NCBI GenBank assembly: GCA_020184695.1
Contig: JAANOX010000253.1
Coordinates: 372,001 to 436,000, forward strand
Reading direction: 5' to 3'
Source: Histomonas meleagridis 2922-C6/04-290x
Taxonomy: Eukaryota > Protista > Parabasalia
Length of the DNA stretch: 64,000 nt
The notes below the pieces were generated by a model that searched no databases, was not told where the DNA came from, and saw only the letters and a program-made list of their open reading frames with translations. Position 1 is the first letter of the stretch. Each line of letters begins with the position of its first letter. Below are positions 1 to 64,000 of this stretch, in pieces. The position numbers and the translations under genes were made by a program.

Positions 1-776
1 TGTTGCTCTTTACTGATTCATTAACATTTCTAAATCCAAGGTCGCATAAATAATCTCCTTCAACTACAGCTTTTGCAGCAACTAATGATTCATGATCGCA
101 TACAGGAGCAATAACAATATTTTTATATGAAGGCATCAGTTCGATTGAAAGCTTGCCGCTCCAGTTAGGATAATATCGCATATTAAATAACATTAAGAAA
201 TAACTTATTGGAATCCTTAATGGAATCTTAACTATAACTTCTTTTTGCTGAGGTAATAGCGCTAAAGTCACAGTAAACGCCAGGAACCATTGAATCATGA
301 GCTCTGATTTTATCAATAGTTGCGAAACAATCATTACCGGCTTTAGCTTCATCAGATAATGAATTAGAAAGCATGAACCATTCATACCTTGCGTTATGAA
401 CGTCTTGAATTTTATCTGTGTTTGAATAAATTCTGTATTGGTCTATAGCATCGCATGAACATTTATAACCGACATAATATTCTTTAAACAAAAGATTTGA
501 TTGTGACGGAACGGTAATTGGTACTTCTTGTTCTAAAGTAATATATGAATTATCTAAACCAATAATCTTAAATCTATCCGTGAAAATGTCAACGTATGTT
601 GTGTCTCCCTCGTTTATGTCTCCAACATTGCCGTAAGAAGTAGCTGTCGTGTATTCATAATTTCCCGGAATGATTTCAGAAGCTTTAACTGCTTCATCAA
701 CTTCATTATACCAATCTTGAAGGTTTCCAGTCATTGCATCAATAACATTTGGCTGTTGATTTTGTGGTGCAAACAT
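1..776 (-). CDS. Putative double jelly-roll major capsid protein, N-terminal part (one frameshift near 240; continues off window)
   Basis: MFAPQNQQPNVIDAM...LDNSYITL...YYVGYKC...IPLRIPISYFLMLFNMRYYPNW is homologous to 20026-20688 and 51023-52075. Beta-rich, last gene of the structural block. MCP identity is inferred. Confidence 0.6.
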
Positions 777-948
777 TTTATAGTGATAAAAAAATCAAAA
801 CATCAATTAGAATCTAAGTCTTCAATCGTTACTGTATTTGTTAACGGTAACAATCTTCTATTAGAAAAAGTTCTTAAATCATTATAAAAATTGAAGTAGT
901 AAATCAGGAGCTAATTGACTTTTATTTGTTCTAGTAAATCCAGCATAT

Positions 949-2105
949 TTATGTTGATTTTTCTGCTAAAAATTGATTAAATCTATCATCTCCAATTGAA
1001 TTAATCAAAGCATCAATATTATATTCAAGTTGTATTCTTTGATTATTTTGATTTACAACTTGTTGTGCAATATCTGATTGTAATTGATTTGTTATTGCTA
1101 ATTTTCTTGTCGGTGATAGATTACCGCTAAACATTTGTTGTTGTATTTCAATTTGTGCTTGACTTTCCATTGCTTTTTTTGTATACTCATTCGCTAACTC
1201 AACATCTTGAGCTCTTCTTTGATTTTGTAACGTTGCTATTTTCAAATTTGTATTTTTCTGTATTTGTGCTTTATGTTCGGCAGAATTTAAATATTCTAAT
1301 TCAGCATCAAGAGCTATTTTTTTTTTTCTTCGGTTGCTTGTAATTCCTCTCTTCTTTTAATTTTCTTTTTCACGTTCCTTTGTTTGAACTTTTTTCTTAG
1401 CGTTCTGAACAATCGATTCTTTGTGCGTCTTGCTTATTTCTGGTTTTTGTCCAACGGCTGTTTGATATGCTCATTTTTTAATAGTTCATTTTCATAACGT
1501 GCTCTTTCTAATTCATATTGTGTCTGTGCTCGCATTTCATTTGCATTCTTATAATCTTCTGATTTTAAAACTTTCTGTAAAGTTTCATTTTCATTCTTTA
1601 CTTTTTCTAACTCACGTTGCAAGCTATTTTTAATTCGCATTTGTTCATTAGCTTCTATTTCATGTTGGCGTTCAATAGTAAGCATTTTTGCTTCAGCTAA
1701 TTGAGCTTGAATTGTTGCGTTTTGATCTTTTAATAAATCAATGTCGCCTTTATACTGAGTTTTTTTAAGTTCTGCCAAAGCTTTTGCGTAACGTTTAGTT
1801 TCTTGTTGAGCTTTGTTTGCTAATTCATGCTGACGTTCAATCTCTCTTTCTGCCATTTCACGTTTTTGCTTTTCTTCGTTATACTTTGCCTCAGCAGCTT
1901 TTGTTGCTTTTTTCATATTTCTTTCTTGTTCATCCAAATTTTTCTTTCTTGCTAATTCATCTTGTTTCTCTCTTCGCGTATCATTAATTTGTTGTTGACG
2001 AACATCGTTTTGATTTCTCATATTATGTATTGCGTCAAGATTAATATTTTGTGGAGTTTGTGATAAAGCAACAGGAAGAAATGGATTTTGTAAATTTGCC
2101 ATCAT
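949..2105 (-). pseudogene. Coiled-coil element protein, split by frameshifts
   Basis: Q/E/K-rich heptad ORFs 1434-2105 and 949-1245; positional homolog of 18345-19680. Confidence 0.6.
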
Positions 2106-2209
2106 CTGTGACCTAGCAGAATTGGAATTTTGATTATTCGGTAAGGGAAGAATATTTGCTCTTATCGATGCGTTAGGATTAATTGTTGGAGCTTGATAAA
2201 AATATTAAT

Positions 2210-2836
2210 TTATAAGTATTGAACTCTTGCTCTCCATCCGCGTTGTACCGGCACATTATAAACTTGTTCTTGACGTTCTGACGAAACTTGAGCTTCTGAC
2301 GAAACTATATCTTCCTTTTGCTCCGAACCTTGTGAGTTTCGAGCATCTAGCGAGACTTGCTCGTCATTTAATGTTTGTTCGACCGAAGGAATTTCCTCAG
2401 CATCAATATAAATATCATCCCTCAAACGATGATACTTCTTCTTAAGCTTTTTATGCTTACCTGTTAATTTATCTAATCGTGAATTTAATTCAATTATATG
2501 CTCCATTAATAATTGATCGTTTGATAAATAAACTTTACCGTCGTTGTTGTTTTTAATTATTTTTTGACTAACCGTTGGAGTTTTTGATTTCTTTGCTGTA
2601 ACTCTAGCGTTACCGTTCTTGAAAAATTTGACGTCAAAAAATTCATTTTCAATTCCTTTTTTAGCATTAGCAATTATAATTTCTTTTTCTTCTTGTGTTA
2701 AATCTTTTACTGCTTTCTTTGTTATCTTAACATCCGAAGTTTTTTCTTCATCAACGTTTTCTTCTCCTAATACAATTTCTGTTTCGCTCCGAAGGAGCTC
2801 AGGCTCGTAGAGCCGTTCAGTCTCGTTCTCTGCCAT
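2210..2836 (-). CDS. Conserved element hypothetical protein X (208 aa, intact)
   Basis: KKAVKDLTQEEKEIII...DQLLMEHIIEL...RGWR matches 17661-18321 (KKQVKDLTPYEKDIII...YQLLM...RGWR). Confidence 0.8.
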   Translation of the reverse strand: MAENETERLYEPELLRSETEIVLGEENVDEEKTSDVKITKKAVKDLTQEEKEIIIANAKKGIENEFFDVKFFKNGNARVTAKKSKTPTVSQKIIKNNNDGKVYLSNDQLLMEHIIELNSRLDKLTGKHKKLKKKYHRLRDDIYIDAEEIPSVEQTLNDEQVSLDARNSQGSEQKEDIVSSEAQVSSERQEQVYNVPVQRGWRARVQYL

Positions 2837-2874
2837 TTATTAAATATAAAAAAATCAAAAAATCATTTAATGAA

Positions 2875-3343
2875 TCACATTAATCCAGGAATCATTACTC
2901 TTGGTTGAGGTTTCATTACCGCAGGTTTCATTTGATATCTTTGTTGCTTACCTAAATTTTTTTTTTGTTCGATCCATTGTTTAAATTTATCGCCTGCTTG
3001 AATCCACGGTTGAGTTTTTATCCGAAATCTTTTTGACCTGTGTCTAAAACACGTTCGGCTACTTCTTTGCCTTTATCTACGGCTCGTTTAATTTTGTTTT
3101 TATTCTTTCCGTCAGGAACTGCATCAACTATTTTTATCTATTTTTATCTGTTATATCTCCTTTACGCTTTCTTACTGTATCAATTATTCCTGGAATCTTT
3201 TTTTACCAAATTCAATTCCTCGACTGATTATTGGCGAGACCTTACCGTAAATTCTCTTTCCTTTATCAATAACATTTTCTTACAAGTCGTCCTGCATTTT
3301 GAATAAATTTTCTTATTCCACCGAATATACGACCTAATCCCAT
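2875..3343 (-). pseudogene. Amphipathic basic pVI-like protein, frameshifted
   Basis: Reverse strand begins MGLGRIFGGIRKFIQNAGRLVRK, a homolog of the intact ORF 17137-17631. Confidence 0.75.
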
Positions 3344-3379
3344 TTAATATAATTAAAAAAACGTTTTAATAACTCTTAA

Positions 3380-4539
3380 ATGAGTCTAAACGTTAACAAA
3401 GAAATTGACAAAACACATTTTAAAACTTACAGTCACGTTAAAAAACACGTGCAAAATAAATTTCCAAATGTTAGTGAAAAGAAAATTAAAAAAGTAATAT
3501 CAAGGAGATTGAAGGATAAATTTATTAAAACAAAAGATATAAAACCTTATATGATAAAAATATTTTCAACTATTCCAAATTGTTGGTTTCATGATTTATA
3601 TGATAATGGAAAAAATAAAAATCCTCGTTATTGGCACGTATTTATTGGCACAAATAATAGATACGTTTACTGTTTACCGTTGATGTCAAAATCAGCGTCT
3701 GCTGTTCATGAAACATTAAAACAATTCATTGTCAAATTCCATCCTGTAAAATTAACGTCAGATGAAGAACCAGCATTTATTGAAAAAAATAATTTAAAAC
3801 TTCTTTCTAAAAATAAAGTTGCCGTTCATACTATATCAGACAAAAACCATTCGTCTTTAGGCATTATTGATAGATTCATGCGAACAATAAGAGATATGAA
3901 TACTCCAACGGAAAAATCTAAACATCAATCACATGATGAAAAATATACACATTTATTACTCCAGAAAAAATGAAAAAAAGTTTCTGAATATTTATAATAA
4001 TACTTACCATTCAGCCATCGGTTGTTCTCCAAAAAGAAATGTTTGATAATAAAGATTTAGAGAAAAAGAATATATATGTAAATGTTTAGAATCTTCTGAA
4101 AAACAAAAATGTATTAAGAATTTAATTCTTCCTGTTGGCTCTTTTGTACGCTATATATTACCGCGTCATAATGGCATAACTAAAAAAAGATTTCAAATAA
4201 GTCGTGAATGTTATAAAATTGATGAACGGAAAGGAAATATGTACGTTTTTAATTGCTCAAGACGGAACAGTAATTACTAAACCAAGATACAAACTAATAC
4301 CTATTGGTAAGAATAAACCAAATAATATTAAATGGGCGTCAACTATTCCTGGTAAATGGGTTGGTTCTGTTGAGTCAATTTTGTCATTTAATCCTAAAAC
4401 AAATAAGTATAAAGTACTTTTTTTACCGTTCCTGGGCAACGTTCATATAAAGATGAAATACCAGCGACCTATCTCCGCGGTAATACTCCTCATAAACAGT
4501 CAGAAATTGAAAAGAGAATTTTTTGCTAAACATAAATGA
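3380..4539 (+). CDS. Retroviral-type (rve) integrase, frameshifted in A-runs
   Basis: WFHDLYD / TSDEE / SLGIIDRF catalytic core, followed by an SH3-like C-terminal region (LPVGSFVRYILPR) and a further C-terminal domain. Confidence 0.9.
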
Positions 4540-4559
4540 TATTAATATTTATTTTTTTA

Positions 4560-4700
4560 TACATGACAAACTAACTAACTAACTAACCAACTAAAAAAAG
4601 AAACTAGCTAAAGGAAATTCAAAAATTGTTGCGTGAGTTTCTCCATTCATGTGAAATCACTTGAAAATTGATGATTTACTCGACTAAACTCACAAATGAA
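4560..4700. repeat. Left arm of ~125-bp inverted repeat containing (CTAA)n
   Basis: catgacaaactaactaactaac...ctagctaaaggaaattc...gagtttctccatt is the reverse complement of 5995-6698 and 6760-6886. Confidence 0.9.
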
Positions 4701-4759
4701 ATTAAGTTTAATTTTTAAAGTAGTTTTTTTGATTTTTTTAATTTGTATATAAAGAGCTA

Positions 4760-5960
4760 AATGGCGATTGTTAATTTTTACATCAGAAGAACAAATTAAT
4801 AAATACATTAACAGCAAAAATCAATAAACTTGTTGTTGAACATCAGCAAGAAATCAAAAAGAAATTATTATCTTCATAAAGAATATAATAAAGAAGAAAA
4901 TAAAAAGATGATAAATCAAATTTATTATAACATACAACACATACCGGGTGAAATATTAAAATAAAAAAATGAATTTATAACATCTGATATGCTCAAAGAT
5001 CAATATATATCTAATTGCAAAAATGAAATTGAATTAATTGAATCAGATATGAAGAAAGCAGAAAATTTTCAGAAATTTTTAATTCAAGAAAGAAAAAAAC
5101 TAGAAAAATATCCTCGGTGTAATCAAAATGTAATTGATAATTTGACAGAATACATAAATCAAACCGTTAATTATTACCATCAAGATTTAATTGATGAGTA
5201 TTTCGAATTGTTCGTGAATAAAGTCAAAAACATCTTGTTCGAAAGATAAAGATTATTATAAAACAATTGAAAGCGTATATTTAAATAAAAACGGTAAGCG
5301 AGCGATGCAAAAGCTTGATAAATTTTTCGCAAAGATTAATTAATGCTTTAACTACAATAACTCTTTCGGTCAAGAATAATAAAACTTCTGAATTTATGTT
5401 AATTGAAACAACATTTAAGAATAAATTTAATAGATTAATTGATATTATGTATCTGTTTATATCGAATTTCATCAAAAAACAAATAAATATTATTCCTGAC
5501 GCTCATGCGATGTCAAATTCAAAAACTTGTGAAAAACTTATGCTGAAACTTTAATGTTTCGTTTGAATGAATCATTGACTGATACACTTCCTGAACTTTT
5601 GAATGAAGAATTTACAGAAAGAGTTAATTATCTAAAAGAAGATTTAATAGCAACTAAATCATTTGCTGGAGTGTTAAAATAAAAAAAAAAAAAAAAATCT
5701 ACCGATCCTTTAGTTGAGGAAGTAGATGAAGATGTAGAGAGTGATTCAATAATTGTAATTCAAGATTCAAAACCAACTTTTGAGAATTTCTTAATCACTA
5801 TTCCGAATAAGAAAATTGAAGTTTTTGAATTGTGTTCTATGTTTAACAAGTACTTCAACACTAACGTTTCAACAAGGAGCTTTTCAATGATGAATAACAC
5901 TAAAAAAATCACTTTGATAAAAGATCGATTTTAAGAAAAAAAAAAAGAACCACATATTAC
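4760..5960 (+). pseudogene. Two or three passenger hypothetical ORFs between the inverted repeats (86-aa ORF 4989-5249; fragmented ~215-aa ORF from 5304)
   Basis: Co-oriented ORFs. The last has a helical N-terminus, an acidic linker (EEVDEDVESD) and a small basic C-terminal domain. No family recognised. Confidence 0.45.
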
Positions 5961-5994
5961 ACAAAGAAACAGTAAAATGCAAGCTTTATTTTTC

Positions 5995-6698
<704 letters not shown>

Positions 6699-6759
6699 TA
6701 AAAAATAATGAAAACACAACTTTCCACATAGCATTAACAACAACTCAGCCGGATTCATG

Positions 6760-6886
6760 CATCAGCTCCAGTAAACATGCAATATTCACGTCAAATCACT
6801 AAAATGGAGAAACTCATTCAGCTTTTCCGAATTTCCTTTAGCTAATAACTTTTTTAGTTAGTTAGTTAGTTAGTTAGTTTGTCATG
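6760..6886. repeat. Right arm 2 (direct duplicate of right arm 1, with about 5 TTAG units)
   Basis: catcagctccagtaaacatgcaatattcacgtcaaatcactaaaatggagaaactcattcagcttttccgaatttcctttagcta is repeated exactly from 5995-6078. Confidence 0.92.
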
Positions 6887-7007
6887 CCTCACACATTTTA
6901 AAAATATAAATGTCATCATGAATTTAAATATATTTTATTACTTTCAATCAAAACCAACCGATTTATGATAATTCAATCGATTTTAGCCGTTCATCCTTTA
7001 GTTTATG

Positions 7008-7115
7008 TAGCGCGGGTGGGAGCGAGTGCGTAGCACGAAGCTCACATAGCGCTGTGTGTGTGTGTCGCTATACACACACAGCACACATTCCACTTTGTTT
7101 CAGTGTGCTGAAGCA
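7008..7115. other. GC-rich multi-hairpin, putative terminal or origin structure of copy B
   Basis: GC island in ~20% GC DNA with stems tgtgtgtgt/acacacaca and gcacac/gtgtgc; resembles 53575-53680. Confidence 0.55.
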
Positions 7116-7622
7116 TAAATAAGTAAGTGTGTATGTGTATATTTATAAGTATGTGATTGTATACATAATCCATTGAATATGTAATCATGTATATAAATAT
7201 TGAATATATATTTTTATAAACCATTCATTTGTATAGATAAATTATATTATATATATATTATTGATATTATTTTTGTTTATTATTTTTATAAAAAGCAGAA
7301 GCATAAAAAAATCGATTTTACAATAAATTTTCATATCAAAAGTATTATAAATTCATATCAAATATATAATACAAATGAATCAAAAGTTATCAAAAGCAGA
7401 ACCCCAAAAAAATCAAAACGTCCCCGATCATTAATATCATAAATTCATACCATTTTCAACAGTTTTATTGTGAAAAAGCAGAGACATAAAAAACTCATTT
7501 TGGGGCCTGGACCCTGAAAGGGCCATTTCATACGGGAAAATTCGTAGATCCGGCAACGTGTAAAAATACTATAGTTTTCGACAAAATCATCGTGATAATA
7601 AATCGTTGAAAAATATATATAT

Positions 7623-10600
7623 TTAGGCTTTAAATACAGATACTGTTGTATTATCAATAATTGAAGTAACATTTCCAATAATCATACTGTTTATTTTTGT
7701 TGTTAATATAGTATCATCATCTAATACAGTTCCATCATAAAGTATTATATCATTAATATTATATTTACTGCTATCATTAACTATAAAATAATAATCACCA
7801 CAAGTAGCGAAGTCTATAGTATTTTGATTAATACTTATATCTTGTTTAATAGTATCTCCTATTTGAAATATTTCATCAGAAAGATATTTACCAACACAAA
7901 TACCAATAAACTCTCTATATAAACCACGACTTTTTACAGATGGTATACAGTTAGTAGAATCTGTAGTAGAAATATATTTATAAGTCCCATTTTCATTAAC
8001 TAATTTATAAACATTACCTGTTATAAATACTGATTTTCCAATAATGAAATTATCAATATTATCATTTTCAGAAATAGGACTATTATGAGTTATTGTTTTA
8101 TTCATTTGTTCACTTCCACTGCTTGATATTATTGCTACTCTATACTGACTATTAGAATAGTGCCAAAATCCTAATTCATTTTGATAAGAAGCTATCCGCC
8201 AAGTATATGTTCCTGGTGCTGCTGTTGATTGATCATGATATATGAAATCTACAAATCTACCAGTTTTTAATACAGCATTTTGATAAGGAACTATATCATT
8301 TGGTTCATGGGTATGGGAACTAGGTGTAAAAGTTGATGGTTTATCAGTAATATCATTATAACTATGAGTATGACCATTTACTGAGAAAAAACTTACATTA
8401 ATATTATTAATAGAATTACAATTTATATTACCATTATTTACATTAAAACTAATATTACCATTATTATTACTAAGTTTACCAAAATACATAGTATTACCAG
8501 CAGTTCTTATTCTCCAACTATAATCACTATCATCATTACTATCATGAAAATCTATATATTGACCAACTTCCATAACACCATCACTTTTAATAGTAGCTAT
8601 ACAAGGTAAAGTATTTAAATAATTTTTATGCTGAAGAACCGTTATTAATATAATAATAATTAATTTTACCATTAATAGTAATATCATTATCAAATTCTGT
8701 ATGAGTATGAGAACTTGGTGTAAATGATTCTGGTTCATTAATAATATCATTATAATCAGGTTTGTTAATACATAAATTATTAACAGTTCTATCTATATAG
8801 AATTTTTTTATTTCTGGTACTGATAAATCTGTTCCTTGAGAAATACTTATAACAAATTTATTTTTCTCATGAGATAAAGCTGTTTGTTGCCACTTATTAT
8901 TAGATATATGTATTGTTTGGAAATTTAAATAATCATAAGTATGAACATGACTTGTTAAAGAATATCTACCATCATGATTATGAGTTGTTAAAGAGTAATC
9001 ATTATGAGTATGATCTAACGGAGAGTATTTGTCGTCGTGATTATGTGTTGTTAAAGAATACCTACTATCATGATTATGACTTGTTAAAGAAAAACTACCG
9101 ATTCCAATACCATTAATTGATGAACAAGTAAAGTTACCAGATTTATTAAATGAGAATGAAGGGTTTACGTATTCATTATCAAAGAAAAATCTAACTAAAT
9201 CAGGATCACTTGGATGTAAACTAATTCTAAAATGAAAATCTGTCCCTTCTGCATTATTTCGATGATGAAAATCTAAACAATTTGGTATTTCAAAAACACC
9301 TCCACTGATTAATGTGATTGATGGTGTTACTAATAAAGTTCCTTTTCTATTACCGATAGGATAATTATTAATAGTATTCACTTTTATGTTGCCGTTAACA
9401 GTTAAATCGTTATTAAATTCAGTATGAGTATGAGAACTTGGTGTAAATGATTCTGGTTTATTAATAATATCATTATAATCTGGTTTGTTAATACATAAAT
9501 TATTAACAGTTCTATCTATATGTAATTCTTTACTAGTTGGTACAGTAATATCATCACTTTTTGATACACTTATTATTATTAACTTATTTTTAAGTTGATA
9601 TAATGCTGTTTTTTGCCACAAATTATTAGAAATATCAATATTATTAAAGTTTAAGTAATTAAACGTATGAGTATGATCTAACAGAGAGTATCTTTCATCA
9701 AGAGTATGTGTTGTTAAAGAAAAGTTATCAACAGGTATATTATTAACAGTATCAACTTCTACTATATTACCATTAACTTTAAGATCTTGATTTATATTAG
9801 TATATATTTCGTAAATATCTTCTTCCTCCTCTTCTTCATTAATAATAGTATCAATTAAATCCTTATGATATGTAATATTCGTATAATTTTTTAAATCAGA
9901 GCTAATTAAGTAATTATCATGAGTATGATTAATGAATCTTTTATATATCTGACAGTCTACTAATAACATACCTAATTCATTAGTCCTCTGTCCTTTAGAA
10001 ACATCTTTATAATAATATATCAAATTTTTACAAATTACATTCATTTCAGGAAACAGATTTATTAAATAATTATATTCATTTAAACTATTATCGATATCAG
10101 TGTCATCTGGGCCTTCTAAATCATCTAAATTCTCATCTGTTGATATATCATATTCATCAAAAACGACGCTTCTTAAAGTTGGAATTGGTATATAACCTCT
10201 TGCTCCAGTAAATACATTTTTCAATCTACTTATTAACGACATTGCCCAGGAACTATTTTTGATACTGTTATATACTTTAGCAGCAAGTTCAGCAAACTCT
10301 GCTAATGACATTGCATAAGAAAAAGCATCTAATAAATATTCTAGCCAATTCTTTTTATATCCTTCACCATCTTCACCAGGAGCTCCTGTCAATAGTTCTT
10401 GTATTTCATCATCATCTATAATCATTTGTTTTGTTAAATAGTATTCAGAAGTTAATACTTCATCAACATTAACTATACCATAAGTATGTCCACTATCTTC
10501 TAACATGATACTATTACCATTAGAAAAATTAATTAATATTGTTTTCTGTAATACCATCTTCTGTAGTATTATCATAAGTTGATATATTAACACCATTCTC

Positions 10601-11553
10601 AAATAAAATTACATCAGAAATAGTTAAAATACCATCTTCTATAAGAGCTATATTATTTATATCAATTTCATTAATTTTACCATTGACTATAAGATTTTGA
10701 TTAATTAATGTATATTTTTCATAAATATCCTCCTCTTCGTTATTATCATCATGGTTATGTGTTGTTAAAGAAAAGTTATTGACAGATATGTTATTAATAC
10801 TATTTGCTGTTATATTACCATTATCACTAAAACTCATTGTAGAACCACCTTTTGCTCGAAAACTCAGTGTATCAGTTAAAGCTCTAATTCTCCAAGTATT
10901 ATCTTTATTATAATCATTACTATCATGAAAATCAATATATTCTCCGACTTCCATAACACCATCACTTTTAATAGTAGCTATACAAGGTATCGTTATTGTT
11001 GCATTAGAACCCCCATTAATACTATTTCCAATATAATAATTGTTAATTGTATTTGCAACAAGGCTACCGTTAATAGTTACATCGTTATCAATTATTTCGT
11101 GAGTATGATCTATCAATGAATATCTATCGTCATGAGTATGGTTCTTTAATGCAAAATCTTCTGTAGAATAGCCGTTAATTATATCTATTCATAGATTACT
11201 TATACTAACGTTATTATTTTCATTTCACTAATTTTGACAAATTTTTTATATAAAGTCAATACTTTATCAATATCACTAAACATCTGGATTAAATAAGCAT
11301 TATTCATTATATTAGATCCTGTTATAATATCACTTACTGATATATCATTTATTAAAACAAGATTTTTGATGCTGTTATCTAATGGATTGATTATTATATG
11401 ATTTCTTCCATAAGTAAACGCAAATGATTTGTCTATGTAATTAATCGTCAGTGAGCATATGCCGTTACTGATAGTATCAGCTGTTTTGCTATGATTAGAA
11501 TATACAACACTGTTTTTATTTAATGATTTTACTATGGTTTCTAATCTATTCAT
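7623..11553 (-). CDS. Modular His-x-His fibre protein (~1300 aa when three frameshifts are bridged)
   Basis: ORFs 11200-11571, 10529-11116, 8626-10602 and 7623-8750 join by single-base shifts. Repeated HTH/HNHDxRY motifs, repeated PCIATIKSDGVMEVGxYIDFHD and LCINKPDYNDIIN modules, and a C-terminal DFATxGDYYF domain. Confidence 0.75.
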
Positions 11554-11589
11554 TTGATCAACTTTTTCCAATTGTTTTTACAGTTAAAA

Positions 11590-12423
11590 ATGTACAAAAA
11601 TGAATATCAATTATCATCTAGAGCTTCACAGTTACCTATAGAAAAAAATTATACTAATTTAGATATAGAGGAATATGAAAGAGATTTAACTAATGTAAAT
11701 AAAAATGTTGGTTATACATTTCGTTACCCACAACGTTGGTTAGAGTCTCCTAGTCAAAATAAAGTAGTTGGAATGAGTAGACTTAATATAATACCTACTT
11801 ATCATAATGTATTATCACTTGAAATATTAATAGCTGATGATGATGTTACAGATGATATAAAAGTAACATTAAATTTACAAATTATGTCTGATAATACATT
11901 ATTTGAAATATTAAATTTAATATGCAATGAAGTTGCAAATCAATCTAAATATTATATTTCATCATATACTTACAATGACAATGAAACATTAACATTTAAA
12001 TGTTTGTATGGCGGAACAACAACCAACACCAAGAATATAGAATTTCTTATACAGGATATCAATGTTGGTGATATTGTAAATGGTAATGAAATAGGATTCT
12101 TAAAATTCTTGAATCAAAATACTACAACTAATGATATTATTGAATTAACGACCTATTCTGAAACAAAAACATTCTATAATGTATGGAATAGAGAATACTT
12201 AGAATTCCATGCTTCACTTAGTGATTCAAAACGTAGATTTATTGGTATCAAAGGTGATTTCTATGAAAAGCCAACTGTTGTATATAATGCTCCTTCTGAT
12301 GGATCTACTTTTAATATAAAGTTTACTTCTGATGGAAAGAATCCTATATATCCGATTCATTGTAGATTTATTATTCAATCAGTATTTATATATAACTACA
12401 AGAAATCTATTGTGCTAAAATAA
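11590..12423 (+). CDS. Putative penton-like/structural protein 2 (277 aa, intact)
   Basis: Open ORF divergent from the fibre gene; beta-rich C-terminus (VWNREYLEFHASL...FNIKFTSDGK...FIIQSVF); homolog fragment at 52080-52343. Confidence 0.45.
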   Translation: MYKNEYQLSSRASQLPIEKNYTNLDIEEYERDLTNVNKNVGYTFRYPQRWLESPSQNKVVGMSRLNIIPTYHNVLSLEILIADDDVTDDIKVTLNLQIMSDNTLFEILNLICNEVANQSKYYISSYTYNDNETLTFKCLYGGTTTNTKNIEFLIQDINVGDIVNGNEIGFLKFLNQNTTTNDIIELTTYSETKTFYNVWNREYLEFHASLSDSKRRFIGIKGDFYEKPTVVYNAPSDGSTFNIKFTSDGKNPIYPIHCRFIIQSVFIYNYKKSIVLK

Positions 12424-12475
12424 GACCAAAAATAAAACAAACAAAGCGCTATATAAGCAGCTGGGCTAGAAGCCT

Positions 12476-14701
12476 TTATAATTCACTCAATGTTTTTATA
12501 GGATCTTCACTATTAGAACATATATTTATATATTTATTATTAACATGATATATATAGGTGTTATCAATGTTTTTACCAATCCACTTATCAGCTGATTTAA
12601 TATATACTTCATTAAATATATGTTCAACCTTAAATTGCCCTAATTTATCACCAATGTATCCTAAGTCTTGCAATTTATTAAATCATCTTCAGATATTAAT
12701 AAAGAATCAACCTGTGAATAATATACATTTGATATTGAGCTTTTGATATAATTCATTTTATCGCTAAAGTTGTTTAGTACTGATCTTACAAATTGTGGAT
12801 AAGTAAAGTGTTCTCTATAAGGTTTTACTGTATATACGTAGTTATCTTCATCATATTTAATAACGTATGAAGCGTATTCTTCAATATATTTATCAACATT
12901 AGTCTTCAATTTCTTACTAAAATTAGGTGGTCTTCTTATAGATGTTCCCCAACAATCATTCATCATAAATATTAATGTAGTAACCAGCTTATTGTTGCCA
13001 ACCTTTTTAGCCTTCATTCTCATATTATACAATAAATCTATAAGTTGCTTTATTTTAGTATTTTCTCCTTTAAAAGCACCGTTATCATCTGGTTTACCTG
13101 TAGGTATTGATATTACAGATGACATATAAGCACCGTTTAGATCTATATAATAATATTTCCCAGTTAAATGTATTTGTTGCCATATAATTTTGAGAAATAT
13201 ACATTCATTACGTATTTTATTAGCAATATCATCTGATAACTCATATACACCTTTGAAACAACCATATTCATACATTATTTTTAACATTAAATCAGTATAT
13301 CTATAGTATTTGACAACATCTATTTTATGAGATGTATTTTTAGAAATATTTATATCTATCAAAGTTTGTAATTCATTTATTCTGTATTTTATTTCTTTAT
13401 CATCATCTAATTCATAACCAAATAACTTTTTGCCGTGTTACATTCTTTTAACAAATTTAGGTATAAACTTCTTATCAGGAATATTAATTAATCTATAGCT
13501 GTTATAGAGTTTATTTACAGTTTTATAGCTCCAGCATAAATTATTGTAAGTATTAATATTCATAGGTTTTAATAAGTTACATTGCTTCATAGTATTAATC
13601 AAATAATATATAGATATTGTTTTATCAGCATGTTCACCCGAAGGGTTCAAGCCAATAAATTGGCGTTCTATAGTATTATTTTTACTATAATTTTTAATAC
13701 TGTCAATAGATATATTAACACTTTCATTTAACATATAATGATTATATATAATTATTAATTTTATAGTTTTATCATATTCTTTTCCATAATCTCTGTGAGT
13801 AAAACCTTTATTAGCCATATATCTAATATTATGAATTTTTAATAAATCAGATATATATTTTAATTGTTCTAATGGAACTGTATTAGTATTTATAAATGAT
13901 CTTAACATATTAATTTCATTATCTGTAGTTAAATTACTTGCAATAAATGATTGTATCAAACAAGACTCATTGATGCGCTCATCGTTGGCGTCACTGAAAA
14001 TACCGTATTTTGTAAGATCTATGTCAGTAGTATTAATATATGGAAAGAATCCTGGATTAACTCTTCTACCGCCTTTCAAGGTTCTGAACTCGAATTTTAT
14101 GGATTCAATGTTATTGAAAGTTTCCAATGCTAAAGTATTACTGTCACTAATATTATTTTTTTTATTAATAATAGAATATAAGAAATTAACTGTATTCATA
14201 TTTTTAATTATAGTTAGATATATCATTATCATCACTAATTACAGTCATTCTAATATCTTTATTTATCTTAGCGCCAACTGCTTTTATAGCATGCATTAGT
14301 GCGTATAATATATCTCTTTTGTTGTCGTTATTATTATAAGTAAAATCTTTCTGAGTCATTAATTTTTTAATTGATTCTTTTATTATATTGTTAACGGTTT
14401 TATTCCGGTTTACAGGTTTCTCTACAGGTTCATCTTCAGATAATGCTATATTATAATAATCATCAAATGGATCGCTCTCTGAGCTTAAGCCACTGAAGTG
14501 GTGATCTTTATATATATTCACTACGTTTATTGTGTTTTATTTTATATTGTAATTGATTAACTGATAAACAATTTTATTAGTCATTTCATCATATACCTTA
14601 TAATAAGTTTTAGTATTAATATGTTGAAAATTGTCTGGTAGTGTATAACCATATTTATTGAACAATTCTATTACTTGTTTTGTTGTTAGCTTCTTTGGCA
14701 T
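12476..14701 (-). pseudogene. polB: Compact family-B DNA polymerase, fragmented
   Basis: Motif A YIDLNGAYMS, motif B FMMNDCWG, motif C YYSQVDS, LGQFKVE. Start MPKKLTT at 14701. Homolog at 58376-60652. Confidence 0.8.
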
Positions 14702-14778
14702 TATATTTATTAAAAAAAAAATAAATTTAAAAAATTATATTTACAAAAATATTTGACAATAGAGTTGTTTGTTTTTAT

Positions 14779-15913
14779 ATGGTTAAAATGTTAAATGCAT
14801 TAATAGATTATACAATTGGTTCATATGATAGCAATAGTTATAATAAAATTAATATTAATGTTCCAGGTCCATTTACACGAAAATGTAGTTTAGTAGTAAA
14901 TTCATTAACAACAAATTGTAATATTGTAGTTATTGAAGAAGATGATTATATTGTGGTTAATGATGTAATGTATTACTTTAAAAAATCATATTCAGATTTA
15001 AACTCACAATCTTTTGCTACAATATTAAACGAATTGATAATTAGTTATGGGATACAGGTTGAAGTTGATGAAACTAATAGATTATATTTTGCACATAGAG
15101 ATAATAATGATGAATTACCTTTTTATATAAATGGTAGTTATAATATATTACAATTAACAGGTTTATATAGCTGTAAAAATTTAGATTTCATAGCATCAGA
15201 CACTGAATACGTTTTACACAACAGACATTCTATAAAAAGTGATAGATTAATTATGGAAAAAGGTAGTGGTGATTGGTATATTAGGGAGGGTGATTGTTTA
15301 GCAATTAATAATAAAGTATATGAATATGAAGAAGGTGAGATTGTAGCATTTATTATGGATGATTATTTATCAATAATTAATAAACTTATTAAGGATTCAG
15401 GCGTCAGAGCATTTTATAATGAAATTGATAAGCATATAAATTTTATTATAATCGATATAAACAATGATAATGAATTTACTATTGATAAATATAGTAGTGA
15501 GAAAATATTATATGCTTTGGGTCTTAACATTGAAAATTTACCAATTAAATCTGTTGAAAACTATTGTTCAATACCACAAAATTGTATCAAAGCACCTGCT
15601 GTTGGAAACTATTTATCGACACCTGTATTATATTTATTAGCAAACATTGGTAAAAGTAGTTATAGAAATCTAAATGATAATATTAATATCTCAAAAATGA
15701 TACTTATAAATTAACAATAGTTTTAGTGCTAATTATCCAATTATTGTTAGTAATGCAGATTTTGAAGTAGAAATTAATACTAATAATGATTTATCACATT
15801 TAGAATTGAAATTAGTAGATGCCAATTTATATGAAATCCATTTATTAAATCTAATGTATATATGTTTTGCTGTTAAACCTATACCAGAGGGTGATATGTT
15901 ATTGACTGAGTGA
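14779..15913 (+). CDS. Putative minor capsid (penton) protein with internal duplicated insert; one frameshift near 15710
   Basis: C-terminus STPVLYLLANIG...INNSFSANYPII...LELKLVDANLYEIHL resembles Polinton single jelly-roll minor capsid proteins; homolog at 55680-56080. Confidence 0.55.
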
Positions 15914-15953
15914 TATGTTATTGACTGAGTGATACTATACCCTATTATTTAAG

Positions 15954-17096
15954 TTATTCTTTATCAAAATATTCCTTTTCAATATTACTCATTATTTGAG
16001 TAGTATTACCCCGTAAATAACTTACTGGTATAGTGTCTTTATAAGGTTTTTCGCCAGGGACTTTAAACAATTCGGTATATTTGTTTTTGGCCTTGTCATA
16101 ATCTAATATCTTAATAATTTCACCATTCCATTTACCTGGTATAGTGTTCGCAAATTTAGGTATATGTTTGTCTTTATTGTTAACAACAATTAATTGAACA
16201 CGAGGCTTAGTTATCACAGTTCCATCTTTAACAATTAGTGTATACATATTACCTTTACGATCATCAATTTTATACATATCTCTACTAATCTGATAACGTT
16301 TTTTATGAATTCCATCATGACGTGGTAATATATATCTAACATAAGAACCTACTGGAATAATTAAATTTTTTATTCTTTGTTGTTTTTCTGCTAATTTTAA
16401 GCATTTAAATATATACTCTTTTTGCAAGTCATTATCATTAAACATCTTATCTGGAGAACAACCTATAGCAGAATGATAACTGCTGTTGTAAGTGTTTATA
16501 AATTTATTCATCCTTTTTGGTGTTATGTAAGTATATTTTTCATCATGAGATTGATGTTTAGATTTCTCGTTTGGAGTATTCATATCACGTAATGTTCTTA
16601 TAAATCGATCTATAATACCTAAACTACTATGGTTTTTATCTGTAATAATATGCATACTAACATTATTATCAGTTAATAGTTTTACGTTATTTTTATCTAA
16701 GAAACCAGGCTCTTCATCAGATGTTAATATAACATAATGATATTTATTAATAAATTGTCCCAACGTGTGGTTGATGTCTTTAGCAGATTTGCTGCTCAAA
16801 AAATATACTACTACATATCTATTATTAGTTCCAATAAATATATGCCAATAACGTGGATTATGTTTTCCGTTATCGTATAGATCATGAGACCAATTATTAG
16901 GTCTGTTACTGAATATTTTTATCATATATGGTTTAATGTCTTTTCTTTTAATGAATATATCTTTTAAACGTTTCTTTATAACACTTTCAATTTGTTTGCT
17001 CTTAACGTTTAAATGCTTATTTTTTACATGTTTCTTTACATGCTAATAATTTTTAAAATGCGTCTTATCAATAGTATCATTTATAGATGTTTGCAT
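15954..17096 (-). pseudogene. rve integrase (381 codons, in-frame TAG at codon 18)
   Basis: WSHDLYD / TSDEE / SLGIIDRF; collinear with 3380-4539. Confidence 0.9.
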
Positions 17097-17136
17097 ATTT
17101 TTTATTACATATAATAGTTATTTTTCTATAATTAAA

Positions 17137-17631
17137 ATGGGATTAGGCAATATATTTGGAGGAATCCGTAAACTAATACAAGGAGGCGGTAGATTAGTTC
17201 GAAAAATAGTTGATAAAGGTAGAAAAATCTATGGTAAAATATCACCTATAGTAAAACGTGGTAGTGAAATCATTTCTAAGATACCTGGCGCTATACAGAC
17301 TATTAGAGGAAAGAAGCAACAAATAACAGATAAAATTGATCAATACGTTGATATGATACCTGATGGTAACCTCAAGGATAAAATTAGAGGTGCTGTTGAT
17401 AGAGGCAAGCAAATAGCAGATAGAGTTATAGATAGAGCACAACATGTTAGTAGTGATCAAGTGCAACCGTATGTAAATGCTGGTAAAAATATATATAATA
17501 AAATCAACGGTCAGCCAAAACCAGCTGTTATAACTCCAGTCGGAAATACTAGATCAGAAAGAATAGGTAATATTATTAAACAAATACCTAAAGAGTATCA
17601 GAAGCCAAAAGTTGATATGAGATTATTATAA
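17137..17631 (+). CDS. Amphipathic basic protein, adenovirus pVI-like membrane-lytic candidate (164 aa, intact)
   Basis: MGLGNIFGGIRKLIQGGGRLVRKIVDKGRKIYGKI has amphipathic periodicity and is conserved in copy A. Function is inferred. Confidence 0.7.
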   Translation: MGLGNIFGGIRKLIQGGGRLVRKIVDKGRKIYGKISPIVKRGSEIISKIPGAIQTIRGKKQQITDKIDQYVDMIPDGNLKDKIRGAVDRGKQIADRVIDRAQHVSSDQVQPYVNAGKNIYNKINGQPKPAVITPVGNTRSERIGNIIKQIPKEYQKPKVDMRLL

Positions 17632-17660
17632 AGCAATTTGCATATTTTATCTTTATATAA

Positions 17661-18321
17661 ATGTCTGAGACAGAAATTGAAGTGAGTGGAGTATCATCTG
17701 AAAATACTGAAACGTTGCCTAATGAAAAGACATCAAATGAATATGTGGAAGCATCATCAAATGATGCCGGGTCTAAAGACCTTAATTAAATTATGCAAAT
17801 ATCTAAAAAACAAGTCAAAGATTTAACACCATATGAAAAAGATATTATTATTAATAATGTTAAAAATAATATTGATAATGTATATTATGATGTTCAATTT
17901 TATAAAAATCATAATTATAGAATATTATTAAAAATAAAACCAAATCCATCTTTATCACAAAAATTTATTAAAACATCGAGCACAGATTGCGAGGTAGACA
18001 ATACCAATAATACTAAAAAAGTATATTTATATGAATATCAATTATTAATGTAACATATATTAGATTTATCTAGTAGATCTGATAAATTATTCAATAAGCA
18101 AAAAAAAACTAAAGCATAAATATCGCAAAATCAAAAATGATATATATGAAAATGTAGAATCATACGACGAAATTGATAATACATAAGATGATAACATTAA
18201 TGAAATTGATAGTAATAATATGTCTGATGACGTTAATAATAATAATATGTCTGATAACGTTAACAATAATTATATGTATAGATATAAACCAAGAGGCTGG
18301 AGATCTTTGTTAAATATATAA
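17661..18321 (+). pseudogene. Element hypothetical protein X, fragmented
   Basis: Homologous to 2210-2836. Confidence 0.75.
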
Positions 18322-18344
18322 GGGTTTTATTTTTATAAAACCGT

Positions 18345-19680
18345 ATGTCTAACAAAGCTATTAAGAACACAAATTAAAAAACATAAAAAGGCAAATAAAA
18401 ATATAACCAGAGATGATTTGATTAAGACTATCAACAAAAACAATAAATCTGTTGTAGCAAATATGAAACGTAAGATGTTGATAACTTATTATAAAAGACA
18501 TAATAAAATTAATGGCAAACCATTACCAAATGCTATGGTCCCTAGAATACCATTTTGGCCGCCAAATAGCAATACTAATAATACAAATCCTGTTGAAAAT
18601 AACAAATTAAAAAATGATTTATTGAAATCCCAACATGACTTCATATATATACAAAATGACTTACGTAATGCAAATCGCCAAAATGAATTATTACGTAATG
18701 AAAATAAAACATTGAAAGATAACGCTGGCAGAGCATTCAAAACATATGGAAAATATTAATTTAGCTAATGAAAACAATGAATTATCGAATGAGATCAATA
18801 TCAACAATTTAGTAGCACAACATCAAAAATTATTAGCACAAAATGTTCAACTGAAACATAATATTAATATAGCAAAACAATATATAAAAACTAATAATAT
18901 TAAACATTCTATTGATACTATTAATAAAGAAATTCAAAAGAATCAAAATACTTTAGATTATATACAAAGTAATATTGAATATTTAAATAGTTCAAAGATG
19001 TTGAAAATTCTATTAAAAATAATGAAAATATTAAGCATAAAATTAATATAGCAATCCAAGAGCAAAAAATTATTAAAGATAATTATGATAAAAGTATTGA
19101 ATTATTAAAGATAAAGGCACAAAATAAGCTATATAATAATGAGGTTAAGGATGACATTAAAAATGAGATAGAAAGGCAAGTTATTTTAGAAACTAATATT
19201 AATAATCAACGTGATAAGATTAACGAAAACAATATACGTGAAGAATTATTAAAAAACAAACGTAATAAAAACATTATGTTAAACTATGAAAACATTGAGT
19301 TAGAAGCAAATAATAAACATACTAATTCACTAATATTAAATTATGAGAGTAAAAAATTTATATCAGATAATGCTAATATTAATGCTAGAGTTAATGCCCA
19401 AAAACGGTTAAATGATATTAATAAAAATATTGTTAATGCACATGAAAAATCATTACTTGAGAAATATAAATATGATTGGTATGGTTCTCCAGAAAGTTGG
19501 GATTATCATAAGGAATCAGAAAGGAACATGAATTTGCAAGCTAAGATAGATAAAAAATTAGATATGGAACAAGAGCTACATAAAGATTGTAATAATAGAT
19601 TGAAATCACAGTTAGCGTTAAATGTTGTTAAAGAAAATGCACCAAATATCAATATATTAAAGATGCTATACAACAAGTAA
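18345..19680 (+). pseudogene. Coiled-coil element protein, fragmented
   Basis: Consecutive N/K/Q-rich ORFs; ELLRNE/ELLKNK motifs are shared with 1434-2105. Confidence 0.6.
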
Positions 19681-19730
19681 TTTTATCTGAAAATAATTTA
19701 GATAATGCTAATAAAAATTCAACATCAGAA

Positions 19731-19985
19731 ATGGATACTAAATCTAAATTGATTAATAATATTAACTACTCATTTAATAAACTACAACAATCAAATAACT
19801 TATGGAATAGTGATCATCCAGATAATATCAGAGACTTTGGTGTTGAATTTTATAATAACTATTCATTATATATTGAATATCGAACACCAGAAACTAGATT
19901 TAATATGACATCTGAAGACTTAGAAAATTTAGATAAAAATATCACTAATTTTATAGATGTATTATCACCAAAAAAACTTACATAA
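19731..19985 (+). CDS. Small hypothetical protein (84 aa)
   Basis: Open ORF between the coiled-coil and MCP genes; EDL motif also present at ~820 in copy A. Confidence 0.35.
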   Translation: MDTKSKLINNINYSFNKLQQSNNLWNSDHPDNIRDFGVEFYNNYSLYIEYRTPETRFNMTSEDLENLDKNITNFIDVLSPKKLT

Positions 19986-20025
19986 ATTGAATGTTCAGAT
20001 TTTAAACATATATTACATTATTTTT

Positions 20026-20688
20026 ATGACATATGAAATGTACGCTCCACAAAATCAACAACCTAATGTTATAGATGCTATGTCAGGCAATTTAGAAGAT
20101 TGGTATAATGCTATAGATGATAGTATAAAATTATCAGAAATTATACCTGGTGAATATGAATATACTACAGCTACTTCTTACGGAAATGTTGGTGATATTA
20201 ATGAAGGTGATACTACCTATGTTGATATTGCAACTGATAGATTTAAAATTATTAGTTTAGATAATTCATATATCACATTAAAACAACAAATAACTATTAA
20301 TATACCAGCACAAACCAATTGTTTATTTGGAGAATATTATATTGGTTATAAGTGTTCATGTGATGCTATAGATCAATATAAAATTTATAGTAATACTGAT
20401 AAAATACAAGATATACATAATGCTAGATATGAATGGTTTATGTTTTATAATAGTTTATCTGATGAAGCTAAGGCTGATATTGATTGTTTTGCTACGATAG
20501 ATAAGATAAGAAATCATGATCCAATGGTTCCTGGTATATATCTTGACGTATCAGAATTATATGCTGCTACTGATATTACTATAGAAATTCCTTTACGAAT
20601 TCCTTTGTCTTATTTCTTATTATTATTTAACATGAGATATTATCCAAATTGGGCTGGTAAATTATCAATAGGGTACTCTCCAACCTAA
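20026..20688 (+). pseudogene. Putative MCP, N-terminal part, truncated at 20671
   Basis: Collinear with 1-776 up to GKLSI; homology ends abruptly at gggtactctcc. Confidence 0.65.
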
Positions 20689-22049
20689 TGGGAGAATTTG
20701 AATACCTTGCTTTCAAAAAGTGAGGATACCTCTCAATTATGCGTGATTTTTTGAATACCATTGAAAAATTTCCATTCAAATTATTTTTGTGAGAAAATTT
20801 TCTATCTCAAATTTGATTTCGATGTTTTACATCTTTTGTCATGAAAATTTCTAAAAATCTATAAAATTTCATACAATAAATTGTGTTTACAGTCTTAATC
20901 ATCATTGTTCTATTTGTTTAATTATATATACGAAAAGAACAAAAAATAACAACATGATTGAGACATTTTTATGAGCAATGTAATTATTTTCTGCAAACAA
21001 TAATAAAATTTGTTTCTTTGAATCTTTATTGAATTATTTATCCACTAAACTTAATTTTTTTTTATTAATCATTTAACTAAATATAAAATATAAAAAAAAT
21101 TAATAAATTAACAAGTTAATTTATATTTATATGTTTATTATATAATAAGGCCAAACTAAAAACTTTTATCTGGTGCTTAATACACAAATGTATTATTCCG
21201 CCTTTTTGGTCTTCTTCTTGGTTTCTTATTCCCATTATTCGTGTATTTTTTTTCTCATTCTGTTGTTGTTCATTTTTATCACTTTGTTCTTTATTAGGTT
21301 GTTCAACTTTAACTTTATTGTTATTATTATTTTAGCTATAATTATTTTGTTTCCTATTTGGTCTTTCAACTTAACTTTACATTTATTATTATTTTGGTTA
21401 TTTTTCTTTTATTATTATCATTTATTCATTTCAATTAAATCCGCAATTTTGAAATCAAGTAAATCATCTTCTTCTTTATTATTTTTTTTTTTGATGTTTT
21501 GTTTATTATTATTCATCTTATTTAATATTATCGATTTTTTAGTATTATTTTTTATTATTTTGATTTTCCTTTCATTTTAGTTTTAATAATATTTTTATTA
21601 AATAAATACCTTTAATCAATTCCAATACATGAATCATTAAATATATACAAATAACAGTTTTTTCTATAATGATTTCATTACTTTGAAGTATTCAATAAAT
21701 ATTCTTTTCATTCACTTGAATTCGTCGAAATGAATAAATTTTATTATTATTAGAATTACTTATAAATATATAAAAATTTTGTTGTTGATATTTAATATTA
21801 TTGTTGCTATTATTATAATTATTACTATTGTTAATAGTATAAATACTATTTCCAACTTCTACTGATATTAATCATAAACGTTAATAAAATTTATTTTTAT
21901 TTTCTTTTAATTCATATAAATTTACTGAATAAATTAACATTTTATTTTTAATATTATTTAAATATTTAGTAATATTTTTACTTAATATTAATTCAGCAAA
22001 AGTTCGAATATTTTCTATTTTCTTTCAGCAAATATTTTATTGGATTTTG

Positions 22050-24300
22050 GTTCCACCAAATTTGTGAATTCATTTGCTTAATTAAGATATGTTAAATAAC
22101 ACATTGAAGATCATTTTATATTCGTATAATTTCATTTAAAAAATCTATGATTTTAGTGAAATATTTTTCTATTTTTTTCAAAACTTCTTAAAATTCTTGT
22201 TTTGGTAATGTCTATTTACCAAAAAAATATTCTATTATATAAAATATTTTCGTACTAATTAAATTCGTCGACTCTTTAATAATAAATCGTGGTTTCATAT
22301 GTCGCAAAATATCTTCTTTTAAATGTCGAAGTTGAATATGTTCAAATTTTTTGATTTTATATATATATAATAATATATTTGGATTATCATTCTCATTTAT
22401 CTCTTTCAGATTTTGAAGAATATTGAGAATCGTTAAATGTGATATTTTATTATAACTTGACATTTTACAATAATTCGTCGCTTCAACTTCATTATTTTTT
22501 TTAATTATATAATATTGACTAAGACTTAATTATTTTATATTACTTTAACAATAGGTTTAATGGTTTTATTATTATAATTAAGTGGATTCTTATTAAGGCG
22601 AAGTGAAAAATAATATCTGTTATATATATAAATTGCTTTCTTCCTTCTTTCTTGAATAGAAATTTCTTTTTAAATAATTCAGTTAAATGTATTAATAATG
22701 TCGATTCGATTGGGAATGATTCATTAATAAGCATTTTAAGAAATTCTAATTGCGTTTCTTCGTATAATATCATAAATGAAAAAAATACATATCATATCCA
22801 TAGCATCTTGATTTATGAATTGAAGTTCAGAAAGTACATATGTTTTTATATATTTCATATTCTTTATCATTAATATTCCGTACTTTTAATAATAACAAAA
22901 TGAGCTGAAATATTTAATGTATATGAATAATTAGATGTACATTTTATATAAATTAATTTCTCCGTTTTAAATAATTCTTTAATAATCTTTTTGTCTTTCT
23001 TAGGTGAATCTTAATGACAATTATCAATCCCAAATGTTAAGAAATATGATAATATATAATTTTAAATTTCTTTCAAGATTTTAATTAATTCGTCACTCGT
23101 CTTTATAAATTTTAATAAAGTTGTGTTGTGATGCGATTAAATCAATCACAGTGTAAATAGCTTTTTCTTAGATGGAACACAAATATAAGTGTCGATTTAC
23201 TTTCGGAATATTGTAAGATAGATCAGTAGGTGGTTTATTCATCGCTGCCATATGTGAATAATATTGAAGACCTGGAAATCCTTGAATAAATACCATTAAT
23301 GAAATAGTTCTCGTATAGTTATCAAAATTATATATATTTCGTTTATATATTCTCAATTATTGTCCAATATCAATCGGATTACTTGATGGTATAGATAATC
23401 CAATGATTCATATTTTATTATTTATCATCTTTTGAATTCGATAGATAATATTTTCAGAAATATGTTCATTTTCACTTCCAATTATTTCAAGTTCATCAAT
23501 GATTATTAATGATATATTAATTTTAATATTTTTACTCGTTGAATGATAGGAAAATGAATCCCATTTATTAACACTAAATATAATACGAAATTGTTCATAA
23601 TTTCTTTCAAGTTCATTAGCTAAATTAGAATAACGTTTCTCAAAATTCAATATATCTGTATTCTTTATACATATCTTGAAATGATAAAATATATATAATT
23701 TTTTTGTTATATCACTTTCTAATTCTTTACAAATAGCTATTTCTCTAACAATAATATGCCCCGTTTTATTTGAAGAACATAATAATATCTTTATTATGAT
23801 ATGTTTAAAAAAATTATTGTGCTTGAATTAAATTAAATTCTTTGATCGAAAATCGTTTTCATGTTTCTTCATTTTCAATAACTATAATCGGAAGTTTCTT
23901 AATTTTTGGATAATATAAATTTCTTCCGTTTTACGTTTTCTTCATTATCTTCAATTTTAAGTAAAAAAATGAATCGTTAACTCCTAAATATTTAATAGAT
24001 GCAATAGTAATTAAATATTCTTCTTTACTATGATTAGTAACATATGTTTTAATCTTTAACTCAACTTTAGGGAATCGTTTATGAATATTAATTTCTTATG
24101 AAGAATATATTTTACTTCCATCTGATAATATGTGAAATTTCAGTGTTTTTGGGTAAATTTGAATAAAATTTTTTTTTTTAAATAAAATTGTTTTAATTTT
24201 TTGGAAACATAAATGTCACATTTCTGTGCTTGTTTTAATTTATGTTTCAATAATTATTCTAACATTCACTCAAAATTATATATCGCTTTTCACTATTCTT
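22050..24300 (-). pseudogene. Ski2-like DExH helicase with Sec63 domains (Brr2/ASCC3/Slh1 type), heavily degenerate
   Basis: LIIIDELEIIG, IIGLS, VFIQGFPGLQYYSHMAAMNKP, NESFPIESTL, Sec63-like RFPKVEL and LRHLKED fragments lie in the expected order. Confidence 0.75.
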
Positions 24301-24319
24301 TGCATCCAAGAGATTAATA

Positions 24320-24676
24320 AAGTCCAACCCAAAAGGGTTGGGACAAACGATAGAAGATTTTTATCGTATCGTAAAGTATTTAATAAATTTTAATTAAAAT
24401 TTTTTATTTCCTCATCTCAAAATCACTCAAACTCAAAAATTAAAAACCGTATTTAATGCAGAAAAAGGTTTAACAGTGCGTCAAATTAGTAAAGAAGAAG
24501 ATGTTTCAAAATCTTCAGTCTCTCGAATTTTATTAAATATGAAAATTGGGGAACCTCACTCATTTTTCACTTAACATGTTACGAAGTATTCAATCTGCGT
24601 TCACGCTGTTGGGACAAAATTGAATACTTTTCTGTCAAAATCGAAAAAGGCTGTCCCAACCCTTTCGGGTTAGCTT
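24320..24676 (+). mobile_element. Internally deleted Tc1/mariner-like element (MITE-like) flanked by TA
   Basis: TIRs aagtccaacccaaaagggttgggaca / tgtcccaaccctttcgggttagctt, TA on both sides, and an internal HTH remnant GLTVRQISKEEDVSKSSVSRIL. Confidence 0.8.
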
Positions 24677-25192
24677 TAATATTTAATTTAAAAAACTTCA
24701 ATAAAAAAATCTTCATTTTTTTAATTACCACTTTTTGAATGAAATGAGGTTCGGAATTAAAAGCTATTAACGCGAAATTCTCTGTATGAATTTTGGATTA
24801 TTATTCAATAATTGAATTTACATCATTTTTCGGAGAATTTTATATATTTTTTTCAAGATTCTAATATATTTGATTTAAAGATTTTCCTAATATATATTTA
24901 CTATCATCTATAAACCTGAGAAATGTGGCTAATATTAGAAAAAAAAAATATTTATTCTATATGCATTACCTTGAAAAAATTTCATTTTTAATCTCTTTAA
25001 TAATATTTTATTAAATATTCCAACCCATATCAAGTTCATTAATCATATATATTTATAAATTTCTTTGATTTTTAATAATTGATATTTTTTTTCTTTACAT
25101 CAAATTTATGTATATAATTAATGAAACTAAAGTGCATATATAATACTAAGGTTTACCATGTTATAGGATTCATTCATAACAATTTTTTTGTA

Positions 25193-25358
25193 AAATTAAA
25201 TTTTCAAAATTTCGAAATTTACAACAAAAAATTTAAATAAAACAAAATTCAAATAATACAGCAAGATGTGTTATCAAATAAAGATAAAATGTAGAGATAA
25301 TTGAAAAATTAAATTTCCAAAATTTCGAAATTTACAACAAAAAATTTGAATAAAACAC
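25193..25358 (+). repeat. Two ~52-bp direct repeats downstream of the Merlin transposase
   Basis: aaattaaatttycaaaatttcgaaatttacaacaaaaaatttraataaaaca at 25193 and 25307. Confidence 0.85.
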
Positions 25359-25395
25359 TATTTTCATTTCTTACCTATTTTCGAAAAATAAAAAA

Positions 25396-26395
25396 TTAAT
25401 CATGGCAATCAAAGAAATTGATTTTTATATATTCCAATTCTTCATCTTCTATTTCATCGCAATCCATCACTTTTGTAAACTTTGTGTCTGCAATTAATTG
25501 AACTGCTGCTCTAAACATTTGATTTTGATTGTGAATTACATTCCATCTCCACATGAATTCTGATATATGTTCATTGACTTTGTTTTCTGGGATTTCTTCA
25601 TATTTTTTATTAATTTTTTTTAGTTCCCTCCAAAGTCTTTCTATCATTTGAGTGTGCGCTTTAGTTTCAGGATCAACAAAATTACATGAATGATTCACAG
25701 TTTCATGCTCGTAATCATTGTCATCATCAAGAAAAACATATGCTTTCCAGCAATCAGAAATTATTTTTTGTTTCAGGTAATATATGATTACGAATCTCTT
25801 CTTCTAATGTTTCTCTTGTTCGATCTGGCACAACAAGACAAAAGAATTGTCTATCTTCAACACAAATTCCAAAAATCCATACTTGATTTAACCCCCGTTC
25901 AACATTATACTTTCTTCGACACATTAAAGTTTCATCTATTTGAACAGTTTTACCTGGACCACCGACAATAAGACCTTCTAAAGATAAAACATATGCATCA
26001 CATGCATTTCGAAATAATGCAAAATAATATGTTACAGTGCTTCTGCTAACTCCTACTTCTCTTGCAGTATCTTTGCATGAATATTTATATGCCCAACAAT
26101 ATAATAAATGAGAAATTTTTGATAGAGGAATTTTTGCTGAATAAAAAATACTTCCATATATAATGCTTTTGGTTTTATGACATTGTGGGCATATCCATTT
26201 ATACCCAAATCCTTTTGAGAAATCTATGTAAATCTGCATATTGAAATTGCATTCTTCACACGTCATTTGATTGTAAATAACACCATTTTGTATTGCAAAT
26301 TGAATTGCTGCGTCTTCGTTAGTAAAAAGCCAATAATAAGCAAGAGTACTGTCAATAAATGGAAATGAAGATTGCTGAGGCTGATTGTAATTCAT
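25396..26395 (-). mobile_element. Merlin / IS1595 (ISXO2-like) DDE transposase, single +1 frameshift near 25765
   Basis: Zn ribbon CEEC...CPQC, VQIDETLMCRRKYN, IISDCWKAY, VNHSCNFVDPETKAHTQMIERLW. Confidence 0.92.
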
Positions 26396-26544
26396 AATAG
26401 AAAATATATATTAAACGCATAATATGTAAAATATTGAATTATATTAATGCATTTGAGTAACATTTATTTATTAGTTCGAGTTAGTAGTAAGTAATGATTA
26501 TAATTAACAAAAATCAATTAATTTATATGTAATTTTGTATAAAC

Positions 26545-27440
26545 AATATACTAATATACTAATATACTAATATACTAATATACTAATATACTAATATACT
26601 AATATACTAATATACTAATATACTAATATACTAATATACTAATATACTAATATACTAATATACTAATATACTAATATACTAATATACTAATATACTAATA
26701 TACTAATATACTAATATACTAATATACTAATATACTAATATACTAATATACTAATATACTAATATACTAATATACTAATATACTAATATACTAATATACT
26801 AATATACTAATATACTAATATACTAATATACTAATATACTAATATACTAATATACTAATATACTAATATACTAATATACTAATATACTAATATACTAATA
26901 TACTAATATACTAATATACTAATATACTAATATACTAATATACTAATATACTAATATACTAATATACTAATATACTAATATACTAATATACTAATATACT
27001 AATATACTAATATACTAATATACTAATATACTAATATACTAATATACTAATATACTAATATACTAATATACTAATATACTAATATACTAATATACTAATA
27101 TACTAATATACTAATATACTAATATACTAATATACTAATATACTAATATACTAATATACTAATATACTAATATACTAATATACTAATATACTAATATACT
27201 AATATACTAATATACTAATATACTAATATACTAATATACTAATATACTAATATACTAATATACTAATATACTAATATACTAATATACTAATATACTAATA
27301 TACTAATATACTAATATACTAATATACTAATATACTAATATACTAATATACTAATATACTAATATACTAATATACTAATATTCTAATATACTAATATACT
27401 AATATACTAATATACTAATATACTAATATACTAATATACT
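26545..27440 (+). repeat. (AATATACT)112 satellite, one variant unit
   Basis: Read directly; 896 bp. Confidence 0.97.
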
Positions 27441-27939
27441 TGTAAAAATATTAAAATAAATTGTTACCTATATTATTCATTAGGTTAAAGTTAGTATAAT
27501 ATTTTATCTATTGGAATAATTAAATAAAATTGAAAGAGTATGGAGAAAAATTCAGAATATGATTTAAATAATGAAATTATATTTATGTGCCACTTTTGGA
27601 GAACTTTAACTAGATTAGTACTAAAGATAAAAATACTTTAATAAGTGACTAGGAATCACGAAGACCATTTCTTTACATAAAAGTATATAGTTAATAAATA
27701 TTTTTTTTATTCATCAACAAAAGGGATTGGGATCAGGTCTTTTTGCACACCCTATTTATACTATAGTAACAAAATATAAATTTATTTTTTTTCTATACCA
27801 AATGAGTATTAGTTTACTTTAATCGTGTTGAATTAGTACATACTGCTTATATAAAAAAATAATATTTTTTATTCACTTAAAGTTATGATATGAGGGGTTT
27901 ATCTTTATTTATTCTTATATAATTCATTTATTTATTGTT

Positions 27940-28485
27940 TATTGCTATTCATAATGTAATTCATATTGTTATTCATATTGTTATTCATATTGTTATTCAT
28001 ATTGTTATTCATTAATTTATTGTTTATTGCTATTCATAATGTTATTCATATTGTTATTCATATTGTTATTCATATTGTTATTCATTAATTTATTGTTTAT
28101 TGTTGTTCATAATGTTATTCATGTTGTTATTCATATTGTTATTTATAATGTAATTTATTAATGATATATTTATAATTCCTTTTTTAAGACAATCAATCTC
28201 CTTTTCGTTCCAAAGAATGGCAACTCTTTTGCCTGACACAATTTCACGCTTTATTGAATTTTGTCATTTTTCTGCAGATTTTCCAGGAAGTTTTACATTC
28301 TGTTCCTTAATTTGATCTTCAGGTTTCTTTTGAATTATTTCATTAGATTCTGTTGTTGAAAAATCATCATCTTCTCTGTTAGCCCATCTATAACCAACTA
28401 TATAAGCATATGCCTCGCATACATCTTTATACTGAACTTTTTTAACCTCTAAGCTTTCGATAAAAGAATAGATGTCTTGCTCCAT
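27940..28485 (-). pseudogene. Degenerate host gene with a Myb/SANT-like fragment and MNNN-coding 12-bp repeats
   Basis: WNEKEIDCLKKGI followed by (ttattcatattg)n, which reads NNNM on the minus strand. Confidence 0.4.
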
Positions 28486-29599
28486 TTTTGGAGAGATTCG
28501 GATATCTTAACCTCCTTCTTACAACATGATTCTATAGTTTATAAAAAGCGTTATTTTAAACGTGCAATTTGGATGAATGAATTTTGAGCTAAAATTCAAG
28601 CAATTATTCATCCAAACTCACAACAAGAATATGAAGAAGCCACCAAACTTTAGTTTTTTGTAGAGAACAAAATTTACAATTTTTTCTTGAATTGATTTTT
28701 TTCATCATGAATCAATTCAAATAGACATGTTACTTTCAATTCTGGCCTGCCAATCAATTAGTTAGAATAAGGTAAAAATATCAAAACCGCTTTCTGCTGC
28801 TGTACCTTTTAAAAAAGAAAGAGTGCTAAAAAATTTAATTTTTCAAAAAACAAAAGAAAATATCAAAAACATGATACGAGCAGGCTATGAAATGCCTAAA
28901 AATATGAACACTATTTAATAGAAACTATGATAAAGAGAACGTTAATAACGGTTGCCGAAACGATGGATGGTACCTTGGGCTCAAAGCAATTTTAATCAAG
29001 TAAAACACTTTGCAGAAACATTTGTTATTGTTCGTTCTAGGAAACGAAGCAATGGTAAAAGCATTCTCGCCTCAAAGCTGTTGAATTTTTAATTACTCAA
29101 AGCAATCAGGAAAAGGAGTTTCAATCAAAGCATCTGTGACCCGAGCCAAACCTGAAATCTATGCATAATTTCGTAGTCATCAAACATTTCCACATTTAGG
29201 AATTAGATGAGAGTTCCCCAACATTTTTTTTGTGGATAACATTTCACTGATTATTGATTTTGGACATTAACTACGTCTAAATATATATATATATATAGGG
29301 ATTTATGGGAAATATTTATATACACCGAAATGAAAAACATAATATATATATTATTTTACTTTCTAAATAATCTCATGATTTATTCTTTGAGAAGCAATAA
29401 TTTTCATATATCATGTGAACAAGATGAAAAAGGAATAAATTTTGTGTTCACTTCCATCGATAATTCTTGTAGAAGTCTTGGGCAAGCCCACCCATCCCTG
29501 ATTTGCTTGAGCTTATGAGTCTAGATCCATGTGCACTGTTCTTTCGCGAATCTTGATTGATTTCAGAAGGATCAATAAATTTCTTTGTTTTGGTTGTCA

Positions 29600-30010
29600 T
29601 GATATTTTTGTTACTGAACACCTACTTTGTGTTTGGCCAAACATTTGAAAACTAATACATTACTCTTGAATATTTGAGTTTGCATGGATTTAGGTTCCCA
29701 TATCTAGAAAAATTTAAAGACAGAAAAAGGCTTGTTGAACATCTTGTCGAGAAATTTATTGTTGATAATTGTTGTGTATGTTGTTCTTGTCAATACAAGC
29801 AACTTTCTGCCATTTGTGATCACGCAATTTCTTTTGAGGATGAAACAGCATATTATTACTCACTTGGAACTTATGTTTGTGAGTACAACCACTGCATTGA
29901 TGAAAATGATGAAATGCACTTATGTTCGATGAAGGGCATAAAATCTCTGTCTTTATCAACGCTACCGATAATTTACACATTCAAGCAGCCAAAAATAACA
30001 GTTTCTTGCC
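29600..30010 (+). pseudogene. Rei1/ZNF622-like zinc-finger fragment, copy 1
   Basis: LHGFRFPYLEKFKDRKRLVEHLVEKFIVDNCCVCC...DH. Confidence 0.7.
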
Positions 30011-30759
30011 TACAATACTCACAGTTGAATTTTAATATATCATAAAAATCAATGTTACAATTAAGAAAATTGATATGAGTAACATTAAGACATGCAAAAA
30101 ACCTAAATCTAAATGATACTAAATCTCGATTGCATAATGCGCAAATTCTTATGAGTGACAAACAATTTACGAATAAGATGAATGTTATGTTTGAAATATT
30201 ATGTGTCTATTACTACAGAATATACTCATAAATTTATTTTATTTTCATATTATTACAAAACAAAATCATAAAGTAAGTGATAATTAAATTATATGAGTCA
30301 TTCAATCACATCCTTAAAATTATTAACATGTGATGAGAAATGATAATATAAATTTATAAGTTAATGTTCACTAATTTATTTAAATACCGCTAATCAATTC
30401 AACATATTCATAAGACATGAAATTTTTATCATAAAATTTATAATTTCCAACGTTAAATTAATTTTATATTCTTAAAAAGTTCATAAATTGACTGTTTAAC
30501 CAGACGTATTTGCCCTCATAAAATTTAAATAACGTTCAAATTCTATGCAGAAGACCAAACCAACATTTATTATAAAAATATTAATATCTTAATATAAAAT
30601 TAATATAAGATTTATAATTTTTCAAATAATATTTCTCATATTAATTATATCATAAATATTTGTTTTTTTTCAAATATTATTCAAAGGAAATAATAATTTT
30701 AACATTTTTAATGATATATTTTTCAAGTATATTTAAAATATTTGAGTTCACTTGAACAA

Positions 30760-31485
30760 ATGATTCAACAAAATATGAATGTTAATGATGCTACAATATT
30801 AAAAGTACTTGAAGAACATTTAGAAAACAATAATAATAAATTATTTTTCATCTCAGAACTTAGTATAAAATTTAATGTTAGTAAAAGAACAGTGAAAGAT
30901 TTCATCACAGTTTGTGATGGTATTGAAGTATGTCGAAGATGTTCGAATGATATGTTTCAATGGATTGGTATGAATAATATTCAAAATACGATAAAAAAAT
31001 TTAAAGAAGAAATCGAAAAAAATTCACAAAATAATGAAATATTAATGCTTTTTGATTGTAGTTCTAATGGAGGACTTGATAATATTTCAATGCTAGTTAT
31101 TAAATTATTCTTTTATTTAAACAAGAAATGTTTAAATTTACATGAAATTGCGAAATTATTTTCACAAGGGAAAAGTAAATATAAAACGATGCTTCGCAAA
31201 TTATATACAGTTGGCATTGGATTACGAATTTGTGGGATTGTTTCAAAAACCAATCGAACATCGGAAATTCATTTCAATTATTTTAATTATTTTGATTCTA
31301 AAAGAAATAATGGTTTTGATGTATTTCGATTAAACTTTATCTTAAATTCAGAAGAAGATATTCAAAGAGCAAAAGAATTTCGAAGAAGAATTGATATATT
31401 TGAGAATTATGTTACGAATTATAATGAGATTATTAATAGTGGAATAAATTCTCAAATTTATAAGGTTCCTCAATATTCATATTGA
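30760..31485 (+). CDS. Atypical E2F/DP-family protein with two winged-helix domains (intact)
   Basis: KRTVKDFITVCDGIEVC...FQWIG and LRKLYTVGIGLRICGIVSKT resemble E2F RRxYDxxNVL motifs. Confidence 0.75.
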   Translation: MIQQNMNVNDATILKVLEEHLENNNNKLFFISELSIKFNVSKRTVKDFITVCDGIEVCRRCSNDMFQWIGMNNIQNTIKKFKEEIEKNSQNNEILMLFDCSSNGGLDNISMLVIKLFFYLNKKCLNLHEIAKLFSQGKSKYKTMLRKLYTVGIGLRICGIVSKTNRTSEIHFNYFNYFDSKRNNGFDVFRLNFILNSEEDIQRAKEFRRRIDIFENYVTNYNEIINSGINSQIYKVPQYSY

Positions 31486-31643
31486 ATAAAAAATTCTTCT
31501 CTAATTTTTCATTTTTAATGTTTTAGTGTTTGAAATGCATTTTATTTTTATATGTTAAATATATCTTAAACAAAGAAAGTGATAATTACAAGAAAATATA
31601 TTGATATATTGCTACATACAAATGTTTGTTTCACATAACAAAC

Positions 31644-32544
31644 TCAAACTTCAAAGCTTGATTTCTTGAAGTGCCAACTTTCCATCCAATTTTTTGCTTT
31701 TTGATAAAATAAATTTGTTGCTCTAGTACAGGAGTTAACACAAACTGTTTTGTTGTCATTATGATTTATTCCTCTAAATGGATTATGCAAATTGAAAACG
31801 CCTGATAAACTTCGTTTTTTATCCAAAATTTTCATGATAAAACAATTCTGAAATGTTTTTTATGGAAGCATTGTCTCTATTTGATTTTTTATTTCTTTCG
31901 ATCTTTTTCGATACTTAAAGGTTCATTCATCAAATTTTCTAACAATTCCTTAGCAACAAGTCTTATTTCGTCTGTTGTTGATGAGTCTGTGTTAAAGCAA
32001 AAAGTTACGACTTTTAAAGGATCGAAATCTTTGAATGATGAATTTTCTTTCTTTCCATGTAATTGCAAGAATCTTTCATAACCAAATGTGGAAGTTCTTG
32101 TACATATTGAAGGATCTATATCACACGTAAAGACCATCAGCAGTTGGAAAAGCATATCATTATATGAACGAATATGATGTCGTACTTCATCAATTTCTTT
32201 TCCAAAGATTTCATATGCTTTATAACAAAGCTTTATTGAACATGGGAATATATTATGTGGCTCTTTAACAATCTTGTTTGAAAAATTAACGGTTTCCATC
32301 GCTATCGTCACAGGGCACCCCAAATATAACTTTCCGAAAGCTGATAGAGTCGTCCTTCAGAAATTTTATAATCACTTTTTCTAGCATGTGCACTTAAAAT
32401 ATCCAAAAACATTTTTATTAAAACTATTTTGTTTATAGCTGGATTATTTGAATATATTGTTGTTGTTGTTGTTTTAAAGTTGAATATTCTTGGTAATTTA
32501 CAATGTGATTTTTCAATAATTTTCATGAACAAACATACAAACAT
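31644..32544 (-). pseudogene. Fragmented hypothetical host gene (weak RasGAP-like resemblance)
   Basis: Adjacent minus-strand ORFs; NFSNKIV...FPCSIKLC...DPSI. Confidence 0.3.
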
Positions 32545-33235
32545 ATGTAATCATATATAAAATATGAATCAAAATAATATTTATATTATCAGTTTCGTGG
32601 AAAAGTTAAATTTTTTATGGTGGTTATTTAACCGTGATACAGCATTCAAATACTTGACGGTTAATTTCGTTTTGTATATGAAATAATCGTTTGGTCTGAA
32701 GAAAGCATTTTATTAGAATATTTAAACAACTTTTTCTCAAAACTCAGCAGAAAAAACTTAATAAAAATTAAAACACATATGTAAGAATCAAAGGAAAAAA
32801 TAATGGCAATTTTTTTTTATTCATGTTTTAAATTGATGGAATTTTTTTGGTAAAAACATAATTTTGGGTTTGAATGGTTTACAATGTATAATTGTTATGT
32901 TTATCTCCAAAATTGCCAGGCAGTTTTTTAGCTGAAGCAGACCATAGGCGAAAATTCAATAATATAAGCAAAGGAAAAAACAAAATATCTGTGTTATTAT
33001 TATCCAATTGTATATTAATTATGAAATATTTTTATATTTAATTCACTCTGCATTAAATCATCAAAAGTATGAAGAGTACGTTTATTATATTTAATAACTT
33101 TACTTAATTTAATTTTCAATTAATATTTAGTCGGAACCACTCTGTTGGTGGTCTAAAGATATTTCTTTGTTTTATTTCATATTTATTTTAATAATTTAGG
33201 ACATCATGATAATATATGAAATATATTTATCATAT

Positions 33236-33335
33236 TTCAAACAACACTTATTTATGCATCTGAAAATGGTCAAATAGAAATAGTTAAATTACTTATCGAA
33301 CAAAAAGGAATTGATATTAATGCAAAAAATATCAA
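33236..33335 (+). pseudogene. Single ankyrin repeat unit
   Basis: QTTLIYASENGQIEIVKLLIEQKGIDINAKN, flanked on both sides by tttgttttatttcatatttatttt. Confidence 0.75.
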
Positions 33336-33432
33336 TTTGTTTTATTTCATATTTATTTTAATGATTTAAAAATTAACATTTTAAAATGGCTTGAAAGTCA
33401 CAAGTTAGCCTAAATTTTACATAAAATTTAAA

Positions 33433-33780
33433 TTAGAATGTCAACAAAGATATCAATCTAATCGTTTCATTCTGTTTTACGATTGTTTGCCTATTGCATT
33501 CACCAACTCCACCAGCAACAATGAATTCATCAAGCATTACATACACTTTATGGGAGCCAATTAGTAAATCTATTTCATCAACTTTCCCGAAGTATGTGCC
33601 CATGATTTCGACAAAGAGATGGATTATTTCTAGAATAGCAAATTCATTATTGGTTGCATCAACGCACATGCACATGAACAAAACAGCGTATGGACGGTAA
33701 ATGATTTTGTAATTCTTATATAAGAACATTGGTAAGATTGATTTGCTGTTCTTCTTGAAATTAAACGATGGGGTTATGTA
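33433..33780 (-). pseudogene. Adaptor protein (AP) complex sigma subunit, N-terminus degenerate
   Basis: YKIIYRPYAVLFMCMCVD..NNEFAILEIIHLFVEIMGTYFGKVDEIDL...KVYVMLDEFIVAG. Confidence 0.85.
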
Positions 33781-34104
33781 CTTTTCACCAGTTTATGTCT
33801 AAATGAAATATTTTTTTGACTGATATTTTTTGTATGTTCATGCTATTGTAAAATTATTAACTGTTTTTAACACATCATTATTGTATTTATTTTCAAGAAG
33901 TTGGGATTTTTAATGTTATTACAATATCTTTATAAATAATGTTTTATAAGTATAACACTTTAATATTAAAAAGTATAATTTCTCTATTTGTAGGATATAT
34001 CATTTGAACACTAAAGAATATCAAAGATTTAGAATTCTATAACCAAAGTTCATAAAAGCATTGCTCAATATCATTTCGAAGATAAATTACAAATTTAGAA
34101 ACAT

Positions 34105-35500
34105 TTATTTATTTATCCTTCTTCCAGGAGGCGCTAGGTATATCAAGTTATAAGATTTCAAAATTTTAATAGACTTTTCCACTTTTGCTCTTAAATCACT
34201 TTCTTTTCTTTTTAATGCCACAAGTTTCAGTTTATATTCTTTATTTTGTTCATTCATTTCTTTCATTTCATTTGTATTCGTTATTGGCACTTTAATTTTT
34301 AGCAACTGATTAAAAACACAATTTGTGTTTTCTTAATATTTGTTGCAAATTCTTTATTTCAAATGAAATTTGACTTAAATTTTCATCGGAATACATATCA
34401 TTTAATTCATATAATTTTTGTTCGATAATTTCATCTTCAATTTCGAACATTTTAATTTTTTCTTTATTATTTTTCCCGATAATTCTTAAGATATCCAAAG
34501 TTGAACATAATTGTTTAACATTTGGTTTCCCTTCTCTTTGTGCATCTTGAATAATTTTATTCATCATTTTTATGATAACATTTTTATGTCATCAATTTGA
34601 TTTTTGTATTTATTTGATTTCTTCTTTAATTTCATTAATATTTCTCATCAATTCATTAATTTGTTCTTGTTTCTCATTTATTATTTATGCATGACATGTG
34701 TTTCTCTTGAAGCTTTTGTTGTATCTTCTGTTGGTACAACTAATCCAAGTCTTTCATCCATTTCTTTCATTATCAAAATAAGTTTTTCTCCTTTTTCTTG
34801 ATTCGTTTTAAGTAATTCTTGTGCTTTTGGATAATGTGAATCAAGCATTTGCTTTTCTTGTTTAAACATAAAAACAGATTTATTTATATTTCTGAATTTC
34901 AATTTTGAGCATTTGCTCAATTTCTTTCATCTTTTGTTTATTTTTTTCTTATTTTACTTTTTATTTCAACAATTCTTTATTTTTTATTTGTTCGAGATTT
35001 TGCACTCTTTGGTTTATAATTTTATGTGCTTATTTCTGTTTAATTCTTTATTTCTCTATGAAATGTTTCTGCTGCTTTATAGAATGTTCGATTGATGCGC
35101 ACAAAGATTTTAATTTTTCTTCAATTTCATTCATTTCGTCATCTTCTTCTTTTTGAGGAATTTCTTTATTTTCTTCTTCAATTTTTTATTTATTTCCAAA
35201 AGTATTTGCTCTAAAATTAAATTCGTTTCTTGAAGTTTATTAATTATTTCTTTGTTTTCATTTTTCGTTTGGTTCATATCTATCCATAATGTTTTATATA
35301 AATTAATTTCATTTTTTTAATTCTTTAATTTCTTGTTTTATGTTTTCAATATTGTTTTTACAGTCAGAAATTTCTTTAGTGTTTTTTTATTAAAGTTCTG
35401 TTCGATTTTTATTTTTGCATCAATTTATAATTTGATTTTTCATTTCTTCTTCATTTTGTGCTATTTCCATTACTTTTTTTGTTGTAATAATTCATTATAG
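34105..35500 (-). pseudogene. Long coiled-coil host protein, fragmented
   Basis: Series of E/K/Q-rich minus-strand ORFs. Confidence 0.45.
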
Positions 35501-36094
35501 TTATTATCTAGTATAGCATTTGTTGATAAAATTCATTATATTAATAAAAACATATTGTAGAATATAATGAATAAAGTTTGTATTAGGGTTTATTGGCTTA
35601 AAGTTAAATTTAGCCAAGACATTTGTTAATTTTTTTAGATTGATCTGTCTAGTTTTGTATTCAATTATTTTACATAATACGCTTGTTGATAATTTCAAAA
35701 TTGATCTAACATTCATGAAAATTAAAATCGAATTTTTTTTTAAAAGTTAACAAATAAATCGAACCTATATTTCACTAAATTAATATCCATCAATATGTTA
35801 ATAAAAATTTCGATTTTCTACCAATTTTGATACATTCTTCTTGTACGACTTTTTGTTTTCCAAAAATACAAGCTTTTATGAACCACCAGATATATATGAT
35901 CGAACGATATTGTGTCAAATGGAAATTTTTTTAGTTGAACGAAAATGTCCAACAAAAAAATGGAAAATTCAACAGAAAAAACATAAGTTTGAGTCAATAT
36001 AAGTGGACGTCGAAAAAGTAGAATCAATTTCGTTTACATGCAAATTTAACTATATGATTTTGAAAATCTGTTTAATGTTTCTTGTATGATTTTA

Positions 36095-36865
36095 ATGAGC
36101 GGAATCCCTTGTAAAACTTGTCGTATGCGTTTTAATACTATCACTGAAATTTCAAATCATCAACCAAAATTAACTCTTGAAAAATTTTAAGCCAAAAACG
36201 CAGAATAAGCAAAAGAAGGCGCTGAGAAATAAGTTGCTGAATACAAGCATCAAGAAATCATTAAAGTGGAAGAATTGATGGCGAATTAGATGAGTCTCAA
36301 TGTTGTTATTTTGGTTACTAAATGTTTACTTTGTGGCTAAATATTTGAAAAAGAATAGATTACTCTTGAACATTTGAGTTTGCATGGACTTAGTTTCCAA
36401 TATCCAGAAAAACTTAAACATAAAAAGGCTTGTGGAATATCTTGGCGAGAAAGTTGTTGTTAGTAAATGCTGTGTGTGCTGTTCTTGTCAATTCAAGACA
36501 TTTTCTGCCATTCATGATCACGCAATTTCTTTTGATGAAGAATCAGCATATTATTACTCACCAGGAACTGGTGCTTGTGAGTGCAACCACTGCATTGATG
36601 AGAATGATGAAATGCGCTTCGGTTCTATGAAGGACACAAAATCTCTGTCTTTATCATCTTAACCGATAATTTACACATTCAAAAAGCAAATAATTGGTCA
36701 CCAGGTTTGAATAAGTGGCAATTATAAACTGTCCAAATGACATCTTCACAGCGCTGAAAACGACTGTAGCGCTGATGTTGCTGAGTTTCCTTTGCGCGGT
36801 GCAGCTCACTGTGCGCATAAGCATCAGTAAAAACTCTTAAAATTTTGTGTTTGGATTTTTTATTC
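36095..36865 (+). pseudogene. Rei1/ZNF622-like gene, copy 2 (near full length)
   Basis: N-terminal MSGIPCKTCRMRFNTITEISNH, then CLLCG...EH..LHG and EYLGEKVVVSKCCVCC...DH. Confidence 0.75.
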
Positions 36866-36877
36866 AATCAAAGCATT

Positions 36878-37482
36878 TCATTCCTCCTTATCAGGTGGAG
36901 GAACGCGGCCAAGATCATTCAAGATCATGAAGCGGAAGCGGCACTGCGTGTTCAGCTTGTTGCCAATTTTCTTTGAAATTGTCACCCAATCGTTGCCATA
37001 GATATTATGCAACTTGATCAGCTCCTTGTCTTCTTTTAGTGTCCAATTTCTTTGCATCATTAAATTACAAAAACCATTTCCCATCTCTGCCTGCATTGCA
37101 GACCACTTCTTCCGTTTCCTACGAATTGGGCGATCCGGCTCCAATGCCTGCTGAACAAGTGGATGGCGCACAGCAAGCGTGCGTCTTCGATATAGAGCCA
37201 ACTGTTTATATTATTTAGGTTTCTTTGGTGAAATGGTGTGTCTATGAATGGAAGTGGAGGATAGTTTTTGCATATTAAGATATCGTGGAGGCATATGAGA
37301 GCTATGTTGCCCATTAGGAACATGTTGATGTGGTTTACTGCTGCGTTTATGTCTCCCTGTTGCTCTATAATCGCTGTCAAGCTTTGCCTTATTTGCCCTA
37401 TGACATTTGGTGGGTAGATGCCATCGCTAACAATGATCCAGAGACAGAATTCGACGAGGTCGTTGTGGTTCGCATTGATCAT
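36878..37482 (-). pseudogene. Trichomonad-type R2R3 Myb protein, frameshifted near 37070
   Basis: EDARLLCAIHLF...WSRIAQFVGNGRSGLQCRQRW / WTLKEDKEL...YGNDW...QCRFRF; Inr-like tcacttcatt upstream. Confidence 0.85.
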
Positions 37483-37859
37483 GCTTGTTTGACAATGAAG
37501 TGATGATGACCAAGCGGTCAATTTTGTTACAATTTTCTTTAAAGTTAAAAAGTTTATGTTAACCTGTCAAACTGACGGTTGTCCGGATTTTGTATACATT
37601 TTTAACTGTAACATTCATAAACTAATTGTAAAAAATTATCACTTTCCGATCAGTTTTAATAGAATCCGTTCAAAAAATGAAACCGATACTGCCGATAATA
37701 TCGATTTTTTCAATAGTTTATGAAAGTTCTTAAAAAAATTTTGTTCCGTTCAACCCTACAATCATCGATTCCCGTTATTTTTATCCCCAAAATTCATAAT
37801 TTCTCTGAAAAAGTGGCCGTTACTTCACTTCCATAAATGTTCGCCCTTAGAACATGGCC

Positions 37860-38445
37860 GTGCACAAGCCTATGATCATCACTTAGATGGTGGCTTAGTG
37901 CGTGCTAGGAAACAAAGGGTGCATGGATGGTACCATCGGTAAGGGAAGATGGAACTCGTGCTGATTTCATAATATTTTAATATCCATAAGTATGATCAGA
38001 ACACTTTGGTGGTCTTTTGGGGTGGTGAGACCGTACAGTTTGATGAATGCCCAACATCAGAACAAAAATTTGAATTTTGAAATATTTCAAACCAAGATGA
38101 CAATGGAAGAAGAATGTTCAAAGACAAAACACTACATTAACCCACAACGATGAAGGAAATATGGAGATTGGAGATGTGCGCGATTAGATATAAGATAGTG
38201 GAAACTTATTTTGTCACAACATGAAAAAATGGGTTTGTAGCATGTAATAACTTGGTTACTTGGTGTAATTGTAAGGTATCATATCAGTTAGAATATCTCT
38301 AATATCATATGAAATTACGATTGTTATTACAAAATCTGGTTGATTACATGAGTGGAAAAGAGGTGATTGATAACATCATAAAATAGAATATGATTCATAT
38401 TTTTGTTCCTCTTCTTCGGTGATCATAATTTTTAATTCTGGCATG
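37860..38445 (+). pseudogene. Unidentified degenerate gene, duplicated in inverted form at 42025-42600
   Basis: cttagatggtggctt...gaaggaaatatggagattggag...gaatatgattcatatttttgttcctcttct is shared with the reverse complement of 42025-42600. Confidence 0.6.
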
Positions 38446-39276
38446 CTTTATACTATTGTGCAAAGAGATTGAAATCACAAGAAGCAGAATTCAGGATATG
38501 AAACTTTAAATTTAAAGTTCTCGAATTTGATCGGCAGAAATCAATTCAATACCTTCTGAATATTCACCTGAAATGAATCAAGAATTGTGTTTCTTATCAA
38601 AAAGCAGACGTTGTTGGATGGAAAGTCTCGAAGCTTTTTGAATTAAAATTGAGGTGTCGTTCGAAAATTAACGCTGAAGAATTCCGCCTTTCTAACTTAT
38701 AAAACAAAAGAACTTCAAGCACCCTGAATCCTAAATGAGTTACACCAAAATGAGAAAATATTCAACCAAACAGTCTGATTTTATGAAATTGAACTCCTTC
38801 TGAAGAATTTATGAAAAGGTTTTTAAACATTAAATCGTATCATTGTTATGAAGGATGTCTTTGAGTAACAAAGTTGAACAAAAATCATCCGAATTGTTTG
38901 AAAAAAGCTTGTGATTAATTTCACAACTCTTTTCCCCAAATGTTTACGCAAATAACATTAAAGAATGCTTTAAGGTGGTGAAGGCTTTCATAAAGATGTT
39001 GTAATTTGAGATATAATTACAAATTGATTCTTTAATTGAAGTTGAGACGAGTTTATCATACTATTGAAGTTTGTTCCACTCCACGCAATAAAGAGAGTGA
39101 CAAAACCTTTGATCGGGAAGAAATCGAGAAACAGCGGATAATGTTTGCAGTACTTTATTTCCATTGATCACTTCATTGATTCCTCTGAAAAACCCTGTAG
39201 CAGGAAATTCTTGTGTATTTTTCGAAGTTGATGAATTAAATGATAATGTGACTATAAATTTTTAAAACTAATTTTT

Positions 39277-39360
39277 GGTTCAATGGTAGTGGTTAACCGT
39301 CCAAAATGATCGGCTTGTGTTCGAGGCCACAAGGCGGAGGTTCGATTCACTGCATAGAAT
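39277..39360 (+). tRNA. tRNA-like degenerate sequence (isotype uncertain)
   Basis: A-box-like tggtagtgg, B-box ggttcgattc, partial acceptor pairing ggttcaatg/catagaat and a downstream T-run; stems are imperfect. Confidence 0.35.
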
Positions 39361-41039
39361 AAATTTTTTCATTTTTTGCAGAAAGAAAAATTTAAAATGT
39401 TCAAAATGATCATAATGAAATTTGTTTATGAGAAGAAACGTTATGTTAAATTTATATTATTTTATACTACTATAGTTCGAATAATTTTTAAATCATCAAA
39501 TTAGATATCTGTGCTTTTTGATTTATTGGTGTTAATTTCTTTCTTAAAAATTTTTTTTATTTATATAAGTAACAAGTTGTGAAGGTAAAAATGAGGATAT
39601 TTATGTTAATTCTTCAAGGGAGATTTCCATGCAGATATAATTAATGTAATTTATTACGCGATTGAGAATATGTTTTTTTAACGAAATTTTTTTTAATGCA
39701 AAATTTGAAAAGATCTATTCATTTTATATTTATCGAAATTTTCATTTTTGTAAAATTATAATAATAGAAATAGATATATATTTATTTAAATTTTTTTTTA
39801 TTGATAATAATTGATATTATAGTCAAAAAATATATATAACATAATGTATAATATATATATATATATATATATATAATGTATAATATTATATATTACATAT
39901 TCATTGAATATTGCATATTAATTATTATAATAACTATAACATGCAAGTAATAATTCGAATAAATATATACTTAAGTTACACACATTTCGAAGATAAATTT
40001 ATCTATAATGTCTGTATATATTCATATCAACACATTTAATTAATATTAAAAAAAAGATTCTTTTTTTCATGTTTTTCTACCATGATCAATAACTTTTATT
40101 CGCATTAATATATATTTTTAATTTCATCATCAAACACTTCCAAGCACATTTTGTTATGCAGATAGTTCCACACGAATTGTATTTAATAATCAGCGCATCA
40201 ACGTGTTTGCGTGCACATCAATTCCATCTCTTTTTTCTGATCTTGTATTCAACCCAGAAGTAGAAGAACAAAATAATTTCAGAAGCTTATACTATCAATC
40301 ACACATACGAATTCTTCAACATACTTAAGGTTTTCAAATAGTGTGTTAAACACTGGCAAATGGTTTAAAATACATTTTAGACGCCTTTGAATTCACAACT
40401 GCTAACTTGATGATGCATTTGCTCAACATCACAGAACTTTTGCTGTTGAATGCTCTCATTCAGTACTTATGATTGACAATTTAAATACGATTCTCAACAA
40501 CAAAAAGCATATACCATTCATTTCATAGTTTAACCGAAATATTTCGTAATCAAAAATTATAGGTGTTACAACAACAAATAATTAATCACAAGTTGATAAA
40601 TTTTTTATTTGTGATGGATGTTTTGCTTTTAAAGCTCATCTCTTGTTACCTAAAAGCTTTGTGGAATTCGATATTCAGATCAAAATTGTTTCAGATACCA
40701 ACACCGAATGTAATACATGTGCAGAAGTCATCGAATGAGATATATCAATAAAATTAAATTTAGCGAATTTAGTGTGTCTCCTTTAGAGGCTAAAAATGTA
40801 TTTAAAATTTAATGGTGTGATGATAACCAAACTCAGTTTAGTAAACTGGTTCTTTACATAAATTCATTAAAATGTTTACAAAACATAAGCAAATCCCAAA
40901 CATTTAATTTACACTGATCAGATTTTATTTTATTTTGTTAATATTTCAGCTTCTACTGAAATATTTATCTAAATTTACTAGCAAAGGAGTTATTCACTAT
41001 TTTTGGAAGGACAGAAATATGTATCATGATATTGTTCTT

Positions 41040-41990
41040 GATATAAACGTCTGATGTATAGCATCCATGAAAATGCCCAAAAAGCCTCACCCACTTTTGG
41101 AGGCTCATTTCCATGATATCTAAATCTGAATGTATTCATTTTCTGGAATTCACACAGAGAATTTTGAGTAATTCAAATGGCATTGTCATTGGATCTGAAA
41201 TCAAAACAGGAATACACCCGAAATAAGTTGTATCGAAAACTCTTTTGTTTTGAAGAATAAGGTCACCTCTTGGGCAAACACAAAGTCTGAACTCATATAA
41301 TATTGTGGAAGTAATTTAACAGTATCTATGATGGATGATTTACTTCTACGAAAAAGTAATACTTTACCGCGCGTCATGTTTTGTATAAGAGAAGTTGCCT
41401 TTGACGAACGACTTTACTTGTTTTACTGGCAACACCATAAGTCTGTGCAATAAAAGCAATGTAATTTCGTTTGCGAGTCCAATTGATTTTGTCTGGATGA
41501 TAATCTCGAAAATATGAAACGAATGGAATGACAATATAGTGACCATTCCATGTTGTACCAGAATTATGAGATTGAGGATTTGGACGAACGATGAAAAAGT
41601 TGTGATGATAAACAGACTGATGACGAGCATTATTACCGTAACAAGTTTCGAAAGATGTGTCAACAACGTGATCAGAGCCATTCTTGCGATCATACCATAT
41701 GAGTTATATATGTAAATTATTAAAAAAAAAAAATAAACGAAAAACTGTTTAGACGAATCAATGACGTAAAATCAGATTATTTGGTTTAGTATTTTCTCAT
41801 ATTGGCAAAACTCAATTAATGATCCATGGTGCTTGAAGATTTTTTGTTTTGTTAATACAGAAAGGCGAAACTCTTGAGCGTTATTTTCCGTACGAAAAGT
41901 TTCAAACACCGCAAAACCACATTTTGATAAGAAGCGCAATCTCAATTTACTTTTGTTCGAGCTAACCAAATATTCGTCCATTAATATCCA
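41040..41990 (-). pseudogene. Exostosin-family (GT47) glycosyltransferase, fragmented
   Basis: RKNGSDHV and MSSD(FC)VCPRGD...RVFDTTYFGCIPVLISD...PF. Confidence 0.8.
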
Positions 41991-42024
41991 ACGTAAAATT
42001 GAGTGGTTTTTTATCGTCCAAATG

Positions 42025-42600
42025 CGAGTAATGATCAGAATTAAAAATTATGCTCTCCAAAGAAGAGGAACAAAAATATGAATCATATTCTATTTCATGA
42101 TGCTATTAATCATCTCTTTTTCACTTGTGTAACCAACCAGATTTTGTAATAACAATCAAAATTTTAACTGTTATTAGAGATATTCTAACTGATAATAATA
42201 TCCAACAATTACACCAAGTAACCAAGTCGTTACATGTTACAAATCCATTTTTCAATATTATGACAATATCAATTGATCCAATATATCAAGTATTATCTTG
42301 CATACCTCCAATCTCCATATTTCCTTCATTGTTGTGGGTTTTGTGGTGTTTTGTCTTTCAACATTCTTTATCCATTTTTATCTTGGTTGAAATATTTCAA
42401 AATTCAAATTTTTGCTGTGATGTTGGCCATTCATCAAACACTAACCCTTTGTCGAACCCAAAAGACCATTCAAATGTTCTTTTGATCATATTTATTGATA
42501 TCCAAATATTTTGTAATCAACACGATGTCCATCTTCCTTTACCAATTGTATCATCACTGCACCCTTTGTTTCCTAACACACGCGAAGCCACCATCTAAGT
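42025..42600 (-). pseudogene. Inverted duplicate of 37860-38445
   Basis: Nucleotide similarity as noted for 37860-38445. Confidence 0.6.
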
Positions 42601-42874
42601 GGATCATAGTTTTGTCGTGTGAACATTTATGGAAGCGATGTTCCACCGACCACTTTCCAGAAAAAAGCACAGAATTTTTAAATGAATGTTCTGGAATTTA
42701 TGGTCACAAAAAAATTGTAACGAAATACGTCAACCGCAAATTTCAAACAAAAGTTGGAATTTTAACAGGTATTATTTTTACATTATCAAAAAGTTATCGG
42801 AAGCTTTTTTACCCTTTAAGAAAATTGTATCAAACTTGGCTGCATGGCCATCATCACCTCATTATCTAATAAGC

Positions 42875-43468
42875 ATGACTGCTGCGAACCACGCGCATCT
42901 CGTCAACTTCTGTCTTGAAATCATTCTTGGTGGTAACAAATATCCAGATCAAATCATAAATTACATAAGCAGCTGCTTGACATCGATCATACAGCAACAG
43001 GAAAACACAGAAGCAGCAATAAACTACATCAATTTGTTACCAATGGGCAGCTTAGCTCTCAGTCGCCTCAACGAGATCTTAAGTTGCAGAAACCAGCCAC
43101 CACTTCCAGTTGAAGGCGACATCTTCAAGTGTAACTCTCAAGGTCGACAAGTTACACGTCACTGGAAGTATGCCGAAGACAATCGCTTGCTATGCGGCAT
43201 TTACTTGTACGGTACACAATGGAGCCTGATCGCCACATTTGTCGGGAACGGAAGAGATTGTTCGCAATGCCAACAAAGATGGCAAAGGGTTCTTTACCCA
43301 GGCATACGAAACAGGGTGTGGACACTGAACGATGACATAAAGCTTGCCAAGTTGCATAGTACCTATGGTAACAAATGGGCGCAAATTGCTCGGGAAATAG
43401 GCAACGCGTCGGACACACAGTGCCGTTATCGCTACAATTCATTGTTGACGTCGCTGTTTCGCTTCTAA
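42875..43468 (+). CDS. R2R3 Myb-like DNA-binding protein (197 aa, intact)
   Basis: WKYAEDNRLLCGIYLYGTQWSLIATFVGNGRDCSQCQQRW / WTLNDDIKL...YGNKWAQIA...DTQCRYRY; Inr-like tcacctcatt before the ATG. Confidence 0.9.
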   Translation: MTAANHAHLVNFCLEIILGGNKYPDQIINYISSCLTSIIQQQENTEAAINYINLLPMGSLALSRLNEILSCRNQPPLPVEGDIFKCNSQGRQVTRHWKYAEDNRLLCGIYLYGTQWSLIATFVGNGRDCSQCQQRWQRVLYPGIRNRVWTLNDDIKLAKLHSTYGNKWAQIAREIGNASDTQCRYRYNSLLTSLFRF

Positions 43469-43479
43469 AGAAGAATAAG

Positions 43480-44100
43480 GTAATTCATTACCTTTGGATT
43501 TAATAAACAAATCCAAACACAAAATTTTAAGAGTTTTTACTGATATTTATGCGCACAGTGCGCTGCACCTCGTCAAGGAAACTCATCAACTTCCACTCGA
43601 TGCGATGTTATTTGTCCCTTTTATATTTGCCAATTGTTCAAATCTGGTGGCAAATTATTCGAAAATTGACGGTTACGATGATAAAGACAGCGATTTTATT
43701 TCATTCATCGGACATAAGTGCATTTCATCATTTTCATCAATGCATTGGTTGTACTCACAAACACAAGTTCCCATTGCGTAATAATCTGGTAATTCTTCCT
43801 TAAAAGAAATTGCGTGATCACGCAATGGAAGAAAGTTTCTTGAATTGACAAGAACAACATACACAACAATTATCAACAATAACTTTCTCGACAAGGTGTT
43901 CAATAAACCTTTTTTTTTTTTTTTTTTTTTCTAGATATGAAAACCTAAATCCATGCAAACTCAAATATTCAAGAGCAATGTATTTGTTTTCAAATGTTTT
44001 TGCAACAACGAAATATTTAGTAACCAAAATCTCATGCCATTGAGAATCTTCAACTTCACCATCATCATCTTCCTCTTCGATTGCAATATCAATATCATCA
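43480..44100 (-). pseudogene. Rei1/ZNF622-like gene, copy 3 (5' part deleted)
   Basis: LHGFRFSYLE...EHLVEKVIVDNCCVCC; near-identical to 48635-49055. Confidence 0.75.
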
Positions 44101-44791
44101 TTTTATTTACCCAAAATTTTTGTTACGAATCCATCTTCCAACTATTCTTGCGACTGTTGGTATCGGAAATAAATCATACACTTGACGTATTTGGTCAATA
44201 AGAGTTTTTTTAGTTGTGAATGATTCTCCACTTTTTAACCCTTTTGTATTAACATTCATCCCCAAATACTGTATTGCTTAATGCGTTAAATACTACAACA
44301 GAAGCTCAATCACCTCCAACATTAAGTTATCAATTATTATTAATGTTAACTTTATTACAAACATTAAACACAGAAAATTATGATGAAATGTTAAATAGTT
44401 TCTTACCAGAAGTTGTTGGAGCATTAAAAGAACATGAATATAAAGCACATGAACCAGTTAGTGAATGTGTTTTAATACTATTGTAAGTGATTTCATAAAA
44501 TAAGGAAAATCATTAACACTATTGTTATTACATATATCTGTTAGTATAACACCAAATCCATGTAAATTTGGAAGGGATACAATTGATGCTATTGAATGTA
44601 TAATTATCTTTAACAAATTTGCACAAAATGTTAACCTTGAAGATCTTGGGCAATCTTGTTTAATATGTTTTAATGGTGCTGATTCCAACCCTAGATCAGA
44701 TGTATTTCATTGTGTATTGCAATTTTCGAAAACATTAATTTGACGTGTTGTTTATAATGTATCAATAGCAAAGAGTAATAGACATTTAGCT

Positions 44792-44841
44792 ATGTCAAAA
44801 TTCTTTGTTAATGATTTAAATCAATTGTCTGGTTATAAAGC

Positions 44842-44884
<43 letters not shown>

Positions 44885-45557
44885 TGGAAAAATATCTATA
44901 AAACAACACAAGAAAACCAACAAGATATATTAAATCTTAAAGTTCCCCAATATTATGGTGACATAACATCTAAAATTAAAAATTTTGGAGAATATGATTT
45001 TAAAAGCATTGATATTATTCCTAAGACGTATTTTTGGTCTTTCATATTTTTTATACGAAACAGATTATAAATGGCTTCATAGAGGTGCTGATGATAATGT
45101 TATTAATGTAAAACATACAGAATCATACTTTAAATCACTAGAGATGAAATATGATCCACTTACAGAACCAGTGATTTTAGGCTCTTGTGTTAAGATTCCT
45201 TCAACCAAAGAGTTTCTTCAAGGTGGTTCTGGATATCTTTATTCTAGGAAAGCGGTCGAATTAATGCTTCCGATTTATAAAAATGTTATATTTCATTGTA
45301 AATTAGCCGAAGATGTTTGTCATAATGAATTCTTACATAGATTAAACATTAGTATTGTTGATGCAACATCATTTAACTTTTTGGAATATTCATTTGACAA
45401 TGAAGATTTGCAGAAAATATATAATAGTGATTTTACTAATTTGACTTTATGTCCTGAAGAAAAGTATCCACAAGATTTAGAGCTTTGTGGATCTTTTCGT
45501 GGTCCACTTGATAGAGTTTATTTCTTTCAACACTATGTATGGTATGGATGTAGATAA
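44792..45557 (+). pseudogene. GT31/Fringe-like galactosyltransferase, frameshifted, containing an (AT)n tract
   Basis: TDYKWLHRGADD...YDP...LQGGSGYLYSRKAV...EDV. Confidence 0.75.
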
Positions 45558-45911
45558 ATTAATAGAAAGGTCCAAAAGACTTTTGTATTATTTCCCTGAT
45601 TTAAGATTTTCTAAACTATGTCGAGGTAAAGAGAAAGAATTTAATGTAAGCAAATTGTTATAAAAAAAAAAAAAAAACAAAATTCCTTCAAATATGAAGA
45701 ATTGAGTAGAGATTAATAAATCAGGGCGTGAATCAATTTATAAATAAAGAAGCTTAATATAATATTATTATTAATTTAGATAAGATGATCAATAAAAATA
45801 TTCTTATTTTAAAATTCCAATAGCATTAATCTAATCTATAGCTATACATTAAAAAACACACATAAAAAAAGCATCAAAAAGTAACACCAAGTTGACTACC
45901 TCTCTCTTTAT

Positions 45912-47104
45912 TTATAACCATCTTCCCAAATTCTCTTTCTTTAATACAAATTTATTGTTTTCAACTCTGGAGAAAATTATTTGATTATTTAATTCGCATC
46001 TATTTATATTCGAAACGAATGAAATTCCGCCGTCACACTTATAGCATTTAGACTTTATGTACAATCCCATAAAGTAATCTGGATAATACATAAACAATGC
46101 ATTAAAAACATTTTCTTCTCTGACAACATTTTTACATTGTGAAAGGTATAAGTCGTGAACTTTAAAGAACAATTCTTTTGTTTTTTTAATGGATTCTCTT
46201 CGACCACCAAAAAATCCCCCAATTACAAAATTAGCAAAATTCGGATCAAGTTCTTTTAGTGGCTCATATTCTTTGCCAGAAAGATATTGTATCTCATTAA
46301 GTTCGATTAAAAATTGTGGATGTGTTTCAAATATTTTCTCAACGCGTTTTTGAGATGGTATTTGAAGTCCTGTGAAATTCGTCTTTTTATTTATCCCGAC
46401 ATCAATCCAAAATATGTATTTATAATCATACGGAAAATTACTTACATATTCAAGTAAACATATTTTGGAATTCCATATGGAGTCAAGGTTTTCACTTATA
46501 ATAATTTTTTTGTGCAATTTCAACATATTGCTTTTTGTATTTTTGTATATTACAAATGTCATATGGTGATTTATACGTAAAGTTAATGTAAAGAGATCGT
46601 ATACTTGTGTTTAGTTGAAGTATTTCTAATCCTAATTCATTATTATAAAGATAAAAATCAGCTTCTTCTGATATCATTTTTTAGAAGTTTGATGAAGCAT
46701 TCAATATATTATTTTTGTTGGATGTCTTTGAAGTTTTGATTCAAGAAAATAATAAAAAGATGAAACATAAGCAATGTTTTTCTTTTTTCCTTTATTCTCT
46801 CCAATTTTGCTTATATTAAAAAAAGCTGTTTTTATTGGTGCACAGAAATGATAAAATATTATCCCTGCTAAAATCGGTTGAAAAATTGATACATAAAACA
46901 AAACATAATTAAAAAAAGTGGTGGGTTAGAAAAATTGGTTAATTTCTGGTGAATCCCTTTAGGATGTTTCAATTCCGTCTGTAGAAATGTTGCCTTCTGC
47001 TTTATTTCTGTTAGATTAAGTAAATTATTCAAAAATTTTGTGCACAAGAAAATGGAAAGTTGAAGGAAGAGGAAATCGTTTTTTAACTGTTTATTTAGTT
47101 CCAC
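45912..47104 (-). pseudogene. HtrL/YibB-like glycosyltransferase, fragmented
   Basis: YIFWIDVG...FVIGGFFGG...REENVFN...YPDYF; hydrophobic anchor near the 5' end. Confidence 0.6.
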
Positions 47105-47627
47105 ATATGCATTTTTTTAATTTTTTTCTGATATTTCATCATTTAACTTTTTATTTTTTTTGTAATTAATTTGAAATAATTATTCAATTTCTTGATTATT
47201 CATTTTTTAATTCCAAAATATTTTGAATTAATTCGTTTTGTTCTTCATTGAGAGTTGAGATTCTTTTGTTTTCTGTTTTTTTAACTAGTTTGCGAAGTTG
47301 CTGATTTTCTCGTTTTTGTTTTTTGTATATTTTTATTAAATTCGTTCTTATGCTCCTTTGGCTTCTAAAATTGTTTCAACTGAAGCTTGTTTCGAAACTA
47401 AATTATGAAGTTTTTTGATTAAATATGGAAGAACAGAGTGAAGTGATTGAAGTTTTTAGATTTTTGTTTCGTTTATTTTTGAATTTTGGTAATTAATCTT
47501 GATTTTCATAAACAAAAATAATTACTGATTTTTTGTCCTTGGAGAATAAAATTAACTGTTTTGTCTTGTCTGGAAATCTTTTTATAAATAAGTTAACATA
47601 AAATTTTTTATTATTTTATTGTTGTCC

Positions 47628-48210
47628 ATGGCAGCATTAATTCATGTGAAAGTATCCAAAGCACAATATTTAAATTATGATGGAGAAAATGAGACACTAC
47701 CTAATACATTTGTTGCTTTATGTCTAAGAAGTCAATTCCCAACCAATTGTTTTGTTTCTTCTATTCAAGAAAAAACGCAAAATCCTATATGGAATGATGA
47801 ATTCTTTTTTAAATGTAAAGAGCCTAAATTAGATTCATTATTTATTGATATATATCAATTCATTGATGAATATCATAAGATTAAGATTGTAGACACAATA
47901 ATATTTTTCAATATCAAAATTAAACAAAATAAACAAAAAAATTATTAAAAACTTTTATTTGAAGCAATCAACAATAAATAAAAGCAAGAACGTGGTAGGA
48001 TTGTTAACACTTGAATTTAAAACATTTAGAAGATCTATCAAAACAAGAACAAAAAAGATAACAAAAGTTAAAACAAAAAAAATATCAAAACCAATTTCAC
48101 CCATTGAAAAAAGAAAGAATCCAAAAAAACTTCTAAAAGTCAGAAGGAATGTATTGAGAACGAAGAATCATGTGATAGTGAACAATATGAGCAAAAGAAA
48201 GGAATAAACC
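47628..48210 (+). pseudogene. C2-domain protein, frameshifted
   Basis: IHVKVSKAQYL...PNTFVAL...TQNPIWNDEFFF...LFIDIY. Confidence 0.75.
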
Positions 48211-48634
48211 AAATGAAAAAAGAAAAGAAAGGTTCAAAAAAAGAAAATACTAGAAGATCGAACTTAAATACATATGAACCACTTTATTTTTATGAAGATG
48301 CATTTTATAATGAAGATATTCAAAAATATGAATGAAATCTCTTTCACAAACGATGGATCCATCCATACTTTTAAAAGTAAATCTCATTAGTGAGCTATTT
48401 TTGTTATTCGAATTGCCTATTAGAATTTGAAGAAATATATAATCCGAAATTTAAAAAAAATATTATCATAATATGAACATATCACAGCTTTAGGTACCTG
48501 TTATTGTTTTAATTATATTTCTTTGGTTATTTTTTTCTCATTTGAGCTATACATATTAATTAAGCTTTTTAATTTATTCAGATCATTAAAATGAATAAAA
48601 ATTTACTACCAACCGTTTGAATAAAATTCGTTTT

Positions 48635-49222
48635 GAAAATTGACGGTTACGATGATAAAGACAGCGATTTTATTTCATTCATCGGACATAAGCGCATTTC
48701 ATCATTTTCATCAATGCATTGGTTGTACTCACAAACACAAGTTCCCATTGCGTAATAATCTGGTAATTCTTCCTTAAAAGAAATTGCGTGATCACGCAAT
48801 GGAAGAAAGTTTCTTGAATTGACAAGAACAACATACACAACAATTATCAACAATAACTTTCTCGACAAGGTGTTCAATAAACCTTTTTTTCTGTCTTTAA
48901 ATTTTTCTAGATATGAAAACCTAAATCCATGCAAACTCAAATATTCAAGAGCAATATATTTGTTTTCAAATGTTTTGCCACAACGAAATATTTAGTAACC
49001 AAAATATCATGACATTGAGAATCATCAAATTCACCATCATCATCTTCCTCTTCAATGATTACTTGATGCTTGTATTCAGCAACTCATTTCTTAGCGTCTT
49101 CTTCTGCTTGTTCTGCTTTTTTGGCTAACAATTTTACAACATTTAATTTTTGGGTGCTGGTTTTAAATTGCAGTGTTGTCGTTCGAACGCACAGGACAAT
49201 TTGTACAATGGAGTCCGCTCAT
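48635..49222 (-). pseudogene. Rei1/ZNF622-like gene, copy 4 (3' truncated)
   Basis: Start MSGLHCTNC at 49222; homologous to 36095 and 43660. Confidence 0.75.
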
Positions 49223-50035
49223 TAAAATCAAGCAAGAAATATAAAATATATTTTCAAAACCATATGTATATCGCATCGGATAATGGTTTTCCAAGTGAAT
49301 TTGTATCTGAATAAGTAAAATCATCAGTCTTAAAGAACAAATATCAATCCAAAATTCATTATTAATAAAATGTGTTCAATTGTGATAAGTTTTTACATAT
49401 CAGTATTTTTGTATTGGAAATATTTCATTTTATTTTTCATTAAAAGCACGACAATCACATCCTTCTATTGCAATATCAATATCATCATTTTATTTACCCA
49501 AAATTTTTCTCAATAAATCAATAATATTTTAAGTATACTAATCTTTAATTTTAGAAATAATTATGTTTCTATTAATAACATATAAAACTCAACTTGCGAT
49601 TTTGTACCATCGCATATAGCGATCATCCTACGATCTTGATATTATGAATATATAATATATATACAATGTTGCATCTATGATTAATGAATAACTAAGAATA
49701 ATATCATGATTAGCACAAAATAAATTTATTCTTTCACTCAAAAAAGTGCCAAATTCGACTTTTGCATAGTTTACATCAAACATTAGCTACAACGATAAGT
49801 GCCGATAGAAGCTTTAATGATTGATGGTAAATATAATTCAATTTTTACTATTTAAAAAAAAAAAAAAAAAAACAGACAGACACACTTCACAATTCCATTG
49901 TGATGCTTTGCATATGGTTTCAAATCCCCTTTATGTATATTGTCGTAAAAAGTAAATTATATATCATTGTAAAATTCATTATTTTTATAAATAAAAAAAT
50001 ATACAAATAATATATTAATATTTTTATAAAAATAT

Positions 50036-50635
50036 TACTGTTTATAAATTAACCCTGTAGATTTTACAAATTTTTAAACTGATATGTCGTTTATCAAGAA
50101 ATTCTATGACATCTGGATAAGTATATTTTAAATTAAATGTTTCATTATTCTTCTTAACATATATTTTACTAACATAATCATAAGGATTGCTTTTACAACA
50201 ATAACTATCAGTATCTGCTTTTAATAATTTTATTTCATCAGTATCACATAATAACTGTATTAATTTGATTAGTTCATTTTCTTCAGCAATAACATACTTA
50301 TTTACTATTAATGGGTTATTTTCAATAATATCTATTATTAAAATTAATGCTTGAATAAGATTATTTTTATTATTATGAATAATTTGTTGAATATTATTGT
50401 TTAATTCATTTGCTGTTTCTATGCTTCTTTCTACAGTAAGTTCATTATTATTGTTATTATATGGATATTTAACATCAACTTTAAGGTTATTACATAACCC
50501 GGCATCATGTGATGCTTCAAAAGGATTTACAACAACATTAACATTTTGGTTTTGCTGTGGTGAATTAATATTTGTATTTACTTTTGCGAGGAATCATTTT
50601 GAACAACTTAATACATGAGAATGTGGAACTGACAT
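50036..50635 (-). pseudogene. Conserved element protein Y
   Basis: MSVP...ENNPLIVNKYVIAEE.ELI.LIQLLCD...ADTD..CCKS...YVSKIYVKK matches 57133-57699. Confidence 0.8.
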
Positions 50636-51022
50636 ATTTTTATTATATATAAAAAAGTATATATGACTGATATATTTAATATTATTAAAAAAATGAAATT
50701 AAATAAAATATTTATTATTAAACAAATATCATATATTGAATTAATCAATTTTTATATTAATGATTTAGTAATATATAAATATGTTGTAATAGTTGCAAAA
50801 TAGTAATAATATTAAAAAATGTAAAAAATTAGGTATTAATAATATATATAATATATATGATAATGATAACTATAATAAATTTATTAATATAAAAATTAAA
50901 CCACCATTACATAATGTTAAAAAAGGTAGATATATATTAATGTATAATCATAACATTAATGATATTACTGTATGCTCTGGTGAAGAAAAATATTAAAAAA
51001 ACATATAAAATTAAAAATATTT

Positions 51023-52075
51023 TTATCTAGTAAATCCAGCTAAAACTTGTTCAATAGATGCGTTGGTAATTTCTATTTGAGATCCACCATCTGGTTTCAT
51101 TAAACAAATTTTTAATATAGCATCTTCGAAATATATGCCAACTGGTGATATGAAATCCATATTTAAAATACTATTACTACCACCTTTACTACTGGGTATT
51201 CTATTACCATGTAATTCTATTTGAACAGTGCCAGTTGTAGAGATACCACCTTGAAAAATCTTCACCCTCAGCAAATGGTAAACCAATGAAAAAATTACTA
51301 TTATCTTTACCATGCCAAACTTGTTTTTTTGTTATTCTAGAACTATCATCATCATATACATATTTATAATAATATGGTTGTAATGAAGTTTTAATATCAT
51401 TATTTATACTACTTAATAAACTAACATTTAAATTCAATGCATCCAATGTCATATTTAAATGTTTAGAATCATTGATAGTTTCATATGATTCTCTTGAAGA
51501 TATTTTACAATCAATATTAAATCTATATTCTAATTGTGGGTTAATAAAGCACGTTCTACTATATTGATTTATTCTAAATACTGTAAACAATGTATCACAA
51601 TGTCTTACACCTATCGTAGCAGCAGTATCTAAATCATTATTTTTCAATAATGGTTGTGTAAAATCTCTCACTTCACATATATGTATTGGAAATAATAATG
51701 GGGTCTGGACATATTTAGCAAATAATGCATTAAATACATCAATTTTTAACATATATTCTACTAATTTAATTTTAACATCTTTTGTAATTTGTGTATTATA
51801 TTTAAATGTTTGTGATATGACGGTTGTATTAGTTGTTTTATTAATATTATTATTAACAGTTTCATTAATATTTCTGAAACTAAAATCTATTTTTATAATC
51901 ATTTTGTAAGACTGTATCTTGAACTTTAGACATATCAACAATTGGAACTATTACCAAATTTTGATACGATGGCATTAATTCTATTGATAATTTTCCATCC
52001 CAGTTTGGATAATATCTCATATTAAATAATAATAAGAAATATGATAATGGTATTCGTAAAGGTATTTCTATAGTA
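51023..52075 (-). pseudogene. Putative MCP, C-terminal two-thirds
   Basis: Begins ITIEIPLRIPLSYFLLLFNMRYYPNW (overlapping the end of 20026-20688), continues to NSNFFIGLPFAEGEDF-QGGISTTGTVQIEL. Confidence 0.7.
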
Positions 52076-52079
52076 ATAA

Positions 52080-52343
52080 ATTATTATGACTCATTATTTG
52101 AATACTAACTATAGTTTCTTTTTGTTCTTTATCTCCATTTTTTACAATACATTTTAATGCAATTACATGTCTTTATTTTGACTAGGGGATTCTAACCAAC
52201 GTTGTGGATGACGAAATGTATAACCATTATTTTTATTTACATTAGTTAAATCTCTTTCATATTCTTCAATATCTAAATTAGTATAATTTTTGTTCTATAG
52301 GTAATTCTGATGCATGAGTAGTAAGTTGCTTTTCAGTTCTCAT
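52080..52343 (-). pseudogene. N-terminal fragment of penton-like protein 2
   Basis: NYTNLDIEEYERDLTNVNKN...WLESPSQNK is identical in translation to parts of 11590-11880. Confidence 0.85.
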
Positions 52344-52360
52344 TTTAATTAGTATAAAAT

Positions 52361-53462
52361 ATGATTGAATCTAATAGAATTGAAACTATACTTAAATCTT
52401 TAATGAATAAAAATAGTGTAGTATATTATAAACATAGTAAAACTTCTGATACCTTATCTAATGGTATTTGTTCATTAACAATTAATAGTGTAGATAAATT
52501 ATTTATAATATTTACTTATGGAAGATGTCATTTAATAATTAATCCTCTAGATTCCAGTATCAAAGGTCTTGTTTTAATAAACGATTATTTAGTAAGTGAT
52601 ATTATTACAGGATCTAATATAATGAATAATGCTTATCTAAATCAAATGTTTAGTAATATTGATAAAGTATTGGACTTATATAAGGAATTTATTAAAATCG
52701 ATCAGGAAAGTAATAGTGTTAAAACATCTGATATGTTAGTAAATAATATTAATGGTTATTCTACAGAGAATTTTGCTTCGAAGAATCATAATCATGATGA
52801 AAGATATTCTTTAATATCACATACACATAACATTATTGATAACGATTTAAATGTTAACGGTAATCTAACTGCTATAAAAATAAATGGATATTATATTTAT
52901 GATAGTTCTGGCGGAGGATCTAATACAGCAATAAATATCCTATGTATAGCTACTATTAAAACAGATGGTGTTATGGAAGTAGGAGAATATATTGATTTTC
53001 ATTATATATATGATTATAATAAAGATAATAATTGGAGAATGAGAGCTTTAACTGATACTATAAGTTTTCAAGCAAAAGGAGGTAAAACAATTAGTTTTAG
53101 CAATGCTGGTAATATAAATTGTAATTCTATTAATAACATATCTACTGATAATATTTTTTTAAACGATCATAACCATGATGATAGATATTCATTATTAAAT
53201 TATACATACTGATTATTTAACAAGTGCAAATTTAGAAAATATCGATAATAAGTTGACAGGAATTATTTCTAATAAAGATTATATCGGAACTAACGAGGAG
53301 GAGGATATTTTTGAAATATATACTGTTATAAATCAAGATTTAAAAGTAAATGGTAATATAGAAGTTGATACTATCAAGAATTTATCTATTAATAATTTTT
53401 CATTAATAAATCATACACATGATCAATATTTAACAAATGATATTTTAATCAATATAAATTAG
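52361..53462 (+). CDS. Short fibre variant (283-aa ORF plus a 3' fragment)
   Basis: Homolog of the copy-B fibre N-terminus, with one GVMEVGEYIDFH module and one EEEDIFEIYT module. Confidence 0.8.
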
Positions 53463-53574
53463 GCTTTAACAGAAATATCATATAATGAATTTAATAAATG
53501 GACTAAGATTGAGAAAGATTTAATAGTAGGTAATGACATCAAATGTAGAATTATGTCAGCAAGTCGTAATATCA

Positions 53575-53680
53575 ATACACACACAGGGGAGATTTCACTT
53601 CGTTTCACTCCCCCACTTCGCTTCGCTCGGTGTGTGTTATATCGCCTTCGGCTCAAGCTTCACTCACTACGTGCGCTCAG
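53575..53680. other. GC-rich branched hairpin downstream of the fibre gene
   Basis: acacacac-ggggag...ctcccc...gtgtgtgt with repeated cttcg loops. Confidence 0.6.
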
Positions 53681-53792
53681 TAAAATATAAAAAAGTCAAC
53701 TTTTTTAAATATATATCCTAACATAATGATAATAATAATATATAATGAATGAATATTGTAGAAATACTATAAAATTGATGAAAATTATAATA

Positions 53793-54405
53793 TGTCCTGC
53801 ATGTCCATGATGTCCACGGTTGTCCTAGGACATTTAACTACTTATAAAACTTACCCGCAACACGCAATTTCGCAACAATTATAAAATTACATAAAAACAT
53901 CGTGTCTGTAATTTTTTTCATATTTTTAAGTTCGCAACAATGATATATTCCTAACGTTATAATATTGTATATACTATATTATTGCGTAGTAAATTATTTT
54001 AATAATACCTATTTAGAAAGGACATATTCGGAAAAAAAAAAAAAAAAAAATATATTTCAACATAATGATTGTATATATGCTCTTTTGCGTAATAATTATA
54101 TTATAGTTTTTATATCTCATCTAGGACATATAATTAACAATAATATATATTGTTGAAATATAAATTGTTGAGAAATATAATCGTTGAAATAAATTGTTTG
54201 TGAAATAAATATTTTTAACAGAATAATAATAATAATATTGTCCGTCTTTGTCCTTTATAAATAGGTATTATTAAAAAAATATTTTTTTATAAGCAAATAA
54301 GCATTTATTGTATAATAATTGTTGCATAATTGCGTGTTGTGGGTGAGTTTTTAGGAGAAGTTAAATGTCATAGGACGACCGTGGACATCCAGGACGTTGT
54401 GGACA
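53793..54405. repeat. Nested imperfect inverted repeat (outer ~97 bp, inner 28 bp) with TGTCC/GGACA iterons
   Basis: 53793-53890 versus 54310-54405; 53997-54024 versus 54249-54276 (1 mismatch). Confidence 0.9.
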
Positions 54406-55149
54406 AACAAGAGTTTTAATCAAATTTATCGTAATTATACATTATTCATTTTTATAGATAAATTATACAAAGATTATCGTAATTTAAACATCATTAAAAA
54501 TAACTATATTTTCAACAAATTTATCGTTCAAAAATAATTCTGAACAGTTGCACTTTTGAACGCCAATTTATTGGCTTGAATTCTTCATATGAACTAAAAT
54601 AATAGTTTTAATAAATTATAACTATATAATGCTTTTACATATCAAACTTTACATGCTTATCTTTATCAATTACTTTTTGATTTGAATTTTTATTGGGACT
54701 TTCAATATTTGATATATCATCTGAAATACAAAAACATTCATTTAGATCATTAATTTTAGATTTGATCTTATCACATTTTTCTGTTAGTTTATTTTTGATT
54801 CATTTGATTATTTCATTCTTAGCATTCATATAACTTATTATTAACTTCAGAAGATGATATATTAGTAAGCTTTTTTTGATTTTTTAGCAAGCATATTATT
54901 AATAAATTTAAGATTTAAAGCATTTAATATATTAAGTTTATCATCGTAAAACTTAACATTAACAAAGATAACACATTGTTTGATAGCTGTTCTAGTCTTT
55001 TTACCTATTTTCGTTAATATATTATGAGAATATTTAATATTAACAACTTTATATTTATCGTTATATTCAGATTTAATATACTCTTCAAATGATTCCATAT
55101 TCATATATAAAAAAACATATTATTATATATAATAAAAAAGCATTTTATT

Positions 55150-55620
55150 TTTTCTCAATACTTTTTGGTAAAGTTAAGGTAATTCTTCTAGCTTTCATAT
55201 ATATATTATTGAATCTGGTGTGTTGATCTTTGATTTTATGATATTCATTCCACATCTTATCAACATTAAAATAACTAGGAGGACTATTTTTCATTAACTC
55301 ATAAAAACATTCTTTTGATATGCCTGGAAATAATATTATATCACTTAATGTTCTTTTTAGATCTTTAGGTATAGATTTTACAGTTTGAACACATATAACA
55401 ATTAATTCAAAAAATGGTTCATTAAATATAACTTCCTGATATGCAGATAATTTTTAATAGGAGCTATAAAAGCACATATACCATATCGAGATAAAAGGTA
55501 TTCCTCATGAATAGGTCTAATTAAAGCATTATTTAATACATCCTTATATAATTTTACTTATATTATTAGAGTTATCATCAATCTCTTTAAATTTACTATC
55601 TTTATTTATCATAAATACTT
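55150..55620 (-). pseudogene. A32-like (FtsK/HerA) packaging ATPase, C-terminal remnant
   Basis: IVICVQTVKSIPKDLKRTLSDIII-FPGIS fits the sensor-Q and Arg-finger region; Walker A is not recognisable. Confidence 0.55.
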
Positions 55621-55679
55621 TTAAATAAAAATAAAATATATAACATTATTGAATATTTTTCATTCATTTCTGACATACC

Positions 55680-56080
55680 ACTTATTCTTATTGTGGTATA
55701 CATTTGATATAATAAATATATTTCATGTAAGTTAGCGTTTACCAATATTAATTTAAAATGAGATAAATCATTAGTATTCATTTCTACTGCAAAATCTGCA
55801 TTATTAACTATTATAGAATAATTAGCACTGAAACTATTATTTACTCTTAATATTATTTTCGATATATTAAGATTATTATTTAAATTTCTATAACTACTTT
55901 TTCCTAAGTTTGATACTATATATAATATTGGTGTTGAAAGATAGTTTCCTACTGATTTTGCTGAAATTTCGTATTTATTATTTTCATTATTATAACTAGC
56001 AGGTAATGGTAGTATTTGATCATATAAACCTGATAATTGAAATATATTATAACTATAACTATTAATAATAAATTGATTAT
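55680..56080 (-). pseudogene. Minor capsid protein, C-terminal fragment
   Basis: AKSVGNYLSTPILYIVSNLGKSSYRN...NNSFSANY...DFAVEMNTNDLSH matches 15590-15880. Confidence 0.8.
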
Positions 56081-56255
56081 TAATTTTCTAGTAGGTGGAC
56101 TAGGGAGATTTATATCAATTCTATTATAATGTTCATAATCATATGCTAATATCGTATAATCAATGCCCTCGTGTAGTATCTTATATAAAGTTGAAATATA
56201 CTATCTTTGATTTACATAAAATTCATAAATTTTATTTTTATTTTTAATAAATATA

Positions 56256-56710
56256 ATGCCAAAGAGATTAAATACTAAAACAGTTAAAAATCTATATAAT
56301 AAATATGGATATACTCTACCAGATAATTTTGAACATATAAATACTACTATCAAATATAAAGTATTTGATGAAAGAAATAATAAGTATACTAAATTATCGT
56401 ATAATCAGCTACAATATAAAATTAAGAAAGGTTTATCAGAATATGATTCATTTGATGATTATTATAATATGGCTTTTATCAGATAAAGAATTTGCAGAGA
56501 AACCTGTTGGAAAAAATAAATCTATTAATGATATAACTAAAGATTTAATAAATAAATTATTATTACAAAAAGATTTTACTTATAATAATATTAATAAATA
56601 ACATAACATTATATTATATGCTTTAATGTATGCTATTAAATCAGTTGGTGCTAAGATCAATAAAGATATTAGAATGACAATAATTGGTGATGATAATAAT
56701 ATATCTTACT
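56256..56710 (+). pseudogene. PolB N-terminal fragment (copy-B subtype)
   Basis: MPKRLNTKTVKNLYNKYGYTLPDNFEHINT...QKDFTYNN...AVGAKINKDIRMT matches 14204-14701. Confidence 0.8.
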
Positions 56711-56718
56711 ATCATGCC

Positions 56719-56976
56719 TCATGAAATTTTGTTCATGCATTTTAAGATTCTTGAATTTTTGTCAAATTCTTTTGGCAAATCCTCTCCTTCAGCAACAGTA
56801 ATCTCGCAATTGCAGGCATTTACTACAAGTATAATTCTTCCTTTTGCAGTATTTGGTATTGGCTCGTAAATCTTAACATTTATTCCATAATAGACATCAA
56901 ATAATAATTCTAAATTAAACCTTTTGGCTTTTTTAAACATTTCAGGACGTACAGCAATGACATATTTATTACACAA
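56719..56976 (-). CDS. Hypothetical protein (85 aa; possibly the 3' part of a longer gene)
   Basis: Open ORF with ordinary amino-acid composition; no family recognised. Confidence 0.4.
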   Translation of the reverse strand: MCNKYVIAVRPEMFKKAKRFNLELLFDVYYGINVKIYEPIPNTAKGRIILVVNACNCEITVAEGEDLPKEFDKNSRILKCMNKIS

Positions 56977-57132
56977 TCATTAATGTAAAAATAAATATTT
57001 TCTATAAACGGTGATTGTTTTGTGGTTATCTTCTTATTTGATTACAGATGTTTGATAATATCGAAAATATTTAAAGGAATCATAGATACTTCCATTAAAT
57101 AACAGTAAAAAAGATTTTTTATCTCTTGAAAA

Positions 57133-57699
57133 ATGTCAGTTCCTAAAAGTAGTGTTTTATTTTGCAATCGAGGATTCCTTGCAAGAGTCGGAACAAATTT
57201 AAATTCTCCGAAACTAGATCAAAGCCAAAACGTTAATGTTGTGGTCGATTGGTATTAAAGGATTGCGGTTTATCCTGATGTTAATTCGACAGAATCGGAT
57301 GTTAAAGAACGCTCGATTTAAACAGCAAATGAAACTTTAACTAATTATGAACAAATAATACACCACCAAGACTTATCAATTCAAGCGTTGGTGTTATGTT
57401 TAGATATGGTAGAAAATAATCCTTTGATTGTAAATAAATATGTCATAGCAGAGGAAGACGAATTAATCGAACTTATTCAATTATTGTGTGATACTCAAAA
57501 AGTGGAGTTAATGATAGCAGACACAGACGCTGGATGTTGTAAAAGCTCAACGTTAGATTATGTATCAAAAATTTATGTTAAAAAAGACGGCAATACTTAT
57601 AATTTGAAATATAATTACTCTAATGTTTGTGAGTATTTGAGTGATAGAAAAATATACACAAAATTTGTTAAGAGTTCAGGAAAAATAAGTTATAAATAA
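57133..57699 (+). pseudogene. Conserved element protein Y
   Basis: Homologous to 50036-50635. Confidence 0.8.
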
Positions 57700-57704
57700 A
57701 ATAA

Positions 57705-58300
57705 TCGAATCCATAAATTCTTTTGAATTTTGCATTACATATCGCGAGTTGTTCATTATTATTTATGTCTCTGCACCAAACTAAAGCATAGCCGCGCTGA
57801 TTGTGACATACGTTCAATTTTCTCAATTCAATTTCATTTCAAAAGTATAACGAATTTGTTTTATCGTCATAGTAATAATCCTCTAACTGATGACCGGCAT
57901 ATTCTTTTATTTCAATTGAATTTTCATTAATTTCATCATAAAATTCATAATCTTTTCCAAGGTGTGATGATTTATTCTTTGAATTTTCTGACGAGGAAAC
58001 CCACCGAAGATTATTAATGCGAAAATCTGTTCTGTCATGATTAATGTGATCAATTTCTGTTTTATTATCAGGATTTGGTATAAATTGTAATGCTATTATT
58101 CTATGTTTGAGATATTTTCTGTCGTTCAAGCGATATTGAACGTATCCGCCTCGTGTTTCATCGACATGTTCGCTAATGATTCTTTTATCTGATTTTCTAC
58201 TTATTTGAAAAGGAAATTTTGTAAAAATTATGTAATCGCAATCGCAAACACAAATAATCCAACTCATACTGTTTTATTAAAATTGAAATAAATTCCCTTA
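57705..58300 (-). pseudogene. HNH endonuclease, frameshifted
   Basis: KHRIIALQFIPNPDNKTEIDHINHDRTDFRINNLRWVSSSENSKN. Confidence 0.9.
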
Positions 58301-58375
58301 AAATTAAGCTTAATTTTTATTATGTCATATCAACCGAATATAAATTTCATTTTTAACTCATACTCATTAATTTTT

Positions 58376-60652
58376 TTATCGGATTACTTGAATTTTCACA
58401 GTATTCTTTAATTTTTGGCGTGCAATAATAATAATAACTTTCTTCTCCATGCTAACCGATCCAATTTTCAGGAGATTTAAAGTATACCTCGGTGAAAACA
58501 TGTTCAATCTTGAATTTGCCGAGTTCATGAACACTTGGTCATGACCAATAAATCCTTTATCTTTCGATACCATAAAATCTTACTCTGATATTAACGCAGA
58601 ATCAATGTTTGAATAATAAACTAACGAGATTCCTTATTAAATTCATTTTTTCATTAAATTTATCTAAAACACTTTTCGCAAATTGAGGATAAGTGAAATT
58701 TTCGACGTAAGGATTCAGGGTATCGACAAATCCTGAAATTCCGTCTGAATTGTACGTGTATTTTAATACATAAGGCGCGAATTCATCAATATACTTATTA
58801 ACGTTATTTACAAATTTATGTTTTATAACTTTTGGCTATTGTATTGAAAAACCAAAACATGAATTCATCATGAATTTCAGTGTTATTAACAATTTATCTT
58901 TTCCCGATAATTTGGCTTTCATTCTTGCTTTATATAATTTTTCTATTGACTTATTAATCTTGGTGTTTTTTTCTTTGAAGTTTCCGTCGGCGTCATGTAA
59001 TCCAGCAGGAATTGATTGAACACTTGATATATACGCTCCGCATTTGTCGATATAATAAAGTTTTTGTTTCGAATAAATATTTCTCCAAATAATTTTCGGT
59101 GTTTGAATTTCAGATATTATTTCATCTGTGCAATCTCTCCGGAAAATGAATATACATTATCAATACATCCGAATTCAAACATTATCTTTTGCATCAGCTC
59201 AGAGAATTTATAATATCTTGATACATTAATTCTTTTACTTAATTTCAACGAATCAATAACTTCGTGAAGTTCTTTTAATGTCTCCGGGATAATTTATTTA
59301 TCCGGACAGTATCCGAAGAAACTTTTTGTTTAATTAACTTATTTATAATATAATGATGTAGGTTTTTTATCAGCAACAAATATTTTTCTATAAAGATAAT
59401 ATGTTTTGACGTTTGATTTCATATAACTCCATGAAAGCTTATTTATCGTTTGTTGATTAATTGGAATTAATAAATTATTTTCGATCATTATATATATTGA
59501 ACTATTTATACCCCAACATTTTTTAAAGAAAGAATATATTTTGTTGTCGAATTTAAATAACATCATTTATCTGTTATGATTTCTAAATCTCAAATCAGCA
59601 TTTATATTTTCATTATCCTTTATATTACATTCCGATACATTATTTTTAAAATTCGGCATATGATGGTCGTCTATAATTATTAGTTTTATTTCTCTGTTGT
59701 AATTCTCACCAAATATCTTGACACGCGTATGTTTTGTTTCGAAATTAAATATTTTGACTTCACTTTTGATTTTTAATATATCAGAAATTCTTTTTAACTC
59801 ACTTCTTGGAACCGTTCGAGTTCGAATAAAACTCTTCAACATTTTTAATTTATCTTATTTCGATGCTTCCGATACAATAAATGCTCGAATTAAACATGAT
59901 TCATTTATATTAGAATCATTAACGTCTGTAAATATTCCAAATTTTCTTAAATTAATATCTGACGTGTTGATGTAAGGAAAGAATCCTGAATTTATTCTCT
60001 TACCTATATTGAAATCTTTAAAATCAGAACAAATGGTTTCAATGAATAACATATATTCCAACACAACATCGTTTGTATCACCAATCACTCTATCATTATT
60101 CAAGCCAGCACGTATAAATTCAACTGTATTTTTATTTGCATGTGAATATTGTTCTCTTCCATCTTCATCAATTAAAGTTAATTTTATATTTTTATATATT
60201 TTATATGCTGCTGTTTCAATCGCGTACATCAAAGCAGAAAGAAATGTATCAATACTTCCTTTATTTTCAAATGTAAAATCTTTTTGTTTCATTAAATTTT
60301 TAATTATTTTATTTGTTACATTATATACTTCACGTTTAAAATCTTCCGATTCATTTTTGAAAAATTCATGTTTTTTTTTACTGAAACGTACAAATGAATG
60401 TTTATTTTTGAACTCATTATCACTTAATGGAAGATTCATTAAATTATTAATTTCCTCGGTGATGTATTCTGCTCTTCCTTTTGATATTATATATTTTAAC
60501 TGATTACCACTTAATCTTACATAATTTCGATATTGTTCGTCATAAACTTCAAGTGGTGTTGAAGTATTTATATAAACGAAATTTTTCGGTAAAGTGTATC
60601 CGTATTTTTCAAATAAACTTCTAACTGTTCTTTTGCTCGATCTTTTTGGCAT
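58376..60652 (-). pseudogene. polB: Compact family-B DNA polymerase, fragmented
   Basis: YYIDKCGAYISS, LKFMMNSCFG, YPQFA, YYSNIDS, LGKFKIE; N-terminal NESCLI...DDHHM. Confidence 0.82.
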
Positions 60653-60706
60653 TTTATCGAAAATATAAAAATATATTTTTTTGATACTACTAAGTTTAAT
60701 TTTTTT

Positions 60707-61245
60707 TTAAATTAATTTTTTATACTGCTCTTTAGTAAGAAATATATGATTATTTTGTAAAGCACAAACTATTCCTTGATTTATTGCATCAGCTATATCA
60801 TCTTGCTTTTCATATTTTTCTAAATTATCTGGCATTTGAGATGAACTCCAAGAACTAAAATATTTTTCCTCAACATTATTTAAAAAGTTTCTTGCAATAT
60901 TAACGCTCAATTTCTTATGAGCTTTATTTTTGGTGTTATATTCTAAACCTAAATATAAATTTTTTTTTTTTTGGTTCAAATAAATGAACATTAGCTCTGA
61001 AGGCTAGTGAAATAGTAATGATACTATACATTAATTCCATGGCAATGATATTTCTGGGAATTGTTTTTCAATTACTACTGTATCAATATTATTATTTCTT
61101 ATAATATTGCCAATATATTGATTAATCTGCATTTCTCGATAGCATTTTTGGCTTTTGATATATCGATAACGTCAAAAGTAATAGCCGGAAAAGTAATGGC
61201 GTAAGCAAGATTTTTAATTCCAATATCGATTGACAATATCGGCAT
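60707..61245 (-). pseudogene. Poxvirus A22-like RuvC Holliday-junction resolvase, frameshifted
   Basis: MPILSIDIGIKNLAY, TVVIEKQF and KQDDIADA give the full D-E-D-D acidic set. Confidence 0.88.
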
Positions 61246-61259
61246 TGTTATAAGTATAA

Positions 61260-62209
61260 GACGAATAAATTTTTCATTTCATTTTTGTGACCTTCCAATT
61301 TTTTGTTTCCTCAAGCATTCCTTTTATCTCATCTTTCCGAATCATGCACTTCTAGACAGATTTCCACATTTTAACGATTGACATAACAGGAATTCTTTCT
61401 TTGTTTGGGAAATATTCCTCAACGAATAAATTGTTATTATCTGATTCTTCAATTTCTTTTTAAATTCTTTTAATTTCATCTCGCAATCTTTCTTCCTCTT
61501 CTTTTCTTATATCTTCTATATCTCCAATGGAATATTCATATTCTTTCATCATTTTTTCGCACTTTGCACACTTCAGTGAGTGATATTTAGCATTAAATTT
61601 ATGAACCTCAGCCGAAAAATTCATTGAAGCTTCAATGACTTTATCAACATTATACATTTCACTATTATACTCATTTAATTCTTTTCCGCGTAAATCTTTG
61701 TTTTTAATCCTCCAGCAATACTCAGCTAATAATCTATAAAAATCATCAATTATCTTTAATTCAGACCTTTTACGTAATTTTAAGGCGTCAGAATTATATG
61801 TTAATGCTTTACTTTCAAGTATTATTGAGTGATTGCAAGAAAAGGTTTGTGTTTTTCTGTTAATTTTTCTAATTAATGCTTTTATTTCTGTCGAATCGCT
61901 TTTTTCAATTTCAATTTTTGGGAAACTTTTAACAGAAACATCAATCGTTAATTCTGGTATATTTACTGCTGTAATATATTTTGCGAATTCTAAAATTTGC
62001 TCTAAATATTGTTGATTTCTTTCTAATTTAACTTCAACGGGAAGCTGATGATTCAAAATTTTATTTTTATATTCTTTAATAGTATTTGTATAATTATTAA
62101 CTGAATCATCAATTTTATTTTCAACTTTAATATTATTTAATTTAATCAAACATAAAGCAGACGTCTGATTTTCTGAGACGAAAGCCGAACAAGAATTTTT
62201 CATTAACAT
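61260..62209 (-). CDS. Hypothetical helical protein with a CxxC motif (ORF 61460-62209 plus a frameshifted tail)
   Basis: Long open frame; CAKC near the C-terminus; no family recognised. Confidence 0.5.
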
Positions 62210-62679
62210 TTTTATTATGAATATTAAATAAATTAATTTTTTAAAAATTGACATTATTTTTTTAAAGTTAATTTTTATTTTTTTTATTTTTTTATTTTAT
62301 ATAAAATGGAAAGATTTTTTGATATAAAGAAAATTGACGAAAACATTGATAAATAAATAGAAACAGCAAAAATTCATTTAAATGAATTATTCATTCAGTT
62401 ACTGATTACTTTCATTGTAGTAAATGATTCAATAGAAACATCACCGTTAGATATTTGTAAACAATATTTAAAATTTATCGAACCGAAGAATAAAAGAAGT
62501 AAAAAGAATAAAAATATTATCGCAGAACAACATATAAAAATAAATGAGGTGTTAGTTTATGTGAATGAATCATTAAAAAGTATTCGTGATATTATTGCCG
62601 AAACGGCATAAAATGCCTTGAGGCTCTAAGAGCTGAATACAGCTAACAGAGAATCAGATATAATTGCAGTGACTTTTCC

Positions 62680-64000
62680 AATAATCATATTATTTATTTT
62701 TGTCTATAATGGCGTATCGTCATATAATACAGTCCCATCATATAAAATAGTATCACCAATATTATATTTTGATGAATCATTAACTTTAAAATAATAATCT
62801 CCGTGAGTTGCAAAATCAATTGTATCTTGATTAATGGATATATCTTGTTTAATTATATCTCCTATTTGAAAAATTTCTCCAGCTGTATGTATTTCTGTAC
62901 AAATTCCAATAAATTCTTTATAAGAACCATTGCCTTTTACAGACGGAATACAATTAGTAGAATCAGTAACTGAAGTATAATTATATGAATCATTTAATTT
63001 ATATACGTTACCTGTAATAAATACAGGACAACCGATATTGAAATCATTTAATGTTAATGTATCGTCTATTGGCGCGTTATGCACAATAGTTTTATTTATC
63101 TGTCCTCCACCATTTGCTGATATAATTGCTTTTCTGTATATATCATCTGACACATGCCAAAATCTTAATTCATTTTGATAAGAAGCTATACGCCAATTAT
63201 ATGTTCCTGGTGCTTCTGTTGATTGGTCGTGATATACAAAATATAAAAATCTTCCTGTTCTTAATACTGCATTTTGATATAAAACTATATCATTAGGTTC
63301 ATGAGTATGAGAAGAGAATGTAAATGTTGATGGTTTATCTGTAATATCATTATAACTATAAGTATGTCCATTTAATGAAAAGATACTTACATTAATATAA
63401 TTAATAGAATTACAATATATGTTACCATCATTTCCATTGAAACTGATAACATCATCATTATTATCAAGTTTACCGAAATACATAACATTGTCGGCAGTTC
63501 TTATTCTTCAGCTATAATCACTATTATCATTATTATCATGAAGATCTATGTATTGTCCTTTTTCCATAACACTATCACTCTTAATAGTAGCTATACAAGG
63601 TAAAGAATTTAAATGATTTCCTTCTGAAAAACCATTATTTATATAATAATTGTTAATCTTACCATTAATAGTGATGTCGTTGTTAATTTCGGTATGAGTA
63701 TGAGAACTTGGCATAAAAGTAGTTGGTTTGTTAATAATATCATTATAATCAGGTTTGTTAATACATAAATTATCAACAGTTTTATCTATATAAAATTCTT
63801 TTATTTCTGGGACTGATAAATCTGTTCTTTGAGAAATACTTATGAAAAATTTATTTTCTGCATGTGATAAAGCTGTTTGTTGCCACTCATTATTAGATAT
63901 ATTTATTGTTTGGAAATTCAAATAATTGTAAGTATGAACATGACTTGTTAAAGAATATCTGCCATCATGATTATGTGTTGTTAATGAGTATTCATCATGA
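62680..64000 (-). pseudogene. Fibre protein, C-terminal portion (in-frame TGA at 63508; continues off window)
   Basis: Collinear with 7700-9000, with long near-identical stretches. Confidence 0.85.

Follow-up and report, generated by a model that had tools for sequence, protein, structure and literature searches.

A predicted minimal family-B DNA polymerase without exonuclease or TPR1, present as dead copies among Maverick-like elements

Two decayed polymerase genes in a mosaic of Maverick-like elements

The window, the whole 64,000-nucleotide stretch of DNA analyzed here, consists of rearranged pieces of several Maverick-like elements. Three copies of one reduced polymerase gene lie in it, designated B, C and D, together with genes typical of such elements (Table 1). 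Copies B and D, whose proteins are 40-47% identical to each other, are both dead. The reading frame of copy B is broken by stops at 14539 and 13440 and by frameshifts near 14205 and 12682, and that of copy D by 10 stops relative to its homolog P0007, plus frameshifts. Short-read contigs, from runs that may come from the source sample itself, are identical to copy B over the 12682 frameshift and motif B, and the stop at 13440 is absent from most short-read contigs of related copies. The lesions of copy B therefore look real and specific to this copy. The sequencing runs listed as containing such sequences include no RNA run. A few contigs of related copies come from a single run whose RNA origin is a guess, which says nothing firm about expression.

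Table 1 Positions of the polymerase copies, of the parts of copy B and of neighboring element genes in the window.
Feature	Position	Strand	Basis or remark
Copy B, reduced polymerase gene, pseudogene	12476..14701	-	80% identical to intact 733-aa P0002
Copy D, same gene, heavily decayed pseudogene	58359..60652	-	about 62% identical to P0007
Copy C, fragment covering just the N-terminal part	56256..56736	+	
Copy B: predicted terminal-protein (TP/D1) domain, beta-alpha-beta-beta-alpha-beta	14082..14404	-	models; profile match to pre-vOTU domain; bounds approximate, frameshift within
Copy B: D-S motif Ser (S189 of P0002) in the loop ahead of the last strand, candidate priming (linking) residue	14140..14142	-	Ser/Thr in 64/64 rows
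Copy B: G-F-F-P-Y motif at start of vOTU domain, candidate self-cleavage region	14038..14052	-	
Copy B: vOTU-like cysteine protease domain	13725..14052	-	Cys codon 13960-13962, His codon 13738-13740
Copy B: linker at former exonuclease site	13160..13725	-	no Exo motifs; about 190 aa, where full-length relatives have 351-439
Copy B: polymerase motif A, DLNGAYMS	13120..13143	-	Asp in 34/34
Copy B: 11-residue loop replacing TPR1, flanks IPxG and NxKI	13063..13095	-	alignment; TPR1 profile 0/34
Copy B: motif B, degraded, family Lys missing	12946..12972	-	
Copy B: TPR2-equivalent segment, kept	12810..12935	-	spacing and profile match; bounds approximate
Copy B: motif C with second Asp only	12703..12723	-	Asp codon 12706-12708
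Copy B: LGQFKVEH, KSADKW, short C-terminus, most of thumb gone	12476..12645	-	
Element copy B: rve-type integrase	15954..17042	-	Pfam rve E 1.8e-5, under curated cut-off; paralog 3380-3973 passes
Element copy B: predicted major capsid protein gene, 5' part	20038..20700	+	66% to L037 540-aa protein
Element copy B: fragmented fibre/tail-repeat-like gene(s)	7623..11577	-	tblastn; PHROG tail matches on intact homolog
Element copy C: A32-like packaging ATPase fragments	55163..55536	-	Pox_A32 on intact homologs

The initial annotation had placed the motif A aspartate about 61 residues before the motif B asparagine, and the distance is exactly 61 codons in both copies (13143 to 12960 in B, 59048 to 58865 in D). 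The motifs it had read, DxxGAY, MMN(D/S)C(W/F)G, YYS(Q/N)(V/I)DS, LG(Q/K)FKxE and a tryptophan at the KxY position, are likewise present in both. Some are partly decayed forms, as the nearest intact relatives read K(F/Y)MMNS(C/S)WG and YSK(V/T)DS and the wider family mostly YxN(I/V)DA. The tryptophan proved to be a trait of a subfamily, found in 13 of 34 family members, with tyrosine in 18.

Intact relatives and three classes of polymerase

Copy B, read through its stop, was used as a query and returned 152 matches, of which the best 120 were examined. P0002 was the closest among the matches listed. About 110 of the 120 are near-copies of one type, and in this highly redundant set the A-to-B spacing was 61 in 119, the remaining one having missed the motif B pattern. 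A diverse set was obtained by a profile search of 50% cluster representatives with a profile of the family of copies B and D (class III below). The best 150 of its 1287 matches were used; 69 new sequences of at least 650 aa (80 shorter ones were dropped) and six from the copy B search made up a set of 75.

These sequences fall into three classes, which form a graded series of losses. Class I (n = 30) comprises proteins of 957-1464 aa with 351-439 residues from the vOTU His to motif A, 134-144 from motif A to motif B and 129-179 from motif C to the end. All 11 class I proteins scanned matched DNA_pol_B_2 or showed its motifs (8/8 in one Pfam scan). Class II (n = 11) is without an exonuclease and keeps an insert of TPR1 length, with an A-to-B spacing of 90-135. 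Class III (n = 34) has 169-234 residues from the vOTU His to motif A, 52-62 from A to B and 57-101 from motif C to the end, apart from one partial protein with 21. Class III thus accounts for 34 of the 75 sequences, with a median core identity of 43% and pairwise values of 26-80%. The intact relatives of copies B and D are about 700-860 aa long and share a common design. In a metagenome scan that yielded 55 loci, at least 34 carried an uninterrupted open reading frame of class III design; the record titles of 18 of the 55 say human gut.

Class II forms a second unannotated group (P0232, P0239, P0240, P0245, P0247, P0260, P0261, P0277, P0278, P0292 and P0299). Its members have a short thumb, and none of the nine scanned gave a Pfam match. 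P0232, with a spacing of 90, keeps the TPR1-length insert only partly.

Pfam and PHROGs gave no PolB match for the ORFs of the window or for the reduced homologs, and relatives were not found in three scans of viral_contigs. Sequence searches of the PDB returned nothing, or only a match at E 0.11 to motif B of E. coli Pol II.

Losses and retained residues in the polymerase core

Relative to full-length proteins, class III members are shorter by about 200 aa in the exonuclease, 80 aa in TPR1 and 70 aa in the thumb. The ExoII pattern was present in 29/30 class I, 0/11 class II and 0/34 class III sequences. No class II protein and none of the 34 class III members was matched by an Exo profile that drew on 29 full-length relatives, in agreement with the initial reading that an exonuclease is lacking. 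A TPR1 profile matched 6/11 class II and 0/34 class III sequences, and in the alignment the TPR1 gap of class III lies between the conserved flanks IPxG and NxKI, which are connected by a short joining loop. Only a little thumb had been expected after LGxFKxE, and in P0002 about 47 residues follow that motif; 77 aa follow the motif C aspartate, versus 129-179 in full-length relatives.

TPR2 is kept in class III. The distance from motif B to motif C is 79-97 aa versus 93-106, and profile-profile comparison of the segment gave E 5e-5 to the full-length class and 1e-9 to the intermediate class, with nothing from a reversed control. A single-sequence TPR2 HMM had no match in either reduced class, and the P0002 model is of low confidence in this segment.

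The motif A aspartate, the fingers arginine, the motif B lysine and the second motif C aspartate were each found in 34/34 class III members; copy B itself has lost the motif B lysine. The retention of only the second catalytic aspartate in motif C, first noticed in the two window copies, is a family-wide trait. The first is replaced by N in 26/34, K in 7/34 and W in 1/34. Further deviations are DxxG in place of DxxS (23/34), Thr or Cys in place of the motif B Asn (14/34) and the disappearance of the GGR motif before motif A. For one divergent pair, dN/dS was 0.16 in the palm, 0.17 in the vOTU domain and 0.34 in the TP domain, which was the least constrained in this single comparison.

As read from the sequences, class III is a real, conserved and non-proofreading minimal PolB architecture without exonuclease, TPR1 and most of the thumb. 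A common design in diverged copies had been taken to argue against decay, and this held: intact homologs have identical losses, both exonuclease and TPR1 being absent from them.

Structure model of an intact relative

The model of P0002 has a mean pLDDT of 66, with C-terminal palm blocks at 85-94 and a low-confidence middle region. It contains a PolB palm. In a fold search the best solved-structure match was phi29 polymerase (Z 15.6, rmsd 8.5, 286 residues aligned), and the 18 top rows were PolB-fold chains. The best viral match, in BFVD, was the mavirus pPolB (E 2.4e-12 over 723 columns). Fold and catalytic residues together identify the protein as a family-B polymerase. We hold the identity and architecture of the reduced polymerase family with high confidence.

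The N-terminal half contains a vOTU protease and a predicted terminal-protein domain

The N-terminal half, left uninterpreted in the initial annotation, contains a vOTU protease and, ahead of it, a domain at the position of a terminal protein. The vOTU Cys and His are present in 75/75 diverse homologs. In the model, P0002 residues 213-328 match many OTU chains at Z 4-5.4 (best Z 5.4, rmsd 4.0, 91 residues aligned).

One column of the pre-vOTU domain, in a flexible loop that precedes its last strand, is Ser or Thr in 64/64 rows. In profile comparison the TP region matched the pre-vOTU domain of class I with this Ser aligned (probability 93.6, E 2e-7; 0.2 for the reversed control), and a TP-region HMM directly matched 9/11 class II and 5/30 class I sequences. 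When the TP domain was modelled alone from 64 rows, the pLDDT was 88 and the order of elements was beta-alpha-beta-beta-alpha-loop-short helix-beta. PRD1-like terminal proteins are described with the same order of strands and helices and with their linking residue at the same position (PMC11161782). Against the PDB, this model had a best Z of 4.7 with nothing standing out, and among the 50 matches listed there was no little-finger/PAD chain, by which that fold is not excluded. In BFVD, mavirus pPolB (E 0.16) and an adenovirus terminal protein (E 0.24) were matched only at non-significant levels. The assignment of the TP fold thus draws on position, homology and the order of elements. By profile and model, the domain is homologous to the D1/TP domain that precedes vOTU in polinton-type pPolBs, and its hydroxyl residue lies between alpha2 and beta4.

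A small well-predicted domain precedes the TP domain in P0002 (residues 1-60) and is duplicated in tandem in P0016. Between L023:8136-10547 and L037:9292-11784, vOTU and palm are near-identical (dS 0.01-0.04) and the TP region has a dS of 0.30, a contrast suggesting that the N-terminal part was swapped between elements.

The host element

An rve integrase and an A32-like ATPase beside the polymerase are the mark of Maverick/polinton elements, and both were found. Across the 55 loci, the neighbors included integrase-like genes at 18, an A32-like ATPase at 32, a 540-aa capsid-like protein at 23 and a fibre-like gene at 4. The 540-aa protein scored 0.97 in the Atlas to a Preplasmiviricota cluster with Capsid_N on 24% of its members, which serves only as a lead towards a double jelly-roll major capsid protein. 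Genes for DUF3839, DUF4108 and KilA-N lie nearby, and the supplement of PMC12289875 lists these as TvMav genes. These genes, together with the predominance of Parabasalia, on few records, among the phyla of the three nearest Atlas clusters, point to a parabasalid protist as the likely host of this Maverick/polinton-like integrating element.

In nine of the 55 loci the element starts with (AC)nAG, each time behind a different flank, which indicates separate insertions; each of the nine shows one end only, and no locus spans both. In the window, position 7072 may be the left end of the copy B element. Two types of terminal sequence follow the (AC)n tip, one in L010 and L022 and the other in L011, L016, L023, L031, L034, L036 and L037. 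End-like (AC)n/(GT)n motifs stand back to back at 7049-7081 of the window with 6 bp between them, and at 53577-53637 such motifs point towards each other over 61 bp. In L037 (L037:1-1932), an inverted piece of a second element, carrying capsid-like and coiled-coil genes, adjoins the (AC)n end on its outer side, so that one element has been inserted into another.

A gene for an S3H helicase with primase-like motifs was seen at two of the 55 loci, L042 and L026, and most loci end before that position. The two proteins share DxD, SxH and D motifs, read by eye, and the PHROG "DNA primase" matches on them cover the helicase part. The helicase gene was not found within the window. A Ulp1-type maturation protease gave no Pfam or PHROG match among the ORFs scanned, in elements that are incomplete.

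Descent of the reduced polymerases

Trees were built on 305 shared columns that exclude TPR1, Exo and TP; branches are long, mavirus and PLVs are absent, and the set was collected with the class III profile. Class III lay on one side of a single branch with support of 98 in the 75-row tree and 99/98 in a 35-row tree, and classes II and III were separated together from class I with 100 and 100/99, respectively. Class II as one clade was not rejected by the AU test (p 0.31), so class III is either nested in class II or its sister. With the root assumed to lie in class I, the exonuclease and much of the thumb would have been lost first and TPR1 later. The relatives found by sequence are full-length polinton-type pPolBs, which suggests that the exonuclease loss was separate from that of mavirus, itself absent from the tree.

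Comparison with known systems

The full-length Maverick/polinton pPolB (TP-vOTU-Exo-PALM; DNA_pol_B_2), examples of which are also reported in Trichomonas and Tritrichomonas, is homologous to class III over TP, vOTU, the pre-motif-A helix, fingers, TPR2 and palm, and the elements have similar gene sets. The two differ in motif C, YQDTDS in the full-length enzyme versus YSK(V/T)DS or YxN(I/V)DA in class III, which also is without a Pfam match. Metamonad pPolB2 is reported to have conserved exonuclease motifs (10.1101/2023.08.22.554363), and metamonad Mavericks are described as still unclassified (10.64898/2026.06.19.733378).

Mavirus-type pPolB (TP-vOTU-PALM; "PRT-pPolB", pMVRE group 1) resembles class III in its TP-position domain, active-looking vOTU, exonuclease remnant, missing first motif C Asp, rve integrase and separate S3H helicase (DUF5906), the last seen at only two of the class III loci. 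It differs in TPR1, which is gone from class III; according to PMC11161782 and PMC13215967, PRT-pPolBs, that of mavirus included, retain both TPR1 and TPR2. T. vaginalis and two T. foetus genomes are among those screened in PMC13215967 and do not appear on its list of positives.

The pPolB-S1H fusions of PLVs, Tlr1 and transpovirons likewise have an exonuclease-less palm behind a vOTU domain and a replaced first motif C Asp. Their A-to-B spacing differs, being about 106-108 in one transpoviron and one PLV palm by hand count versus 52-62 in class III. Membership in this group was rejected, as there is no fused helicase and complete class III proteins end 57-101 aa after motif C; a weak search among longer proteins found no C-terminal SF1 helicase fusion.

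The piPolB of pipolins shares with class III a single motif C Asp and a non-canonical KxY. It is described as lacking a TP while having TPR1, TPR2, a KTRG motif and an exonuclease that is active (PMC5695915), the opposite set to that of class III, and membership was rejected because class III is without exonuclease, TPR1 and KTRG motif. The phi29 DNA polymerase differs in having a proofreading domain and in working with a free TP, which docks on TPR1.

Exonuclease loss with a companion helicase is already known from mavirus and the pPolB-S1H fusions, all described with TPR1 and TPR2; TPR1 is treated as the docking site of the primer protein and as diagnostic of protein-primed polymerases, and exonuclease-less forms are said to keep it (PMC11161782, PMC13215967). 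The available text of PMC10120064, 10.1101/2024.03.23.586382, PMC12289875 and PMC4409740 has no mention of a TPR1-less enzyme. The literature covered, which lay outside subscription papers, bioRxiv supplements and alignments within figures, held no report of a TPR1-less pPolB. As far as these sources extend, the TPR1 loss appears to be new. Class III offers a natural minimal PolB core, with graded relatives in which the steps of loss can be studied. It also adds to the unclassified metamonad Mavericks, many of them from gut metagenomes, a replication gene missed by Pfam.

A proposed mechanism and its alternatives

The copies in the window are best explained as dead copies of a Maverick/polinton-like polymerase whose intact relatives likely prime on their own tethered TP domain, an explanation that we consider reasonably probable as a whole. 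Class III falls outside canonical protein-primed PolBs by its absent TPR1 and exonuclease and likely works like one. The palm would be active with two aspartates, that of motif A and the second of motif C; activity with one motif C Asp has been shown for piPolB (PMC5695915). The invariant Ser/Thr would be the linking residue, charged with the initial nucleotide opposite the (AC)n end. Sliding-back initiation makes use of short terminal repeats. With the primer domain covalently tethered, the TPR1 surface on which phi29 docks its free terminal protein would have become dispensable. The vOTU protease would then sever the primer domain close to the G-F-F-P motif and leave it on the 5' end, and error-prone elongation would proceed with unwinding by the element's separate superfamily 3 helicase, as proposed for mavirus. 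To this mechanism of priming in cis we give somewhat better than an even chance. Against it stand, besides the TPR1 loss, the few direct TP-profile matches in class I (5/30), the weaker constraint on the TP domain, the helicase gene seen at two of 55 loci and absent from the window, the changed motif B Asn and the lost GGR motif. A diverse, actively inserting lineage that lost TPR1 and kept primer domain and protease raises the question of whether TPR1 is needed once the primer is tethered.

That the enzyme may not be protein-primed, as the initial annotation proposed, is now less well supported, given the N-terminal vOTU dyad, the domain with the invariant Ser/Thr and the (AC)n ends; the proposal survives as an alternative through the primase-like gene at two loci. 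The palm would then extend RNA or DNA primers from the element's primase-helicase, with the TP-like domain kept for end binding, packaging or another job. The TPR1 loss is a real argument against protein priming and the strongest one, because phi29 depends on TPR1 both to bind the TP and to stabilise the primer (PMC6921018). TPR1 is absent in 34/34, and this alternative also gains from the primase-like motifs of the L042 and L026 helicase proteins and from a TP fold unconfirmed against solved structures (best Z 4.7). However, Ser/Thr in 64/64, the vOTU dyad in 75/75 and the repeat-tipped ends are what protein priming predicts, and a primase alone does not solve the replication of linear ends. 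Moreover, the annotation of TvMav3 elements in T. vaginalis lists a primase beside a polymerase B (supplement of PMC12289875), so a primase by itself does not mean that protein priming has been lost. We regard priming from such primers as unlikely.

A second alternative keeps protein priming for initiation only: the enzyme would put the first nucleotides on the TP domain, and this short primer would pass to a primase-polymerase/helicase or to host polymerases. It would fit the loss of exonuclease, TPR1 and thumb, which are DNA clamps in phi29, beside a retained TP, vOTU and catalytic residues. But TPR2, the element of processivity and strand displacement, is kept, and the similarly short exonuclease-less pPolB of mavirus (617 aa) is treated as a replicase (PMC11161782). 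Such a role is improbable in our view. In its most specific form, a palm reduced to about 230 residues between motif A and the C-terminus would be a "protein primase" that only nucleotidylates its tethered TP, cleaves the TP free and hands replication over to a primase-helicase or host polymerase; this too we think improbable. If true, a polinton-like virus would be priming with protein in the absence of TPR1 and would have separated initiation from elongation.

A catalytically dead palm, retained to scaffold either the protease or the TP domain, could be read from the replaced first motif C Asp, DxxG in 23/34, the eroded KxY and the missing Pfam PolB match. Yet the four catalytic and fingers residues are invariant in 34/34 at 26-80% identity, palm dN/dS is 0.16 and the same motif C Asp is missing in the active piPolB (PMC5695915), which makes this very improbable. 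Independent deletions in two decaying copies, to which the pseudogene state of both could point, or an assembly artefact can practically be discounted: at least 34/55 loci have an uninterrupted ORF of the same design, independent decay of B and D is ruled out by intact homologs with the same losses, and the short-read contigs, possibly of the source sample, agree with copy B across the 12682 frameshift and motif B.

Elsewhere in the window, an HNH_3 endonuclease gene lies just downstream of copy D (57839-58273, minus strand) and has a homolog at L042:117-731. Two pieces of an IS1595/ISXO2-like transposase (25396-26410, minus strand) adjoin a long 8-bp tandem array that starts at about 26400. 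Inverted and direct 120-bp repeats ending in (TTAG)n, at 4562-4683, 5994-6116 and 6760-6886, are probably the ends of another mobile element. Duplicated and inverted blocks of host-like genes occur at 29595-29977, 36052-38792, 41758-44081 and 48632-49265, and within them are ORFs that we take, from their motifs, to be Myb-like.
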